A stretch of 64,000 nucleotides of DNA, from contig CAYUFS010000023.1 in the NCBI GenBank assembly GCA_964443975.1, forward strand, positions 1,953 to 65,952. The letters are read 5' to 3'. Numbering within the stretch: position 1 is the first letter of the stretch; each line of letters begins with the position of its first letter. The DNA comes from an uncultured Myxococcales bacterium. Lineage in GTDB: Bacteria; Myxococcota_A; Polyangia; Fen-1088. Under the pieces are notes generated by a model. It was not told where the DNA came from and did no database searches. It worked only from the letters and a program-made list of their open reading frames with translations. A program made the position numbers and the translations under genes. Below, piece after piece: positions 1 through 64,000 of the stretch.

Positions 1-699
1 CTGATCGTCGCCGACGTCCTCGACGTCCTCGAGGCCGCGGCGAAGCCGGGCGTTTCCACCTGGGAGCTCAACGAGATCGCGGACCGCCGCCTGAAGCAGC
101 TCAAGGGCGAGTCGGCCTTCCTCGGCTACCATGGGTATCCTGCCGTCCTCTGCACGTCGGTCAATCAGGTGGTCGTGCATGGCATCCCGCGTAAGGATGT
201 CGTCCTCAAGGAAGGTGACCTGCTGTCGGTGGACTTTGGGGCGTTCAAGGACGGGTGGTGCGGGGACTCCGCGCGGACGCTACCCATCGGGCCCATCTCG
301 GCCGAGGCCCGCCGCCTGGTCGATGCCACCCGGGAGTCGCTGGAGCAGGCCATCGCGGTTTGCCTCCCGGGGCAGCGCCTCGGTGACATCGGTCACGCGG
401 TCCAGTCCACGGTCGAGCCGCTCGGGTTTGGGGTCGTGCGCCAGTTCGTCGGCCACGGAATCGGGCGAAAGATGCACGAAGAGCCCCACGTGCCGAATTA
501 TGGGGTAAAAGGGCGTGGACTCCGGCTCTCGGTCGGTCTGGTGGTGGCGATCGAGCCGATGATCAACGCCGGCAGCGCCGAGGTCTTCACCGAAGAAGAC
601 GGCTGGACGGCTGTAACCAAAGATGGTAGCCTCTCGGCCCATTTTGAGCATTCCGTGGCCATCACTGAAAATGGCCCGTTTGTGCTTTCGAAGGCCTGA
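1..699 (+). CDS. map: Methionine aminopeptidase type I, 5' end truncated by the window edge
   Basis: Frame 1 reads from nt 1 without a stop ([26 protein letters not shown]...). The C-terminal 176 aa carry the MetAP motifs ([24 protein letters not shown]). It sits at the 3' end of the ribosomal protein gene cluster. Confidence 0.9.
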
Positions 700-739
700 G
701 AAATTGCCGTCGAGAAATCCCGCGCGGCAGGAGTGAGAC

Positions 740-853
740 ATGAAGGTCAGAGCGTCCGTGAAGAAGGTCTGTGAAAAATGCAAGGTCATCCGCCGTCGCG
801 GGGTCTTGCGCGTCATCTGCGACAATGCTCGCCACAAGCAGCGACAGGGTTAG
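740..853 (+). CDS. rpmJ: 50S ribosomal protein L36
   Basis: 37-aa [40 protein letters not shown] with the Cys/His zinc-ribbon pattern of L36. It is too short for the ORF track. It lies directly upstream of rpsM. Confidence 0.9.
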
Positions 854-868
854 GAAAGGATCCATCTG

Positions 869-1252
869 ATGGCACGTATCGCCGGCGTTGATCTCCCCCG
901 CAACAAGCGCATGGAGATCGCTCTCACCTATCTCTACGGAATCGGCAGGGTTCTGTCCCGCCAGATTCTCATCGCGGCCGACGTCCCGCTCGACAAGCGC
1001 ACGGACGATCTCGATGACAACGAGGCGCGCCGCATCCGCGAGACCATCGAACAGCGAGGGCTGAAGGTGGAGGGCGATCTGCGGCGTGAGGTCGGCCTCA
1101 GCATCAAGCGATTGATGGATCTCGGCTGCTACCGGGGTCTCCGCCACCGCAAGAATCTTCCGGCGCGCGGCCAGCGCACGCACACGAATGCGCGTACGCG
1201 CAAGGGGCCCCGCAAGGGCCAGGCCATCAAACGTAAGGAGACCGCCGTCTAG
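869..1252 (+). CDS. rpsM: 30S ribosomal protein S13
   Basis: 127-aa protein starting [27 protein letters not shown], the S13 signature. An AGGAAAGGA Shine-Dalgarno lies upstream. Confidence 0.97.
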
Positions 1253-1272
1253 GCGGTGTCGCGGAGACCACC

Positions 1273-1674
1273 ATGTCGACCCCTACCGAGAACAAGCCCA
1301 AGTCCAAGGCCAAGAAGGTCAAGAAGAACATCCAGAGCGGGATCGCCCACATCACGGCGTCGTTCAACAACACCATCGTCACGATCACGGACGTGTCGGG
1401 CAACGTGGTGTCGTGGTCATCGGCGGGCGTCAAGGGCTTCAAGGGCTCGCGCAAATCGACGCCGTTCGCGGCGCAGCTGGCGGCCGAGGATGCTGGTCAC
1501 AAGGCGATGGAGCACGGCATGCGCTCGTTGTCGGTGTTCGTGCGCGGCCCCGGGTCAGGGCGCGAGTCGGCGCTGCGCGCGCTGGCCGCGGCTGGCTTCA
1601 AGATCGCCCTCATCCGCGATCTCACCCCCATCCCGCACAACGGCTGCCGGCCGCCGAAGCGCCGCCGCGTCTGA
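1273..1674 (+). CDS. rpsK: 30S ribosomal protein S11
   Basis: 133-aa protein with [22 protein letters not shown] and [25 protein letters not shown], which are S11 motifs. Confidence 0.97.
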
Positions 1675-1733
1675 GCGGCGCTGCGTTCGACTCCCTGATG
1701 CTTGCGACGTATTCGAAAGGAACCTGAAGAGCG

Positions 1734-2363
1734 ATGGCGAATTACTCCGGACCGGTGTGCCGCCTTTGTCGGCGCGAAGACATGAAGCTGTTCCTGAAGG
1801 GCGACCGCTGCTACACGGACAAGTGCGGCTACGAGCGTCGCGCCTACGCCCCCGGACAGCACGGGCAGGCGCGCCGCCGGAAGGTGTCGAACTATGGGGC
1901 GCAGCTGCGTGAGAAGCAGAAGGTCAAGCGTATCTATGGTCTCGCCGAGCGTCAGTTCCGCGGCTACTACTACAAGGCCATCCGCATGAAGGGCGTGGCG
2001 GGCGAGAACCTGCTGCAGCTCCTCGAGCGTCGCCTGGATAACGTCGTTTACCGCATGGGGTTCGCCTCGGATCACGCCGAGGCCCGGCAGCTGGTGCGCC
2101 ACGGACACTTCCGCGTGAACGGCCAGAAGGTCAACATCCCGTCCTTTCTCTGCAAGGCCAATGACGCCATCGAGGTGAAGGACACGTCGAAGAAGGTCAC
2201 CCGCATCCTCGAGAGTTTGGGCGCCGTCGACCGCCGGGGCGTGCCCCGCTGGATGGAGCTCGACAAGGAAGGCTTCAAGGGTCGGTTGACCTCGCTGCCT
2301 TCGCGCGAGGACTTGACCCTGCCCATCCGCGAGCAGCTCATCGTCGAGTTGTACTCGCGCTGA
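1734..2363 (+). CDS. rpsD: 30S ribosomal protein S4
   Basis: 209-aa protein starting [31 protein letters not shown] (the S4 zinc-finger N-terminus) with a downstream S4 RNA-binding domain. Confidence 0.97.
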
Positions 2364-2441
2364 GCCGTCGTCCGTTTCTTTCACGGTTTGGTTAATGCGT
2401 CCACGAACCGTTTTTCGCTGCACACGTAAGAGGAGAGTTGA

Positions 2442-3491
2442 ATGGCTACCGCTGCAATGACCACCTCAAGTCAGGGCTCGCAGAACTCCTTTGTTTCCCG
2501 CAACTGGCGTGACCTGATTCGACCGCGAAAGCTCGAGGTCGATCCGGATTCCTTGACGCCCACTTACGGGCGATTCACCTGCGAGCCTCTCGAGAGGGGC
2601 TTCGGCACCACGCTCGGCAACGGGTTGCGCCGGATTCTGCTGTCGTCCTTGCAGGGGTCGGCCATCACGGCCCTCAAGATCGAGGGCGCCCTGCACGAGT
2701 TCACGTCGATTCCCAACGTCGTCGAGGACGTCACGGACATCGTTTTGAACCTGAAGGAAGTCCTGTTGAAGTCGGTCGACGCGAAGGCGCGCGTGCTGCG
2801 CCTCGAGAAGGACGGCGAGGGCAGCGTGACCGCGGGCGACATCGCCGTCACCGACGGCATCGAGGTGCTGAACCCTGATCACGTCATTTGCACGTGCGCG
2901 AAGGGCGCCAAGCTGCGCATGGAGCTGTACGTCGGCACCGGCCGCGGATACGTGCAGGCCGACCGCAACAAGTCGCCCACGACGCCGGTGGGCGTGGTGC
3001 CGATCGACTCGCTCTTCTCTCCGATTCGCAAGGTGAACTTCCAGGTCACCAACGCGCGCGTCGGGCAGCAGACGGACTACGATCGCCTGTCGCTCGACGT
3101 CTGGACGAACGGCGCCGTTCGGCCCGAGGACGCGGTGGCGTTCGCCGCCAAGATCCTGAAGGACCAGCTGTCGATCTTCATCAACTTCGAGGAAGGCTCG
3201 GAGCCGGCCCACGAGACCCCGGTCTCCGAGGAGCAGGCCAAGCTGAACGACAACCTGTGGAAGTCCGTCGACGAGCTGGAGCTGTCGGTGCGTTCGGCGA
3301 ACTGCCTGCAGAACGCCAACATTCGTCACATCGGCGAGCTGGTGCAGAAGACCGAGTCCGAGATGTTGAAGACGAAGAACTTCGGTCGCAAGTCGCTGAA
3401 GGAGATCAAGGAGATCCTGGCCGAGATGGGCCTGTCCCTGGGGATGAAGCTGGAAGGATGGCCGGGAGACGGACCGCCCAAGAAGGCATAA
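2442..3491 (+). CDS. rpoA: DNA-directed RNA polymerase alpha subunit
   Basis: 349-aa protein with an alpha N-terminal domain ([16 protein letters not shown]) and a C-terminal alpha-CTD ([24 protein letters not shown]). Confidence 0.97.
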
Positions 3492-3498
3492 AAAGGCG

Positions 3499-3523
3499 CG
3501 CAGGGGGGACTTCGTCCCCCCTG
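3499..3523 (+). terminator. Perfect 11-bp GC-rich stem-loop between rpoA and rplQ; a candidate attenuator or terminator with no T-tract
   Basis: gcaggggggac-ttc-gtcccccctgc read directly from the sequence, 8 nt after the rpoA stop. Confidence 0.35.
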
Positions 3524-3675
3524 CGAGACCCCCCGGGGAGGGATCCGTGCCCGGATCTGCTCGTCGGGCGGCGTCTCCGGCGGGCTGAGCCCGCCTCCGA
3601 TCCGCTGGAAACCGGGTCGGCGATAGGCTTGTAGAAGTGAGTTTTTCGGGACGATTTTAGAAAGAGACGGACGTT

Positions 3676-4284
3676 ATGAGACATCGTAGAGCCGGAGTTC
3701 ACCTTTCACGGCCTTCTGCCCACCGCAAGGCGCTGTTTTCGAACCTGGTGGCGGCCCTGTTGACCAACGAGCGCATTCGCACGACGGACGCCAAGGCGAA
3801 GGAGACGCGCCGTCTGGCCGAGCGGACCATCACCTGGGCGCGTCGCGTGGGCGACATCCTCGTGAAGAAGGCCGACCGCCGAACGCCGGACGAGTCTGCC
3901 CGCGTCGTTCATGCGGTTCGGATGGCCCGCCGCGTGGTGCGCGACCGTACCGCCGTGACGAAGCTGTTCGACGACATCGCGCCGCGCTTCCTGGCGCGCC
4001 GCGGGGGCTACACCCGCATCGTCAAGATCGGCCAGCGCCCCGGTGACGCGGCGCCGATGTCGTTCCTCGAGCTGATTCCGGACGATGCCCCGAAGGCGGC
4101 GCCCGCGAGCAAGACGGACAAGCCGGTCAAGTCGGCAAAGACCGACAAGCCGGCCGCCAAGACCGAAAAGGCCCCGAAGGCGAAGGCCGAGGGTGCCGGC
4201 GCCGGCAAGGAAGCCAAGGCCAAGAAGTCCCCGGACGCGAAGGCCGAGCCAGCCGCCAAGAAGAAGCCCAAGTCCTCCGAGTAA
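3676..4284 (+). CDS. rplQ: 50S ribosomal protein L17 with a Lys/Ala/Pro-rich C-terminal extension
   Basis: N-terminal RAGVHLSRPSAHRKALFSNLVAALLTNERIRTT is the L17 signature. The last ~70 aa are a KAAPASKTDKPVKSAKT... low-complexity tail. Confidence 0.95.
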   Translation: MRHRRAGVHLSRPSAHRKALFSNLVAALLTNERIRTTDAKAKETRRLAERTITWARRVGDILVKKADRRTPDESARVVHAVRMARRVVRDRTAVTKLFDDIAPRFLARRGGYTRIVKIGQRPGDAAPMSFLELIPDDAPKAAPASKTDKPVKSAKTDKPAAKTEKAPKAKAEGAGAGKEAKAKKSPDAKAEPAAKKKPKSSE

Positions 4285-4513
4285 GGCCGGGCGTCGGACC
4301 GTCCGGGCCGCGAAGCCGTCAAGCAGGGGGTCACCGGGAGCGTCGGGTTCCTCGGCAGCTTGGCGGGCGGGGCGGTGGCCGGGCTCGCGTGCGGACCGGG
4401 AGCGCCCATCTGTGTTGGCGTCGGGTGTTTGCAGGTGGCCTTGTATTCGCGTTGGGCTCGGATTTTGCCTTTGACGAGATCTGGGAATAGCGTCGCCCCG
4501 CGCAAGTGCCCGG

Positions 4514-4981
4514 TTGGCTATGGAAGCGGTGCAGACATTCGCCATTCAGCCCCACGAAGGGACCAGCGGAGATTCGCGCCTGCTCGCCGAAGGAACCGCG
4601 ATCGGGCGCGTCGAGGGCCTGGTGCTCGAGGCGCAGTTTCGTTGTGGTCCCGGATACCTCGTCGTCACGTCGGACGGCAATCCATTCGAGGAGGGTCTTC
4701 ACTTCTACCTTCTTGACACCTCGTACGCTGTGCTCGACGACGTGTCGCTGGGCCGCATGTACCACGCTGGAATGTATCGCAACGTGATCGTCGGGCCGGA
4801 TCGCGACGCACTGGAGTTCGAGTTCTTCGGCAATGACCGCTGGCGGCTCTCGATCGCCAGCCAGCCACGCCGGACCTGGTTTCGGCGGCCATTCTCCGCG
4901 GTGACGCGGACCAGGAAGTGGCTGGCGCCGCACCGCCTCGATCTGCGGAAGGTCGAGCACCAGAGCCGCGCGGCACCTTGA
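4514..4981 (+). CDS. Hypothetical protein
   Basis: 155-aa ORF with balanced, protein-like composition (F/Y/E/D present) and no recognisable motif. The competing minus-strand ORF is Arg-rich. Confidence 0.45.
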   Translation: MAMEAVQTFAIQPHEGTSGDSRLLAEGTAIGRVEGLVLEAQFRCGPGYLVVTSDGNPFEEGLHFYLLDTSYAVLDDVSLGRMYHAGMYRNVIVGPDRDALEFEFFGNDRWRLSIASQPRRTWFRRPFSAVTRTRKWLAPHRLDLRKVEHQSRAAP

Positions 4982-5138
4982 CATAAAGACACGTCCCCAT
5001 CGTCGGGTTGGCGACCAAGGCAAGGTAGCTCGCGGTGCGTCGCGGTGAGCCGCCTCCTTCGGCCTTCAGTTTTACCCCCGGGCCGCCGAAGACTCTCTCG
5101 GACCGACCTATCCTAAAGGTGTCGGTCGAGGAGACTTC

Positions 5139-5531
5139 ATGAACTCAGGTGCTGTAGCCAAAGCCCCGGTCGTCGAGCCCCAGCAGCGAGCCGCCGAACG
5201 ACACAACGTCGAGGTCTCGGTCGATCTGGAGAGCGATTCCAATTTCTACACGGGCCTCACCCAGAACATCAGCGCGGGCGGGCTGTTCATCGCCACCCAC
5301 CAGATCAAGCGGGTGGGGGATCGCGTCCATTTGAAGTTCAACTTGCCGGGATCGTCGCGGGCGATCGAATGCGATACGGAGGTGCGCTGGATCCGCGAGA
5401 ACTCGTCGCTCCACCGCACGGACGGCGCCTCCGGAATGGGCGTCCGATTCATCGACATGTCCCCTGCCGACGCCGAGGCGATCCAGGCCTTCATCGAGAG
5501 CCGCGAGTCCCTGTTCTACGACGACGAATGA
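5139..5531 (+). CDS. PilZ-domain protein, a putative c-di-GMP receptor
   Basis: RxxxR...D-S-G-G pattern (RAAERHNVEVSVDLESDSNFYTGLTQNISAGGLFIAT) typical of PilZ. It is 34 nt upstream of the export-gate genes. Confidence 0.7.
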   Translation: MNSGAVAKAPVVEPQQRAAERHNVEVSVDLESDSNFYTGLTQNISAGGLFIATHQIKRVGDRVHLKFNLPGSSRAIECDTEVRWIRENSSLHRTDGASGMGVRFIDMSPADAEAIQAFIESRESLFYDDE

Positions 5532-5564
5532 CGAGGCCGGCGACCGGCCGGTGACCCACCGCGG

Positions 5565-5969
5565 TTGACTCGACGCGGGCTCCTGACGGATAACGCCGTG
5601 ATGGACAGCACGGGTTCGTTACCGGGGGTGGGGGGCTCGCTCGCCGTGTCGCTGGTGTCGCTGGGGGTCGTCTGCCTGATCGCGTACCTGGCGCTCAGGT
5701 TTCTCGGCCGGCGCGGCCTCGGCCGGCCGAATGGACCGATCAAGATCAGGGCGCGCTGCCCGCTCGAGCCGCGGCGGTGCCTGTACGTCGTCGAGACGGC
5801 CGGTCGCTGCTTCCTCATCGGCGTGGGTGACGGCCCCATGACCATGCTCGCCGAGCTGGGCCCGGCCGAGGTCCAGGCATCCCTGGCGGCCCCGCTCGAG
5901 CCGGGCGCGAAGTTCAGCGAGGTGCTCACGCGCGTACTCGGTCGCGGCGCGCGGTCGGAGCGGACATGA
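5565..5969 (+). CDS. FliO-like small membrane protein
   Basis: Single N-terminal TM helix (VSLVSLGVVCLIAYLALRF) followed by a FliO-like C-terminal region (LYVVETAGRCFLIGVGDGPMTMLAEL). Its stop overlaps the SctR/FliP start (ATGA). The start may instead be the internal Met at 5601. Confidence 0.5.
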   Translation: MTRRGLLTDNAVMDSTGSLPGVGGSLAVSLVSLGVVCLIAYLALRFLGRRGLGRPNGPIKIRARCPLEPRRCLYVVETAGRCFLIGVGDGPMTMLAELGPAEVQASLAAPLEPGAKFSEVLTRVLGRGARSERT

Positions 5970-6742
5970 GGCGGCCCGCGTTCGCGGCCGCGCTGACGGG
6001 CGGCTTGCTGGCCCCCCTGTGCGCGCACGCCGCCCGGACGAGCGCCGCTGCCGCCGCGACCGCTGGCGATGGGCTCACGGCGCGGCCGTTGCTGCTGTTC
6101 ATCGTGATGAGCGGGGTGGCGCTGGTGCCGTTCGCGCTGCTGATGACCACCTGCTTCGTCAAGGTGGCGGTGGTGCTGTCCATCCTGCGCAGCGCGATCG
6201 GCGTTCCCCAGGTCCCACCGACGCAGGTCATCACCGGGCTGGCGCTGATCCTCACCGCCTACGTGATGGCCCCCACCGCCGAGCGGACCTACGACGCCGT
6301 GAAGCCGGTCATGTCGCTTGGCGCGGGCGCCGATCTCGCCAGCGCCGCGACGGTGGATGCCCTTCAGCAAGCCGGTGCGCGCGCCAGCGAGCCCTTGCGC
6401 GCGTTCCTGTTGAAGCAGGCAGACCCGCGCGATCGCGCGACGTTTCATGGCCTCGCGCTGCGCATGCGGACGCCTGACCAGCGCGCGACGATCTCGGATC
6501 GCGATCTGATGGTGATCATTCCCGCGTTCGTGACCTCGGAGCTGAAGCGCGCATTCGAGATCGGGTTCTTGCTCTTCATTCCATTCCTCGTGCTCGACCT
6601 GGTCATCTCGAACCTCCTGCTGGCGCTCGGGATGCACATGCTGGCGCCGACGACGGTGTCGCTGCCGTTCAAGCTGCTGCTCTTCGTGCTCGCCGACGGG
6701 TGGCACCTGGTGGCCCGCGGGCTGGTCGAGAGCTACCTGTGA
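5966..6742 (+). CDS. sctR: Type III secretion / flagellar export apparatus protein, SctR/FliP family
   Basis: FALLMTTCFVKVAVVLSILRSAIGVPQVPPTQVITGLALILT is the FliP/YscR family signature, and the 258-aa length fits. Confidence 0.9.
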   Translation: MRRPAFAAALTGGLLAPLCAHAARTSAAAAATAGDGLTARPLLLFIVMSGVALVPFALLMTTCFVKVAVVLSILRSAIGVPQVPPTQVITGLALILTAYVMAPTAERTYDAVKPVMSLGAGADLASAATVDALQQAGARASEPLRAFLLKQADPRDRATFHGLALRMRTPDQRATISDRDLMVIIPAFVTSELKRAFEIGFLLFIPFLVLDLVISNLLLALGMHMLAPTTVSLPFKLLLFVLADGWHLVARGLVESYL

Positions 6743-6746
6743 CGTC

Positions 6747-7028
6747 ATGACCACGGTCGCCACGTCGTCCGAGCTGGTCCTGCGCGCCATCCACGAGGGG
6801 CTGTTACTGGCGCTGCTGGTGTCGGGGCCGCCGCTGCTGGCCAGCCTGCTGGTAGGCTTCGTCGTCGGGATCGTGCAGGCAGCGACGCAGATCCAGGATC
6901 AAGCGCTGGCGTTCGTCCCGAAGCTCGTGGTCGTGGTGGTGACCTTGCTCTCCGTCGGCCCCGTGCTGGGCACGCAGCTGGTCCGGTTCACGCAGGCGCT
7001 GTTGCTCGTCTTCCCTTCCATCAGGTGA
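6747..7028 (+). CDS. sctS: Type III secretion / flagellar export apparatus protein, SctS/FliQ family
   Basis: 93-aa two-TM protein (LLLALLVSGPPLLASLLVGFVVGIVQAATQIQDQALAFVPKL) matching FliQ/YscS. It lies 5 nt after sctR. Confidence 0.85.
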   Translation: MTTVATSSELVLRAIHEGLLLALLVSGPPLLASLLVGFVVGIVQAATQIQDQALAFVPKLVVVVVTLLSVGPVLGTQLVRFTQALLLVFPSIR

Positions 7029-7086
7029 GTGGCGGGCAAATGGGTGGTCGCAAAATGATACTCCGGCCCCTGGGGGCCCGCCGCGC

Positions 7087-7899
7087 GTGATCTCGCCGGG
7101 AGGGGACCGGGAGCGTTGGCTCCTCGCGGTGGGCCTTGGCGCCGCGCGGACGGTGCCGCTTTGCTGGGCCGTCCCCGCGGTCGGCGGGCCGCGCGTCGCG
7201 CCCGAGGTGCGGGCGGGGCTGGGGATCGTGTTGGCCGTCCTCTGCTTGCCGGCGTTGCTCCCCGCGGTGGACACGTCCGTGAGCGCCGCGCCTGGCCCCG
7301 TCGGCTGGACGCTCGTGCTCGCGCGCGAGCTCCTCGTCGGCCTGACCGTCGGCCTCTGCGTTGGGGCGGGCTTTCGCGCCGCCGAGGCGGCGGGGCGGCT
7401 CGCCGATCTCGCCCGCGGCGCCAACCTGGCCGAGGTGTTGTCGCCGATGTCGGACGAGCGCACCAGTCCAACCGGCGATCTCTATCTGTTCGTCGCGGTG
7501 ATCGTGTTCCTCGAGCTGGGTGGGTTGCGAGTGTTCGCGCAAGCGCTCGGGCGGAGCTACGAGGCGGTGCCCGTGGGCGCGTCCTCCGCCCTGTTTCCGG
7601 GCGGCCTGCGGGCCGCCGTGGCGCTAGTCACGGCGGCGGTGGCCAAGCTCATGGAGGCGGCGCTCGGGCTGGCGGCGCCCGTGCTGGTCGCAGCGTTGCT
7701 GGCCGACGCGACGCTGGGCCTGGTGGCGCGCGCCGCACCCCAAATTCCAATCTATTTCGCCGCCATGCCAGCGAAGGCGCTGCTCGGACTCGGCGTGTCG
7801 TTGGTTGGCGTGGGCGCCATCGAGGCCGTGTTCGCCGGGGGCTTTCACGCCTGGGCCGCGATGTTCGACCAGGCCGTCGCCGCATGGCGGCCGAGATAG
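7087..7899 (+). CDS. sctT: Type III secretion / flagellar export apparatus protein, SctT/FliR family
   Basis: 270-aa polytopic membrane protein in the conserved R-S-T order. It probably starts at a GTG. The hydrophobic profile and length match FliR/YscT. Confidence 0.8.
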   Translation: MISPGGDRERWLLAVGLGAARTVPLCWAVPAVGGPRVAPEVRAGLGIVLAVLCLPALLPAVDTSVSAAPGPVGWTLVLARELLVGLTVGLCVGAGFRAAEAAGRLADLARGANLAEVLSPMSDERTSPTGDLYLFVAVIVFLELGGLRVFAQALGRSYEAVPVGASSALFPGGLRAAVALVTAAVAKLMEAALGLAAPVLVAALLADATLGLVARAAPQIPIYFAAMPAKALLGLGVSLVGVGAIEAVFAGGFHAWAAMFDQAVAAWRPR

Positions 7900-7978
7900 G
7901 CAGCGAGATAACGCCGGTGTTCTTCGACGCCCCGAACGGCGATCTTCAGGCCCGGGCGGCTCCTGTCGAAGGACAGCT

Positions 7979-9029
7979 CATGCCGATGGGGTGGCGCAGG
8001 CCCGCTGCTGGGCTGAGAGTCGGGGTGGCGATCGTCTTGATCGCCGGGGTGGTGGCGCGCGCGCGCGGCGCTTCGGCGGCGGGGGCGGCGACCGACCCCG
8101 ACGCCTTCGACGATCCCAAGCTCGCGCGCGAGCCGGCGCCGTTTGCCCCGTCCGCCCCCGCCGCGAAGGCGCCGGAGCCAACGGTCGCGCCAGGGCCCGT
8201 CCCGACGCCTGCTCCGCCGAAGGTCGCCCCTCCTGCGTCCGCGCCGGTCCAGGCGCTCTCGCCGTCGCCTCCCGCCCCGTTGCCTGCGCCGCCGCCGCCG
8301 CCGAAGCTCGCCACGCCGGCGCCAGGTCCCGTCGCCGTGCCAGCGTCGGGTGTCGCGCCGCCGCCGCCTGTCTCGGCGTCTCCGGTGGACAGACCGGCCG
8401 CGCCGTCGCCGCAACCCCAACCGCTTCCGGCCGCGCCGCCGCGGCCGTCGCCGGCCGCAAGCGGTTCCCCGTCAGCCGACCTCAGCGTGAAGGCGCCCCC
8501 TCCCGCAGAGCCAGCTCCCACCGGAGCCTGGCCTTACGCGCCTCGGCTGAAGCTCAGCTATCGACGGTTCTCGTTTTCACGTATGCCCGCGACGGGGACC
8601 TCGTCCACCGCGGCGCCCGTCCCCGAGTCGTTCGAGAGCTTCGGCCTCGATTTCTATCCCATGTCCTGGTACCTGCGCGTCGGTTTCTCGTCGCAGTTCG
8701 GCTGGGAGAGCGGACAGTTTCAACGAACCGGCGATTACTTTCTGGCCGAGTCGGCGTCCGCGGGATTTCAGATTCCAGGCCGATTCACGCCGTTCGCGGA
8801 GGCGTTCGCAGGCGCGGGCTACATGCGCCGCTTCCAGAACGGCGCCACGTCGCCCTCCGCGTACTGGCAGACGGGCGTGGACGCGGGGGTCGAGATCTAT
8901 TTCGCGAAACGCGCCTACGGCAGCGTCGCTCTCGGGTATCTCCACCCGGGTAACCTGTTCCTGCAACAGAAGAACCTGTCGTCGGTGAACGCCGATACGT
9001 GGTCCCTGAAGGTCGGCATCGGCATCTGA
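7979..9029 (+). CDS. Hypothetical membrane-anchored proline-rich protein with a beta-rich C-terminal domain
   Basis: ATG at 7979 gives an N-terminal TM helix (MPMGWRRPAAGLRVGVAIVLIAGVVA), then about 170 aa of Pro/Ala repeats (PAPPKVAPPASAP...), then a C-terminal ~170-aa domain of alternating hydrophobic residues (FGLDFYPMSWYLRVGFSSQFGW...SLKVGIGI). The part of ORF 7116..9029 upstream of 7979 is Arg-rich and presumably not translated. Confidence 0.55.
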
Positions 9030-9107
9030 CCGGGGCTCGCCCGGCTCGCCAGCCCCCAGGATCTGGGGCAATCTCCTCCCAACGTGGCGACGAAGGGGCA
9101 GGTTTGA

Positions 9108-10241
9108 TTGGCGCGGTCGGGCGCTGAACCCACCGAACGACCCACGCCGCGGCGGTTGCTGAAGGCGCGGCAGGGGGGACACGTGCCCATCAGCCGCGAT
9201 CTCTCCTCGGCGATTGTCTTCCTGGCGCTCGGTGGACTGCTGTGGGGTGGGGCGGCGACCGGGGTGGGCCGCCTGCTGGGCTTGTTCCGGGCGACGTTCG
9301 CCGCGCCCTTCGGGTCCTCGATGGCGACGGCGGCGCTGGCCGCGCGCGCGTTCGATGTCGCGATGGCGCTGGTGCTTCCTCCGGTCGTCGTGGCGTGCGC
9401 CGGCGCGCTGCTGGTAGGGGCGCTGCAAACGCGGGGGTTGTTTGCCTGGCGGGCCGTCGCGACCGACGTGACGCGTTTGTCGCCGGCCGTCGGAATGGCA
9501 CGCGTCTTCAGCCCGAAGACGGCCGGCGACATCGCGCAGGGCGTGGTGAAGGTCTTCGTCGTGGCGGCGGCGGCGGTCGTGGGTGTCGAAGCATTGCTGC
9601 GCGGGCTACCGGCTCTGGTCGGGGCGGCGCCCGGCGCGGTGCTGGCCGTGCTCGGTCTCGAGGCGCGGGATCTGGCGATCCGCGGGGCCATGGCGTTCCT
9701 GGCGCTGGGCATTCTCGATGGGGTGCTCGGGCACCGGCGGCACCGCCGGTCGTTGCTGATGACTCGCGAGGAGGTGAAGCGGGACTTGAAGGAGGCCGAG
9801 GGCGACCTGCGCCACAAAGCCGAGCGCCAGCGTCTGCACCGGCAGCTCGGCGAGCGACGACTGAACGAGGATGTCCGAAGCGCGACCGCTGTCGTGGTGA
9901 ACCCCGAGCACATCGCCGTGGCCATCCGCTACGACCGTGATGGGGATCAGGCGCCGGTGGTGCTGGCGAAGGGCGAGCGGCTGCTCGCCGAACGTATCAA
10001 GCAGGTCGCCCGCGAGGCAGGCGTGCCGATCTATCGCGACGTCGCGCTGGCGCGCGCGCTTCACCAGCTCGACGAGGGTGAGGAAATCCCCCAGCCCCTT
10101 TACGAGTCCGTCGCCGAGCTGCTGCGCATGCTGTGGGAGCTCGAGCGCAAGCCGGCGACTTCACCCGCCGTCGCGGTCACCGCGACGGTCACTGATCGAC
10201 CGGACGGCCCGCCCCCGGCAAGCGGCGGACGACGCGTCTGA
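9108..10241 (+). CDS. sctU: Type III secretion / flagellar export switch protein, SctU/FlhB family
   Basis: FlhB-like N-terminus (EPTERPTPRRLLKARQGGHVPISRDLSSAIVFLA) and an autocleavage site NPEHIAVAIRY (the NPTH-type motif). Probable TTG start. Confidence 0.88.
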   Translation: MARSGAEPTERPTPRRLLKARQGGHVPISRDLSSAIVFLALGGLLWGGAATGVGRLLGLFRATFAAPFGSSMATAALAARAFDVAMALVLPPVVVACAGALLVGALQTRGLFAWRAVATDVTRLSPAVGMARVFSPKTAGDIAQGVVKVFVVAAAAVVGVEALLRGLPALVGAAPGAVLAVLGLEARDLAIRGAMAFLALGILDGVLGHRRHRRSLLMTREEVKRDLKEAEGDLRHKAERQRLHRQLGERRLNEDVRSATAVVVNPEHIAVAIRYDRDGDQAPVVLAKGERLLAERIKQVAREAGVPIYRDVALARALHQLDEGEEIPQPLYESVAELLRMLWELERKPATSPAVAVTATVTDRPDGPPPASGGRRV

Positions 10242-10271
10242 GCCGACGACGACGACGAGGAGCGAAGTCAC

Positions 10272-11243
10272 GTGCGTCGACGACAAGCGAGGCTGGAAAA
10301 CCATCACGGGTTCGAGGGCCGGGTCGTCGCCTTCATCCGTCTGGGGCGTCCGCAGTTCCTGGTGGGCGGATTCCTGCTCTACGGGCTCGGCGCGGCGGTC
10401 GCTTGCGCTGCCGTGGCGGGGGTGACGCTCGACGCGCGAACGTACCTGCTCGGACAGGCGGGCATCACCGCCATCCAGCTCATGACCCACTACGCGAACG
10501 AATACTTCGATCTCGGCGCCGATCGAGCCAACCTCACGCCGACCGAATGGTCGGGTGGCAGCCGCGTCCTCGTCTCGGGGGCCCTGTCGCCTCAGGTGGC
10601 CCTGCGCGCGGCGCAGGTGCTGAGGGCTCTCGGGGTCCTGCTCGCCGCGGCCGTATTCTTCGCGGGCGGCCGCGGCGGAAGGGTGGCCGCCGGCGCGCTG
10701 GTCGGCGCGCTGATCCTTGCGTGGGCATACAGCGCGCCCCCGCTTCGGCTGCATTCGCGGGGACTCGGCGAGGTCACGACGGCGATCGTCGTGACGGGCC
10801 TGACGCCGCTCGTCGGATTCGTGCTGCAGTCGGGAGGTCTGGCCGGAGCAGGCGGTCTCGCGCGGGCGTTGCTGCCGCTCGCCGGATTGCAGCTGGCGAT
10901 GTTGCTGGCCATCGAATTTCCAGACGCCGCGGGCGATGCGGCGGCGGGCAAACGAACGCTGGTGGTGAAGCTTGGCGCACGCGTCGCCGCCGCCGTGTAC
11001 CGCGCGCTTCTGGTCGCGATCTATGGCGCGATCCCCCTGCTCCTCATTGGCGGGCTGCCGGGCGGCGCGGCGGGCGCGGCCGCGTCGCTCGCCCCTGTGG
11101 CCGCGTGGCAATTCTGGGTGCTCGGCCGCGGCGCCTGGGGTGATGCGCGGCAATGGGAAGGCATGGCGTTCCGGGCCGTGGCGATGCTGATCGGCACCAC
11201 CGCAGCCGAGCTGGCCGCGTTCCTCTGGATCATTTGGCGGTAG
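10272..11243 (+). CDS. UbiA-family aromatic prenyltransferase
   Basis: Polytopic membrane protein with an Asp-rich motif NEYFDLGADRAN (NDxxDxxxD-like) and a second Asp-rich region (FPDAAGDAAAG). The 323-aa length fits. GTG start 28 nt after sctU. Confidence 0.8.
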   Translation: MRRRQARLENHHGFEGRVVAFIRLGRPQFLVGGFLLYGLGAAVACAAVAGVTLDARTYLLGQAGITAIQLMTHYANEYFDLGADRANLTPTEWSGGSRVLVSGALSPQVALRAAQVLRALGVLLAAAVFFAGGRGGRVAAGALVGALILAWAYSAPPLRLHSRGLGEVTTAIVVTGLTPLVGFVLQSGGLAGAGGLARALLPLAGLQLAMLLAIEFPDAAGDAAAGKRTLVVKLGARVAAAVYRALLVAIYGAIPLLLIGGLPGGAAGAAASLAPVAAWQFWVLGRGAWGDARQWEGMAFRAVAMLIGTTAAELAAFLWIIWR

Positions 11244-11348
11244 GCGCCGACAGCCTCCCAGGCCGCCGGTTCGACGATGACGCGTTTCGAGGACGAAACG
11301 GGCGCCGGGTGATTGGAGCGTGACTTTCATTGAGCCTGGGTCCCCGAC

Positions 11349-12467
11349 GTGTCAGGTTGTCCCCGGGAGGACCTATTGCCTGTCATCACCAGCGTCGCCA
11401 CCGCGGTCCCGAGGTTCTCGGCGACGCAGGACGAGACCAAGGCGGCGTTCGGACCACTGTTCGGGCTCGAGGGCCGTCGATTCGAAGCGACGATGTCGCT
11501 GTTCGACAACGCGGAGGTGGGCACACGCTACAGCGTGTTGCCGCTCTCCGAGCTGGTCCTGACCCGCTCCCTCACGGAGACGATGCGCCTCTATGCGGAC
11601 CACGTGCGCCGCCTCGGCGAGAGCGTGGCCCGCGCCTGTCTCGCCCAGGTGGCGATGTCGCCGGAGGCGCTCGACCTGATCGTCTCGGTGTCTTGCACGG
11701 GCGTCATGATCCCCTCGGTCGACGCGTTCCTGATGGATGCCCTCGGGACGCGCCGGGACGTGGTGAGGCTGCCCATCACCGAGCTCGGGTGCGTGGGCGG
11801 CGCCGCCTCGGTGGCGCGGGCCAACGACTTCTTGCGGGCGCACCCCGACCGGCGCGCGCTGGTCCTGGCCATCGAGCTGCCCAGCCTCAGCCTGCAACGG
11901 CGCGACGTCTCCATGGACAACCTGGTCGCGTCCGCCTTGTTCGGCGACGGCGTCGCGGCCGTGCTGATGGTCGGTGACGCCACGCCCGAGGCGATCGCCG
12001 CGCAGGCGGGCGGGTCGGCGCGCACCGGGGCAATCCGGATCGTCGATACCCTGTGCCACACCCGGCCGAGCAGCACCGATGCCCTGGGGTTCGATCTACA
12101 CGAGGACGGCTTTCATGCGGTGCTGGCGAAGCAGGTCGCCGGCATCGTGCGCGCCGATCTGTACGCGCTCGTGCAGCGGTTGACCGAGCGGGCGAACATC
12201 GACCCTGGCAAGCTCGGCGCGTTCGTCCTGCATCCCGGTGGGAAGAAGATTCTCGGCGCGGCCGAGGAGGCGCTTGGCCTGACGCGCGAACAGACCCAAC
12301 CATCGTGGGATGTCCTGCGCGCGTATGGCAACCAGTCGAGCGCCTCGGTGCTGTTCGTGCTCGACCGCTGGATGACCGCACGTCGGCCGGCGCGCGGTAC
12401 GCAGGGCGTGATGGCGGCGTTCGGGCCGGGGCTGACCACGGAGCTTTCGCTGCTCGAATGGCTATGA
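11349..12467 (+). CDS. Type III polyketide synthase, chalcone/stilbene synthase superfamily (RppA/SrsA-like)
   Basis: Catalytic Cys context SVSCTGVMIPS, plus GCVGG, HPGGKKIL, YGNQSSASVLFVL and FGPGLT. It aligns well by eye with bacterial RppA/Srs-type enzymes. An alternative TTG start at 11376 is preceded by GGGAGG. Confidence 0.9.
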   Translation: MSGCPREDLLPVITSVATAVPRFSATQDETKAAFGPLFGLEGRRFEATMSLFDNAEVGTRYSVLPLSELVLTRSLTETMRLYADHVRRLGESVARACLAQVAMSPEALDLIVSVSCTGVMIPSVDAFLMDALGTRRDVVRLPITELGCVGGAASVARANDFLRAHPDRRALVLAIELPSLSLQRRDVSMDNLVASALFGDGVAAVLMVGDATPEAIAAQAGGSARTGAIRIVDTLCHTRPSSTDALGFDLHEDGFHAVLAKQVAGIVRADLYALVQRLTERANIDPGKLGAFVLHPGGKKILGAAEEALGLTREQTQPSWDVLRAYGNQSSASVLFVLDRWMTARRPARGTQGVMAAFGPGLTTELSLLEWL

Positions 12468-13072
12468 CACCCGAAGTGTGGTGGTTCGTGGGGTTGCTCT
12501 GCGCGGTGGGCGTGGGGCGGCTCGTCGAGATGCGTGTGTCGCGCCGACATCAGAAGCGTCTGGCAGCGGTGGGACTCAATCGCGCCCGCGAGCCGGCGTT
12601 CGGGCTGATGGTGTTGCTCCACGCGGGGGTGCTGGTGGGGGTGGCGCTAGAGGTCGTCATCGCGCGCCGCCCGTTGCTCCCGTGGCTGGCCCTGCCATCG
12701 CTGGCCGCGTTCGTGCTGGCGAATATGTTGCGGCTCTGGGTCATCCGCACCCTGGCGGAGCACTGGAACGTGAATGTCGTCAACTCCCTCGCGCTGGGGA
12801 TCGTGACCTCCGGGCCTTACCGGTGGGTGCGCCACCCCAACTACGTGGCTGTGTTCGTCGAGCTCGTGGCGCTGCCCCTCGTGCACACGGCGTACGTCAC
12901 GGCGCTCTTCGGGGCGGCTCTGCACCTCGTGGTCCTCGGTCGCCGGCTGGCGGTCGAGGACGGCATCTTGCTCGCCGATCCGGGTTACCGGGCGGCGATG
13001 GCGGGGAAGCCCCGGTTTCTGCCGCAGCTCGGGGAGCTGTTGTCGTCGTCGGCGCGGGTGCCACCCGCATGA
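12458..13072 (+). CDS. Isoprenylcysteine carboxyl methyltransferase (ICMT)-family membrane methyltransferase
   Basis: GPYRWVRHPNY motif with a C-terminal E...L in a multi-TM protein. The ATG overlaps the PKS stop by 10 nt, indicating translational coupling. The ORF-track entry 12053..13072 is an upstream extension. Confidence 0.8.
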   Translation: MAMTPEVWWFVGLLCAVGVGRLVEMRVSRRHQKRLAAVGLNRAREPAFGLMVLLHAGVLVGVALEVVIARRPLLPWLALPSLAAFVLANMLRLWVIRTLAEHWNVNVVNSLALGIVTSGPYRWVRHPNYVAVFVELVALPLVHTAYVTALFGAALHLVVLGRRLAVEDGILLADPGYRAAMAGKPRFLPQLGELLSSSARVPPA

Positions 13073-14220
13073 ACGCGGATGTGTTGATCGCGGGCGGGGG
13101 ACCGGCCGGGTCGGCGCTCGCGATCCTCGCGGGGCGGGCGGGCCACTCGGTCTCGCTGTTCGACGGCGCGCGGTTTCCGCGCGAGAAGCCTTGCGGAGAA
13201 GGCCTGATGCCCTCCGGGGTCGGCGCGCTCGAGCGCCTCGGGCTCGCGGCGGCCACCGGAGGCGTGCCAATCGGCGGCATTCGCTACCACGGATTTGGCC
13301 TCACCGCGGAGACGGCGTTTCCGGCTCCCCGCCCGGGGCGTGGCCGCGTTGGTCCAGCCGCGCACGGTCTCGGTCAGCGACGGATCGTCTTCGACGACGC
13401 GCTGTGGGCGGCGGCGCGGGCGACGCCGAATGTGCGCGTGTTCGAGGACGCCGCGGTGGAAGGGGTCGTGTGTCGGGCGGGCCGGGCCGTCGGGCTGCGG
13501 GTCGCGGGGCAGACTGTCTCGGGTGGACTGATGGTGGGCGCGGACGGCGCGCGGTCGGTGGTGCGGCGCGCGGTGGGGTTGGAAGGGCCGCGCACCGAAC
13601 GTCCCCGCTGGGGCCTGCGCATGCACTTCCGGCTGGCCGCCGATCGGCCGGCGCCCAATTTCGTCGAGGTGTTCGTCGGTGACGGCCACGAGCTCTACCT
13701 GACGCCTTTGCCCGCGGGCGAGGTGCTGGTCGCGGTGCTGAGCGCGCACGGGCACCACGAGGATCGCCCGGCGCAGACCTTGCGGGCGTTCATCGACCGG
13801 CACCCGGCGCTCGTCGAGCGCCTGCGCGGGGCCGAGGCGGTGTCGGCGCCCCGGGGCCGCTCGCCGCTCGCCTCGACGGCGCGCGCGGGCGTTGCCCCGG
13901 GGGTGGTGCTGCTCGGCGACGCGGCCGGGTTCACCGATCCGCTCACCGGCGGCGGGATGGCGCAGGCGTTGCTGTCCGCCGAGCTGCTCGCTCCCTACCT
14001 GGGGCGGGCGCTCGGGGAGCGCGACGACGAATGGTTGTGGCGCTTCGATCGGCGGCGGCGCGCGATGCTGCGCGACTATGTCTGGCTCACGCGGTTGATG
14101 GTGCGCGCGGCCGGGCGTCCGCTGCTGGCGCGCGGCACTCTGAAGGCGATGCGGGCCTCCCCGGCGCTGATGCGGCACCTGGTCGGCGTGGCGGCGGGCC
14201 TGCGCCGCATCATCTTCTAA
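13069..14220 (+). CDS. FAD-dependent oxidoreductase, a flavin monooxygenase / geranylgeranyl-reductase-like fold
   Basis: N-terminal dinucleotide fold MNADVLIAGGGPAGSALAILAGRAGHSVSLFD, plus GADGARSVVRR and GDAAGFTDPLTGGGM motifs. ATGA overlap with the methyltransferase stop. Confidence 0.8.
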   Translation: MNADVLIAGGGPAGSALAILAGRAGHSVSLFDGARFPREKPCGEGLMPSGVGALERLGLAAATGGVPIGGIRYHGFGLTAETAFPAPRPGRGRVGPAAHGLGQRRIVFDDALWAAARATPNVRVFEDAAVEGVVCRAGRAVGLRVAGQTVSGGLMVGADGARSVVRRAVGLEGPRTERPRWGLRMHFRLAADRPAPNFVEVFVGDGHELYLTPLPAGEVLVAVLSAHGHHEDRPAQTLRAFIDRHPALVERLRGAEAVSAPRGRSPLASTARAGVAPGVVLLGDAAGFTDPLTGGGMAQALLSAELLAPYLGRALGERDDEWLWRFDRRRRAMLRDYVWLTRLMVRAAGRPLLARGTLKAMRASPALMRHLVGVAAGLRRIIF

Positions 14221-14312
14221 ACTCGCCCGCGCCAACGCGACTTCTGAACCTGATCGCCAACGCGTTGGCGTGCGGCGCTGGGGGCCGTACAATCGCTCCC
14301 GTGAGGACAAAG

Positions 14313-15220
14313 ATGCGCGTGCGTAAAGCGGTGATGCCGGTGGCGGGGCTGGGAACGCGGTTTCTTCCCGCGACGAAGGCGGTGCCCAAGGAGATGCTGC
14401 CCATCGTGGACGTCCCGACGGTGCAGTTGAACGTCGAGGAGTGCGTGGCGAGCGGCATCGAAGAGATCATCTTCGTGACCGCGCGGGGCAAGGGCGCCAT
14501 CGAGGACCACTTCGATCGGGCCGCCGAGCTGGAGGCGTTGCTCGAGCGCAAGGGCCGCAAGAGCGAGCTCGAGACGATCCGGAAGCTCACGACGATGGCG
14601 AAGTTCGTTTCGGTCCGCCAGGGCGAGGCGCGCGGTCTCGGTCACGCGGTGCTGTGCGCGCGCGAGGCCATCGGCGACGAGCCGTTCGCGGTGCTGCTCG
14701 GTGATGACCTGTTCGTGGGCCAACCGCCGGGACTGGCGCAGCTCCTGGCCGTCTACGATCGCCAGGGCGTGGGCGTGGTCGGGCTGCAAGAGGTACCCGC
14801 CGGGCAAGAACACCTCTACGGTATCGTGGGCGGGGAGCGGATCGACGACGGGGCCACCGGGGACCGCAATGGGTTGAAGCCGACGCTGCGTCTCTCGAAG
14901 CTGGTCGAGAAGCCGGCGCCAGGGACAGCGCCGTCGCGACTGGCGATCATCGGTCGATACGTGCTGCCTCCCGAGATCTTTCCCATCCTCGAACGCACGC
15001 CGCCGGGCCGCGGGGACGAGATCCAGCTGACCGATGCGATGGCGACCCTCTGCGCCGAGCAGGGAATGTGTGGCGTCGAGCTCGCGGGCCGGCGCTTCGA
15101 CGCCGGGGATCGGTCGGGCTACGTGCTGGCGGTGCTGTATCACGCGCTTCGACGGGCGGACATCGGCGCCGAGGTGCAAGCGGGAGCCGAGCGCCTGCTG
15201 GCCGAGCTGCGCGCCAGCCA

Positions 15221-15224
<4 letters not shown>
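14313..15224 (+). CDS. galU: UTP--glucose-1-phosphate uridylyltransferase
   Basis: VMPVAGLGTRFLPATKAVPKEMLPIVD N-terminal signature and VEKP motif. 304 aa. Confidence 0.9.
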
Positions 15225-17782
<2,558 letters not shown>

Positions 17783-17863
17783 GCGCCGCTCGGGCCGGCC
17801 TGGCCGCGGGACAGCGGCCAGGGAGAGTGTGACCAAAACCACGATTCTTGCTAAAAATCGGCC

Positions 17864-18781
17864 ATGGCGACCTTCAAGCGATCCCTTCCCCTGGTGTGGT
17901 GCGCGGCCCTCGCCTGGCTGGCGGCGCCGTCGTGCGGCTCGAGCGGTAGCTCGAGCGGGGGCAGCGGCGGCGTCTCCGCGAGCGGCGGCCGTGTCGGCAC
18001 GGGTGGCGGCACCAGCAGCGGTGGTTCTCCTGCGGGCGTCGGTTCGGGAGGCGCGGGCGTTGGTTCGGGGGGATCGGGATCGGGCGGCCTCGCATCGACG
18101 GGCGGGGTGACGACTCCTCCTGGAAGCGGCGGGGCCTCGGCAACGGGAGGCAACGTCGCGACGGGCGGCGTCGCGCCGACGGGTGGTGTCGGAGGTGGCA
18201 GCCTGGCGGCGGGCGGAGCGGGAGGCGGCAGTGGTGGCAACGCCGCTGGTGGAGGGCCGGCTTCGGGTGGCCGCGGCAGCGGGGCTGGGGGCGGACCCAG
18301 CGCAGCGGGTGGGTCAGCCGGCTTCGCGCTCACCAGCCCCACGCTCACCGAGGGCGGCATGTTTCCCGCCGTGAACACATGCGCCGGCGCTGACACGTCT
18401 CCGGAGCTCGATTGGACGGCGGGCCCCGCGACCGCGAAGGCTTACGCGCTCGTCCTCACCGACATGGCCAACAACCTGGTTCATTGGGTTCTGTGGGACA
18501 TCCCGGTCGCCACGCAGTCTCTCCCCGCCATGCTGCCCAACACACCGATGCTCACCACTCCCGCGGGTGCACGCCAGGTCGCGGTCCAGGGCACCGGCTA
18601 CACAGGCCCTTGCCCGAGTGGAAACGTTCACACCTATCAGTTCGACCTGCACGCGGTCGACGTCGCCATGCTTCCCGGCGTCGCCGCCAACGCGACCTCA
18701 GCGCAGGTGAAGGCGCTGGTGATGATGCACTCGCTCGGGAAGGCGTCCCTCAGCGCGATGTCGAACGCCAAGCGCCCGTGA
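17864..18781 (+). CDS. Lipoprotein with a Gly/Ser-rich linker and a C-terminal PEBP (YbhB/YbcL, Raf-kinase-inhibitor-like) domain
   Basis: Signal peptide with lipobox LAAPSCG, about 130 aa of GGSGG-type linker, then the PEBP signature (ELDW...YALVLTDMANNLVHWVLWDIP...GPCPSGNVHTYQFDLHAVD). Confidence 0.75.
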   Translation: MATFKRSLPLVWCAALAWLAAPSCGSSGSSSGGSGGVSASGGRVGTGGGTSSGGSPAGVGSGGAGVGSGGSGSGGLASTGGVTTPPGSGGASATGGNVATGGVAPTGGVGGGSLAAGGAGGGSGGNAAGGGPASGGRGSGAGGGPSAAGGSAGFALTSPTLTEGGMFPAVNTCAGADTSPELDWTAGPATAKAYALVLTDMANNLVHWVLWDIPVATQSLPAMLPNTPMLTTPAGARQVAVQGTGYTGPCPSGNVHTYQFDLHAVDVAMLPGVAANATSAQVKALVMMHSLGKASLSAMSNAKRP

Positions 18782-18827
18782 GACACCGCGGCGCCGACGC
18801 TATCCCGTGTTAACTTCCCGCTCCCAA

Positions 18828-18899
18828 AGGCGGGTAGCTCAGTGGTAGAGCGGGGTCTTTACACGGCCCGGGTCGCAGGTTCAATCCCTGTCCCGCCTA
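18828..18899 (+). tRNA. tRNA-Val (anticodon TAC)
   Basis: Folded by hand: acceptor AGGCGGG/CCCGCCT, D-arm GCTC-AGTGGTA-GAGC, anticodon stem GGGTC/GGCCC with loop TTTACAC, variable loop GGGTC, T-arm GCAGG-TTCAATC-CCTGT, discriminator A. No encoded CCA. Confidence 0.85.
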
Positions 18900-19016
18900 C
18901 TGGTTAAGTGGTTGATTCCACTATGGATAGGTAACCAGAGATGCTTCCGGTTGCCACGACTTTCGCCATTTCAGTCGCTCCGCTCCGGTGAGGCAGAACG
19001 CGAGCCAGCTTGCCCC

Positions 19017-19259
19017 ATGGTACCCTTTCCCGGCATGCAGGCGCACCGGATGATGATAGAGACGGACGATCAGGGTCGGCTCAAGAATGTGCCCGCGCTG
19101 CCGCCGCACGCGAAGGTCGAAGCGATTTTTCTCGTGCTCGACGAGGCCACGGCGCCCGCTGCGGATCGTCGGCCGCCCGCCTCGCTGGCGAAGCTCGAGA
19201 TCGTCGGCGACATCGTTACTCCTGCGATTGATGAGGCCGACTGGGCAATGACTTCGTGA
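19017..19259 (+). CDS. Putative VapB-type antitoxin
   Basis: Roughly 80-aa ORF whose stop overlaps the PIN-domain gene start (ATGA). No sequence signature was recognised; the call rests on position and size. The ORF track shows a longer form from 18912. Confidence 0.45.
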   Translation: MVPFPGMQAHRMMIETDDQGRLKNVPALPPHAKVEAIFLVLDEATAPAADRRPPASLAKLEIVGDIVTPAIDEADWAMTS

Positions 19260-19645
19260 TCCTTCTTGATTCCCACGCCTGGCTCTGGTGGGTTCAGGGC
19301 TCGATATCGCTGCCGCAGAAGGCAGTTGAGCGCATTCGGACAGCAGATATCGTCGCGGTCGCGTCCGTGTCGTGCCTTGAAGTCGCGTGGCTCGCAAAGA
19401 AGGGTCGGATCGTTCTGCCGGGCACCGTCGAGGAGTTTTTCGAAGAAGCACTCGACCGCGCCGGTCTGCAGTTGCTTCCCCTCACGCCTCAAATAGCCGC
19501 GAGGTCGGCGGTGTTGCCAGACATTCACCGCGATCCGATCGACCGGGTGATCGTCGCGACGGCGATCGAGCACACCGCCAATTTGCTGTCCAGGGACGGG
19601 ATGATCGCGAAGTATCCAGGCGTCGACGTTCGCTGGGACGTGTGA
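19256..19645 (+). CDS. vapC: PIN-domain ribonuclease toxin (VapC family)
   Basis: 129 aa with ILLDSHAWLWW at the N-terminus and acidic residues in DPIDRVIVATAIEHTANLLSRD, consistent with a PIN fold. Confidence 0.8.
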   Translation: MILLDSHAWLWWVQGSISLPQKAVERIRTADIVAVASVSCLEVAWLAKKGRIVLPGTVEEFFEEALDRAGLQLLPLTPQIAARSAVLPDIHRDPIDRVIVATAIEHTANLLSRDGMIAKYPGVDVRWDV

Positions 19646-19988
19646 CCAAGGCGGCACGACGCATGATCTGAGAGTCCGAGGGGCTCCTGCGCCACCAGTG
19701 GGCTCCGAGGAAACCTGCGAGGAAAACCTCGCCAGGCTCCGAGGAAAGGGTCACGCGGTTAGGCGTCCAGGTGTGTTGCGAGGGGGTTGGCGGGGAGGCG
19801 ACCCGACGCGGTGGGGCGCCACCAATCGGATTCCTGCTACCTGGTCGCGCGGGTGGCGGGGTGACACGCGCGGGGCGTCGCCGAATGAATCGTGATCGGG
19901 CACCTGACGATGTCGTGGGGGTACGGTGCCACCGGCTGCGGCCGACCGATACTATGCTGGAGGTGATGACGACCAATAGCGGCGGACC

Positions 19989-20387
19989 GTGCAAGTAGCT
20001 AGCGCAACCGCCGCAGTTTGGCGCATAGCCGTGGCTTGCACTGTGGTCAGTGGAATCGTTGGGTGCCGGCATTCCGATCGACCGCGCATTGCGATTCAGG
20101 TTGATGACACGGGTGGCGGAACGCCAATCTTCAGTTTCCGATCTCGGTCGGGTCAAGCGCCGCTCGTCTACGTTGTAGGAATCGAAGCCTCCCAGGGTCG
20201 CCAAGTGTGCACTCTGTCTGTGCCATCGATGTCGTCCGCCAGTAGTGGACCTTCTCGGTGGCGTTACGGAACTATGATCGCAGGTTATGACTTGGATGGA
20301 TGTTCGCCACTGCCGCCCGGTGAGTATTTGGTGTACGTCGATGCCACCGGCGGTAAAGGGTTTACGAGATTTGTTATCGATGAGTGA
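19989..20387 (+). CDS. Hypothetical small secreted or lipoprotein-like protein
   Basis: 132-aa ORF with a hydrophobic N-terminus ending in a Cys (AVACTVVSGIVGC) in a local region of about 58 % GC. No homology was recognised. Confidence 0.4.
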   Translation: MQVASATAAVWRIAVACTVVSGIVGCRHSDRPRIAIQVDDTGGGTPIFSFRSRSGQAPLVYVVGIEASQGRQVCTLSVPSMSSASSGPSRWRYGTMIAGYDLDGCSPLPPGEYLVYVDATGGKGFTRFVIDE

Positions 20388-20441
20388 CAACCTCCAGCGC
20401 CGCCATTCGGCGATCAACGACGTCATCGATGCTCTCGGCGT

Positions 20442-21017
20442 TCAGCCCTCCAAGTCTTCCCCGCGTACCGATCGCCAGAGCTCTTCGAGGCCCAGGTCGG
20501 CCACCCACCGTTCGATGTATGCGATATCCAGATCGTCTCCCCGGAGCTGGAGGATGCCCGAAACGTCTCGCAGCTGGAGCTGGCTGCCGCCCCCTTGCTT
20601 CGCCCACTCCAGTTTCGAGAGCAGCGTGTCTTCGGGCGAGGCGACGAAGACGCGCGCGCCCAGCAGATCGGCTTCGACGCGGCGGCGCATCTCCTCCACG
20701 GAAAATGGCCGCGCCTTCCGCACGATCAGGTCGGCCTTCCAGGCGGTCGCCATGTCGATGACATTGAACAGCCCACGACGACGAAGCGCATCGAACGCTG
20801 CCTCGGCATCGACGTAGTAGTCCTCGGGCGGGAGATCGGAGAGAAAGCGGCGAAGCGATTCGGCCTGTGGATCGATGACGAGATCGAGGTCCTGGCTGCT
20901 GCGTGGCACGCCATGGAACGAGCTGGCGAAGGATCCGACCACCATGCTCGGCACGCCAGCAGCGGCCAGCTTGGCCGTCAAGCGCGACAGGAAGGCGCCA
21001 GCGCCCCCATCGGTCAT
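20442..21017 (-). CDS. Minimal nucleotidyltransferase-fold protein (Pol-beta superfamily)
   Basis: hG[GS]-x(9-13)-DhD pattern in VGSFASSFHGVPRSSQDLDLVID. The start at the internal ATG 21017 forms an ATGA overlap with the upstream gene's stop. The ORF-track form extends to 21044. Confidence 0.5.
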   Translation of the reverse strand: MTDGGAGAFLSRLTAKLAAAGVPSMVVGSFASSFHGVPRSSQDLDLVIDPQAESLRRFLSDLPPEDYYVDAEAAFDALRRRGLFNVIDMATAWKADLIVRKARPFSVEEMRRRVEADLLGARVFVASPEDTLLSKLEWAKQGGGSQLQLRDVSGILQLRGDDLDIAYIERWVADLGLEELWRSVRGEDLEG

Positions 21018-21373
21018 GGCGCCAGCAGCGAATGCGCCGGCCATGCGCGACGAAACAGCTCGTCGCCTAGCCAGAGTCGGCGAAGCGCGCGCTCGACCTC
21101 TTCATCGGTGTAGTCGGGATGGCGTGCACGAATCCCTCCGCGCGCGAGCTCCCTCGTGTCGGCCGACAACCTCGCCGCTATGTTCGCTCGACCCGCTGAC
21201 CCCAAGCGCCGATAGGCCTGCAGCTGGGCCTCGTGGCTCTCCGATGTCGTGTCTCGCGACCGCACTTCACAGGAATATACCTCGGCTGCGCAGGTCAATG
21301 GGATCTCGAACCGCTGCGGCAAGTGCGCGGGCCGTGCGCCCGGCGTGCCACGGCCGATCTCTTCGGCTACCAT
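21014..21373 (-). CDS. Hypothetical 120-aa protein coupled to the nucleotidyltransferase
   Basis: The internal Met at 21373 gives MVAEEIGRGTPG...HPDYTDEEVERALRRLWLGDELF. Only this downstream part has protein-like composition; the 5' 100 codons of ORF 21014..21673 are Arg/Gly-rich. Confidence 0.4.
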   Translation of the reverse strand: MVAEEIGRGTPGARPAHLPQRFEIPLTCAAEVYSCEVRSRDTTSESHEAQLQAYRRLGSAGRANIAARLSADTRELARGGIRARHPDYTDEEVERALRRLWLGDELFRRAWPAHSLLAP

Positions 21374-21379
21374 CGAGAG

Positions 21380-22360
21380 ATGCGCAGGCACGTGGACTGG
21401 CGTTGGGTCGTGGGTGGGTTGAGCGCCGCGATGACTGCTGCGGGGGCGCCCTCGGCGGCAGAAGCGTGCGGCGGCCCACCGCCGTATATGCCGATCGGGC
21501 TGCCGCGACCGGCCGCGACCGCTGTTTCCACCGCGACGTCGATCGTCGTGATCTGGCAGGGCCAGCCCGCCGGTCTCGCCTTGCAGGCCGCGGGGCAGGA
21601 CGTGCCACTCGCCGAGGCCTTCGGTCTCGGTCTGGGCGCCGAGGGATTCAACCGAGCGCTTTCGTTCTGGCAAGTCCGTCCTGCGACGGCCAGCGGGCTG
21701 CTAGCACCGAGCGCGGAGCACGTGCTGACGGCGACGTACCAGGGCAGCACTGTCGAGGTCACGCGCTTCACGACCGCCGCCGGCTACGACAAGGCCGAGG
21801 GCGTCGCGCCGATCGTGCGCGCCCTTCAGCTCTGGCGTGTCCGCTACCCCCTGTCGGACATCGGCTCGGGGAACTGCGTGTTCGCCGAGTATCACGGCTT
21901 CCTGACCGTCGACTACGATCCCGCCACGGTCCCGAACACCCCGCCGGCATCGGTGGTGCAAACGTTCCGCCTGGCCCCGAAGACCGGCGGCGGTGCGCAG
22001 GTGTTCAACTACGTCGGCGACGCGCCGTTCGCCGGTCTGGCGCCGAGCGGCGACCACCCGCTGCCGCTCGGTCTCTGGCAGCCCGAGCTCGATCCGACGC
22101 TCGAGTATTGCCTGACCATCTCGGCCTCCGGCGACGGCGACATTGCGCGTCTGCGGCTCGAAAGCCAGCCGGTTTGCGCGACGGTGGCGCAGCTCTCGGC
22201 GTCGGGCGCGCCACCCTCGCCCGTGATCAGCGGCGCTGGCGGCGCAGGCGGAAGCGGCGGTTGTAGCGTGGCCGGAGATGCCGGTGCCGTTCCGGCGCTG
22301 GTCGTGGCATCGCTCGCGTTCGTGCGCGCGCTCCGGCGTCGGCCCCGATCAGCGTCGTGA
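21380..22360 (+). CDS. Secreted protein with a MYXO-CTERM-type C-terminal sorting signal
   Basis: The start at the internal Met gives signal peptide MRRHVDWRWVVGGLSAAMTAAGAPSAAEA. The C-terminus GAGGAGGSGGCSVAGDAGAVPALVVASLAFVRALRRRPRSAS has a Gly-rich stretch, a Cys, a TM helix and a basic tail. Confidence 0.6.
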   Translation: MRRHVDWRWVVGGLSAAMTAAGAPSAAEACGGPPPYMPIGLPRPAATAVSTATSIVVIWQGQPAGLALQAAGQDVPLAEAFGLGLGAEGFNRALSFWQVRPATASGLLAPSAEHVLTATYQGSTVEVTRFTTAAGYDKAEGVAPIVRALQLWRVRYPLSDIGSGNCVFAEYHGFLTVDYDPATVPNTPPASVVQTFRLAPKTGGGAQVFNYVGDAPFAGLAPSGDHPLPLGLWQPELDPTLEYCLTISASGDGDIARLRLESQPVCATVAQLSASGAPPSPVISGAGGAGGSGGCSVAGDAGAVPALVVASLAFVRALRRRPRSAS

Positions 22361-22373
22361 CGGAGCTGCCGCT

Positions 22374-22961
22374 GTGATTCTTGGCTCGACGCGCGAGGGC
22401 CGCTTCGGCGACAAGCCCGCCCACTGGATCCTCGGCGAGGCGAGCCGGCAGCCCGGAGTCGTGGCCGAGCTGCTCGACCTGCGCGACTTCCCGCTGCCGT
22501 TCTTCGACCGGCCCCAGTCACCCATCCGCGAGGGCGGCGTCTACCGCGACCCCGCCGTCACCCGCTGGGCCGCGCAGATCGCCCCGGCCGACGCCTACAT
22601 CGTCGTCGGGCCCGAGTACAACCACGGCTACTCGGCGGTGCTCAAGAACGCGCTCGATCACCTCTATCCCGAGTGGGTGCGCAAGCCGGTCGGGTTCGTG
22701 AGCTACGGCAACGCCGGCGGGGCGCGCGCCGTCGAGCAGCTTCGCCTCGTCGCCGTCGAGCTGCAGATGTGGCCGATCAGGACGGCCCTCCACCTCCCCC
22801 TCGAGGTCTACCTCGCGGCGATGAAGGAGCCCGTGCCGCCCAACCCGCAGGTCTTCGAGCCGCTCAAGAAGGGCATCGGCGGCGACCGCGTCGCGCAATT
22901 CTTCGGCGATCTGCTCTGGGCGGCGCGCGCGCTCAAGGCCGCGCGTCACGCCGCGACGTGA
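22374..22961 (+). CDS. NAD(P)H-dependent FMN reductase family protein
   Basis: VILGSTREGRFGDKPAHWI...VVGPEYNHGYSAVLKNALDHL...VGFVSYGNAGG, a flavodoxin-like FMN-reductase pattern. GTG start chosen to avoid an 80-nt overlap with the upstream gene. Confidence 0.75.
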   Translation: MILGSTREGRFGDKPAHWILGEASRQPGVVAELLDLRDFPLPFFDRPQSPIREGGVYRDPAVTRWAAQIAPADAYIVVGPEYNHGYSAVLKNALDHLYPEWVRKPVGFVSYGNAGGARAVEQLRLVAVELQMWPIRTALHLPLEVYLAAMKEPVPPNPQVFEPLKKGIGGDRVAQFFGDLLWAARALKAARHAAT

Positions 22962-22988
22962 CAGCCTGGGGGGCGCGCCTCGCCCGCC

Positions 22989-24098
22989 TCAGCAGAGCAT
23001 GAGGCGGGCGAGCAGGCGCTCGAGGCGCAGCGCCAGCCAGGTGTCGGAGCTCGTGTGCGCGTGGTCCATCGCCGCGAACAGGTGCGTCTGCTCAAGATCG
23101 AGGCGCTCGGGGTGGCGCTCGAGCAGGCGCACGAAGTGGCCCACCGCACGACGCTGGTCGAAGCGGGTCCGCGCGACCACGGCGTGCTTGACCGTCGCGT
23201 GCAGGGCGAAGCGTCCTTCGAGGGGCTCCTGGACGAGATGCCACCGCCGCAAGAGGGCCAGCGCCCGCGAAGCGGCTACGGTGGCCTTGCCGCTGCCGCC
23301 GGTGCTCGCGCCCGCCAGTGATGCCAGCGAGGCGACGTCGATGTGGTCGCCTTGCATGTGGGCGAGGACCGCCAGCAACCGGCGCCCCGTCGCCCCGAGG
23401 CGGGGCCAGACCCAGGCCACGAGGAGTCGAAGCTCCGGGAGATCGTCCTCGTGGGCGATCACCGAGACCTCACCCACGCCGCTCTTCACCAGCCAACCAC
23501 CGAGCGCTGTGACGGACACGGCGCCGCTGCCGACGAGCGCGTTGCTGATGTCGAGGGCGAGCGGGTTCCAGCGCAGGAGCGCCGTCAGCGCCGCGACGGC
23601 CGGGAAGGGACTGCGGCCGCTCGTCACGAGCGGGGGGACCACCGGGAACACGGACACGCCCGCGAGCAGGCACCGGCGCGCCGTCAGCACCCAGGTGACC
23701 GGCAGTCCCGCCAGCGCGTTCAGAAACCGGGCCATGGCCCGATCGTCCTCGTGGTTGTCGAGCACGATGAGCGTGCGCCCGCGTCGTTCGAGGCCCCGGC
23801 GCAGCTCGGTGACACGGCGGTCGCGCTCCTGGAACCCGCCGAGCGGGATCTTCATGCGAATCGCCAGCATGTCGAGCAACGTCAGCGCGTCCCACGCGCC
23901 GACGCGGAACCACTCGATGCCGCCGGGGTGCTCGGCGCGCACGCGATGCCCCAGGGCAGCCGCCAGGGTCGACTTGCCACCGCCGCCCGGACCGACGAGC
24001 GCCAGCCGCGGCGTCAGGCCGGCGCGACACACTGCCACCAGCGTCCTCAGCTCCGCCGTGCGGCCACGAAACGGTTCGGGTCTAGGAGGGAACGCCAC
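22989..24098 (-). CDS. P-loop NTPase of the NB-ARC/STAND-like type with no recognisable effector domain
   Basis: Walker A LALVGPGGGGKSTLAAALG and Walker B TLIVLDNHED in 369 aa. It is the last gene of an ECF-sigma operon. Confidence 0.6.
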   Translation of the reverse strand: MAFPPRPEPFRGRTAELRTLVAVCRAGLTPRLALVGPGGGGKSTLAAALGHRVRAEHPGGIEWFRVGAWDALTLLDMLAIRMKIPLGGFQERDRRVTELRRGLERRGRTLIVLDNHEDDRAMARFLNALAGLPVTWVLTARRCLLAGVSVFPVVPPLVTSGRSPFPAVAALTALLRWNPLALDISNALVGSGAVSVTALGGWLVKSGVGEVSVIAHEDDLPELRLLVAWVWPRLGATGRRLLAVLAHMQGDHIDVASLASLAGASTGGSGKATVAASRALALLRRWHLVQEPLEGRFALHATVKHAVVARTRFDQRRAVGHFVRLLERHPERLDLEQTHLFAAMDHAHTSSDTWLALRLERLLARLMLC

Positions 24099-24134
24099 GC
24101 AAGGGATGTATCACGTTTGCGCGGGCGGCGGGGC

Positions 24135-24926
24135 TCACGGCGCGCCGTCCAGGTGGGCGATCTCGGGGGCGCTCAGGGCCCGCTGATAGATCCGGATCTC
24201 GTCGACCGCGCCCTGAAAGGGCCAGATCAAGCCGTCGACGGCTTGCTCGATGCCGATGTGCAGGATGGTGTTTCCGGGCATGATCACCGATGGAATCGAC
24301 GTCTGGGACTGCATCACGGCGCCCTGGTAAAGGGACATCGTGAGGGCCCGGCTGTCGACGACCGCCGTCACATGCATCCACAGGTCGGGCTGGATCTGGC
24401 AGCACAGCAGCGCGCTGTAGTGTCCGGTGGAATCCCTGAAGCTGAATTCGAGCTCGGACGTCATGTTGCTCGCGGGCCCCTGCAGCTCCCAGCCGCCCGG
24501 GGTGACGACGATGCTCGGATCGCCGTGTGCGCTCGGGACCTCGGTAGTGACGATGCTGGCGAGATCGGTCCCGATGTCGGCCTGGGCGTAACGGACCCAC
24601 GCCGAGACTGTCCAGTCCGCCGTGGCCGCTGGGAAGCTCGGGACGGTCACGTAGTCACCGCGGGTGAGGTAGAGCGCACCGGCGAATTGCCCATCGGCGA
24701 TCCACAGGCCGCCGGTCAGCGCGCCGGCGAGCCCATTTCCCGAGCTGTCGAGCACGGTGGCGCCCTGGCCGTCATCGAACCGCCAGTGGGCGACGAGGCC
24801 GACGTCGATTGTGGGCGCATCGACGGCGTCGAGCGTGCCGGCGCCGCACGCGGTCGCGAGCGCGCACGTCACCGCGAGCGCGAGCGCTGGCAGCCCGGGC
24901 ACGGCGGCACGCGACGACCCCATCAA
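24135..24926 (-). CDS. LamG-like (concanavalin A-like jellyroll) lipoprotein
   Basis: Lipobox LATACG, then LVAHWRFDDGQGATVLDSSGNGLAGAL...GDYVTVPS...WTVSAWV, which is typical of the LamG-like jellyroll family. ATGA overlap with the upstream gene. Confidence 0.7.
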   Translation of the reverse strand: MMGSSRAAVPGLPALALAVTCALATACGAGTLDAVDAPTIDVGLVAHWRFDDGQGATVLDSSGNGLAGALTGGLWIADGQFAGALYLTRGDYVTVPSFPAATADWTVSAWVRYAQADIGTDLASIVTTEVPSAHGDPSIVVTPGGWELQGPASNMTSELEFSFRDSTGHYSALLCCQIQPDLWMHVTAVVDSRALTMSLYQGAVMQSQTSIPSVIMPGNTILHIGIEQAVDGLIWPFQGAVDEIRIYQRALSAPEIAHLDGAP

Positions 24927-26086
24927 AATCGCGCCTTCATCGTCACGGTGGCGGAGAGCCCGGGCCGACCCGTTCGGCCGCCGTCCAGCCCCGCGATCCG
25001 CACCTGTGGTTCGGGGAAGAGAAGGAATGGGCCGCCCTCTGCCTCGAGGGCCAGCCGCGGGGTCAGCGTCATTCCTGCTCCGGCCGAGAGGCTGACCGCC
25101 GCCGACACCCGGCTCGCCGTCCGGGCCGTGTAAGGGGCGGTCGCGGTTCCCTGCGCGCGCACGTCGTGGATGCCCACGCCTATCGCGAAGATCGGATGCA
25201 CCCGGGTGCTCGTCGGCGTGACGACGAGCTCACCCTCTGCCAAGCTCTCGGTGAACGTGGCGCTGCCGTTCATCCCGTCCAGCCGCGCGCCCGTTCCGAA
25301 GCCAGCCACCACGATTCGCAACGAGGACCACGGGGAAAGCTCGTGAGCGGCGCGCAGCACCGGGGCGACAGTCGTGCCGAGTCCCTGCAAGCTCTTGAAG
25401 GCGACGACGCCGAGCGACAGCGCCCAACCATAGGAATCGACCGAGGCCACGGCCGTCGCCGGAGGCAGCGTGTCCGCTGGCGTCGAGGTCGTGGCCGTCC
25501 CGGTTGCCGCTGCCGTCGGGCTCGCGGGTGCGGTCGCGGTCGTCGCGGGGGTGGCTGGCTCCGTAGCCGGGGCGAGGCTGGCGGGAGCCGTCTGTCCGTC
25601 GGCCATCGCGGCGGGCCGGGCGACCAGGAAGTCGAACATGCGCGCGCGTAGAAAATCGACAGCCTTCACCGCCAGCACGACCGACGCGCGATCGCCGGCT
25701 TGGTTCTCGACAGCCACGTGACCGAGCACGGTCTTGCCGGTGAGTCGATCGGTGAACCACACGTCGAAGGCGTGGGGGTCACCCCCGTTCACGAACGCCA
25801 CCGTCGCGACGGCGGATGCCGCGCGCGCGGCCTCCTCCATCTGCGCCAACGGCGTGCCCGAGGCGGAGCCCGCCACCACGGTGACCTCGAAACCGACGGA
25901 CGCCGCCTCGCCCTTGAAGCGACTCAGGGCCTCGGTGACCGCGGGATCGCCTCCCGGGGGCGCTACCACCGCGATCACGGGAATGGGCGCGCGCGCCGCG
26001 GGTGCCCGAGTCGCTGGTATTCGCGCCGCGGGTGCCGTGGCGGCTGCGAGCATCGCGGCCCACAACGCGGGACCGAGGGCGTTCAC
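24923..26086 (-). CDS. Secreted protein with a Thr/Ala/Pro-rich linker and a C-terminal beta-rich domain ending in Phe (outer-membrane-protein-like)
   Basis: A GTG at 26086 gives signal peptide VNALGPALWAAMLAAATAPAA and forms a GTGA overlap with the anti-sigma stop. The C-terminus ...LSATVTMKARF ends in an aromatic residue as outer-membrane barrels do. The ORF-track form (start 26551) is Arg-rich upstream. Confidence 0.5.
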   Translation of the reverse strand: MNALGPALWAAMLAAATAPAARIPATRAPAARAPIPVIAVVAPPGGDPAVTEALSRFKGEAASVGFEVTVVAGSASGTPLAQMEEAARAASAVATVAFVNGGDPHAFDVWFTDRLTGKTVLGHVAVENQAGDRASVVLAVKAVDFLRARMFDFLVARPAAMADGQTAPASLAPATEPATPATTATAPASPTAAATGTATTSTPADTLPPATAVASVDSYGWALSLGVVAFKSLQGLGTTVAPVLRAAHELSPWSSLRIVVAGFGTGARLDGMNGSATFTESLAEGELVVTPTSTRVHPIFAIGVGIHDVRAQGTATAPYTARTASRVSAAVSLSAGAGMTLTPRLALEAEGGPFLLFPEPQVRIAGLDGGRTGRPGLSATVTMKARF

Positions 26087-27456
26087 GGCCCCGTGTGGTC
26101 GACGAGCACCTGGGTCGCTTCGTGGACATAAACCCCGCGGGGATAGGACGCAAGGTACCGCTTCGCGACGTCGCGGGCCGCGGAGAGTTGCTGGTCTCGC
26201 CGCAACAGGATCAACTGGCGGCCGAGGGCCTCCTCGGCGTAGGAGCCATGGGTCGCCTCGCGCAGGTAGCGATCGTACCAGGTCAGCGCCTCGCGGCCGT
26301 CCCCGTTCCCGGTCTCGCTGAGGCGCCCGAGGAAGAAGGCTGCGTCTCGCGCGCGCTCGCCCGACGCAAACCGCGTGCGCAGCGCCATCAGGGACCGCCG
26401 CGCGAGCTCGCGGCGGTGGGTGTAGCGGGCGGCGTCCGCCAGCGCGGCGAGGTTCTGCTCGGTCTCGAAGCCGAGGCACGCGTCGACTCCCCTCCGCGTG
26501 GCCTGGTCGACGATGGCGTCGAAATCTCCGTGGGTCAAGAGCTGCGTCCACGCCGGATGCGCGGGCAGCGACCGCGCCACATGATGGCTCTGGGTTCTCC
26601 GGTTCTTGTCGTCACGAAGCGCCGGCGCGGCGACGAAGGCCGCGCGCGTCGAGGGAGAAGGCGCGGGCGCCTCTGCGGGTGCGCTTGCCCCGACCTCTCG
26701 CGCCAGCGGACGACCCAAATCGTCCAGGAATACGGATGCGCCCGCCGCGACCATCCGGGGCGCCCGATCGCCCGGGCCGACAAGCGCCACCTCGCCCGTG
26801 TGCATCGTGAGCTGGAAGCGGTGGCTCGCTGCCTGCCAACCGAGCGCGAACGACGTGCCCTTGACATGGACCACGAACGGTCCCGCCGCGAACGTCCATG
26901 TCGCGCCCGGTCGATGTCGCACGTCGACCTCGACGAAGCCATCGAGCAGCCGCACGGCCGAGCCGGTGGCCGCAAGCGAACCCACCGTCACGCGGGTCTC
27001 CGGGCGCAGCCACACCCGCGAACCATCCGTGAAGCGAACCGTGACCGGGCCCTTCGACGACGACACCTCGGCGCCGGTTGCACCGGGGTCGGCGTGGCCG
27101 TCGCCGTCGCCGCTGACGCTGAACTGCAGCGGCGCGGGCGGCGTGGTCCGGGTGAGGCGCCACGCGACGGGAATCAGGATGGCGGTGACGGCGAACGCCA
27201 CGGCCAGGCGCGGGCCGCTTCGGAGCCACAGCCTCGCCCACCACGCGGGCACAGGCTCCTCGGGGGCCGCTTGCCCGGCGAGAAGGCTCCGCTGCAGGCG
27301 CTGCCAGCCCATCGCGCGTTGCCAGGGCGCCAGGGTCGCTGCCGGAAATTGCCGCGCCACCTCGGCGAATGCTTCGAGGCGATCTCGCCGATCGGCGGGG
27401 AGCTCATCGCCGCGAACGTCGCCAGCTCGGTCGAGTGGTTGCGAATCGCGCGTCAT
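26083..27456 (-). CDS. Anti-sigma factor, FecR-like with a single TM helix
   Basis: The start at the internal Met (MTRDSQPLDRAG...) overlaps the ECF sigma stop. TM helix LAVAFAVTAILIPVAW, then a FecR-like periplasmic region (VRLLDGFVEVDVRHRPGATWTF..GPFVVHVKGTSFAL). Confidence 0.7.
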   Translation of the reverse strand: MTRDSQPLDRAGDVRGDELPADRRDRLEAFAEVARQFPAATLAPWQRAMGWQRLQRSLLAGQAAPEEPVPAWWARLWLRSGPRLAVAFAVTAILIPVAWRLTRTTPPAPLQFSVSGDGDGHADPGATGAEVSSSKGPVTVRFTDGSRVWLRPETRVTVGSLAATGSAVRLLDGFVEVDVRHRPGATWTFAAGPFVVHVKGTSFALGWQAASHRFQLTMHTGEVALVGPGDRAPRMVAAGASVFLDDLGRPLAREVGASAPAEAPAPSPSTRAAFVAAPALRDDKNRRTQSHHVARSLPAHPAWTQLLTHGDFDAIVDQATRRGVDACLGFETEQNLAALADAARYTHRRELARRSLMALRTRFASGERARDAAFFLGRLSETGNGDGREALTWYDRYLREATHGSYAEEALGRQLILLRRDQQLSAARDVAKRYLASYPRGVYVHEATQVLVDHTGP

Positions 27457-28058
27457 CGAATGGGGCTCCCCTTCGGCCGCAAGAGCCGGTTCAGGCGTGG
27501 ATCGCCCTCGATTCCTGCTTCGACGAGGCGGACCCCGCGCTTCAGCCAGCGTTTTGTGGTGCTGAGCGAGATCCCGAGCCCGTCGGCGATCTCGGCAAGT
27601 TCCTGGTCCTCGATGTAGCGCAGCACGAACACCGCCCGGACCTTCTTGGGCATCTTGTCGAGGATCAACTGGACGCGCGCCAGCAGATCGCGCACCTCGG
27701 GATTGCTCGAGACGACCTCCGGACCGTCGCTGTGCAACAGGGCTTCCTGGCTCCGGCGACGGGATTGCGCGCGCCGGATTTCCCAGCGTACGACGCGAAT
27801 GGTGATCGAGTAGATGAAGCTCCGCAGGGCGCTGAGATCGCGGAGGCCAATGACGCGATGAAAGACGCGAAGGAACACATCCTGGAGGAGATCGTCGAAG
27901 TCGTGCCCGGGACCGAGCGCACGCCGCAGAACTCCATTCACCATGGGTGCGTACAGGTCCCACACCTTCCGTTGGGCCCATGGCTCGCGCGCCACGACGG
28001 CGCGCGCGAGCGCTTCGTCGGTACCGTCCGGCCGTCCGTCGTCGGTTACAGCACCCAT
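27453..28058 (-). CDS. ECF (group IV) RNA polymerase sigma factor
   Basis: Region 2 (DLLQDVFLRVFHRV) and a region 4 helix-turn-helix (LAEIADGLGISLSTTKRWLKRG). The start is taken at the internal Met 28058; the ORF-track start is 28157. Confidence 0.85.
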   Translation of the reverse strand: MGAVTDDGRPDGTDEALARAVVAREPWAQRKVWDLYAPMVNGVLRRALGPGHDFDDLLQDVFLRVFHRVIGLRDLSALRSFIYSITIRVVRWEIRRAQSRRRSQEALLHSDGPEVVSSNPEVRDLLARVQLILDKMPKKVRAVFVLRYIEDQELAEIADGLGISLSTTKRWLKRGVRLVEAGIEGDPRLNRLLRPKGSPIR

Positions 28059-28202
28059 CGAGTCACGAGACCCGTCGGCCGAGTCGTCGCAAACCATGAG
28101 GATAGCGAGGCTTCGGGCGGGTTCCAACAACAAAGATGCTGTTGCGGCGTGATTCACCCTGCCGTCCGCTCTTCCCGGGCGCTTGCCGGGCTGTTGCCGC
28201 GC

Positions 28203-29357
28203 TCAATCAAGACAACCCACGCGCTTCGTATCGAGGACGATGTCATCGTAGTACACGTCGAACGCGTACGTCGCCGGGTGCCAAGCGTAGTAGCCGAACC
28301 CGAACGCGGCGAATCCGCCCACCAGCCCGGTGGTCGCGCCGCCGAACGTGAACGCCTTTTGTGAGAAGTCGGCGACGCCGTCGACGTAGACGGTGGCCTG
28401 GTCGGGCGCGTCGTCGAACTCCCATTCGAGGCAAAACCACCTTCCGGTGGGGACGTGGCCGCCCGAGTGATAGTCCTCGCCGTTCGCCGGCGGAACGAGG
28501 TCGACGTAGGTCAGCTGCCAGGCGAGGGGCGCCGCGCTCGCGACCTCGAGGTATTTGTATTGCGGGAAGCCCACCGTGCCGGCGTACACGTATTCGGTGT
28601 GATTCGTGGGCGGCATCGGCGTGATCATGAAGTACGCGCGCCCGAAATGGTGACCCGCGAGGGCCGCGGGCGGCTTCTTGGTGATGATGAAGTCATAGCT
28701 GACGGCGTTCGGGTTCGCGTGGAAGTGCGCGGCGAACTTGCCGTGGCCCACCATGCCCGCTTGCGAAACGACGGCAGGGGGGGGCTGGCCCCCGTTGGTC
28801 TTGACGTCCCAGACCGCGGGATCGATCGCGCCGCTCTCGAAATCCTCGCAAAACAGGCCCTTGCATCCGGTGGTTCCGCCGTCCGGGGTCGCCCCGCCGG
28901 GCGAGCCGGCGTCCGCCGGGGACGCCGCCCCGCCCGTCGCTCCGCCCGCGGCTCCTGCACCGGCGTTCCCGCCCCCGCCTGCGCTCGCCGGTCCACCGGC
29001 AGCGCCACCCCCGGTGCTGGCTGGGTCGCTGGCGCCGGCTGTTCCGCCCGTGCCTGGGCGACCCCCCGTCGCGGCGACGGCGCCGCCGGTCCCCACTTCC
29101 GGCTCGACGCCACCCCCGCCGCCCGACCCGCTCGCGCCGCCGGTTGCTGTCACGGTGAGGCCCCCGGTGCCCTGGCGCCCCCCCGAGCCCGCGGGCGCGC
29201 CGCCCCCTGTCCCTCCGCCACTCGACGCGTCGAGCGAGCCGCCAGTGCCGCCGCCACCACCACCCGCCGTCTGCCGGGACGCGCACGCGGCCGGCCCCAC
29301 CAACGCCAAGAGCATGGGAACGAGCGTGAGGGCCGTCGGGCGCGCATGGAGCCGCAT
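28203..29357 (-). CDS. Lipoprotein with a Gly-rich linker and an unknown C-terminal domain
   Basis: Lipobox LVGPAAC, about 140 aa of GGTGG repeats, then a C-terminal domain starting GCKGLFCEDFESGAIDPAVWDV with aromatic-rich beta-type sequence. Confidence 0.6.
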   Translation of the reverse strand: MRLHARPTALTLVPMLLALVGPAACASRQTAGGGGGGTGGSLDASSGGGTGGGAPAGSGGRQGTGGLTVTATGGASGSGGGGGVEPEVGTGGAVAATGGRPGTGGTAGASDPASTGGGAAGGPASAGGGGNAGAGAAGGATGGAASPADAGSPGGATPDGGTTGCKGLFCEDFESGAIDPAVWDVKTNGGQPPPAVVSQAGMVGHGKFAAHFHANPNAVSYDFIITKKPPAALAGHHFGRAYFMITPMPPTNHTEYVYAGTVGFPQYKYLEVASAAPLAWQLTYVDLVPPANGEDYHSGGHVPTGRWFCLEWEFDDAPDQATVYVDGVADFSQKAFTFGGATTGLVGGFAAFGFGYYAWHPATYAFDVYYDDIVLDTKRVGCLD

Positions 29358-29364
29358 CCTCGCG

Positions 29365-30723
29365 TCAGGCGAGCATGGAGGTGATGACCCCCGACTGGCC
29401 GCCCATGCTGGTGGTGACGCCCACCGCCTTGGCCAGCGTGTTCAACATGGTGGCGGTCGAGGCGCTGCCCGCGTCGACGTATTGACCCTTCTTCAAGAAG
29501 CCGCTCGCGGTTCCGGCCATGAGGAACGGCAACGGCCCGAAGCCGTGGTCGGGGCCAGTCGACAGCTGATTCGTGTTGACGGCGACCCCTTGATCGAGGA
29601 GCGGGCCCGTCGCCGTCTGCACCGCCGAGAGCTGGTCGAGAAAGTACTTGAAGTGGTTGATCTGAATCCGGTCGATGGCCTGGCATAGCGTGTACGAGTT
29701 GGGGAGCGTCCGGTGCGAGGCCGTGTGGAACTGCACGCTGGTCCCGTTGACCGTGTACACATGGTCGTCCTCTCGGTCTCCCACCTGCAACACGGCGACG
29801 CGTGTGTATCCCGACGACAGCGCGAACACCATCAGATCCATGTGGAGGGTCTGGATGAGCTCGTGGTTTTCGCCTGCGTAGGGCGACGCATCGACGGTGG
29901 TCATCTGGGAAATCTTGTCCGCCGACAGCGTGGCGTTGGTGATCTTGATCTCCATGTCGCGAATGGTCGAAAAGTGCTGGTCCAGTCGCTGCTGGTCGTC
30001 GGCGGTGAGCTCGGGGCGCGCGCGCAGCGCGGTGATTTGCGCGCGCAGGAGGTCGTTGACGCTCTTGCGCCGGAGCGCGAGCGGATCCGCGGCGCCGCCC
30101 GTGGTGGTGCCGAGGGTGCCGATCATTCTCTGATACGCCTTCAGGGGCGAATCGATCGCGGGTCGCTGCTGCCCGCCCGCGATGTAGGAGATATAGGACG
30201 GCACGTTGAAGCCGGAGCCCCCCGCCGAGTACATGCCCGCGTGCAGGAACAGCGGATCGACGCCGGGGGGATTGATGGCCTTGGCGATCACGGTGTCGAC
30301 GGACACGCTCGAAGACACGGCCTGGTTCGAGTTGCCGCTGACCGTCGGGGTGCCGGTGAGGATCTGCGCGCACGCCGAGGCGTGGTTGCAGCCCGTCGCC
30401 GACGCGGAATGGGACACGCCGCGGACGAGCAGCAGCCGGTCCGCGTACACCGCGAGCTCGCCCGTCGCGCGCGTCGGGTTGTCGGCCAGCATGCCCGCCT
30501 GGGTCAGGGCGCCGAGCTTCGTGGGCCACCAGGCCTCGGCCTCGCCGGTCTTGGCCTGCACCACGCCGTTGGCGCTGCAGACGATCCCGAGGAACGGCGG
30601 CGTGGCAGCCCACGCCCTCCTGGGCAGAGAGGCCTCGAGGATCGGCAGGCCGAGGGTCACGGCCCCGGCTCCCACGAGGAACTGGCGGCGACCGAACCGG
30701 CGCTGCTCGCGAATGGGGTTCAT
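29365..30723 (-). CDS. DUF1552-family protein with a twin-arginine signal
   Basis: An internal Met gives MNPIREQRRFGRRQFLVGAGAVTLGLPILEASLPRRAWA (RRQFL Tat motif). The family assignment comes from length and the conserved partner gene. The ORF-track form extends to 31212 through Arg-rich sequence. Confidence 0.65.
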   Translation of the reverse strand: MNPIREQRRFGRRQFLVGAGAVTLGLPILEASLPRRAWAATPPFLGIVCSANGVVQAKTGEAEAWWPTKLGALTQAGMLADNPTRATGELAVYADRLLLVRGVSHSASATGCNHASACAQILTGTPTVSGNSNQAVSSSVSVDTVIAKAINPPGVDPLFLHAGMYSAGGSGFNVPSYISYIAGGQQRPAIDSPLKAYQRMIGTLGTTTGGAADPLALRRKSVNDLLRAQITALRARPELTADDQQRLDQHFSTIRDMEIKITNATLSADKISQMTTVDASPYAGENHELIQTLHMDLMVFALSSGYTRVAVLQVGDREDDHVYTVNGTSVQFHTASHRTLPNSYTLCQAIDRIQINHFKYFLDQLSAVQTATGPLLDQGVAVNTNQLSTGPDHGFGPLPFLMAGTASGFLKKGQYVDAGSASTATMLNTLAKAVGVTTSMGGQSGVITSMLA

Positions 30724-32594
30724 CAGGGCGCCTCCACGCGGGTCACGAACGCGTCGTCCGACACCAAGGCCACCATCAGATCGACGCTGGAGATATTCTG
30801 GCCGAGCGATCGTTGCGCAGCGGCGGCCGCCGCGGTCAGGTCGCCCGCGCGCGGGATGCGCGAATAGAGATCGGCGGTCCAGCTGGTGGCGTAGCATGAG
30901 TGGAGTTGCTGGCTCTCCGCGAGCGCGTTGCTGAAGTCCACTTCGTTCGTGAACGACTTCGTTCCGTCGGTGAAGGGATAGCTGCCCGATGTGTCGATGG
31001 GCTGGCCGTTCTCCGTCGTCCGATAGACTCCCAGGCCGTTGAAGTTCTCGAAGGCGAATCCGGCGGGGTTGATGAACACGCCGTGACAGCTGGCGCCGCA
31101 CGTCCCGGGGCCGGTTATGCCGTTCACGATCTGGCGATTGGTCTGGTTCGTTCCGATCGGCGAGGGGATCGTCGGCAGGACGACCCCGGGCGGGGTCGAC
31201 ATCTCCTTGCACAGGAGGCGGCGGTTGATGTACACGCCCCGGTGGATCGAGTCCTGGGTGCTGCCGTCGTGGCCGTAGTAGGCGAGAAATCCGAGGCGCG
31301 TCAGGACGCCGGGGCGCTGTGTAGGATCGAGCTGAACCTGGGTCCAGGTGTTCGCCGAAAAGCTGCCGGTGAGACCGTAAAGGCTGGCGACGGTGCTGTT
31401 CACGAACGTGACCGGCGACGTGAAGATGTCTCGCAGGGTGCCGTTCTGGGCGAAGAGGTACTGGAGGAACTGCTGCGTCTCGGTGTGTAGCAGGGGACCC
31501 ACGGCGGCCGTGAAGGCGGGCGCGACCGCGGGATCCTTCTCGAGCGTGTCGTACTGGCCGAGCCCGAAGAACTGGAAATAGAAGCGATCCACCGCCGACT
31601 TCCCCGCGGCCGTGGCGATCAAGCGCCGCGCGTGCGCGGCGATCGCGTCTGTCCCAGCCAGCGCCGCCTGATCGGCGGCAGCCGCCAGCGTCGCATCGGG
31701 CAGGGAGTTCGTGAGCGCGTAGGACAGATTCGCCGCGATCTCGTAGTCGGTGAGGCGGGCGCGCCCCTGGACGGCGGTGTCGCCGAAGCCCGTTCGATAA
31801 AGAAAATAGGGCGATTGCAGCACGGCCTCGAGGGTGACCTTCACTCCCGCGGCAAACGTCGTCAGGCCTGTCGTCAGGCTCGGAGCCTGGTTGAACAACG
31901 TCAGGTACGCTTGCGTCTCGTCCGAGGTCAGGGGTCGCCGGAACGCGCGCCGCCCGAAGGATTGAATGAAGGACGTGGCCTTACCGGTGGCGTCGGTGGG
32001 GGCGTTGCTCGGCACCAGACGGGCGATGGCGGTGGCGTCGCCGGCGACTTGCCCGGCGAGGCTCTCCGCCGCGGATTGCAGATCGTCGTGCAAGGCCTGA
32101 TTCACGAACAGCGAGTCCGCCTCGTTGTCGAGCCGCACGACGGCGTCGGCGGTCGGCAAGGTCAAAGGCCCCGGATTCGGCAGCATCAGGAGGTCACGCA
32201 CGCTGTTCGCCCATTGGAGCTGACTGAGGCGCGAGATGGTCGGTGTGGCGACGATGGCCGCCACGCCCGGGTCGCTCCCCCCCGAGCCGGTCGCGGCTCC
32301 CGTCCCGCCGATCGCATTGCCCGTTCCGCCGCCCGTCACGCTACCGGTCCCGCCGCCGGTTCCGGGACCAGCGCCACCCGAGGCTGCGGACGTCGCGTTG
32401 CCGCCGGACCCCGGCGAAGCGCCGCCGCCAGTCCCCGAGGTCGGTGTGGCGCCGCCGCTTGCGGACGTGGCGCTCTGGCCACCTGATTGCCCGCCCCCGT
32501 CCGGGGCCGCTTGACCGCTGCCAACGACGCCCGTGCAAGCCCCCATCCCGACGAGGCAGGCCATGAAGCAGCAGGTTCCAGCGCGAGATTTCAC
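30723..32594 (-). CDS. DUF1592/DUF1588/DUF1585-type large secreted protein, partner of DUF1552
   Basis: About 620 aa with an N-terminal hydrophobic Cys-containing signal, a Gly/Ser linker and a C-terminal region (HGVFINPAGFAFENFNGLGVYR). Its stop shares a base with the DUF1552 ATG. The GTG start at 32594 is uncertain; the alternative ATG is 32564. Confidence 0.6.
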   Translation of the reverse strand: MKSRAGTCCFMACLVGMGACTGVVGSGQAAPDGGGQSGGQSATSASGGATPTSGTGGGASPGSGGNATSAASGGAGPGTGGGTGSVTGGGTGNAIGGTGAATGSGGSDPGVAAIVATPTISRLSQLQWANSVRDLLMLPNPGPLTLPTADAVVRLDNEADSLFVNQALHDDLQSAAESLAGQVAGDATAIARLVPSNAPTDATGKATSFIQSFGRRAFRRPLTSDETQAYLTLFNQAPSLTTGLTTFAAGVKVTLEAVLQSPYFLYRTGFGDTAVQGRARLTDYEIAANLSYALTNSLPDATLAAAADQAALAGTDAIAAHARRLIATAAGKSAVDRFYFQFFGLGQYDTLEKDPAVAPAFTAAVGPLLHTETQQFLQYLFAQNGTLRDIFTSPVTFVNSTVASLYGLTGSFSANTWTQVQLDPTQRPGVLTRLGFLAYYGHDGSTQDSIHRGVYINRRLLCKEMSTPPGVVLPTIPSPIGTNQTNRQIVNGITGPGTCGASCHGVFINPAGFAFENFNGLGVYRTTENGQPIDTSGSYPFTDGTKSFTNEVDFSNALAESQQLHSCYATSWTADLYSRIPRAGDLTAAAAAAQRSLGQNISSVDLMVALVSDDAFVTRVEAP

Positions 32595-32786
32595 CAAAAG
32601 GGTCCTTTCACGCCCGCTGGGCTGGCGGCAGGTGGCCAGATCGGCGGGTAAGAAGTTCGGCCTCCCGCAGTGCCGGCAGCGGGGCAGAAGGTCCACCCGC
32701 TTTGCAGAATCTCCCCATTTGAACGGGGTGCACATGCACCTACACGCAGGCCGAGGGGGAGCGGCCCGGTGCGGGCCGCATCCGCC

Positions 32787-34103
32787 TCATTCCAGATCGC
32801 GCGAGGCGTGGCGGACGGCGGTCGCGAAGCGGCCGGTCGGGAACCGAGCCAGGTAGTCCCGCAGGTCGGCGCGAGCCAGGGTTTGATTCCCGGAGGCCAG
32901 GTGACAGGCGGCGCGGCCATAGAGCGCGCGCTCCGCGACCGCCGCCGCTGGATTCGCCTCGAGCAGTCGCGTGAAGTCGGCGGTGGCTTCTGCGCACCGC
33001 TTGGCGCCGGCGCGAAGCTCGCCGCGCAGGAGCGTCAGCTCCAGGCCGCGCGCGGTAGTGGGGATCCGCATGCGCTCCAGCACGGCCAGCGCGGCGGGGC
33101 GTCGGTCCAACGCCAGGAGGGCATCCACGCGCGTGACATCGGCCTCGAGCGTCAGCGCGCTGTTGGGAAATCGCAGCGTGTGCTCGTCGAGGGCCGCCAA
33201 GGCGGCACGGGGATCGTGGTCGCGGCGCAGGCTCCGCAACGCGAGACCGAGGAGCCGCGCTTCCTGCGCGATGCCGGGCAGTGCTGGGGGCGTGGCCTCG
33301 AGCCAGTACGGGGCCGCGTGGCCCCGGGACGTCGGCGGCGTCGGCGCGGCTGGATTGACCGGATGAGTGGCCGGATCGGCGATCGCCACGACGCGGGTCG
33401 CCGGGGGCGGGATGGGCGGGGGCTCCGTCGGGAGGGGAGCCGCGGCAACGGGCGCCGAAGGTCGAGCCTCGCTGGCCGCCGCCGCCGCGACGACCGGCGG
33501 GGCAATTCGGCTCGGGAATCGGCGCGGTGGCACGGCGGTTGGAGTCGGGGCGTGGGTCGTGACGGGAGCCGACGACGGTCCTCCGCCCGCGACGGGACCA
33601 AGCAGGGGTCGCTGCTCGTTGCCCGAAGGCGATACCGCCGAAGCCGACACGACCGAAGGCACTTCGGTCGGCGGATCGGCCCCGACACCTGTCGCCGGGC
33701 GGGTGTCGGGGAGGGCTTCCGGGCGGGGCGACGGGGGCCTGACCCCGCGCACACGCGATCGGAGCTTCCGCAGCGCCTCGAAGGGCGCCGCCGAGGTGAT
33801 GGGCCTCCCGTTCCGGAGCTGAGGCATGGCGACCCACACGCCCGCGGCCGTGACCCCTCCGATGCCGACGCTGAGGGCCACCAAGGCGATGATCGTCTTC
33901 CAACGCAGGCGCGGAGGCGCCATCGGCGAGGGTGACGTGATCCGGTACGCCAGCCGCTGTTGAACGCGCGCGAGCGCGGCGGGGCTGGGGGGCTTCCGAT
34001 TGGCGGCGCTCCGAAGCAGGGTGGCGGCGGCGTCCTCGAGGGTGCCCGCCCGCTGGGGCGAGCCGAGGAGCCTGTCGACCGACGAGGTTCGAGGCGCCCT
34101 CAC
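32787..34103 (-). CDS. Anti-sigma factor with a TM helix, a Pro-rich spacer and C-terminal TPR-like repeats
   Basis: A GTG start at 34103 forms GTGA with the sigma stop. TM helix TIIALVALSVGIGGVTAAGVWVA, a Pro-rich stretch, and C-terminal helical repeats (ALAVLERM...AERALYGRAACHLASGNQTLARADLRDYLARFP). Confidence 0.6.
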   Translation of the reverse strand: MRAPRTSSVDRLLGSPQRAGTLEDAAATLLRSAANRKPPSPAALARVQQRLAYRITSPSPMAPPRLRWKTIIALVALSVGIGGVTAAGVWVAMPQLRNGRPITSAAPFEALRKLRSRVRGVRPPSPRPEALPDTRPATGVGADPPTEVPSVVSASAVSPSGNEQRPLLGPVAGGGPSSAPVTTHAPTPTAVPPRRFPSRIAPPVVAAAAASEARPSAPVAAAPLPTEPPPIPPPATRVVAIADPATHPVNPAAPTPPTSRGHAAPYWLEATPPALPGIAQEARLLGLALRSLRRDHDPRAALAALDEHTLRFPNSALTLEADVTRVDALLALDRRPAALAVLERMRIPTTARGLELTLLRGELRAGAKRCAEATADFTRLLEANPAAAVAERALYGRAACHLASGNQTLARADLRDYLARFPTGRFATAVRHASRDLE

Positions 34104-34675
34104 GGCTGGTCCTCGTCGCGTGGGCTGGTCGCTCGAATCCGCTGGAGGAAAAGCGCGCGCGCGCGATGCAGACGCACCCAGACGGTGGCCGTCTTCAGCC
34201 CCGTTAGCGACGCAATCTGCTCGCCCGAGAGCCCCTCGAGCTCGAAGAGAACCAGCACCATCCGGTACTTCTCGCCGAGGCTGTCGAGGATCCGGTAAAC
34301 CTGCGCTGCTCGCTGCCTGTCGATCAGCACATCGACGGGTGTCAGCGCGGAAGCCCCCAGATCGATGGTCGCCCCGTCGTCGGCCACCGAGCGCGTCAGC
34401 CACGCGCGCAGGCGCGACTTCCGCCGATGAGCGCGCACGATCAAATCCGTGGTCCGGAACAACCACGTGGCAGGCTTCGCGTCGCCCCGAAACTCTCCCA
34501 GTCGTCGGTGAGCGACCAGGAAGACCTCGTGCACGACGTCCTCCGCGTCGACAGCCGGTCCGCCGAGCCGCGTGGCCCATCGCGCCACGGTTGGAGCGTG
34601 GGCTCGGTAGAGCTCCCCGATATCGGGGCGCTCGGCGAGCAACGGGCCGCGGACGCTGAGCTCAGGTCGGTTCAC
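34100..34675 (-). CDS. ECF (group IV) RNA polymerase sigma factor
   Basis: 192 aa from the GTG at 34675. Region 2 (VHEVFLVAHRRLGEF) and region 4 (GLSGEQIASLTGLKTATVWVRLHRAR). Confidence 0.85.
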   Translation of the reverse strand: MNRPELSVRGPLLAERPDIGELYRAHAPTVARWATRLGGPAVDAEDVVHEVFLVAHRRLGEFRGDAKPATWLFRTTDLIVRAHRRKSRLRAWLTRSVADDGATIDLGASALTPVDVLIDRQRAAQVYRILDSLGEKYRMVLVLFELEGLSGEQIASLTGLKTATVWVRLHRARALFLQRIRATSPRDEDQP

Positions 34676-34713
34676 GACTGCCTGGCCTCGTGTCCTGCTC
34701 CGGCCAAGACCTT

Positions 34714-35664
34714 TCACCGAAAACGCCCCAGGCTGACGCCGGCCGACAGCTGGAGCTCGAAGCGGGGCAAAGAGGCCTCGAACCCCGTGCCGCTGGCTAT
34801 CACCGCCTGGCGGCCCGGCCAGGTCCAGGCGTCGAACGCCACAAACGGGGCGAGGCGCCCTTGCGGCCACGCCAACCTGCCCCCGAGCCCGATGCCCACG
34901 TCGACACCTGTCTGGTCGTAGTTCGTGCCGAAACCATCGCCCTGCAACCGAATCACGGCCGCCTCGACGTGCGCCCGGGCGTCGAAGGCGAGCCCTCCGA
35001 GCCAGACCCGCTCCTTCAATCCGGCGTCGAGCGCCGCGCGCGACCAGCGCGCGCGCCCTGGCGCCGGGCCCAGGGCAACGGCGTGCGACCCTTCCACGAG
35101 CAGGGCCGCTCGCGCGCCCAAGCTCGACCGGGCGCGCCCGACCTGCACGTCGACGACCGCGCCGGCGGCGACATCCCCAGCTTGCGCGCCGAGCACGGCC
35201 GCGCCCACTTCCCACGGGCGGTCGGACACGGGGGGAATGGGAGGCGGCTGCGGGGACGCGGTGATCGTCGCCGCCACGGACGAGCGTTCCGGTGCGCTGC
35301 GGGTACGCCGGGGACTGGGCGACGACGGCAACTCCGGCCCGAGGTCGGCGCGCATTTCGCCCTCCCAGGTCGTGATGATCACCGCGGCCGCCGCCGCCAG
35401 ATCCGCGCAGGAGCCCGAGCGCACCAGAGTTCGCTGCGCCAGCAACTCGCCCGTCTGGTTCCGCAGGGAGATGGCGAGGCCCCCATCGCCCAGCACAACG
35501 TCCGCGCTGAGCCGGGGCCCCAGCGACGCCCGTGGCGGGGAGTCGCCCGTCCCGGCGAGTCGGTCGAGCTCGAACGACACCTCGGCGCGCGACGGGCAGT
35601 CCGTGTGGACCTGGAGGTCCACGCCGGCAGCGAGCCACAAGGACACGACGAGGAGCCCTGACAT
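34714..35664 (-). CDS. Hypothetical secreted protein
   Basis: N-terminal signal-like MSGLLVVSLWLAAGVDLQ. No known motif. It lies upstream of the ECF sigma on the same strand. Confidence 0.4.
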   Translation of the reverse strand: MSGLLVVSLWLAAGVDLQVHTDCPSRAEVSFELDRLAGTGDSPPRASLGPRLSADVVLGDGGLAISLRNQTGELLAQRTLVRSGSCADLAAAAAVIITTWEGEMRADLGPELPSSPSPRRTRSAPERSSVAATITASPQPPPIPPVSDRPWEVGAAVLGAQAGDVAAGAVVDVQVGRARSSLGARAALLVEGSHAVALGPAPGRARWSRAALDAGLKERVWLGGLAFDARAHVEAAVIRLQGDGFGTNYDQTGVDVGIGLGGRLAWPQGRLAPFVAFDAWTWPGRQAVIASGTGFEASLPRFELQLSAGVSLGRFR

Positions 35665-35794
35665 GGCTCTAGCTTGCGCTTTCCACGCGTGCCGCCGGTC
35701 TAACCGCGAGCGCGCCGACGCGCGCGGGCTTCGCTCGCAGGCGCCATCCCGCGGGGGATGAAAAGGACCCTCTCAGGGTCCTTTTCATAGTAGG

Positions 35795-38700
35795 TCACGG
35801 GGCCATGAAGACATAGTTGCCAGAGCCCGCGACCAGCTGAAGGGTGGATGTGCCGGTCGTGTTCGCGGTGATCCCCGGCGCGCTCGTCGCGGGCATGCCG
35901 CCTTCGGTGACGCCCGCCGGATTGGCGGTGGGCAGCGTGATGGTGGCGGTCGTGTTCGGGGGAATGCTGACGGTGTAAGTCACGGCTGTGCCGGCTCCGC
36001 GTTGCCAGGCGCTGGTGATCGGTCCCTGGATCGAGTGGTACTGAACGTTCACCGAAGCGACCCCGGTTTGCGGTTGCGGTCGCACGATGAACTTCTTCCA
36101 GCCGGGGGCGGCGGGGTCGGTGCTGATGCCGCCGAGCCCGCTGTAGAGCCACTCCTCTGCGTGGCCCAGCATGGCGTGGTTCTGGGAGTCTGCCGGGTTC
36201 GCGTCCCACGCCTCGGTCAGCGCGGTCGCGCCGCGGTTCACTTGATAGAGATATCCCGGACCGGCCGACTGCTTGACCATCGAGAACATGACGTCGTCCC
36301 GCCCCGCCTGCGACAGCGCGTGGACGAGATAGCGGAAGCCGACGTCTCCGGCGGTGACGCGGTTCTGGGCGCCCGTGACGCTCGAAACCAGGCGCGTGAT
36401 CACGTTCGCGCGCTGGGCGTCCGGCACCAGGCCGAGCGCGATCGGCATGGCCTGGCCGGTCTGGCTGCCGCGATCGAAGGTTCCGTTCGCGGCGAGGAAC
36501 TTCGCGTTGAACGCGTTCGTGACGGTGGCGATCGTCGACTGATACTGGGTGGCGTCGGCCGTGTTGCCGAGCAGCGTCGCCGCCTGTTGCATGACTTGCA
36601 TGTCTTCCAGCCAGATCGCCGTCGCCGTGACACCAGCGGTCGTGAGCTGCGAGGCGCCGGGGGCGGCCGGGCCAACGTCGTACCAGTCCCCGAGGCCGTA
36701 GGCGACAATGTTGCCCGTGGCCTTGCCGGCGAGATAGGTCACGTAGCGCTTCATGTTCGCGTAGTGCTCGCCGAGCGGTTGGCGATCGCCGTACATCTGG
36801 TAGACGCGCCAGGGAGCGAGGATGTACGCGCTCCCCCACTCGGGGGAATCGCGAAAGGCGCCGGCGAACACCGTCATTTCGGGCGCTATGTCGGGGATCA
36901 GGCCGTCGGCGCCCTGCCCGTCCCGCATGTCGCGGATGATCTTCTCGTAGAACGTCGCGACGTCGAAGTTGAACATGATCCCGGTCGCCAGCAAGTGGGA
37001 GGTCTCGAGCCACCCGAGCTTCTCGCGATGTGGGCAGTCGGTGAGGACGTTCTGCAGGTTGCTACGAAAGGCGGCCAGGATGAGCGCGTGGATACGGTTC
37101 AGGTCCGCGTCCGACGACGTGAACTGGCCGACGCTCTCCGCCGAAGCGTAGATGGCCTCGCCCGAGAGGGCCGTGATCTGCGGCCGCGTCGGAAAGCTCG
37201 CGGCCTGCGCGGCGGGAACCGCGGCGTCGACCTGAATGTAACGGAAGCCCGTGTACGAGAAACGCGGGTGCCAGGTCTCCGGGGCGCCACCCTTCAGGGT
37301 GTACGAGAACCAGACGGGCGCGCCCATGCTGGCCTGGTTCACCACCCCGGTCGCGTCGAGAAGCTCACCAGGAGTGAGCTTCACGGCCACGCCGGCGGTT
37401 CCCTGCAGGGTGACCTCGGGCCAACCGGCAAAGTTCTGGCCGAAGTCGTAAACGAACACACCTGGCTGCGGCTGGGTGATCTTCGGCGTCGCGTACTGTT
37501 GTTGGACCTTCACCGGCGGCGCCAAGCGGCCTGTCAGCGTCGGGCCCGCGCCCGCCACCACCGTCGGCCGGGCCCAGGCGGTGTCGACGAAGCCGGCCTT
37601 GTCCCAGCCCGCGGGCTCGGCGCGCGCGTCGAAGTCCTCGCCGCCAAAGATGTTCGAGAAAGTGATGGGGCCCGGCGTCGTCCGCCACGTCGTGGCGTCG
37701 CTGACCACCGCGTCCTTGGTGCCGTCCGCGTACTCGATCTGCAGCCGAAGGATCAGCTTCGGCGGGCCGAAGGATCCGGTGAACTTCGCGTAGCGGGCGC
37801 TGGCCGGAACGTTGTACATGCCGTTGCCTAGGAGTATTGCGACCGCGTTCTGTCCCTGGGTGACGAGGCTCGTCACGTCGTAGGCGGCGTAGTGACACGT
37901 CTTCGCGTAGGTGGTCCAGCTCGGCTCCATCACTGCGTCGCTGACGTTCGTCCCGTTGATGCGCAGCTCGTATTGACCCAGCCCGCAAATGAAGGCCAGC
38001 GCGCGCTGCACGGGCTTGGAGACGGCGACCTCGCGACGGAAGATCGGCAGCGTGCCCGTGGTCCCGCCCCCGGTTATCCATTGCCCGCCCCAATCACCAG
38101 GCGCGAGCAGGCCGATCGTCAGCTCGGCAGGGGCGCTCCACGCGGACAGCCGCCCGGCCTCGTCGTGCACGCGCACCTTCCAGACGACGTGGGCCGCGGA
38201 GGCGAGGGGGCCACCCGCGTAGGTCACGCTCGTGTCGTTTCCGCTGACGACGCCCGTCGCCCAGAGATCGCCCTGGTCGGCGGCGAGCTTGTTGGCCGAC
38301 GTCGCCACGAGGAGCTCGTACGACGCCTGCGCCTGCCCTCGCGCCTTGGCATCGGAGGACTGCAGCTCCCACCCGAGGCGCGGCGTCGCGGTTTGCAGGC
38401 CGATGGGCGTGTCACGAAGCTCCGCGCGCAGGCGGACGGGAAGCAGCGAGCTCGGTTGCCCCGAGGCGCCACCGGCCGAGCCACCCGTGTCTCCCGCGCC
38501 GCCCGAGCCCGTCGGTGATCCGCCGGAGGCCGCGCCGCCCACTCCGTTGACGCCGCCCGTGCCAGCCGGCTGTCCGCCCGCGCCGCCCGAGCCCATCGGC
38601 GATCCGCCCGAAGCCGTGCCGCCGCCGGTGCCGGTCGGAGAACCGCCCGCCATGCCGCCCGAACCAACGCCCGTCCGACCTCCGGTGCCGTTGTTCGCGC

Positions 38701-38893
38701 CGCCTGTCCCGCCAACATGGTTCCCGCCGGTGCCGCTCGAGGATCCACCGGTGCCGGACGCGCCGCCGCTATCTCCGCCGCCCCCGCTGCCCGTGGTGGG
38801 TGTTCCCCCCGATTGCGACGCAGAGCAGGCGGTCCCCAGCGAGGCCAGCAGCAGCAAGGGGAGCACTCCATTCGACTGCGGGGATATCTTCAT
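35795..38893 (-). CDS. Alpha-L-rhamnosidase (glycoside hydrolase family 78) lipoprotein
   Basis: The start at Met 38893 gives lipobox LGTAC, followed by about 150 aa of Gly-rich linker. The GH78 six-hairpin catalytic region (NVLTDCPHREKLGWLETSHLLATGIMFNFD, EAWDANPADSQNHAMLGHAEEWLYSGLGGI) and the overall ~1000-aa architecture fit bacterial rhamnosidases. Confidence 0.8.
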   Translation of the reverse strand: MKISPQSNGVLPLLLLASLGTACSASQSGGTPTTGSGGGGDSGGASGTGGSSSGTGGNHVGGTGGANNGTGGRTGVGSGGMAGGSPTGTGGGTASGGSPMGSGGAGGQPAGTGGVNGVGGAASGGSPTGSGGAGDTGGSAGGASGQPSSLLPVRLRAELRDTPIGLQTATPRLGWELQSSDAKARGQAQASYELLVATSANKLAADQGDLWATGVVSGNDTSVTYAGGPLASAAHVVWKVRVHDEAGRLSAWSAPAELTIGLLAPGDWGGQWITGGGTTGTLPIFRREVAVSKPVQRALAFICGLGQYELRINGTNVSDAVMEPSWTTYAKTCHYAAYDVTSLVTQGQNAVAILLGNGMYNVPASARYAKFTGSFGPPKLILRLQIEYADGTKDAVVSDATTWRTTPGPITFSNIFGGEDFDARAEPAGWDKAGFVDTAWARPTVVAGAGPTLTGRLAPPVKVQQQYATPKITQPQPGVFVYDFGQNFAGWPEVTLQGTAGVAVKLTPGELLDATGVVNQASMGAPVWFSYTLKGGAPETWHPRFSYTGFRYIQVDAAVPAAQAASFPTRPQITALSGEAIYASAESVGQFTSSDADLNRIHALILAAFRSNLQNVLTDCPHREKLGWLETSHLLATGIMFNFDVATFYEKIIRDMRDGQGADGLIPDIAPEMTVFAGAFRDSPEWGSAYILAPWRVYQMYGDRQPLGEHYANMKRYVTYLAGKATGNIVAYGLGDWYDVGPAAPGASQLTTAGVTATAIWLEDMQVMQQAATLLGNTADATQYQSTIATVTNAFNAKFLAANGTFDRGSQTGQAMPIALGLVPDAQRANVITRLVSSVTGAQNRVTAGDVGFRYLVHALSQAGRDDVMFSMVKQSAGPGYLYQVNRGATALTEAWDANPADSQNHAMLGHAEEWLYSGLGGISTDPAAPGWKKFIVRPQPQTGVASVNVQYHSIQGPITSAWQRGAGTAVTYTVSIPPNTTATITLPTANPAGVTEGGMPATSAPGITANTTGTSTLQLVAGSGNYVFMAP

Positions 38894-38987
38894 CGACCCA
38901 CCTCGTCTCTCATCATAACAGGCCGCCGGGCAGGTCTCATTGCGCATACGCCGGCGATCGCCGCGCAAGCGGCGACGACGACGATGA

Positions 38988-39944
38988 CTACTGCGTGACC
39001 GCGGTCAGTGACTCGAGGCAGAAGTCGAAGGGATTGGCGGCAGTGGCCAAACCCGGAATCTGGATCTCGATGAGCGCGATCAGGGTCGGATCCCAGGTTT
39101 CCACGGTCTCCCACGAACCCTGCCCGAGCGGTGGAACGGACGCCAAGACCGTATTCGCGCCGAGCGTGGTGACGGTGGCGAAGAACACGTTGTCGTCGCC
39201 TTTCTTCCCGTAGGCAAACCGAACTCCGCCGGAGGGGAGCGTCCCCGACAGCACAAAGCTGAATCCCTTGACGCCGTTCTTGGTCAGGTTGAAGGGCTGC
39301 TGCCCCCCCGTGTCATTCAGCTCGAAGCCGATGCCTCCATAGGAGCTCGAGGCGGCAAGGAGGGTTCCCTTCGTGCACATCTTGCCGCCGACGTTCGTGA
39401 AGCTTCCCTTGCCGGGAGAAATTGTCGATGCGGTGTCGGAGTAAGCGAACCAGTTGCCGTTGATTCCGAGGGAGTTGCTCGCGGCATCGACATGCCCGGT
39501 GGCGTCCGGCGTGATCAGAACACCAGGGCCGGCCCCCATGGAACCACCGTTGCCCGAGGAGCCACCGCTGGCCGAGGAGCCACCGCTGGGCGAGGAGCCG
39601 CCGCTGGCCGAGGATCCACCGCTGGCCGAGGAGCCACCGCTGGCCGAGGATCCACCGCTGGCCGAGGATCCACCGCTGGCCGAGGATCCACCGCTGGCCG
39701 AGGATCCGCCGCTGGCCGAGGATCCGCCGCTGGCGGACGAGCCGCCGCTGGCGGACGAGCCGCCACTCGCGGACGAGCCGCCACTCGCGGACGAGCCGCC
39801 GCTGCCCGAGCCGCCTGACGAGGTTCCGCCGCCCGAACCGGACGATGAGCCGCCACCGCCAGCGGAGCAGGCCATCGCCATCAGAGGAGCAGCCATGATT
39901 GCAATCAACGAAGAGTGGGGCCGACCGAGCTTCATTGACCTCAC
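38988..39944 (-). CDS. Lipoprotein with a (GGSSAS)n tandem-repeat linker and an unknown C-terminal domain
   Basis: Lipobox LMAMACSAG, about 15 exact SGGSSA repeats, and a C-terminal ~170-aa domain (GINGNWFAYSDTAS...CTKGTLLAASSSYGGIGFELND...). Confidence 0.65.
   Translation of the reverse strand: MRSMKLGRPHSSLIAIMAAPLMAMACSAGGGGSSSGSGGGTSSGGSGSGGSSASGGSSASGGSSASGGSSASGGSSASGGSSASGGSSASGGSSASGGSSASGGSSASGGSSASGGSSPSGGSSASGGSSGNGGSMGAGPGVLITPDATGHVDAASNSLGINGNWFAYSDTASTISPGKGSFTNVGGKMCTKGTLLAASSSYGGIGFELNDTGGQQPFNLTKNGVKGFSFVLSGTLPSGGVRFAYGKKGDDNVFFATVTTLGANTVLASVPPLGQGSWETVETWDPTLIALIEIQIPGLATAANPFDFCLESLTAVTQ
39541..39830 (-). repeat. Near-perfect 18-nt tandem repeat (about 15 units) encoding the GGSSAS linker
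   Basis: Units gccgaggatccaccgctg / gccgaggagccaccgctg are read directly on the plus strand. The period is 18 nt and the array stays in frame. Confidence 0.85.
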
Positions 39945-40031
39945 ACTAGTACCTCAGGCCCGAAATGGCCATCCAGCAGACGGCAAGTTGGCCCCGTCCC
40001 GCGGCGCGCGAGGCGTTTCGGGCCGGCGTCT

Positions 40032-41126
40032 TCAGCCAGCCGCCCTGACGTGTCGCGGCGCCGTCGAGGCGAGGTGGAACCGCCCGGACGCGGCGGACTG
40101 GCTCGCAAGGTACGCCTGGAACCGCGGCGTGCAAGCCTCGGCGTCGAGCTCGATCCGGCCGTAGTTTTGACCAAAGAGACTGTTCGTGAACTCGAGTTGC
40201 AAGAGCAAGCGCTCTCCGGCCTCGGGGGCCTTGCCCTTGTGGAAGCCGCGCGTGTCGACCGCGAAGATGCTGCCGCGCGGAGCGGTCAGCTCGACGAGAT
40301 CTCCTGGCGGAAAATGTCGGGCGATCTCGTCATCGGGGATCCTGCCGTCGCGAAGCAACTCACGAGGCTTGCGCCGGCACGAGCCCCGGACGTAGCAGTG
40401 GGGCGAGCTCACGGACGTCACGTCCGAAAGATAGATGAAGAACTTGAGAAACTTCAGGCGGTCCATGTCGAAGTGATAGAGCTGGGCGGCCTTCGAAAGC
40501 GCCTCCACGGAGTTGCTGAACGGCGCGACCCACCACATCGACACGAAGTCGAGGATGGGCGTGCAGCCGAGGTAGGCGGTCGCGACCGCGCGAATGGATT
40601 CGTCGAGCAGCAAGGCCTGGACGTCCGCGTTCGCGGCGACCACGGCCTCGGGCAGATCGTACCGGTTGGCGACGAGGCGCGCGCGATCATAGAGCTGGGG
40701 GCCCCCGGCCACGCCGCCGATGCCGCCAAGCTTGCACGGCGTTCGCAGCGCCAGCCCGCGCAAACCATCGCACACCTCCTCGGGCAGCCGCTGCTCGAAG
40801 ACGTAAAAGCCGTCCCGTCCGATGGCCTCGACGATGGTGTCGAGGCGCGCGTCGTCCGTGGCGCCGAGCACTCCGCTCGCCGCCGCGGGACGGGCACCCC
40901 CGCCAGTGTTCTTCGAGAGAAGCTGGTGAACGAGATCGTTGAACTCGCCGTTCGTGGCGCAGAACAATCGCCGCATGGCCAGGTAGGCGGGAACCGGGGT
41001 CTCACCCGTGCGCTCGAATTCGCGGTACCCGGCGATGAAGGTCGCGATGAGCTCGGAGAACGGGGACGGGCCCGCGGACAGGACAGGCCCGAAGGCCGCG
41101 TCGAGGACATTGCTGAATGACGTCAT
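40032..41126 (-). CDS. Putative phytanoyl-CoA dioxygenase (PhyH)-like Fe(II)/2-oxoglutarate oxygenase
   Basis: Start at the internal Met (MTSFSNVLDAAFGP...). An HxD...H arrangement (LYHFDMD ... TRGFHKG) fits the PhyH double-stranded beta-helix fold. The call is weak. Confidence 0.4.
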   Translation of the reverse strand: MTSFSNVLDAAFGPVLSAGPSPFSELIATFIAGYREFERTGETPVPAYLAMRRLFCATNGEFNDLVHQLLSKNTGGGARPAAASGVLGATDDARLDTIVEAIGRDGFYVFEQRLPEEVCDGLRGLALRTPCKLGGIGGVAGGPQLYDRARLVANRYDLPEAVVAANADVQALLLDESIRAVATAYLGCTPILDFVSMWWVAPFSNSVEALSKAAQLYHFDMDRLKFLKFFIYLSDVTSVSSPHCYVRGSCRRKPRELLRDGRIPDDEIARHFPPGDLVELTAPRGSIFAVDTRGFHKGKAPEAGERLLLQLEFTNSLFGQNYGRIELDAEACTPRFQAYLASQSAASGRFHLASTAPRHVRAAG

Positions 41127-41367
41127 GGCGGCTGTGCCGCTGCAAACGGGCGTCCAGGCACGGCGCTCCCCAAGAGGCTCGATGAGTGGGGCTCCCCGGG
41201 CCCAGGGTTGACCTCGCGGGCGCGGCCCAGCGTCGCCAGCGTCAAAATCGTGACGCTGGGGTGCCGCGCTCGCGCCATGATTTTGACCCCCGCGGAGCTC
41301 GGGGAGCCGCCACGCGCGAGCTTGCGCGACCGGACCCGTGGCCGTTGGCTTGCAGACCCGACGACTC

Positions 41368-42639
41368 ATGTCCAATCCAGCCGCCGCAGCGACGACCCCG
41401 ATCCTCCTCGACGAGCTCGAGAACTGGAGCGCCGCGCAGGCCGATCCGTTCCTCGAAGCCATCGTTCACGACCCGGAGATGAAGGCGTTCATCCGCCGAT
41501 TGATGCGGGCGCCGAACGCGCCCATCACCTCGTTGGCGACGCTGGTGACGGCGCTGTGGCAGGGGATGCTGAGCCGTCTCAAGGACATGCCCGAGCCCGA
41601 TCCCAAGCTGACCGAGTCACTCGCGGACGTGGCCCGCTACCTGGCGACGATGCGCGCGACGACGGACGCGTACAACGCCAAGACCAAACCCAATCCCGGC
41701 GCCGTGTTCTGGCCCAATCCCCAGCGCGGCACGTCGCTCTTCGACACGTTGCCCACCGTCAGCAACCTCGGGCTGGTCTCGAAGACGACGCCGGTCGGCT
41801 CCGCGGGGAGCTGCTTCGCCTTCGAGATCGCTTACAGCCTGCAGCGCCGCGGCTTCAACTACGTGGTCACGGAGAGGGGGCACCAGCCCGAGGCGGGCGT
41901 GTTCCTCGACAGCCACAAGCCGGACGACGTCCACGAAAGGTTCACGGCCGGGTACGGGATCCTCTTCAACACCCCGAGCTTCCGCCAGCTCGCCGAGAAG
42001 GCCTTCCATGAGCGTGAGCTGCCGCGTCTCCTGACCCGGCGCCGCGCGGACGACGGCCGCTGGATGTACGCCGATCCATACCGCGAGAACGTGTACTTCT
42101 CGTCGGCCGAGGCCTACGCCGAGGACTACGAGAAGCACCGAACGGCGGTGCGCGAAGGATTTCTCAAGTCGGAGGTCTTCATCATCACACTGGGGCTCAA
42201 CGAGTGCTGGGAGTACATGCCTGACGGCTCCGTCATCTCACGCAACCCGAGCAGCTCCAAGGCGTTGAATGCCCTGCTGCGCCACAAGGTGCTGACCGTC
42301 GAAGAGAACGTCGCCAACGTCCAGCGATTCATCGACGTCATCCGCGCCCACAACCCGAACTTCAAGCTGATCGTCAGCGTGTCTCCCATCCCTTTCCTCG
42401 CCACCGGTCTGGCGCGAACCACGCATGTGGTCACCGCCAATGGTCACTCCAAGGCCGTGCTCCGCGTCGCAGCCGAGGAGCTGGTCAAGCGCAACAAGGA
42501 CGTTCATTACCTGCCGAGCTTCGAGCTCGTCACGTCCTGCATCAAGGACGCGTGGGAAGACGACCAGCGGCACGTGAAGCGATCGTCCGTCGATCGGGTG
42601 ATGACCCTGTTCGACGCCATGTTCGTTGCCGGCTCGTAG
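41368..42639 (+). CDS. GSCFA-family protein
   Basis: Contains the literal family-defining motif GSCFAFEIA. About 420 aa. It is divergent from the PhyH-like gene. Confidence 0.65.
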   Translation: MSNPAAAATTPILLDELENWSAAQADPFLEAIVHDPEMKAFIRRLMRAPNAPITSLATLVTALWQGMLSRLKDMPEPDPKLTESLADVARYLATMRATTDAYNAKTKPNPGAVFWPNPQRGTSLFDTLPTVSNLGLVSKTTPVGSAGSCFAFEIAYSLQRRGFNYVVTERGHQPEAGVFLDSHKPDDVHERFTAGYGILFNTPSFRQLAEKAFHERELPRLLTRRRADDGRWMYADPYRENVYFSSAEAYAEDYEKHRTAVREGFLKSEVFIITLGLNECWEYMPDGSVISRNPSSSKALNALLRHKVLTVEENVANVQRFIDVIRAHNPNFKLIVSVSPIPFLATGLARTTHVVTANGHSKAVLRVAAEELVKRNKDVHYLPSFELVTSCIKDAWEDDQRHVKRSSVDRVMTLFDAMFVAGS

Positions 42640-42949
42640 GCAGATCTCCGCGGCCTTCGGGCCGCTCTCTCAAGTCCCGCCCCCACGACCACCGAGATCG
42701 GACGCAACGTCGCCGAGGCCGCCATGCGCGCCTCAGAGATCGCCAGCAGCATTGCGGGCGTCGCCGCCGCGGCGGGCAGCACCCGAACGGGGGCGACGGA
42801 TACCGAGGAGGCGTCGGCAGGCCTGGCCAAGATGGCGGCCGAGATGCAAACGCTGATCGCGCGATTCAAATACTGACGCCGGTCCGCCCGATGACTTCCC
42901 GGGCGGGGGCGTAGGCCGCCCGGGCTCAATGGCGTAGTCAATTGTCGAC

Positions 42950-44545
42950 TCATTCTCGGCGCGCAGGCGGCCGATCCAGCGCCCCGGCGGGCGGCGGGGC
43001 GTCGGAGTCCCACCCCTTCGCTTCCAGGAAACGCCGGAGGCCGGCGTGGTCCAGAGACAGCGGCGGCAGCCACTCGGCCAACCGGGTGCGTGTCCACCAG
43101 ACCTTGGCGGGCGGCGTTGCCATCTCGTAGCGGTAGAGCTCGACTCGCACGAAGTGGGGGGGCGTGCCGGCGAACGGATCGCCCGCCAGCAACTCGACGG
43201 TCGCCGGATCGCCGCGCAGGAGCTTCCAGACGAAGTGAGCGACGAAGGGGTAGTCGCCCGGGCCACGCATGGCGGCGAACCACATCAGCCAGTCGAGCCG
43301 ATAGTGATAGGGGCTCATCCAGCACGGCCGGCGTGCCGGATCGCCTGGTTTGCACTTGAAGGCGTAGGGGGTCCAGCGGGTGGACGGGGTCACGGTCGCA
43401 TCGGAGGTTCCCTCGAACACCAGCTCGTTGCGTTCGCGTCCGACGCTGCCGAACGCGCCGTAGGTGTTTACGAGCGGCAGGCGCGTGAAGGAGGTGTTCA
43501 TGGCTTGCTCTCCGGAAGCCAGGTTGATCATCACCGGCACACTCAGGACGGCGACGACGATCGCGGCCGCCTGGGCGAGCCGAGACTGCGCCCGTGACGG
43601 CGTCGCAACCGCTGCGGCGCGACGCGCGTGGGCCACCAGGCGCCGAGGCAGGATTCGGCTCCAGACGCCGTCGTCGAAGCACGCCAGGATGGGCACCAGC
43701 GTCAGCCAGTTGAGGAACGACAGATTTCCGCTGGCGAGCAGCACCAGTTGCAGCGTCGCCATGACCGCGCCGGCGACGTGCCGGACCCTTCTGGGTCCGA
43801 ACACGAAGAACGGGGCCAGCAGCTCGGCGACGTGATTGAACAAAACCCCGGCCCTGTGCGCCGCTGCGGGCAACCCGTGAAACCAGGGGCTGAGCGGGTT
43901 CGGGACGGGCTGGGTCTGGAAATGGAAGTCGAGGCAGGTCAGGTCGCGCCAGCACGGATCGCCGCGCAGCTTGATCAGCCCGGCGCCCCACATGATGCGG
44001 ACGATGAGCCAGCGAAACAGCCAGATCGCGACGAGCGAGGGCGGGCGGCGCGGAAACGGCCGGCCGTCGAGCAATGGCACGAGGAACAGCGCGAGAAACC
44101 CGGTCTCGACGAGCTGGAGCTCCCACCCGAAGCTGTAGAAGGTCTGGCCCGCGGGCAGGACCGACACCTGCAGCACCAGGAGCACGAGCAACGCGAGCGC
44201 GTTGCCGTAGCCTGCCAGCAAGAGGATCGAAATGCCGACGCCGAGCCACCCGGCGCCGAACAGGAACCGATCGCCGTCGGCGAGCCAGAACAGCGACGGC
44301 TCCTGCCAGAACGCCGCCCTCCGCGAGCCGAGGGCATCCTCGACCCGTTCGAAGGCGGATGCCGCGGGGAGCAGCCCGTGGCTGCCGAACAGCGCGGGGC
44401 CCTGATTCACCCAGGTGAGGAACGCCATCAAGTACACGAGCCCCAGCAAGCGCAAGATCAAGAACCGCGTCAGCCAGTGTCCGGGTCGGGCGGGCGGCGG
44501 CGGCGAATCCGGCTCGACGGCCCCCAACGCATCGACGGAGCCCAT
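42950..44545 (-). CDS. Lipase maturation factor (LMF1/DUF1222)-family polytopic membrane protein
   Basis: Multiple TM helices, then a C-terminal soluble region with ACFDDGVW, TYGAFGSVGRERNELVFEGT and CWMSPYHYRLDWLMWFAAM blocks characteristic of the LMF family. The start could be 44545, 44611 or 44629. Confidence 0.65.
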   Translation of the reverse strand: MGSVDALGAVEPDSPPPPARPGHWLTRFLILRLLGLVYLMAFLTWVNQGPALFGSHGLLPAASAFERVEDALGSRRAAFWQEPSLFWLADGDRFLFGAGWLGVGISILLLAGYGNALALLVLLVLQVSVLPAGQTFYSFGWELQLVETGFLALFLVPLLDGRPFPRRPPSLVAIWLFRWLIVRIMWGAGLIKLRGDPCWRDLTCLDFHFQTQPVPNPLSPWFHGLPAAAHRAGVLFNHVAELLAPFFVFGPRRVRHVAGAVMATLQLVLLASGNLSFLNWLTLVPILACFDDGVWSRILPRRLVAHARRAAAVATPSRAQSRLAQAAAIVVAVLSVPVMINLASGEQAMNTSFTRLPLVNTYGAFGSVGRERNELVFEGTSDATVTPSTRWTPYAFKCKPGDPARRPCWMSPYHYRLDWLMWFAAMRGPGDYPFVAHFVWKLLRGDPATVELLAGDPFAGTPPHFVRVELYRYEMATPPAKVWWTRTRLAEWLPPLSLDHAGLRRFLEAKGWDSDAPPPAGALDRPPARRE

Positions 44546-44662
44546 GCCGGGCGCGCCGTCGCGGCCAGGTCGCGTGCAACCGAGCTTCCAGAACCTCACC
44601 CGCCGAATCATGGACCTCGACTGGGCCACGCGTCAGGGGGCGGCCATGGTAAGGGTTGGGCC

Positions 44663-45220
44663 ATGCCAGCCGAGAGCCAGAGCCAGCACGACGACATTCG
44701 CGAGCTGATTCGTTCGATCCACGAGGACCGGGTCGCCGCCAAGCAAAAGGAAAAGCGGGAGAGCTGGACGCGCTACGTTTCGCTCATGATCGTGGCGCTT
44801 GCCGTCGCGACGGCGATCGGCTCGCTCAAGTCGGGGGGATTCGGCGGCAAGGTCATGCTGTTTCAGTCGCAGGCCTCGGACACCTGGGCCTTCTACCAGG
44901 CCAAGAGCATCAAGCAGCGCATCGCCGAGATGGAGGCGCACAGCGCGGACGCGGCGTTGGCGGCGAAGGCCGCGTCCGACGTGGCGCGCTACCAGGCCGA
45001 CGAGGGCGAGCTGCTGGGCAAAGCGCAGAAGCTAGAGGCCAACCGCGACGCCATGGCCAAGCATGGTCCTCCGCTGGGGTTCGCCATCGCCAGCTTGCAG
45101 ATCGCGATCGCGCTGGCTTCGGTGTGCCTGATCACCAAGCGCAAGATCCTCTGGGGCGCCTCCGCGCTGCTCGGGGTCATCGGAATCACCTACCTCGTGA
45201 TCGGCCTGTACTTCGTGTGA
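44663..45220 (+). CDS. DUF4337-like small membrane protein
   Basis: Only the last 185 aa of ORF 43628..45220 are plausible; upstream it is antisense to the LMF gene. There is a TM helix near each end, and the QASDTWAFYQAKSIKQ motif resembles DUF4337. Confidence 0.45.
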   Translation: MPAESQSQHDDIRELIRSIHEDRVAAKQKEKRESWTRYVSLMIVALAVATAIGSLKSGGFGGKVMLFQSQASDTWAFYQAKSIKQRIAEMEAHSADAALAAKAASDVARYQADEGELLGKAQKLEANRDAMAKHGPPLGFAIASLQIAIALASVCLITKRKILWGASALLGVIGITYLVIGLYFV

Positions 45221-45459
45221 AGCTCCGGTCGAGAGCTCGGGATCGCCAGGGAGAGGGAAGCCCCGGCTGTCCGGAGCCCGTTACCTGTGTTCCGGGATCG
45301 TTTCCCCGCGGTGCCTCCGGGACCGCCACGCGAGCGCCAGACGCCCGTGGCAACTGGCGTTCGATTTTGGTACAAGCCTTGAAAGTGCCGGGACGGTCTT
45401 CCCCCCTGAACCGCCAATCCGCGATAACCATGCCCAGATTCGAATCCGAGGAGACGCCC

Positions 45460-46752
45460 ATGAGCAAACGCCGCAGTAACGCTTCGAGCCCTGTTGGAAC
45501 GACCATTTCGAGGAAGCTGCTCCTGTTGTCCTGCGTTGGCGCCATGGCTGCGCTCGGCGCTTGCGGCTCGAGCGGGTCGTCACCCGACGGGGGCGTCGGC
45601 GGAGGACAGGGCGGCGCGACGGGCGGCGCTGGGGTCGGCGGGCACGGCGGGTCGGGCGTCGGCGGCCACGCCGCTGGAGGGAAAGGTGGTTCGGCGGCCG
45701 GGGGATCGGCCGTGGGCGGTGGCAACGGCGGCGCCCCGGTCGGCGTCGGCGGTTCGCTCGGAGCCGGAGGTTCGGCCGGCACGCCGGGGGCCGCTGGGAG
45801 CCCGGGCACCGCGGGAGGAACCGCAGGTGGGCCCGGAACGGGTGGCGCCGGCGGGAGCGGTGGCACCGCTGGACACGGCGCGGGGGGCACCGCCGGTCGT
45901 GGCGAGATGGGCGGCAACGCGGGCGGTCCGGCCTCTGGCGGTGGGCGCGGAGGTCGCGGTGGCGCTGGTGGTGGTCGCGGTGGCGCAGGCGGCGCCGGCG
46001 GCGCGAGCTGCGGCGCCGAAACCGAAACGTGCTGCGCGAACCAGACCTGCGACAGCGGCCTCGGGTGCGCGAACCCGGCCGGGCCGGGGCAAGACATCTG
46101 TATGGCGTGCGGAGCGGTGGGCACCGCCTGTTGCGCCGGCGACCGGTGTCAGCCGCACGGGCTCTGCGCAGCGCAGATGTGCGTCGCGTGCGGCGGCGTC
46201 GGTCAGCCTTGCTGCACCACCACCATCGGTGGGCAGACCGAGTGCGGCGCCAACCTCCTCTGTAACACCCAGCTCTTCGGGGCGGGGACGTGCACGCCCT
46301 GTGGCGCCGCCTCCCAGGTGTGTTGCGCAGGAAATACGTGCGGAACCGGGCTCGGCTGCGCCAATCCGGGCGGCGGCGCGCCGCGGACCTGCATGATGTG
46401 CGGAACCGTCGGTGGCGCCTGCTGCCCCGGGGACATTTGCCAGACCGGAAGTGCGTGCGTCGCGAGCGGCGGCGCCGGGGGCGCGGGCGGCGCGCCGGCG
46501 GCAAACAAGTGCGAAGCGTGCGGCGGCGCGAATCAGGCTTGCTGCCCGGGCCAGGGACAGGGCAACGGCACCTGCGGCGCCAACTTCAACTGCACGGCGG
46601 TCGGCGGTGGCGCGCCGGCGATGTGCACCGCTTGTGGAGCCATGAGCCAGCCTTGCTGCGGCACCGGGAACAACCGGACGTGCAGCGGCGGGCTCATGTG
46701 TCTGCAGCCCGTCGGTGGGATGGCAGCGGACGCCCGCTGCAGCTCGCTGTAG
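45460..46752 (+). CDS. Lipoprotein with a Gly-rich linker and about seven Cys-rich repeats
   Basis: Lipobox LGACG, about 170 aa of Gly-rich linker, then repeated CxxCG(x)GxxCCxGxxCxxGxxC modules roughly 35-40 aa long (for example CMACGAVGTACCAGDRCQPHGLC). Confidence 0.7.
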   Translation: MSKRRSNASSPVGTTISRKLLLLSCVGAMAALGACGSSGSSPDGGVGGGQGGATGGAGVGGHGGSGVGGHAAGGKGGSAAGGSAVGGGNGGAPVGVGGSLGAGGSAGTPGAAGSPGTAGGTAGGPGTGGAGGSGGTAGHGAGGTAGRGEMGGNAGGPASGGGRGGRGGAGGGRGGAGGAGGASCGAETETCCANQTCDSGLGCANPAGPGQDICMACGAVGTACCAGDRCQPHGLCAAQMCVACGGVGQPCCTTTIGGQTECGANLLCNTQLFGAGTCTPCGAASQVCCAGNTCGTGLGCANPGGGAPRTCMMCGTVGGACCPGDICQTGSACVASGGAGGAGGAPAANKCEACGGANQACCPGQGQGNGTCGANFNCTAVGGGAPAMCTACGAMSQPCCGTGNNRTCSGGLMCLQPVGGMAADARCSSL

Positions 46753-47032
46753 CAACGCAGGGAGGCCGGGACCAATTTCGCGGGGCCCTGGGGGCTCGGG
46801 GCGGGGCAGGGGCCTCGCGCCTCGGGCTGCCTGGGGCATTCGGACGTCGGGCCTTTGGGGCCTCGGGGGCGTTCAGCGAGCTGAGACAGTTGCGATTGCC
46901 GATCGCGCGTCTGCATAGCCGCTTCCTTCCCGAAGCCAGAAGGCAGAGGCCCGAGGTCACGTCCGGGCGTTCCCGATTCGTAACCAAGAAAATCGTTGAC
47001 GGGGGACGAGTTTGGATTGACACTGCCAAAAT

Positions 47033-47674
47033 ATGAATCGCCGTTCAATTTCTGAACTCCCTCATCAAACCCTGAGGGAGCGCAACCGTTCGACCACGAT
47101 CGAGACGGTGCTGGCGGCGGCCGAGGAGGTTTTCGCCGATCAGGGCCTGCACGCGGCGCACATGGGAGAGATCGCGGCGCGGGCCGGGGTCTCGGTGGGG
47201 ACCCTGTACAATCACTTCAAGGATCGCGAGGATCTGCTGGCGGGCCTGCTCGAGGCGCGGCGCGCGGAGCTGCTCTCCCACCTGGACGAGGCCTTGAAGG
47301 ACGCGGCGGGGCGGCCTGCCATCGACCGCCTGCGGGTGGCGATCGAGACGATGCTGGCCCACAAGAGCCGGCACCGAAAGTTCATGCAGATCCTCCTGCA
47401 GGGCGAGATCGGGCGCTACGAGAACACGTTCCCGTCCGCGTGTCACATGCCGGGCGCGACCCTGCGCGAGATTTACGGGCGGGTCGAAAAGGTGGTGCGC
47501 CAGGGCGTCCGCGATGGAACGCTGCGCGCGGACATCGAGGCCACGGCGCCGATGTTCTTGATGGGGATGGTGCGGTCGCTCGCGATCCGGGATGCGCTGC
47601 GAAAGTCTCAGGGCGATCCCGTCGCGGACGCAGCGGAGCTGTTCGATTTCTTCTTGAAGGGAGCCGCAGCGTGA
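47033..47674 (+). CDS. TetR-family transcriptional regulator
   Basis: N-terminal helix-turn-helix (ETVLAAAEEVFADQGLHAAHMGEIAARAGVSVGTLYNHFKDREDL). Confidence 0.85.
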   Translation: MNRRSISELPHQTLRERNRSTTIETVLAAAEEVFADQGLHAAHMGEIAARAGVSVGTLYNHFKDREDLLAGLLEARRAELLSHLDEALKDAAGRPAIDRLRVAIETMLAHKSRHRKFMQILLQGEIGRYENTFPSACHMPGATLREIYGRVEKVVRQGVRDGTLRADIEATAPMFLMGMVRSLAIRDALRKSQGDPVADAAELFDFFLKGAAA

Positions 47675-49284
47675 GCGCCGCCGTCGTTCCGTTTTCGCCG
47701 CCCGCCTCCTCGGCGCGACCGCCCGTCAACAAGTGGCTCGTCACGCTCTCCGTCACGTTCGGCACCCTGATGGGCGCGCTCGACACCTCCATCGTCGCCG
47801 TCGCGACTCCGCACCTGCGCGGCGCCCTCGGCTCGACTGTCGAGGAGATGACCTGGGTCACGACCGGCTTCGTCATTGCCACCGTCATCGTCATGCCGCT
47901 CACCGCGTTCCTCGGGCGCACCTTCGGCCAGAAGCGCGTGTACATGTTTTCCCTGGCCCTATTCGTGGTCGGATCGGCGTTGTGCGGCCTCGCGCGCTCG
48001 TTGCCGATGATGGTGGCGTTCCGCGCCCTCCAGGGCCTCGGCGCCGGCGCGCTGCAACCGACCGAGCAAGCCATCTTGCGCCAGACGTTCCCGCCCGAGG
48101 AGCAGGGCATGGCCATGGCGCTGTTCGGGCTGGCTGTGGTCGTCGGTCCGGCGGCCGGACCGGCGCTCGGCGGCATCATCGTCGACAACTACAGCTGGCC
48201 GTGGATCTTCTACATCAACTTGCCGATCGGCATCCTGGCGCTGTTCATGGTCAGCCGCTTCGTGCACGAGCCGGAGGATATTCGGCGGGCAAACCTCGAG
48301 CGGGCACGACGCGAGCGCGGTGACCTCGACTGGATTGGCATCGTCCTCATGACCATCGGCCTCGCGTGTCTTCAGTACGTGCTCGAGGAAGGCAGCCGGA
48401 ACGATTGGTTTCAGTCGAAGGCGATCGCCACCTGCGCGTTCCTGGCGATCGCCATCCTGGCGGCGTTCGTCCTCCGCGAGCTGACGGCCCCCCATCCCGC
48501 CGTCGATCTATCCCTGTTTCGCGATCCGGTGTTTCTGACCGGCACGGTGATCGGCGGGATCATGTTCGCGATCCTGATGTCGATCACGTTCCTGTTGCCG
48601 GTCTTCATGCAAGAGCTGCTGGGATTCACAGCCACGCAATCGGGCGAGGCCCTGATGCCGCGGGCGCTGGCCATGATGGTCGGCATCCCGATCATCGGGC
48701 GACTCTACAACGTCGTGCAGCCGCGCATCCTCGTCTCCGTGGGTGTCTGTCTGGTCGCCTTCAGTACGTATTTGATGGCGCACTACACCCTCGACACGAG
48801 CGCGCGGACGGTGGCGGGCGCCATCATCATCCAGGGGTTCGGCTTCGCGGCGCTGTTCGTTCCCCTGACCACCGTCGCGCTCATGGGGATCCCACGCTAT
48901 CGATTGGCCGACGCGACCGGCCTCAACTCGCTGGTGCGGCAGATCGGCGGATCGCTTGGCCTGGCCGCGTTCGCCACGTTGTTGCCGCACTTCGTGGTCA
49001 CGGCGCGCACCGGCCTCGTGGCCCACGTCGTCGCGGGCCGCGCCGACGTCACCGCGCGACTGGGCCGGATCCAGCAGGGGCTGGTCGGTCGTGGCCTCGA
49101 CCCGGGGGACGCGCCAGGCGCGGCGCGCAGGATGCTGGCCGGCTTGATCGAGCGCCAAGCGAACGTGCTGGCCTTCGAGCGCATGTTCCTGCTCGCAGGC
49201 ATGGCGTTCCTCTTCGTCCTGCCGCTGGGGATGTTCCTCAAGGCCCCGCGCGGGGCGCGACGGTCGAAGCCCGACCTTCACTAG
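47671..49284 (+). CDS. MFS drug:H+ antiporter, DHA2 (EmrB/QacA) family
   Basis: A GTG start overlaps the TetR stop (GTGA). 14-TMS profile with motif A (ALQGLGAGAL) and DHA2-type blocks (WIFYINLPIG). Confidence 0.9.
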   Translation: MSAAVVPFSPPASSARPPVNKWLVTLSVTFGTLMGALDTSIVAVATPHLRGALGSTVEEMTWVTTGFVIATVIVMPLTAFLGRTFGQKRVYMFSLALFVVGSALCGLARSLPMMVAFRALQGLGAGALQPTEQAILRQTFPPEEQGMAMALFGLAVVVGPAAGPALGGIIVDNYSWPWIFYINLPIGILALFMVSRFVHEPEDIRRANLERARRERGDLDWIGIVLMTIGLACLQYVLEEGSRNDWFQSKAIATCAFLAIAILAAFVLRELTAPHPAVDLSLFRDPVFLTGTVIGGIMFAILMSITFLLPVFMQELLGFTATQSGEALMPRALAMMVGIPIIGRLYNVVQPRILVSVGVCLVAFSTYLMAHYTLDTSARTVAGAIIIQGFGFAALFVPLTTVALMGIPRYRLADATGLNSLVRQIGGSLGLAAFATLLPHFVVTARTGLVAHVVAGRADVTARLGRIQQGLVGRGLDPGDAPGAARRMLAGLIERQANVLAFERMFLLAGMAFLFVLPLGMFLKAPRGARRSKPDLH

Positions 49285-49335
49285 TCAATAGCGAGATCCT
49301 GGAAAGCCAATCTTTCATCAGAAAAGAAGGACGAT

Positions 49336-50652
49336 ATGGAGACCGCACGAAATCAGAAGTCAGCAACCGGGACCGCCAACCCAGTCGGGGTGGGTGGGCC
49401 GGTGCCCGGAGCGGTAGGTGACGCGGCGGCCGTGCCGGCACCGACCACCAGCGCCGCGCCAGCCCAAGCTCCGACCGCCGCGAAGCCGGCGCGGTCGCGC
49501 CGCCCGTTCGCCATCCTGGCCACGCTCGTTCTCGTGGGACTGGCCGGCGTGGGCGTTTACCGCCACCTCACCGCCGGCCAGGAGACCACCGACGACGCGC
49601 AGGTCGGGGCGGACACCGTCCCCGTCGGGACGCGCGTCGGCGGCATCCTGGCGCACGTCGCCGTCCGCGAGGATCAGCCGGTGAAGAAGGGCGACCTCCT
49701 GGCGCAGATCGACGACGCCGACTATGCCGCCCGCGTGCAGCAGGCGGAGGCCGATCTGGCGATCGCCCAGGCGCAGGCGGCCAGCGCCGAGGCGGAGTCA
49801 GAGATCGTCGAGGCGACTTCCAAGGGCGGCCTCGACGCCGCGCGCGCCGCCCTGCGTGGCTCGAGCGTGGGCGTGAGCAGCGCGTCGGCCCAGGTCGACG
49901 CCGCCCGCGCCGCGCTCGACCGCGCCCATGCCGACGCGCGCAAGGCGGAGATCGACCTGACCCGCGCCCGCGAGCTGCGCGCCGCGAACGCAATCCCGGC
50001 GGAGCGCCTGGACGCCGCGCAGATCGCCTTCGAATCGGCCCGCGCCGGGCTGGCGCAGGCAAAGGCCCAGGTGGCCCTGGCGGTCGAGGCGAAGAGCGCA
50101 GCCCAGAGCCACGTGGGCGAGGCGCGCGGCCACCTCTCGCAGAGCGCGCCGATCGCGCCCCAGATCGCCGCGGCTCACGCCGGGGTCGAGCTCGCCCACG
50201 CACGCGTCCGGAGCATGCAGGCCGCCGTGACGCTGGCGCGCCTGCAGCTCGGCTACACGCGCATCGTGGCGCCGGCCGATGGCGTGGCGTCGAAGTTGAT
50301 GGTCCACGACGGGCAGCTGGTCACCGTGGGCCAACCGGTGATCGATCTGGTCCCGAGCGGGACGTACCTGATCGCGAACTTCAAGGAAACGCAGATCGGG
50401 AAGATGCGCATCGGGCAGCGTGCCGAGATCGAGCTCGACGCGTTCCCCGGCCAGAAGTTCGAGGGTCAGGTGACGAGTCTGTCGGGTGGCACGGGCGCCA
50501 GCTTCTCGCTGTTGCCCGCCGACAATGCCACCGGGAACTTCGTGAAGGTGGTGCAGCGGGTTCCCGTCCGCATCGCCTGGACCTCGCCGCCGCGGGACGC
50601 CGCCATGCGCGCGGGCCTCTCCGCGGACGTCACCGTCTTCGTGGAGAAGTAG
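49336..50652 (+). CDS. HlyD/EmrA-family membrane fusion protein
   Basis: Single N-terminal TM helix, a coiled-coil (ADYAARVQQAEADLAIAQAQAASAEAE...) and a beta-barrel/lipoyl region (ANFKETQIGKMRIGQRAEIELDAFPG). Confidence 0.85.
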   Translation: METARNQKSATGTANPVGVGGPVPGAVGDAAAVPAPTTSAAPAQAPTAAKPARSRRPFAILATLVLVGLAGVGVYRHLTAGQETTDDAQVGADTVPVGTRVGGILAHVAVREDQPVKKGDLLAQIDDADYAARVQQAEADLAIAQAQAASAEAESEIVEATSKGGLDAARAALRGSSVGVSSASAQVDAARAALDRAHADARKAEIDLTRARELRAANAIPAERLDAAQIAFESARAGLAQAKAQVALAVEAKSAAQSHVGEARGHLSQSAPIAPQIAAAHAGVELAHARVRSMQAAVTLARLQLGYTRIVAPADGVASKLMVHDGQLVTVGQPVIDLVPSGTYLIANFKETQIGKMRIGQRAEIELDAFPGQKFEGQVTSLSGGTGASFSLLPADNATGNFVKVVQRVPVRIAWTSPPRDAAMRAGLSADVTVFVEK

Positions 50653-50654
50653 CC

Positions 50655-51977
50655 ATGCCCCTGATCTCGTGGGCGACCCTCGCCGCGATCCTGGTGGCGG
50701 CCGGTGCCGCGCCGTCCCTCGCGTGGGCCGCGTCGCCGTCGCCGGCACAGACCTTGACCATCGAGGAGGCGGTGGCGCGGGCGCTGCGGGACAATCCCCG
50801 CCTCGGCGCCGCCCGCCGTCGGCTCGAGGGTCGAACGGAAGCGACGACGGCGGCCGGGCGACGAATGTTGCCCTCCGTCCACCTGAGCGAGGAGTTGCAG
50901 TATTACGACCGGCCGTTCAGCGTCACCTTCGGCCCCAGCGCCCTGACGGTCCGCGACCAGACGACGAACGCGTTCGCGGCGTCGGCGAACCAGCCGGTGC
51001 TGGGGCTGTTGCGCCTCGACAGCGAGCGGGAGGCGCTGGCGGAGGGCCGGGTGGCCGCCGAAGCGCAGCTGGCGGCAGCCGAGGCCGACCTGCGCGAGGC
51101 CATCAAGATAGAGTTCCTGCGCACGTTCGAGGCGCAGGCGATGAAGCACATCGCCGAGACGTCCGCCGCCGAGCTGTCCGACCAGGTCACGGTGGCGCGC
51201 GCGCGGCTGGCGACCGGCGTCATCACCGAGGCCGACCTGCTGCGTCTGCAGGTCGCGGTGGCCAACGCGCGCCAGCAGGCGCTGCAGGCGGAGGGCCAGG
51301 CGCGCGCGTCGCGGGCGACGCTGTTCGCGGCGATGGGCGTAGAGCCCGCGGACGGCAACGCTGTCACGCTGATCGAACCGCAGGCCTTCCTCGATGCGGC
51401 GCGCGTCGCGGCGACTGCGTCCGCCGAGGCGCTGTTGTCCGGCGCGCACGCTCGCCGCCCCGAGGTCGTTCAGCAGACGCACCTCGTGTCGTCGCTGGAC
51501 CTCGACGCGCGGGCGCGCGGCTATGCGATGCTGCCCGAGATCGATCTCGAGGCGGCGTATGTGCGCATCGATGGCCAGCAGTTCGCGCCGAAGAACTCGG
51601 CCTATGTCGGGGTCAAGGCGGAGTGGGGAATCTGGGAGTGGGGGACGACCGAGCATCGGCGGCGGGCGGCGCTGGCCGAGGCGGCGGCGGCGCGCCAGGA
51701 CGCGGAGGGCGTCGATCGCCAGATCGAGGCGGAGGTGGTGGGCGCCGTCTCGGAGGGCGACGCCGCTCGCGGGGCCGTTCAGGCGGCCGAGGAGGCCATC
51801 GCGAGCGCGGAGGAGGCCTTCCGCGTGACCGAGGCGCAAACGAAGGCCGGCACGGCCACGACGACGGATCTGCTGGAGGCGCAGTCCGCGCTGACGCAGG
51901 CGCGCCTCAACCTGACCCGCGCGGAATACGAGCTCGCGCTCGCGCAGGTGCGGCTCACGCGCGCGTCGGGCGGGTGA
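50655..51977 (+). CDS. Outer-membrane efflux protein (TolC/OMF family)
   Basis: Signal peptide, then two repeats of coiled-coil/beta segments (LTIEEAVARALRDNPRL ... TATTTDLLEAQSALTQARLNLTRAEYELALAQVRL). Confidence 0.8.
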   Translation: MPLISWATLAAILVAAGAAPSLAWAASPSPAQTLTIEEAVARALRDNPRLGAARRRLEGRTEATTAAGRRMLPSVHLSEELQYYDRPFSVTFGPSALTVRDQTTNAFAASANQPVLGLLRLDSEREALAEGRVAAEAQLAAAEADLREAIKIEFLRTFEAQAMKHIAETSAAELSDQVTVARARLATGVITEADLLRLQVAVANARQQALQAEGQARASRATLFAAMGVEPADGNAVTLIEPQAFLDAARVAATASAEALLSGAHARRPEVVQQTHLVSSLDLDARARGYAMLPEIDLEAAYVRIDGQQFAPKNSAYVGVKAEWGIWEWGTTEHRRRAALAEAAAARQDAEGVDRQIEAEVVGAVSEGDAARGAVQAAEEAIASAEEAFRVTEAQTKAGTATTTDLLEAQSALTQARLNLTRAEYELALAQVRLTRASGG

Positions 51978-52423
51978 CGCCCGCGGCGGTCGGGGGCGGC
52001 CGCGTGCGGCCTCAAGGGCGTCGACCGTTCCGCCGATGGTCCTGCCGATGAACGGAACGTCCGCTTGCTCGGGGGCCAGCGACCCTCAGTCCGACAGCTC
52101 GGCCATCTACCAGGCGGCGATGGCGAAGCGCGCGCAAGACAGCAGCCGGATCGATGGCGCGAACGCGCTTCGCCTGATCGAAGCGGCGAGCGCCCCGGCT
52201 CCCGCGCCGCGTCCCTTGCCCGACGGGGCGACGATCAGCGTCCGCGCGTAGCCAGCGGCATCAGCGTCCCGGAGCCCGATCTCACGGCGCTTGCCGCGGT
52301 GGCGGGCGTCCCCCGTCATCTTGCGGCGCGCAGGTCCGATCGCGGGACGCCGAAGACGCGCCACTGGCGGTCGGCCCCGGAGAAATTCCCCCGGCGCCGA
52401 CCGGGCGTGGAGAGCCGCCGCGG

Positions 52424-53407
52424 TCAGCGCGCGGGAGAAATGGTGACGTGGACGAGGGTCTGATTGAGCAACTGGAAGGCAATCTCGCCGAACGTCATGG
52501 GACCAAGGAGTGACCCCGTTCGGTGGTTTTCGAGCTCGCCGTAGAGGTAATTGAGCACGCAATTGCAGGTGAACACGGGCGCCCCGACGTCCGAGGGGAT
52601 CGAGGCGAGGAAACGTTGCGGATAGCTCTCGATGGGGCGGGCGAATCGATACGACACGCCCTCGAACACGGGGGCGTAGAGCTTGACGGTCGCGCTTTGC
52701 GCGTCGAGCGCCTGAATGCTGACGTTGATCAGCGCGCCGCAAAAATTGGCGACCAGGGGCAGGCGGGTGTCGAGGCGCTTGCCCACTACGTAGTCGTGGA
52801 AGTTCCGACGCTCACCGTTGATCGTGCAGTCCTTCACCCCGAAGCCCGAGGCAGGGAAGGTGATCTCATCTCCGTCCGCGGCGGGCTCGAAGATGTTGAC
52901 GATACCGATCTGCGCGCGGTGGGATTCGGGCAAGTCGACGTGAAGCGCCACCCCGCGATCCGACAGCACCTCGCCGGTCATGCCGTTGAAGACCTTCGGG
53001 GTTTTCTTGCCGAGATCATCGAGGTGAATCCCCGAGATCCACCCGGCCACCGTCTTCAGGAACAGGTCCTTGTAGAGCGGCGCCTCGAGCGCGTATTGCT
53101 GGTGGATGGGCGTGAAGGCAGGGAGGATCAGGATGGTGTAGCCGTTCTCCGGGGAGTCCTCGCCAATCTTGGCGATGGTGCTCACGTCGTAGACCGTGGC
53201 GGTCCGCGGGTGCGCGAACGGCGGGGCCACCTCCACGAAGATGCCCGTGCGAGATGTCTTGCCGCCCTCCTCGGTCATGAAGTAAGGGATGGTGCCTCCG
53301 ATCCAACTGCCGCGAGGCACGGCGCGCAGCACATCCTCCTCCGCGGCGAGGACGAGGGTCTTGCCGGCCGCCAAAAGTTCCTTCACTTGGTCGATGGTCG
53401 CGAACAT
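52424..53407 (-). CDS. Possible FIST-domain sensor protein
   Basis: The C-terminal block LGPMTFGEIAFQLLNQTLVHV resembles the FIST_C consensus (GEI...NqT) as I recall it. About 327 aa. Confidence 0.35.
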   Translation of the reverse strand: MFATIDQVKELLAAGKTLVLAAEEDVLRAVPRGSWIGGTIPYFMTEEGGKTSRTGIFVEVAPPFAHPRTATVYDVSTIAKIGEDSPENGYTILILPAFTPIHQQYALEAPLYKDLFLKTVAGWISGIHLDDLGKKTPKVFNGMTGEVLSDRGVALHVDLPESHRAQIGIVNIFEPAADGDEITFPASGFGVKDCTINGERRNFHDYVVGKRLDTRLPLVANFCGALINVSIQALDAQSATVKLYAPVFEGVSYRFARPIESYPQRFLASIPSDVGAPVFTCNCVLNYLYGELENHRTGSLLGPMTFGEIAFQLLNQTLVHVTISPAR

Positions 53408-53417
53408 GCGCTTCTCC

Positions 53418-53636
53418 TTAGCCGAACAGCCGCTTGATATCGTCGCCGAGGATGGCCTCGTATTTGAGGAAGAACTTCCGCGCTTCTTCCGCGAGCGCGT
53501 CGAACTGCGAGTGGTCCTTCTGGTACTTGCTGCGCAGGTTGAACATCAGCATGCTGGCGGAGGCCAACTTGAATTGGTGGTTCGTGCTGCCCTTGATCAG
53601 TGCTGCCCACGCGGGGTGCGTCTTTGCAGGAATCAT
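53418..53636 (-). CDS. Hypothetical 72-aa protein
   Basis: Small ORF 10 nt upstream of the FIST-like gene on the same strand. The codon pattern looks coding. No motif recognised. Confidence 0.3.
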   Translation of the reverse strand: MIPAKTHPAWAALIKGSTNHQFKLASASMLMFNLRSKYQKDHSQFDALAEEARKFFLKYEAILGDDIKRLFG

Positions 53637-54043
53637 TTCGCTTTGTCCCTCTCGCAGGGGCCATCGGTGAGGGGGGAGCGAACTTGAGAGGGCGCGCGAA
53701 GAGGCCGGATCCCCGCGGCCGGGACGGCTCGGGCGACGCGGGTCTACGATTGTCGGCGAGTCGGCGATCGTCGGGCCGATCCTTCATTCGATGCGCAATC
53801 TGCGCAGGCCGATCCGCGTGAGCGACCGTCGCTTTCCCTAATTGAGCAACCCCGCGACCCGCGCTCCGGAAGCGCTCGTGTGGGGCGCCGGCCGCCCTGC
53901 CCATCAGTTTGGTTCGATCCCTGCAGGTGCGGGCGGCCACGATGCTCCAGCCCGCGACCTCCGTGACACGCCAAGGCGCGGGGACGATGAAATCGGCGCT
54001 TGCCTGCCCGCGGGTCTCCGTGCCAGGACTGGTTAGGCCCACG

Positions 54044-55225
54044 ATGGGAAGCGGCTTCCGGATCGACGCGTACCTTCAGGACTGTCGCCGGTTGACGCTT
54101 GAGGAAATCAAGAGACACGTCCCGCGCGACACCCGAAACACCGCGGGCCTGTACGACCTCATCCTCGACTATCCGATGCGTCCCGCCAAGGCGCTGCGTC
54201 CCGCGCTCTGCATTGGTGTCTGCCTGGGTCTAGGAGGCCACCTCGATGCGGCGCTGCCCTCGGCGGCCGCATTCGAATTGTTTCACAACGCGTTCCTGGT
54301 CCACGACGACGTCGAGGACGCGTCGCTGCTGCGTCGCCACGGGCCGACGCTGCACTCCACTCATGGCGTCCCGATCGCGGTCAACGTAGGTGACGCGATG
54401 TTGGCGGTCGCCTTCGCTCCGTTGCTCGACAACGTTCGCGTCGTCGGGCTGGGCCCGGCGCTGAAGATCCTGCAGTCGTTCGCACGGATGGCACGTGAAT
54501 CCGCTGAGGGACAGATGCTGGAGCTCGACTGGATCCGAAACCGTCGCTGGGATTTGGAGGACCGTGACTACCTGCGCATGGTCCACAAGAAGACAGGGTG
54601 GTATTCGTTCATAGCGCCGATACAGGTGGGCGCGATCGCCGCCGGCGCGGATCGCCGGACCATCGATACGCTGGGGCGGTTCGCCGTGACCCTGGGCATC
54701 GCGTTCCAGATTCAAGACGACTTGCTGAGCTTGGAGGGAGGGGAGGGCACGATCGGGAAGGACGCACTGGGCGACCTCTGGGAGGGGAAGTACACGCTCG
54801 CGCTGCTGCACGCGCTGCGCTCGTTGCCCGAGCCCGAGCGCCGCGAGGCGTTCGCGATTCTGGCGCTGTCGCGCGCGACGCCGCCGGATGACGGAGCGCC
54901 TCCCGACGATTCGACGGACCGGGCCCGGCTGTTCGCAAGGCTCGTGAATGGGGCCGTCCCGCTTTCCGTGGGCGAGCGGGCCATCCTCGAGAAGGCGCTC
55001 CTCGGCGCGCCCGCCGACAACCGAACCGCCGCCGACGTCCGCAGGCTCCACGAGCTCGTCACGGGTCGCGGAGGAGAGAGTCTCCTGCACGCGCGGCGAA
55101 TCGCCCGCCGGCTGGCGGGTCGATCCATGGCGGTGCTGGACCGCGGCCTGAAGGAGTTGCCCGATTCCATACACAAACTGTTTCTGAAAGAACTGGTCGA
55201 GTTTGTGATACACAGATCCCGCTGA
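54044..55225 (+). CDS. Polyprenyl (trans-isoprenyl) diphosphate synthase, FPP/GGPP synthase family
   Basis: First Asp-rich motif FLVHDDVED and second FQIQDDLLS. The start is placed at Met 54044 (alternative 53987). Confidence 0.85.
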   Translation: MGSGFRIDAYLQDCRRLTLEEIKRHVPRDTRNTAGLYDLILDYPMRPAKALRPALCIGVCLGLGGHLDAALPSAAAFELFHNAFLVHDDVEDASLLRRHGPTLHSTHGVPIAVNVGDAMLAVAFAPLLDNVRVVGLGPALKILQSFARMARESAEGQMLELDWIRNRRWDLEDRDYLRMVHKKTGWYSFIAPIQVGAIAAGADRRTIDTLGRFAVTLGIAFQIQDDLLSLEGGEGTIGKDALGDLWEGKYTLALLHALRSLPEPERREAFAILALSRATPPDDGAPPDDSTDRARLFARLVNGAVPLSVGERAILEKALLGAPADNRTAADVRRLHELVTGRGGESLLHARRIARRLAGRSMAVLDRGLKELPDSIHKLFLKELVEFVIHRSR

Positions 55226-55243
55226 GGCGGGGGAGGGAGACGA

Positions 55244-55819
55244 ATGACGAGGTCTGGCTCGGGGGGCGAATCGGCGGGTGAAGAGGATGCGCTGCTCGCT
55301 GCGCTGCTAAGAATCCACCGAACGAAGCGGCAGCGGCAGAGAGAGCGCGAGGGAGCGCCGAACGCTTCGTATGAGCGAATCCTCGGTCATTTCGCCCAGA
55401 GGGGAGACAGACTGCGCGGCGAGAAGCTGGTCACGGCCGAGCTGATCGAGCGACTGTTCGAGGCCGGACGCGTGATTCCGGCGCGTCGGGTTCAACAGGA
55501 GCTCAACATCGTCGGCGGCGCTGGCTCCCGGGCGGCGGGGCGATTGAGGCTCGCTAACCGTTCGGCCACACGAGCGCGCTTCGAGTTCGTCGTTGGTGAT
55601 CCCCTTGAAGGCGGCAGCCCTCCACGGGTCGTCTTCGAGCCCCACGGGGGCGAGCTCGATCCAGGCGAGACGCGGCTGGTCAGGGTCGAGGCGGACCTCG
55701 GAGGTTGGCGCGAGGGGGACGCGATGACGATCCCGGTGGAATGTCGATGGGACAAGGGCCGTGATCGTCTTTGGCTCGATGTCTCCGCCCTGCCCCTCGC
55801 TCGTGAGGGCGATCGATGA
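55244..55819 (+). CDS. Hypothetical protein
   Basis: 191-aa ORF 19 nt after the prenyl synthase. Its stop overlaps the next start (ATGA). Confidence 0.45.
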   Translation: MTRSGSGGESAGEEDALLAALLRIHRTKRQRQREREGAPNASYERILGHFAQRGDRLRGEKLVTAELIERLFEAGRVIPARRVQQELNIVGGAGSRAAGRLRLANRSATRARFEFVVGDPLEGGSPPRVVFEPHGGELDPGETRLVRVEADLGGWREGDAMTIPVECRWDKGRDRLWLDVSALPLAREGDR

Positions 55820-56199
55820 CCGCTCCGGACGACGATCTGCTGCCCGAGGTCGTGATTGGCGATCAGGAGGACGCCGTCCTCGATCTGCTGCGTGAAATGC
55901 AGAGCGCCGCGCTCGTGCACTCGGAGGCGACTCGGGCCCTGTACCGGAGCCTCATACAGGAAGGCAGGCTATTCGCGCAGACCGCCATCGGCAGGCGATG
56001 GAAGGACCGGATCCTTCGGTCGACGCTGCTCGAGCGGGCCGTGTTGATTTGGCAGAACGCCACGCTGTGGATAACGGAGGAGCCAGCAGACACCGCGACG
56101 CCCTCGGCGCTGATCGACGCGGTCGCGGCGGCCGCCACGTCGCCGCGCCGAGACGAGTTGCTGGATCGCCTCTTCAAAGACCTGGACGACGGAGCGTGA
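55816..56199 (+). CDS. Hypothetical protein
   Basis: 127-aa ORF, translationally coupled on both sides. Confidence 0.45.
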   Translation: MTAPDDDLLPEVVIGDQEDAVLDLLREMQSAALVHSEATRALYRSLIQEGRLFAQTAIGRRWKDRILRSTLLERAVLIWQNATLWITEEPADTATPSALIDAVAAAATSPRRDELLDRLFKDLDDGA

Positions 56200-56200
56200 C

Positions 56201-56500
56201 ATGCTGGAAGAACAGCTCGAGCAATTCTCCGGCCGTGATGGATTCGCTCACATGCTGCTCGGGATCGTGGGATTCACCGAGCGCTTGGCGGCGGTCACCG
56301 CCATTCCCCGTCCGGACGGGGGCGTCTGTGCTGACGGACCTTTGGCTCACCTCCTGATGGGGGTGATCTCCGCGGGGCTGACCCTGCGGGCTGCCCTGCT
56401 GTGCGATCAGGCCCGCGCGGCGGCGGAATCGAAGCCCGAGGGGGGCGGCGCTGCCAACGAGCCGGGGCCCATCGATGCGTCCAAGGGGATGCTGCGATGA
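56201..56500 (+). CDS. Hypothetical protein
   Basis: 99-aa ORF with hydrophobic stretches (HMLLGIVGFTERLAAVTAI, LLMGVISAGLTL). Its stop overlaps the next start. Confidence 0.4.
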   Translation: MLEEQLEQFSGRDGFAHMLLGIVGFTERLAAVTAIPRPDGGVCADGPLAHLLMGVISAGLTLRAALLCDQARAAAESKPEGGGAANEPGPIDASKGMLR

Positions 56501-57561
56501 CCGTCACGGGTCGTCTGGACCCCGCGATCGCACGTTCCGTGACGCGCGTGGACGCCTGGCGCCAATCAGCGAAGAGCGCCGCCAGCGACAGTGGCTCGTA
56601 CAAGGAGTGGATGCACTTCTGCGTCTGCCTCGCGGATCGCACCCACCCAACGGGACACCTGCTGGTGAACCTCAACGTCACTGACAGCCTCCTGGCGGGA
56701 GCTCGAACGCGCAATCCCCGGCTGATTGCGCTCGGCTACCTCGGCGATTGGACGGGAACGCTGGAGACCTTCGGGGACGATGCGGTTTCGGGCGGCGCGG
56801 GCGGATTGGATCTGTTCCTCGGGCGAAATGGCGTGAGCTGGAGGGACGGCGCGTATGTCCTCGTCCTCGACGCCGCAGAGATCGCCGCCGACCTCCGGCT
56901 CCGGCCCCTCGTGCCGCCCACGGTACCGAGTCAGGTGTCGTTCGGCGGCCGGCACTCGATAGCGTGGGTGGTCGTCCCGCGCCTCGAGGCCACGGGCTGG
57001 GTGCGGATCGGCGGCCGCACGTTACGTCTCGAGCGGGCGTCCGCCTATCACGATCACAACTGGGGACACTTCCGATGGGGCGGCGACCTCGCCTGGGAGT
57101 GGGGCTTCGTCAACCCGGCCGATGCGCGCTGCCCGTTCAGCGTCGTCTTCGCGCGGGTGTCCGATCGCGGTCGTCATTGCACGTTCAGCCAAAGCGTGCT
57201 GCTGTGGCGCCGGGACAGCCTCATCCGCACCTTCCAGGACCGAGAGGTGCGGATGACCATGGAGGGTGCCCACCCGGGCCCCCGTCCGTTCACCCTGCCC
57301 CGGGTGGCGTCGCTCCTGCTGCCCGGCACCAGCTCCGGCGTGCCGTCGCGGGTCCTCGTCGAAGCGCGGGGCAGGGACGAGCAAGTGACGATAGACCTCG
57401 TCACGAGCTCGAAGGCTCGCATCGGAATCCCGAGCGACACGGACCCCTTTCGGCTTGTCGTGCTCAACGAGACCTGCGGCGAAGCCCGCGTGAAGGGCTC
57501 CACCCGCGCGGCCGACCTCGACTTCGCCGGCCCCGCTGTCATGGAGTTCGTACGTGGCTGA
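56497..57561 (+). CDS. Hypothetical 354-aa protein; weak resemblance to a carotenoid-hydratase (CrtC)/AttH-like beta-sandwich
   Basis: Start at the internal Met (MTVTGRLDPAIAR). Contains AYHDHNWGHFRWGGDLAWEWGF. The family call is unverified. Confidence 0.45.
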   Translation: MTVTGRLDPAIARSVTRVDAWRQSAKSAASDSGSYKEWMHFCVCLADRTHPTGHLLVNLNVTDSLLAGARTRNPRLIALGYLGDWTGTLETFGDDAVSGGAGGLDLFLGRNGVSWRDGAYVLVLDAAEIAADLRLRPLVPPTVPSQVSFGGRHSIAWVVVPRLEATGWVRIGGRTLRLERASAYHDHNWGHFRWGGDLAWEWGFVNPADARCPFSVVFARVSDRGRHCTFSQSVLLWRRDSLIRTFQDREVRMTMEGAHPGPRPFTLPRVASLLLPGTSSGVPSRVLVEARGRDEQVTIDLVTSSKARIGIPSDTDPFRLVVLNETCGEARVKGSTRAADLDFAGPAVMEFVRG

Positions 57562-58000
57562 GACGCGCGCGGAGGCGCTGCCGCGGTTTCTCGAAGCCGC
57601 CATGTCGAGTCTCTCACATGAATCGCCCGCGCATCTGAGCGCCATGCAGCAGACGCTGCGCGACCTGCGCGCGGTTGTCCGCGTCGATGGCGCACCTCCC
57701 TTCAGCGTCTGCGTCGGCGCTGGACACGCATGGGTCGACCGGCGTCTCGCTCAAGGCGACGTTGAAGTTACGATGGAGGAATCGGCACTTACTGACCTCC
57801 TCCTAGGTCGCCTCACCATGGAGGAAGGCGTCCTCAACGACCGGGTCTTCGTTCGGGGCTCGCTGGATACCCTCCTGAAATTCTTGGAGGGCTGGGCTGA
57901 ATGGCTTCATGGCGCCTTGCGCTGCCCTTCGATGCCGGCTGTCCACCGGCAACTCCTGGCCATGGAAGTTGGCCGCCCAGTGAACCACCGTCCGGAATAG
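57554..58000 (+). CDS. SCP2 sterol-carrier-like domain protein
   Basis: A GTG start overlaps the upstream stop. TMEESALTDLLLGRLTMEEGVLNDRVFVRGSLDTLLKFLEGW resembles the SCP2 lipid-binding fold pattern. Confidence 0.5.
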   Translation: MAETRAEALPRFLEAAMSSLSHESPAHLSAMQQTLRDLRAVVRVDGAPPFSVCVGAGHAWVDRRLAQGDVEVTMEESALTDLLLGRLTMEEGVLNDRVFVRGSLDTLLKFLEGWAEWLHGALRCPSMPAVHRQLLAMEVGRPVNHRPE

Positions 58001-58017
58001 AGAACAGGGAGGCCATC

Positions 58018-61000
58018 ATGTTCAATCAGGGAAAAAAGTCGCAGAGGCTGAGCTTTGGACCGCGGGCGAGGGACTTTCTTCCTCCGGAACCGTCTGACCC
58101 GACAAGCGTGGCTGCGGATTCAGCCGCCGGGCCAGCTCGCCCGGGGGCCAAGCAGAACGCAGGCGCGAGCGCCGTTGTTACCGCCCAAGCTGCCGCACGA
58201 CAGGAATCGAAGCTGCTCGAGAAGCTGCGGGCGGACGGGCGCAGTCGCCGGCCGGAGCCGAGGCTGCCCGGCAAACACGCGCTGAACCCGCCGATCGTGA
58301 CTATCTTTGGCGCGGGAGTGGCGGGGCTGACGGCGGCTCATGAGTTGGTCGATCGTGGATTCCTCGTCCAGGTAGTGGAAGCCAGCGAAGATTTGTCTTG
58401 CCCGGGTCGCCCGATTGTCGGCGGCCTGGCCGCCAATCAGCCGGCCAGGGTCAGAGCCAACATCGAGGACCTTCACCGAGACATCATGATCGCTGCCCTG
58501 ACACCCCAAGTTGACGGCGAGCCGCAGGCGCTCAGCTCCACGAGGCGAGTCGCGGCGTGGCTCTTGAATTTGTTCGCGTTCAATCGTAGCCGATGGATTC
58601 AGACCGAGGAGCCCCAGAGAATCAATGGGTGCATCTTTTCCTCTCCAACCGATCCCGCTGCAAAGATATACAAGGAGCATCTTCTGCGCGACCTGGCAAA
58701 TGCCCGCCACCACTACAGAAACCGCTGGTTGTGGGACCTCATTGTCCGACCAGCAATGTTGGGCGCTATCAAGCCAAGAACGCCGGACGTCGACGTCAAC
58801 GCCGACTGCAAGAAGCTCTACGACAAGCTCATGGGGGCTGATGTCGCGGTGACGTCCATCTCAAAGGAGCTCCTTACCCATTTCGAGGGAACGGACGTCA
58901 CGACCGAGTTGCCGAGCTCCACGCAGATCCACTCCTGCCCGTCCCTGGTCACCCTGGGCATGGAACGGGAGTTCCTTTCGTTTCGCTTGATCCCTTTCGC
59001 CCGCCAAGGCTTCGAAGACGCCCCTAGGCTGGCGCGCGCCCTCTACCAGGAGTGGCTCCACGTGTTCGAGAGTCACGATATCTTCAAGTACTCTTGCGTC
59101 TCTTGCCCTCCGCCGGAAATGGAACAGGCTCTCAATGAAGGTACCAAGCACACGAGGTCGACACGAGAAAACCTAGTTCCGCTTGATGGTGACGGCGTTC
59201 CAATCGCGGTCGAAGTCGCAGAGGCACCGCCGGAATTCCCATTTCAAGCGTGGCTTCAGCTCGAGATTGTCGAGCAACGTCTGCCCGGAGAGCACGGGTA
59301 TCGCTTTTTCCCGTCATTTTATCGGCATCTCGACGACACCATGGCCCGCATCCCCCTTTATCAAAATGGCCAGACCACTGGACGAACGGTTCTCGACAAT
59401 CTCAAGCCCACGGTCTTCCAGGGCATCGGGCTATCCGACGAGGATCGTAAGACGATCGTGTCGCTCAGGCAGAGTAGCCGCCGACCCAATCTGGAAGCGC
59501 AGGATCCGAACCAAAGGGACGACAGATATCCAAACTACGACGACCCGATGCTTTCGCCGTGCCGTGACGAAGCGAGCGGCGCGGTCGTAGAACTGCACCG
59601 CGAGAAGCCTCGCAGTATCGAGGCGTTCCGGGACTGCACGGATCGATTCGTCAAACGTCTGGGCGGGACGAGGCGAGATGCGGTGATCCTACTGTCCAAG
59701 CTGATTCGTTTCATGACATCGAGTCCAGAGCGGCGGAGGGCCAAGTACGAGGACCTGACCTGGGCAGAGTTCCTGGACGTGTCGAAGTTTTCAAAACCGA
59801 TGCAAAAGCAGATTCAATCGGCTGCTCAGGCGCTGTTGGCATTTTCGGCTTCAGAGGCGGACGCCAGAACCTACGGAAACATAGCGGTCCAAATGCTGCT
59901 CGACGAGTTGCGGGATGGCACACGGGTCGATCGAACCCTCAACGGACCAACGAGCGATGCGTGGCTGGAGCCGTGGCGAGAGCACCTTGAGCGCCAAGGC
60001 GTCAGATTCTTTCTCGGAAGGCTCAGCGCGCTGGAGCTCAAGAACGATGAGATCATTCCAAGAATCGACTTTAGTTCAGCGCAGGATCGGGTGTCCCAGG
60101 ACGCCCACGAGATTTTGACTGCGTCATTGGCCAACGAAGGGTTGCGGCCGGATTTTTATGTGTTGGCTCTGAATATCGAGCAGAGCCAGCGGTTGATTGA
60201 GCAGATTGTGATCGATCCGGGAGCCGACGCGGCCGCGCCTGTCACCGCTGGAGTGGTCGTCGAAAAGCATAAAGATCTGGCGCCGGATTTCGCGACCTTC
60301 CTCGACTTCGGGAAGGAGGTGCAAGATCGAAAGGCGATGAAGACCATGACGGGCGTGCAGTATTTTTTTGATGCCAAGACCGACGTTGGAAGAGGGCACA
60401 TGTACTTCCCATTCTCGAGTTGGGGTTTGTCATCCATTTCCCAGTCTCAATTTTGGTCCCGGCGCGGGAGCTTCTCCGATGGATACTTCGGGCTCCTTTC
60501 AGTGGACGTATGCACCACCGGGATAGGACCTGATGGCCCTCCCGAGCCAGGATCGTTCGCCGATGCTCTCAGACCCGGGGAGCAGAAGGATGGGTACGAC
60601 GTACAGAGGCGTGTTCTCGAAACAGGCCAGCAGACCCTAAAGCAAATTGCGGACAGGATCGGGGGAGGACGGCAACTCGGAGATCCCAGATGTCTTCACA
60701 TCGATCGGAATCTGTCTCGGCCGGCGAAGGAGAAGACAGAGTTCCTCGCGTCCATGGCGGGGATGAAGAAGCCCCGCGCTGGTCTGAGACCGGTTGGCCC
60801 CGATGGGCATGTGTGTGTGGGTGTCAAAGAGATCGAATACGATCTGAACTTCAAAAGATGGGTGTTATGCGGGACGTTCATGGCGACCCGCACCCGCATG
60901 ACGACTATGGAGTCAGCCAATGAATCGGGCCGACATGCCGTCGCCGCAATTCTGAGACGCCTGTCGATGGACGACGCGTCTGACAGCGTCAAGGCAGAAT

Positions 61001-61443
61001 ACCTCGACCACGGCTACCAGATCGAGAACCTGTCAAACAGGACCTACAATTGGGCGTCGAAGTTTAGAACGTACGAGGCGCCGCCCACTTGGAATCCTGA
61101 AGACGAGGAGTTGGAGGATCTGGACTTCTTCCGCCGGGTGGACCGGCGCTTGATGAACCTGAACCTTCCTCACCTCATGGATATCGTTGACTTTGATGAC
61201 AAGGTCGAGCATGCGGTTCAGGCGATCGAGCTGTACGGGAGAGAGAAGCCGCTGTCGAACCTCTTTGGGGCGTCAATGGCGGGGCTCGACGCCGGATTGG
61301 TCAAGGAGTTGGGGGATGGGTATGCGAAGCTCGAAACGGCTCGGTGGGACGAGGCGACGCGAGCGGCGGCCGGGCCACCATTCGGCGATATGGTGCAGAT
61401 AAACGAACGGTGGAAGAAGGTTCTTGGGCTCTTCAGGCTTTAG
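58018..61443 (+). CDS. Giant (1141 aa) flavin amine-oxidase-fold protein with about 900 aa of inserted sequence
   Basis: AGGGAGG Shine-Dalgarno before the ATG at 58018. Beta-alpha-beta FAD fold PIVTIFGAGVAGLTAAHELVDRGFLVQVVEAS about 110 aa in. C-terminal amine-oxidase motif VLCGTFMATRTRMTTMESANESGRHAVAAIL. The local GC content is markedly lower. Confidence 0.7.
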   Translation: MFNQGKKSQRLSFGPRARDFLPPEPSDPTSVAADSAAGPARPGAKQNAGASAVVTAQAAARQESKLLEKLRADGRSRRPEPRLPGKHALNPPIVTIFGAGVAGLTAAHELVDRGFLVQVVEASEDLSCPGRPIVGGLAANQPARVRANIEDLHRDIMIAALTPQVDGEPQALSSTRRVAAWLLNLFAFNRSRWIQTEEPQRINGCIFSSPTDPAAKIYKEHLLRDLANARHHYRNRWLWDLIVRPAMLGAIKPRTPDVDVNADCKKLYDKLMGADVAVTSISKELLTHFEGTDVTTELPSSTQIHSCPSLVTLGMEREFLSFRLIPFARQGFEDAPRLARALYQEWLHVFESHDIFKYSCVSCPPPEMEQALNEGTKHTRSTRENLVPLDGDGVPIAVEVAEAPPEFPFQAWLQLEIVEQRLPGEHGYRFFPSFYRHLDDTMARIPLYQNGQTTGRTVLDNLKPTVFQGIGLSDEDRKTIVSLRQSSRRPNLEAQDPNQRDDRYPNYDDPMLSPCRDEASGAVVELHREKPRSIEAFRDCTDRFVKRLGGTRRDAVILLSKLIRFMTSSPERRRAKYEDLTWAEFLDVSKFSKPMQKQIQSAAQALLAFSASEADARTYGNIAVQMLLDELRDGTRVDRTLNGPTSDAWLEPWREHLERQGVRFFLGRLSALELKNDEIIPRIDFSSAQDRVSQDAHEILTASLANEGLRPDFYVLALNIEQSQRLIEQIVIDPGADAAAPVTAGVVVEKHKDLAPDFATFLDFGKEVQDRKAMKTMTGVQYFFDAKTDVGRGHMYFPFSSWGLSSISQSQFWSRRGSFSDGYFGLLSVDVCTTGIGPDGPPEPGSFADALRPGEQKDGYDVQRRVLETGQQTLKQIADRIGGGRQLGDPRCLHIDRNLSRPAKEKTEFLASMAGMKKPRAGLRPVGPDGHVCVGVKEIEYDLNFKRWVLCGTFMATRTRMTTMESANESGRHAVAAILRRLSMDDASDSVKAEYLDHGYQIENLSNRTYNWASKFRTYEAPPTWNPEDEELEDLDFFRRVDRRLMNLNLPHLMDIVDFDDKVEHAVQAIELYGREKPLSNLFGASMAGLDAGLVKELGDGYAKLETARWDEATRAAAGPPFGDMVQINERWKKVLGLFRL

Positions 61444-61455
61444 AATCCGCTGCCG

Positions 61456-64000
61456 CTATGGCGCGCGCGGAGACACCCTGAGCTGGTCAGAAATGAGCCG
61501 TTCGACGCGCGCGAGATCGTGGCGCGCACCAATTCTACGAAAGAGCTCTGCCGCCTCTCCGAGGTAGCGCGCGCGGTCAGGAGGGCTGATCGCGTGTTCT
61601 CCCAGGGCGGCCAGCGCCATCCCTTCATCATGCGCCATCGAGAGACTGCGGGCGCGCTTCAGACTCGCTTGAAAATGACGCCTGGCGCGCTTCACGTTTC
61701 CGTCCACGTTGGCGGCCTCGATGCCCTGCCAGAGGGAAGCCCGTGGCGAAGCGATCACCATCACCCGGCTCACCGCCCTTATTCGCTTCACGGCATGTCG
61801 TACGAGCTGTTCTAGGTCGTGCTTGTCTTGGCGGTTCGTCGACAGGGTCCACAAACGGAAGTGGACCTCGGCAACGGCGCCGTAAGCGAAGATGTTGTAG
61901 AAGACCGGAGCCGTCCCCTTGCTATCCCATGCCGAGCAGCGTCGCGCGGCGTCTTGGGCCGCCTGAGCGTCGCCGGACCTCAAATAAGCGAGAGCCAGAG
62001 CGCCAAGCGCATAGATCCACTCGGCACGGCCGAGGGCGTTGCGGCAAAGTCGTTCTCCTTCTCTCGCGTCCGTGACGGCAGCGGTCGCTTCGCCGCCCAT
62101 CAAATGTAGCTCCGCCCGCTTGACCACGGCCCAGCATTTGCTCTGGGGATCTGCCCGTTCCGTCGTTCCGAGGAGCCGTTCATTGACATCGTGGGCCTCG
62201 CGGAATCGTCCTGCAAGGAATAGGGCGGTGCCGAGTTGTGCAGTGGATTCCTCCCACCTCCGACTAAAGCCCATCCGCAATGACATGAGTCCGACCTGCT
62301 GGAGGGTTGATTGAGTCTGGTCCCAGCGACCCGCCTGGAGATGGACGAGCGCCACGTTCATTAGGACCCACGTCTCCGCGAGCTCGTCTCCGCTCTCCTT
62401 GGCCACCTGCGTGGCCCGTTGGCAGTAGGATTGGGCAATACCATCGAGGTTGGCGAGCGAACACATCGCCGCGAACGTGGCATACCCGAGTGCGCGCTCT
62501 GCTGAGGCGCCGCCCGCCTGTTCTGCGAGATCCATGTTTGTCAGGCCGGCGAGGGTCACCGCCAGCATGTTGCCGGTGACAAAGTAGTGCACGACCAACA
62601 GCCGTTCGTAGGCACGGGCCGCTTCCAGCAGCAATTCGCGAGCAACACCTTCCGGTTGCAGAAGGGGCAGTGATGACGGCAGCGAACGCCGAATGAGCTC
62701 TCGGGCGAGTGAAAGGACGCAGCGAGCGGCCATTCCCGCCCGGGAGCGAGGCCAGCGTTTCCCCGCGATCCCAGCGGCCTCGACCAGACTCGACGAAGCC
62801 AGGTCCATGTTCCCCAGAGCCAGGGCATTGAGACCGAGGAGTCGTTCTCTTCGGGCGCGGGCGAGCACCGAGGCCTTCGCAGAAACCAACATCTCCAGCG
62901 ACTTGGCTCTCTCCAGCAAGCCGATCGCCTCGGCATTCGCGTGCATCGCATGGGCGGCCTCACCGGCCTTGTCCAGGTACTCCAGGGCTTTTGCGAAGTC
63001 CTTTGCTTTCTCGAAGTGATGGGCCAGGGTGGCGTAGACGCTGTCCAAGGTCCCTGCCTCCGCGTGCCGGCGCTCTAGCAGGACCGCCGCTGCCGCATGG
63101 AGCCTCGCCTGTCGCTCGGCGGATAGCCCCTCGTAGGCGATCTCCCGGAGCTTGTCGTGTACGAACCTCACCGATCCCGGCAGTGAGGGCTCGAGGATCT
63201 GCCGCACCAGGAGGTTTCGCAGCGTCTGCCCGAACGCTGTCTCATCGGCGACTCCGACGGCGAGGGCCAGCGCGGACAACACCTCGATCTGCACTTCGCG
63301 GCCCAGGACCGCCGCGACCTCGGTCAGGCGTCGCGAGGTATCGAGGAGGCCGTCGAGTCGGCGCGTCACCAGCGCCTGCAAGGTGTGCGGCAGGCCGAGG
63401 CCATCGAGCGCCATTCCCCCGCCGGACTGTTGCCATCTCCCGCGGTCGTCCCGGAAAAGCAGGCCAGCGTCGACCGCGGCCCTCAGGTATTCAGCGACAA
63501 AGAACGGGTTTCCGGACGACTCCTCGGTCAGGAAAGCCGCCAGCGTGTCCGGAACTTGCCTCTGCCCGAGCATGTCCGCCGACATGGCGCCGATCGTCGC
63601 GGCGTCGAGCCTGTCCAGGCGAAAGTGGGTTGAATGCGAAAGCCCGGCCAGTCGGTCGAGGTCGGGGGTCGACTCCTCGGCGCGATAGGTCGCGACGACG
63701 AGGACCGGGTTCTCTCCGTAGTAGCGTTCCGTCAACGAGGACAGGAAGGCCAGGGTGAGATCGTCCGCCCACTGCAGGTCATCCAGCACCAACAGGGTCG
63801 GTCTGTCCGAGGCGAAGCTCGCCAGGGTTTCGGCCATTGCATCGATCAGCCGCCGTCGGGAGGCTTCGCCGGGTATCTCGGCCGGCTCTGGATAGGATTC
63901 GACCCCCGGCAGGTTTCGTAGCGTGGGCTCGCATGCGGCCAAGACCTTGGCGCGCTCACCGAGCATCCGTCGCGTGAGCGTCTCTCCCCCCGCGACGCAG
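61456..64000 (-). CDS. STAND-type P-loop NTPase with C-terminal TPR-like repeats (partial; its 5' end lies beyond the window)
   Basis: The frame is open to the window edge upstream of the first Met. LLVLDDLQWADD (Walker B / hhhhDD), a GNPFFV helical domain, then about 500 aa of helical repeats. It converges on the flavoprotein gene. Confidence 0.7.
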   Translation of the reverse strand, partial: CVAGGETLTRRMLGERAKVLAACEPTLRNLPGVESYPEPAEIPGEASRRRLIDAMAETLASFASDRPTLLVLDDLQWADDLTLAFLSSLTERYYGENPVLVVATYRAEESTPDLDRLAGLSHSTHFRLDRLDAATIGAMSADMLGQRQVPDTLAAFLTEESSGNPFFVAEYLRAAVDAGLLFRDDRGRWQQSGGGMALDGLGLPHTLQALVTRRLDGLLDTSRRLTEVAAVLGREVQIEVLSALALAVGVADETAFGQTLRNLLVRQILEPSLPGSVRFVHDKLREIAYEGLSAERQARLHAAAAVLLERRHAEAGTLDSVYATLAHHFEKAKDFAKALEYLDKAGEAAHAMHANAEAIGLLERAKSLEMLVSAKASVLARARRERLLGLNALALGNMDLASSSLVEAAGIAGKRWPRSRAGMAARCVLSLARELIRRSLPSSLPLLQPEGVARELLLEAARAYERLLVVHYFVTGNMLAVTLAGLTNMDLAEQAGGASAERALGYATFAAMCSLANLDGIAQSYCQRATQVAKESGDELAETWVLMNVALVHLQAGRWDQTQSTLQQVGLMSLRMGFSRRWEESTAQLGTALFLAGRFREAHDVNERLLGTTERADPQSKCWAVVKRAELHLMGGEATAAVTDAREGERLCRNALGRAEWIYALGALALAYLRSGDAQAAQDAARRCSAWDSKGTAPVFYNIFAYGAVAEVHFRLWTLSTNRQDKHDLEQLVRHAVKRIRAVSRVMVIASPRASLWQGIEAANVDGNVKRARRHFQASLKRARSLSMAHDEGMALAALGEHAISPPDRARYLGEAAELFRRIGARHDLARVERLISDQLRVSPRAP

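Follow-up and report, generated by a model that had tools for sequence, protein, structure and literature searches.

The window, a stretch of 64,000 nucleotides, carries on its forward strand a gene for a flavoprotein of 1141 aa that resembles phytoene desaturase (PDS) (58018-61443, stop codon TAG at 61441-61443). The reading frame is unbroken from 57901 to 61443, and the supported start is the ATG at 58018. This codon lies downstream of the stop codon of the preceding gene (57998-58000) and 5 nt after a Shine-Dalgarno-like AGGGAGG read from the sequence (58006-58012, + strand). Gene callers in four sources agree on this product of 1141 aa.

The flavoprotein gene is the last of a translationally coupled operon of seven genes, all on the + strand. 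Gene 1 (54044-55225, with the start as called in L001) encodes a trans-prenyl diphosphate synthase of 393 aa (Pfam polyprenyl_synt, E 3e-55). Its NCBIfam GGPP-synthase-type matches are under the cut-off, and the HNAF(L/I)(I/V/L)H-DDxED motif in its chain-length region is invariant in all 32 loci compared. The best NCBIfam match of this synthase is to the cargo of family 2 encapsulins, with 172 bits where the cut-off is 450. A link to encapsulins, considered for this reason, gained no support from the neighbourhood, where the adjacent DUF6976 gene does not recur beside orthologous operons. Gene 2 (55244-55819, 191 aa) has no Pfam or NCBIfam match, and an ORF of similar size occupies its position in orthologous operons. 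Gene 3 (55816-56199), which overlaps gene 2 by 4 nt, encodes a helical protein of 127 aa with orthologues at more than 25 loci and a conserved motif (AAQA.F.ALVAEGR.FA.TPEG), the profile of which retrieved nothing credible from the PDB or Pfam. Gene 4 (56201-56500, 99 aa) is rich in Ala and Pro and overlaps gene 5 by 4 nt. Most loci have an equivalent of 86-116 aa between their genes 3 and 5, and about a dozen of these equivalents align clearly and share its conserved LLR end. Gene 5 (56497-57561, 354 aa, g354) contains the motif YHDHNWG and belongs to a family in which every member is named hypothetical. It shows weak kinship to DUF2804, tocopherol cyclase and CrtC, with Pfam matches that are all sub-threshold (9, 7 and 1 of 13 members, respectively), and its profile found nothing credible in the PDB. 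Gene 6 (57554-58000, 148 aa, g148), overlapping gene 5 by 8 nt, encodes an SCP2-like, putative lipid-binding protein, with sub-threshold but coherent matches to SCP2-fold families (alkyl sulfatase C-domain, SCP2-like 2 and UbiJ). The operon holds no phytoene/squalene synthase or terpene synthase gene.

On the opposite strand, a convergent gene for a Ser/Thr kinase with AAA_16 and TPR regions (61456-63966, - strand; 1292 aa in full, the N-terminal kinase part lying past the window end) ends at a distance of 12 nt from the stop codon of the flavoprotein gene. A gene of this type is present at all close orthologous loci and at Sorangium-type loci. Sigma-54 activators are conserved neighbours of the operon. 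A search for sigma-54 promoters (TGGCAC-N5-TTGC with up to two mismatches) found none in 53400-54044, and the window-wide count was that expected by chance. Comparison of genomes indicates that the operon is conserved across Myxococcota, Binatia and Actinomycetota: of 80 genome loci, 32 carry it, among them loci of Sorangium, Nannocystaceae, Archangium, Binatia, Mycolicibacterium and Pseudonocardiaceae, and it is kept around flavoprotein homologues at 100, 56, 47, 43 and 35% identity.

The FAD-binding residues of the flavoprotein fall in two regions. The Rossmann beta-alpha-beta unit and GG motif (58288-58446, + strand) comprise GAGVAGL at residues 98-104, E121 at the end of beta-2, and G135 and G136; among 53 homologues, G98, G100, G103, G135 and G136 are invariant and E121 is conserved in at least 90%. 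The C-terminal FAD-binding region (residues 957-979; 60886-60954, + strand) reads T957...TTMESANESGRHAVAAIL, and in the homologues T957, R960, E965, N968, E969, A974 and L979 are invariant. The original prediction, made from the DNA letters, had described a flavin amine-oxidase-fold protein of 1141 aa with both motifs, which the ribosome-binding site, the homologues and the predicted fold confirm. It had placed the motifs about 1000 residues apart; both are present, but the true spacing, from GAGVAGL at residue 98 to TMESANESGRHAVAAI at residue 963, is 865 residues. The rest of the PDS-like core (residues 406-990; 59233-60987, + strand) includes PGEHGYRFFP at 423-432 and small lineage-specific loops at 478-523, 684-699, 735-754, 839-857 and 923-940.

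Pfam and NCBIfam profiles do find the Rossmann motif, and their matches are confined to it (residues 94-127). PF13450 matches there with E 1e-4, and PF01593, with only profile positions 1-24 aligned, narrowly passes its cut-off of 19.8 bits at 20.3. Profile matches in the PDB fall on the same stretch, and searches of PDB sequences with the protein or a 53-sequence profile found nothing beyond the roughly 40-residue Rossmann motif. None of the PDS, ZDS, CrtI and HpnE family HMMs comes near its cut-off: TIGR02731 (cut-off 569 bits) does not match at E <= 0.1 and gives 29-53 bits for the relatives, and TIGR03467 (HpnE, cut-off 283 bits) reaches 33.3 bits in a match confined to residues 94-126. 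The connection is supplied by relatives of about 550 aa. These align to flavoprotein residues 94-981 (tblastn E 1e-37 to 1e-43), have HpnE, ZDS and PDS as their best NCBIfam matches, and cover positions 1-443 of the 443 of PF01593 (E 1e-15 to 1e-26). Since they match the whole of PF01593, the flavoprotein can be assigned, transitively, to the Amino_oxidase superfamily.

Structure prediction points the same way. The AlphaFold2 model (pLDDT 81.1, pTM 0.85) has the two-domain fold of amine oxidases and PDS, with FAD-binding and substrate-binding domains and the C-terminal FAD motif, and its top Foldseek match is 5mog (E 1.8e-10). The catalytic core (about 91-143 plus 406-990) is thus predicted to have the fold of plant and cyanobacterial phytoene desaturases. 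The JGI name of COG3349 type, 'NAD-binding domain and iron-sulfur cluster', would imply an Fe-S cluster, which we rejected: of the 12 Cys none is invariant or part of a CxxC-type cluster, and the best conserved (C832, C892, C933 and C951) are scattered.

The large insertions of the original prediction are supported, and they roughly double the size of the protein. The extra length comes from the N-terminus (1-90), several small loops, a C-terminal extension and, immediately following the Rossmann unit and the GG motif, a 262-aa insertion (residues 144-405; 58447-59232, + strand). Modelled by itself, this insertion reaches a pLDDT of 89.3. Its predicted structure has the OmpA-type beta-alpha-beta-alpha-beta-beta fold, with strands at about 203-207, 321-329 and 399-401, a long helix at 213-247 and a second helix at 335-352; a helical sub-insertion (about 260-319) expands the domain, and the last strand (411-419; 59248-59274) falls just outside the 144-405 block. 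At the equivalent site, the nearest outgroup relatives (P0072, P0053, P0055, P0069 and P0040) carry a Pfam OmpA match (E 1e-5 to 1e-9). PF00691 has no match in the flavoprotein itself at E <= 0.1, and hhalign of the insertion against the canonical OmpA-type inserts of the relatives gave the expected register with a probability of 3% (E 0.013, not significant). Judged by predicted structure and position, residues 144-405 are a degenerate OmpA-like domain. The claim that the additional residues have no recognised domain is therefore true at the level of Pfam and NCBIfam but not of this block, which has an OmpA-like fold.

In OmpA-like domains, the Asp of G-x-T-D and the Arg of L-S-x-x-R-A bind the diaminopimelate of peptidoglycan. 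Here the G-x-T-D position reads RLIPFA, without Asp, and the Arg is kept (RLARA), a reading that is provisional because the hhalign alignment is weak. Across the family the insert forms a series: none in actinobacteria, canonical OmpA in Sorangium, elaborated in the window protein. By prediction and comparison, an OmpA-like domain has been inserted in the core and enlarged by helices in this lineage, where, on the provisional alignment, it has also lost its peptidoglycan-binding Asp. The 'fusion enzyme' that had been suggested is in fact a domain insertion within the FAD-binding domain, rather than an end-to-end joining to a second enzyme. Nor were split homologues recovered: a profile search of 1.84 billion proteins for a stand-alone or split insertion returned 21 cluster representatives, all of the same architecture or fragments of it, and an apparent split form in L006 was traced to frameshifts in a long-read MAG.

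The N-terminal extension (residues 1-90; 58018-58287, + strand) is rich in Ala, Pro and Arg, predicted to be disordered (pLDDT 36-61) and absent from the 550-aa relatives. A low-complexity stretch had been predicted here, and it exists, although it covers about 90 residues and not 110. A crude hydropathy scan showed neither a signal peptide nor a membrane-spanning segment in residues 1-90, which also lack twin-arginine and lipobox motifs; in the same scan, the sole hydrophobic segment of the flavoprotein is Rossmann beta-1 (maximum KD19 1.57, residue 93). With no signal peptide in that scan, the protein is apparently cytoplasmic, away from peptidoglycan. The C-terminal extension (residues 991-1141; 60988-61440, + strand) contains a beta-hairpin and helices, modelled confidently up to about 1073 and with low confidence at 1079-1141. 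Its origin by fusion of an ORF of about 103 aa, found downstream in Sorangium and JGI loci, was rejected (BLASTP E 2.7 and 0.057).

Could the long ORF be an artefact in which a frameshift or an assembly error has joined at least two genes? Assembly errors do occur in this gene family, as homologues are broken in some long-read MAGs (P0037, 667 aa; L006, with HSPs in frames 2, 3 and 1), but those seen split the genes and none merges them. An identical 1141-aa protein is found on 23 contigs from independent samples assembled separately (JGI, ENA, Logan), and full-length homologues, about 36 in number and 1011-1173 aa long, can be aligned with it from one end to the other (35-80% identity, query coverage 87-100%, with P0034 at 51%), with invariant residues along the full length of the alignment. 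Moreover, the FAD site needs the Rossmann motif (residue 98) and the C-terminal motif (963) in one chain, and the model is a single compact assembly. The check for a merged gene thus shows no artefact, an explanation to which we give practically no weight. Because GC decreases over the codon positions in the order GC3 (0.70), GC1 (0.62) and GC2 (0.45), 199 homologues reach E <= 1e-3 and the structure is modelled with confidence, the ORF is a genuine gene and not a chance one. Its composition had also been read as suggesting horizontal acquisition. The low GC is borne out: the gene has 0.589 overall and most of its 300-nt segments lie at 0.55-0.59, compared with 0.64-0.69 for the other genes of the operon and a window range of 0.62-0.77. 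Among A/T-ending codons, TTT (37% of synonymous usage against 14% in 14 other window genes), ATT (29% against 15%) and AAT (44% against 16%) are enriched, but AAA, also named in the original prediction, amounts to 7 codons only (15% against 11%). Ancient transfers of the operon in its entirety would also fit its patchy distribution over three phyla. Several observations speak against a recent gain: in two other genomes the orthologue dips likewise inside its own operon (0.643 against 0.69-0.70, and 0.633 against 0.70-0.76, in operon neighbours), translational coupling ties the gene to a conserved operon, and relatives as distant as 25-35% identity share this placement. Much of the GC drop is due to amino-acid composition, in GC1 and GC2: K, E, D and Q are up and A, G, V and T down, GC1 (0.62) is below the 0.68-0.76 of the other operon genes, and GC3 is essentially no lower than in two of them (0.71 and 0.72). 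Because the low GC recurs in orthologues, recent horizontal transfer is unsupported, and we consider it quite improbable.

As for function, the flavoprotein is most likely an FAD-dependent isoprenoid desaturase or oxidoreductase, probably membrane-peripheral. PDS itself holds FAD non-covalently, is reoxidised by quinone and not by O2, and its hydrophobic cavity is open towards the membrane (PMC5703498). For the flavoprotein, we infer a substrate class, reaction, electron acceptor and role for the insert. The prenyl synthase, GGPP-synthase-like, would supply the isoprenoid chain; the SCP2-like protein may hold the hydrophobic intermediate; the CrtC-like protein may hydrate or cyclise a double bond; and the flavoprotein, with FAD, would introduce a C=C bond into the isoprenoid or remove one from it, passing electrons to quinone as in PDS. 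The OmpA-like insert would then serve for docking or oligomerisation and not as an anchor to the cell wall. Taken as a whole, a cytoplasmic FAD enzyme of PDS fold, with an OmpA-like insert and encoded in an isoprenoid-lipid operon, is the best explanation, to which we assign a probability of about 0.6. One alternative is that the protein uses FAD on a lipid double bond with no net redox change, as an isomerase or hydratase comparable to CRTISO, oleate hydratase or the P. acnes fatty-acid isomerase. At the sequence level such a redox-neutral flavoenzyme is indistinguishable from a desaturase, but matches to such enzymes are weaker than the match to PDS, and we regard it as unlikely. Slightly less likely still is a true amine oxidase acting on a polyamine, amino acid or alkaloid, in which case the enzyme would oxidise a C-N bond and the operon would make or degrade a nitrogen-containing compound. 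The wider family is not uniformly linked to isoprenoids, because a 550-aa relative in Domibacillus follows a molybdenum hydroxylase operon, not isoprenoid genes; no known isoprenoid pathway was seen among the neighbours of the 550-aa relatives in Domibacillus and Paenibacillus, those in Paenibacillus being uninformative.

Starting from the isoprenoid desaturase, a more tentative proposal, which we think has somewhat less than an even chance, is that the seven-gene operon specifies a previously undescribed isoprenoid-lipid pathway common to Myxococcota, Binatia and Actinomycetota, and that a PDS-like desaturase of the myxobacterial and Binatia branch captured an OmpA-like domain for cytoplasmic use unrelated to peptidoglycan. 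The captured domain could dock the small operon proteins or the kinase/AAA+ regulator, or assemble a lipid-handling metabolon. The catalytic fold is well known; the OmpA insert in a flavoenzyme and the operon are absent from family libraries and from the literature searched, which covered the operon, DUF2804, COG3349, OmpA-like domains in combination with PDS, terpene cyclases resembling tocopherol cyclase, and the C35 terpenes of mycobacteria. OmpA-like domains are usually extracytoplasmic anchors to peptidoglycan, and here one is inserted into the FAD-binding domain of a flavoenzyme that is apparently cytoplasmic, ranging over the family from a canonical to a heavily elaborated form devoid of the motif. 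Around it, a prenyl diphosphate synthase, proteins of lipid-handling type and the flavoprotein stand together in three phyla, with every member annotated as hypothetical. A new isoprenoid lipid, if this is what the operon makes, would add a pathway to the membrane or secondary metabolism of myxobacteria and mycobacteria, and the inserts would offer a natural series for how a Rossmann-type flavoprotein tolerates and repurposes a domain insertion.

The window protein is only 17% identical to rice PDS (5MOG) and 2.4 times longer, having in addition the OmpA-like insertion, the disordered N-terminal residues and the extension at the C-terminus; it does not match TIGR02731, and its operon has no phytoene synthase. 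Among NCBIfam models, HpnE (TIGR03467) scores highest with both the window protein and the 550-aa relatives; it is a member of the same PDS/ZDS-like branch within the amine-oxidase superfamily, and its substrate is an isoprenoid. The window protein, however, gains 33 bits against 283, on the Rossmann motif only, and no hpnC or hpnD (squalene-synthase-like) neighbours accompany its operon. Unlike the domains of OmpA, MotB and Pal (PF00691), the insert has no Pfam match, has the Asp of G-x-T-D replaced (RLIPFA), carries an extra helical elaboration of about 160-180 aa and sits inside a flavoprotein that lacks a signal peptide and is apparently cytoplasmic. For the logic of the operon, functional analogies are offered by two systems. 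In purple-bacterial carotenoid synthesis, the end group of an isoprenoid is handled jointly by CrtC, a hydratase-like beta-barrel, and CrtD, a flavin desaturase of the CrtI family; in the Ubi metabolon, the SCP2 protein UbiJ presents a polyprenyl lipid to soluble flavoenzymes. These are analogies and not memberships, as the sequence links of g354 and g148 are sub-threshold and the window operon has no crtB, crtI or ubi genes. The insertion, for its part, has a counterpart in LSD1/KDM1A, where the amine-oxidase-like domain is interrupted by the Tower domain.

The flavoprotein gene lies in an open reading frame spanning 57901-61443 (+). Its ATG at 58018 is a credible start, with AGGGAGG at 58006-58012, 5 nt upstream, and the TAG of the preceding gene at 57998-58000. 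In NCBI, JGI, ENA and Logan data alike, gene calling yields exactly this 1141-aa protein (P0001), and 23 contigs from independent samples encode it identically. We found 36 homologues of 1011-1173 aa (35-80% identity), nearly all covering 87-100% of the query, and in the family alignment the invariant residues are spread along the entire chain. An AlphaFold2 model built from 53 sequences forms a single assembly (mean pLDDT 81.1, pTM 0.85), in which confidence is low only for residues 1-88 and ~1079-1141. The original prediction had allowed for a frameshift merging two genes, and frameshifts do occur in long-read MAG assemblies of the orthologous gene, as in locus L006 (10001-13128), where three collinear HSPs are spread over frames 2, 3 and 1. 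However, this locus, like the other split forms seen, shows breakage of the gene and not merging. Together with the identical contigs, the homologues of matching size and the confident one-assembly model, this leaves an assembly artefact with practically no credibility. The truncated database homologues P0031, P0037 and P0038 are probably long-read frameshift artefacts. At another locus, L004 (5975-7196), gene calling divides the prenyl synthase into pieces of 189 and 232 aa, a split that probably shares the cause seen at L006.

Both FAD motifs announced for this protein are present, at residues 98 and 963, but they are separated by 865 residues and not by about 1000. Pfam and NCBIfam match the flavoprotein only at the Rossmann motif (residues 94-127); the Amino_oxidase score is just over the gathering score, through only 24 profile positions. 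PDB sequence searches with the single flavoprotein or with a profile returned nothing beyond the same motif. Searching 185,579 species genomes with the family alignment revealed relatives of ~550 aa in Paenibacillus, Domibacillus, Bacteroidota, Corallococcus and haloarchaea, which align with residues 94 to ~981. In these relatives the match to Pfam Amino_oxidase runs the whole length of the profile (positions 1-443 of 443, E 1e-15 to 1e-26), and their top NCBIfam models are HpnE, zeta-carotene desaturase and phytoene desaturase (PDS), every score being below cut-off. Through these relatives, the sequence evidence agrees transitively with a PDS-like core fold. GxGxxG, E121, G135-G136 and TTMESANESG are invariant or nearly so across the family, and the protein is a member of the amine-oxidase/PDS flavoprotein superfamily and probably works like one. 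We rejected the label 'iron-sulfur cluster' that JGI gives to homologues because there is no conserved cysteine cluster. In Domibacillus aminovorans (L061, 5466-11611) the 550-aa relative directly follows a molybdenum hydroxylase set (MobA-like, CoxM-, CoxL- and CoxS-like), so that members of this short branch may serve the breakdown of heterocycles or amines and not isoprenoid metabolism.

Alignment with the 550-aa relatives allowed us to map the extra segments of the flavoprotein. These are an N-terminal extension predicted to be disordered (residues 1-90, absent from the relatives), a large insertion of 262 aa (residues 144-405) located right behind the beta-alpha-beta and GG motif, a loop of 46 aa (residues 478-523), four smaller loops with lengths of 16-20 aa, and an extension at the C-terminus that starts at about residue 990 and has residues 1028-1056 in common with the relatives. 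Judged from its models, the large insertion is no low-complexity filler, with a pLDDT of about 90 within the full-length model and of 89.3 (pTM 0.87) when modelled alone from a 25-sequence alignment. The extra residues had been described as devoid of recognised domains, a view that probably does not hold for this insertion. Relatives lend independent support: in the closest outgroup proteins (31-34% identity, 720-830 aa; P0072 of Sorangium sp. So ce448 is one of them) Pfam OmpA matches at residues ~82-173 (E 1e-5 to 1e-9) and the insertion point is identical. Some larger relatives retain a near-canonical GYTDxDG...NRVEFEIVEQ leading directly into the flavoprotein motif PGEHG(Y/F)RF; the matching strands in the window protein are EFLSFRLIPFA and AWLQLEIVEQ, and its insert has apparently lost the Asp of G-x-T-D and gained ~160-180 residues of helices. 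Profile-profile alignment of the insertion with canonical OmpA inserts gave the correct register but was not significant (hhalign E 0.013), and the OmpA-like fold is therefore assigned from the predicted structure together with positional homology.

The spacing between GxGxxG and GEHG varies across the family, being 325 aa in the window protein, 142-292 aa in most myxobacterial and Binatia relatives, 84-87 aa in the insert-free myxobacterial relatives L013, L022 and L052, and 83-87 aa in operon-linked actinobacterial orthologues. On sequence comparison the site is thus an insertion hot spot. Out of 1.84 billion proteins, a profile of the elaborated insertion retrieved just 21 representatives, in each case at residues ~80-420 of a 1030-1140-aa protein or in a fragment of one, and by this distribution the elaborated insert is a rare, derived state. 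The same search found no stand-alone partner version, and the split at L006 is the three-frame break; the split homologues (a desaturase plus a partner) envisaged earlier are thus not borne out. As the flavoprotein has neither a signal peptide nor a transmembrane segment, and the Rossmann motif of P0072 starts at about residue 13, the OmpA-like domain is apparently located in the cytoplasm.

The composition of the gene is atypical, as had been noted. Its GC content is 0.589, against 0.64-0.69 for its operon neighbours, and TTT, AAT, ATT and GAT are 1.4-2.7 times commoner than in 14 other genes of the window; TTT and ATT had been named correctly, but AAA, also listed, shows hardly any enrichment (7 codons). 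At the amino-acid level, K, E, D and Q are over-represented, whereas A, G, V and T are less frequent. Horizontal acquisition had been offered as the cause. However, the same dip recurs in two orthologous operons (0.643 and 0.633, against neighbours at 0.69-0.70 and 0.70-0.76), and the GC3 of the gene, 0.70, is close to the 0.71 and 0.72 of two other genes in the operon. The dip is hence a property of the gene family and not of the window's genome, and recent horizontal acquisition is unsupported and very improbable as its explanation. The operon as a whole may have passed between phyla long ago. With motifs, profile limits, GC and codons checked, the observation of an unusually long flavoprotein of atypical composition therefore stands with numerical corrections.

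The flavoprotein gene is the seventh and final gene of a co-directional, tightly packed set with overlaps of 4 nt and 8 nt. The first gene encodes a trans-prenyl diphosphate synthase (54044-55225, +; Pfam E 3e-55), followed by genes for proteins of 191 aa (55244-55819, +), 127 aa (55816-56199, +), 99 aa (56201-56500, +), 354 aa (56497-57561, +) and 148 aa (57554-58000, +), and by the flavoprotein itself (58018-61443, +). This order is kept around homologues with 56, 47, 43 and 35% identity, and also around the OmpA-positive proteins of Sorangium So ce448 and a JGI metagenome. By tblastn, the gene for the 354-aa protein lies beside the flavoprotein gene in 32 of 80 genome loci, nearly all of which also carry the prenyl synthase and the 127-aa protein; they include Nannocystaceae, Archangium, Labilithrix, Binatia, Mycolicibacterium chlorophenolicum, M. 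tusciae and Pseudonocardiaceae, with flavoproteins of 720-1040 aa. The 550-aa relatives occur without the operon. Sorangium-type operons carry an extra ORF of ~103 aa that overlaps the end of the flavoprotein gene (L086 11399-11710, L087 11166-11480); the window lacks it, and it has no homology to the C-terminal extension of the window protein.

The HNAF(L/I)(I/V/L)H-DDxED region of the prenyl synthase is invariant in all 32 loci. With Ala and Phe at positions -5 and -4 ahead of the first Asp-rich motif, its product may be of the C20 type, by analogy with what is reported for mutants of avian FPP synthase. Its top NCBIfam model is the family 2 encapsulin cargo polyprenyl transferase, at 172 bits where the cut-off is 450, and no encapsulin shell gene was matched among the scanned genes nearby. 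All members of the 354-aa family are named 'hypothetical'; sub-threshold matches around a YHDHNWG motif point to DUF2804 (9/13), tocopherol cyclase (7/13) and CrtC (1/13). The 148-aa protein gives weak but coherent matches to SCP2-fold proteins, among them the alkyl-sulfatase C-domain, SCP2-like 2 and UbiJ. No relatives of known function were detected for the 191-, 127- and 99-aa proteins. The 99-aa protein (equivalents at L010 8053-8403, L014 7622-7960 and L039 8265-8546) is Ala/Pro-rich and poorly conserved overall, except for an N-terminal F..(D/N)..L...LLG segment and for the C-terminus, where ~14 of the 19 aligned sequences end in ...LLR; this C-terminus directly abuts or overlaps the start of the next gene.

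Convergent to the operon, and ending 12 nt from the flavoprotein stop, lies a gene for a 1292-aa Ser/Thr kinase with AAA_16 and TPR domains (61456-63966, -, running past the window end). The next gene encodes an FHA or GAF sigma-54 activator (the pair spans 8419-14298 of L001, the locus with the identical protein). This pair is found again beside the operon across the close clade and at loci of the Sorangium type, So ce448 and the JGI metagenome included, which suggests dedicated regulation. A TGGCAC-N5-TTGC-like promoter (≤2 mismatches) is absent from 53400-54044, upstream of the first gene, and matches across the window equal chance expectation. A divergent DUF6976 gene just upstream (52424-53407, -; E 2e-130) is not kept beside orthologous operons. 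Elsewhere in the window, rpoA and a PSD/PSCyt-domain protein (DUF1587/1588/1592/1595), at 2442-3491 (+) and 30723-32735 (-), mark it as chromosomal. A type III polyketide synthase (chalcone/stilbene synthase N and C domains; 11349-12467, +) lies ~42 kb upstream and is unrelated to the operon. A bacterial homologue of lipase maturation factor, a family best known in eukaryotes, is encoded at 42950-44629 (-; Pfam LMF1 E 2e-58, LMF1_C E 1e-42).

The FAD-binding PDS-like fold, the OmpA-like insertion and the conserved prenyl-synthase operon are each documented by prediction or comparison. We favour a PDS-like FAD enzyme with an OmpA-like insert serving an isoprenoid-lipid operon (probability about 0.6); the fold and architecture taken alone are very probably right, and for an isoprenoid-desaturase role the odds are even. 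PDS binds FAD non-covalently, does not use O2 as acceptor and has one hydrophobic cavity opening to the bilayer (PMC5703498). By this model, the substrate would be a hydrophobic isoprenoid that originates from the prenyl synthase of the operon and is presented by the SCP2-like protein. The flavoprotein would form or remove a C=C bond through its flavin, a membrane quinone would reoxidise the flavin as in PDS, and the CrtC/tocopherol-cyclase-like protein might hydrate or cyclise a double bond. Since the insert apparently lacks the Asp that binds peptidoglycan and would not reach the periplasm, it may be a docking or oligomerisation surface. We consider it unlikely that the protein is instead a redox-neutral isomerase or hydratase, and slightly less likely still that it is a genuine amine oxidase.

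We found no published description of a PDS-like protein with an OmpA-like insert or of this operon, in a literature coverage that is incomplete and makes absence no proof. The enzyme class is ordinary. A cytoplasmic OmpA-like domain inside a Rossmann flavoprotein is unusual and open to experiment, as is the uncharacterised cross-phylum operon, which is likewise experimentally tractable. The flavoprotein scores far below the HMM cut-offs of the PDS, ZDS (zeta-carotene desaturase), CrtI and HpnE equivalog families, and on this basis falls outside all four. Its insertion differs from the peptidoglycan-binding OmpA family in Pfam profile, binding residue and localisation, but is predicted to share its fold.
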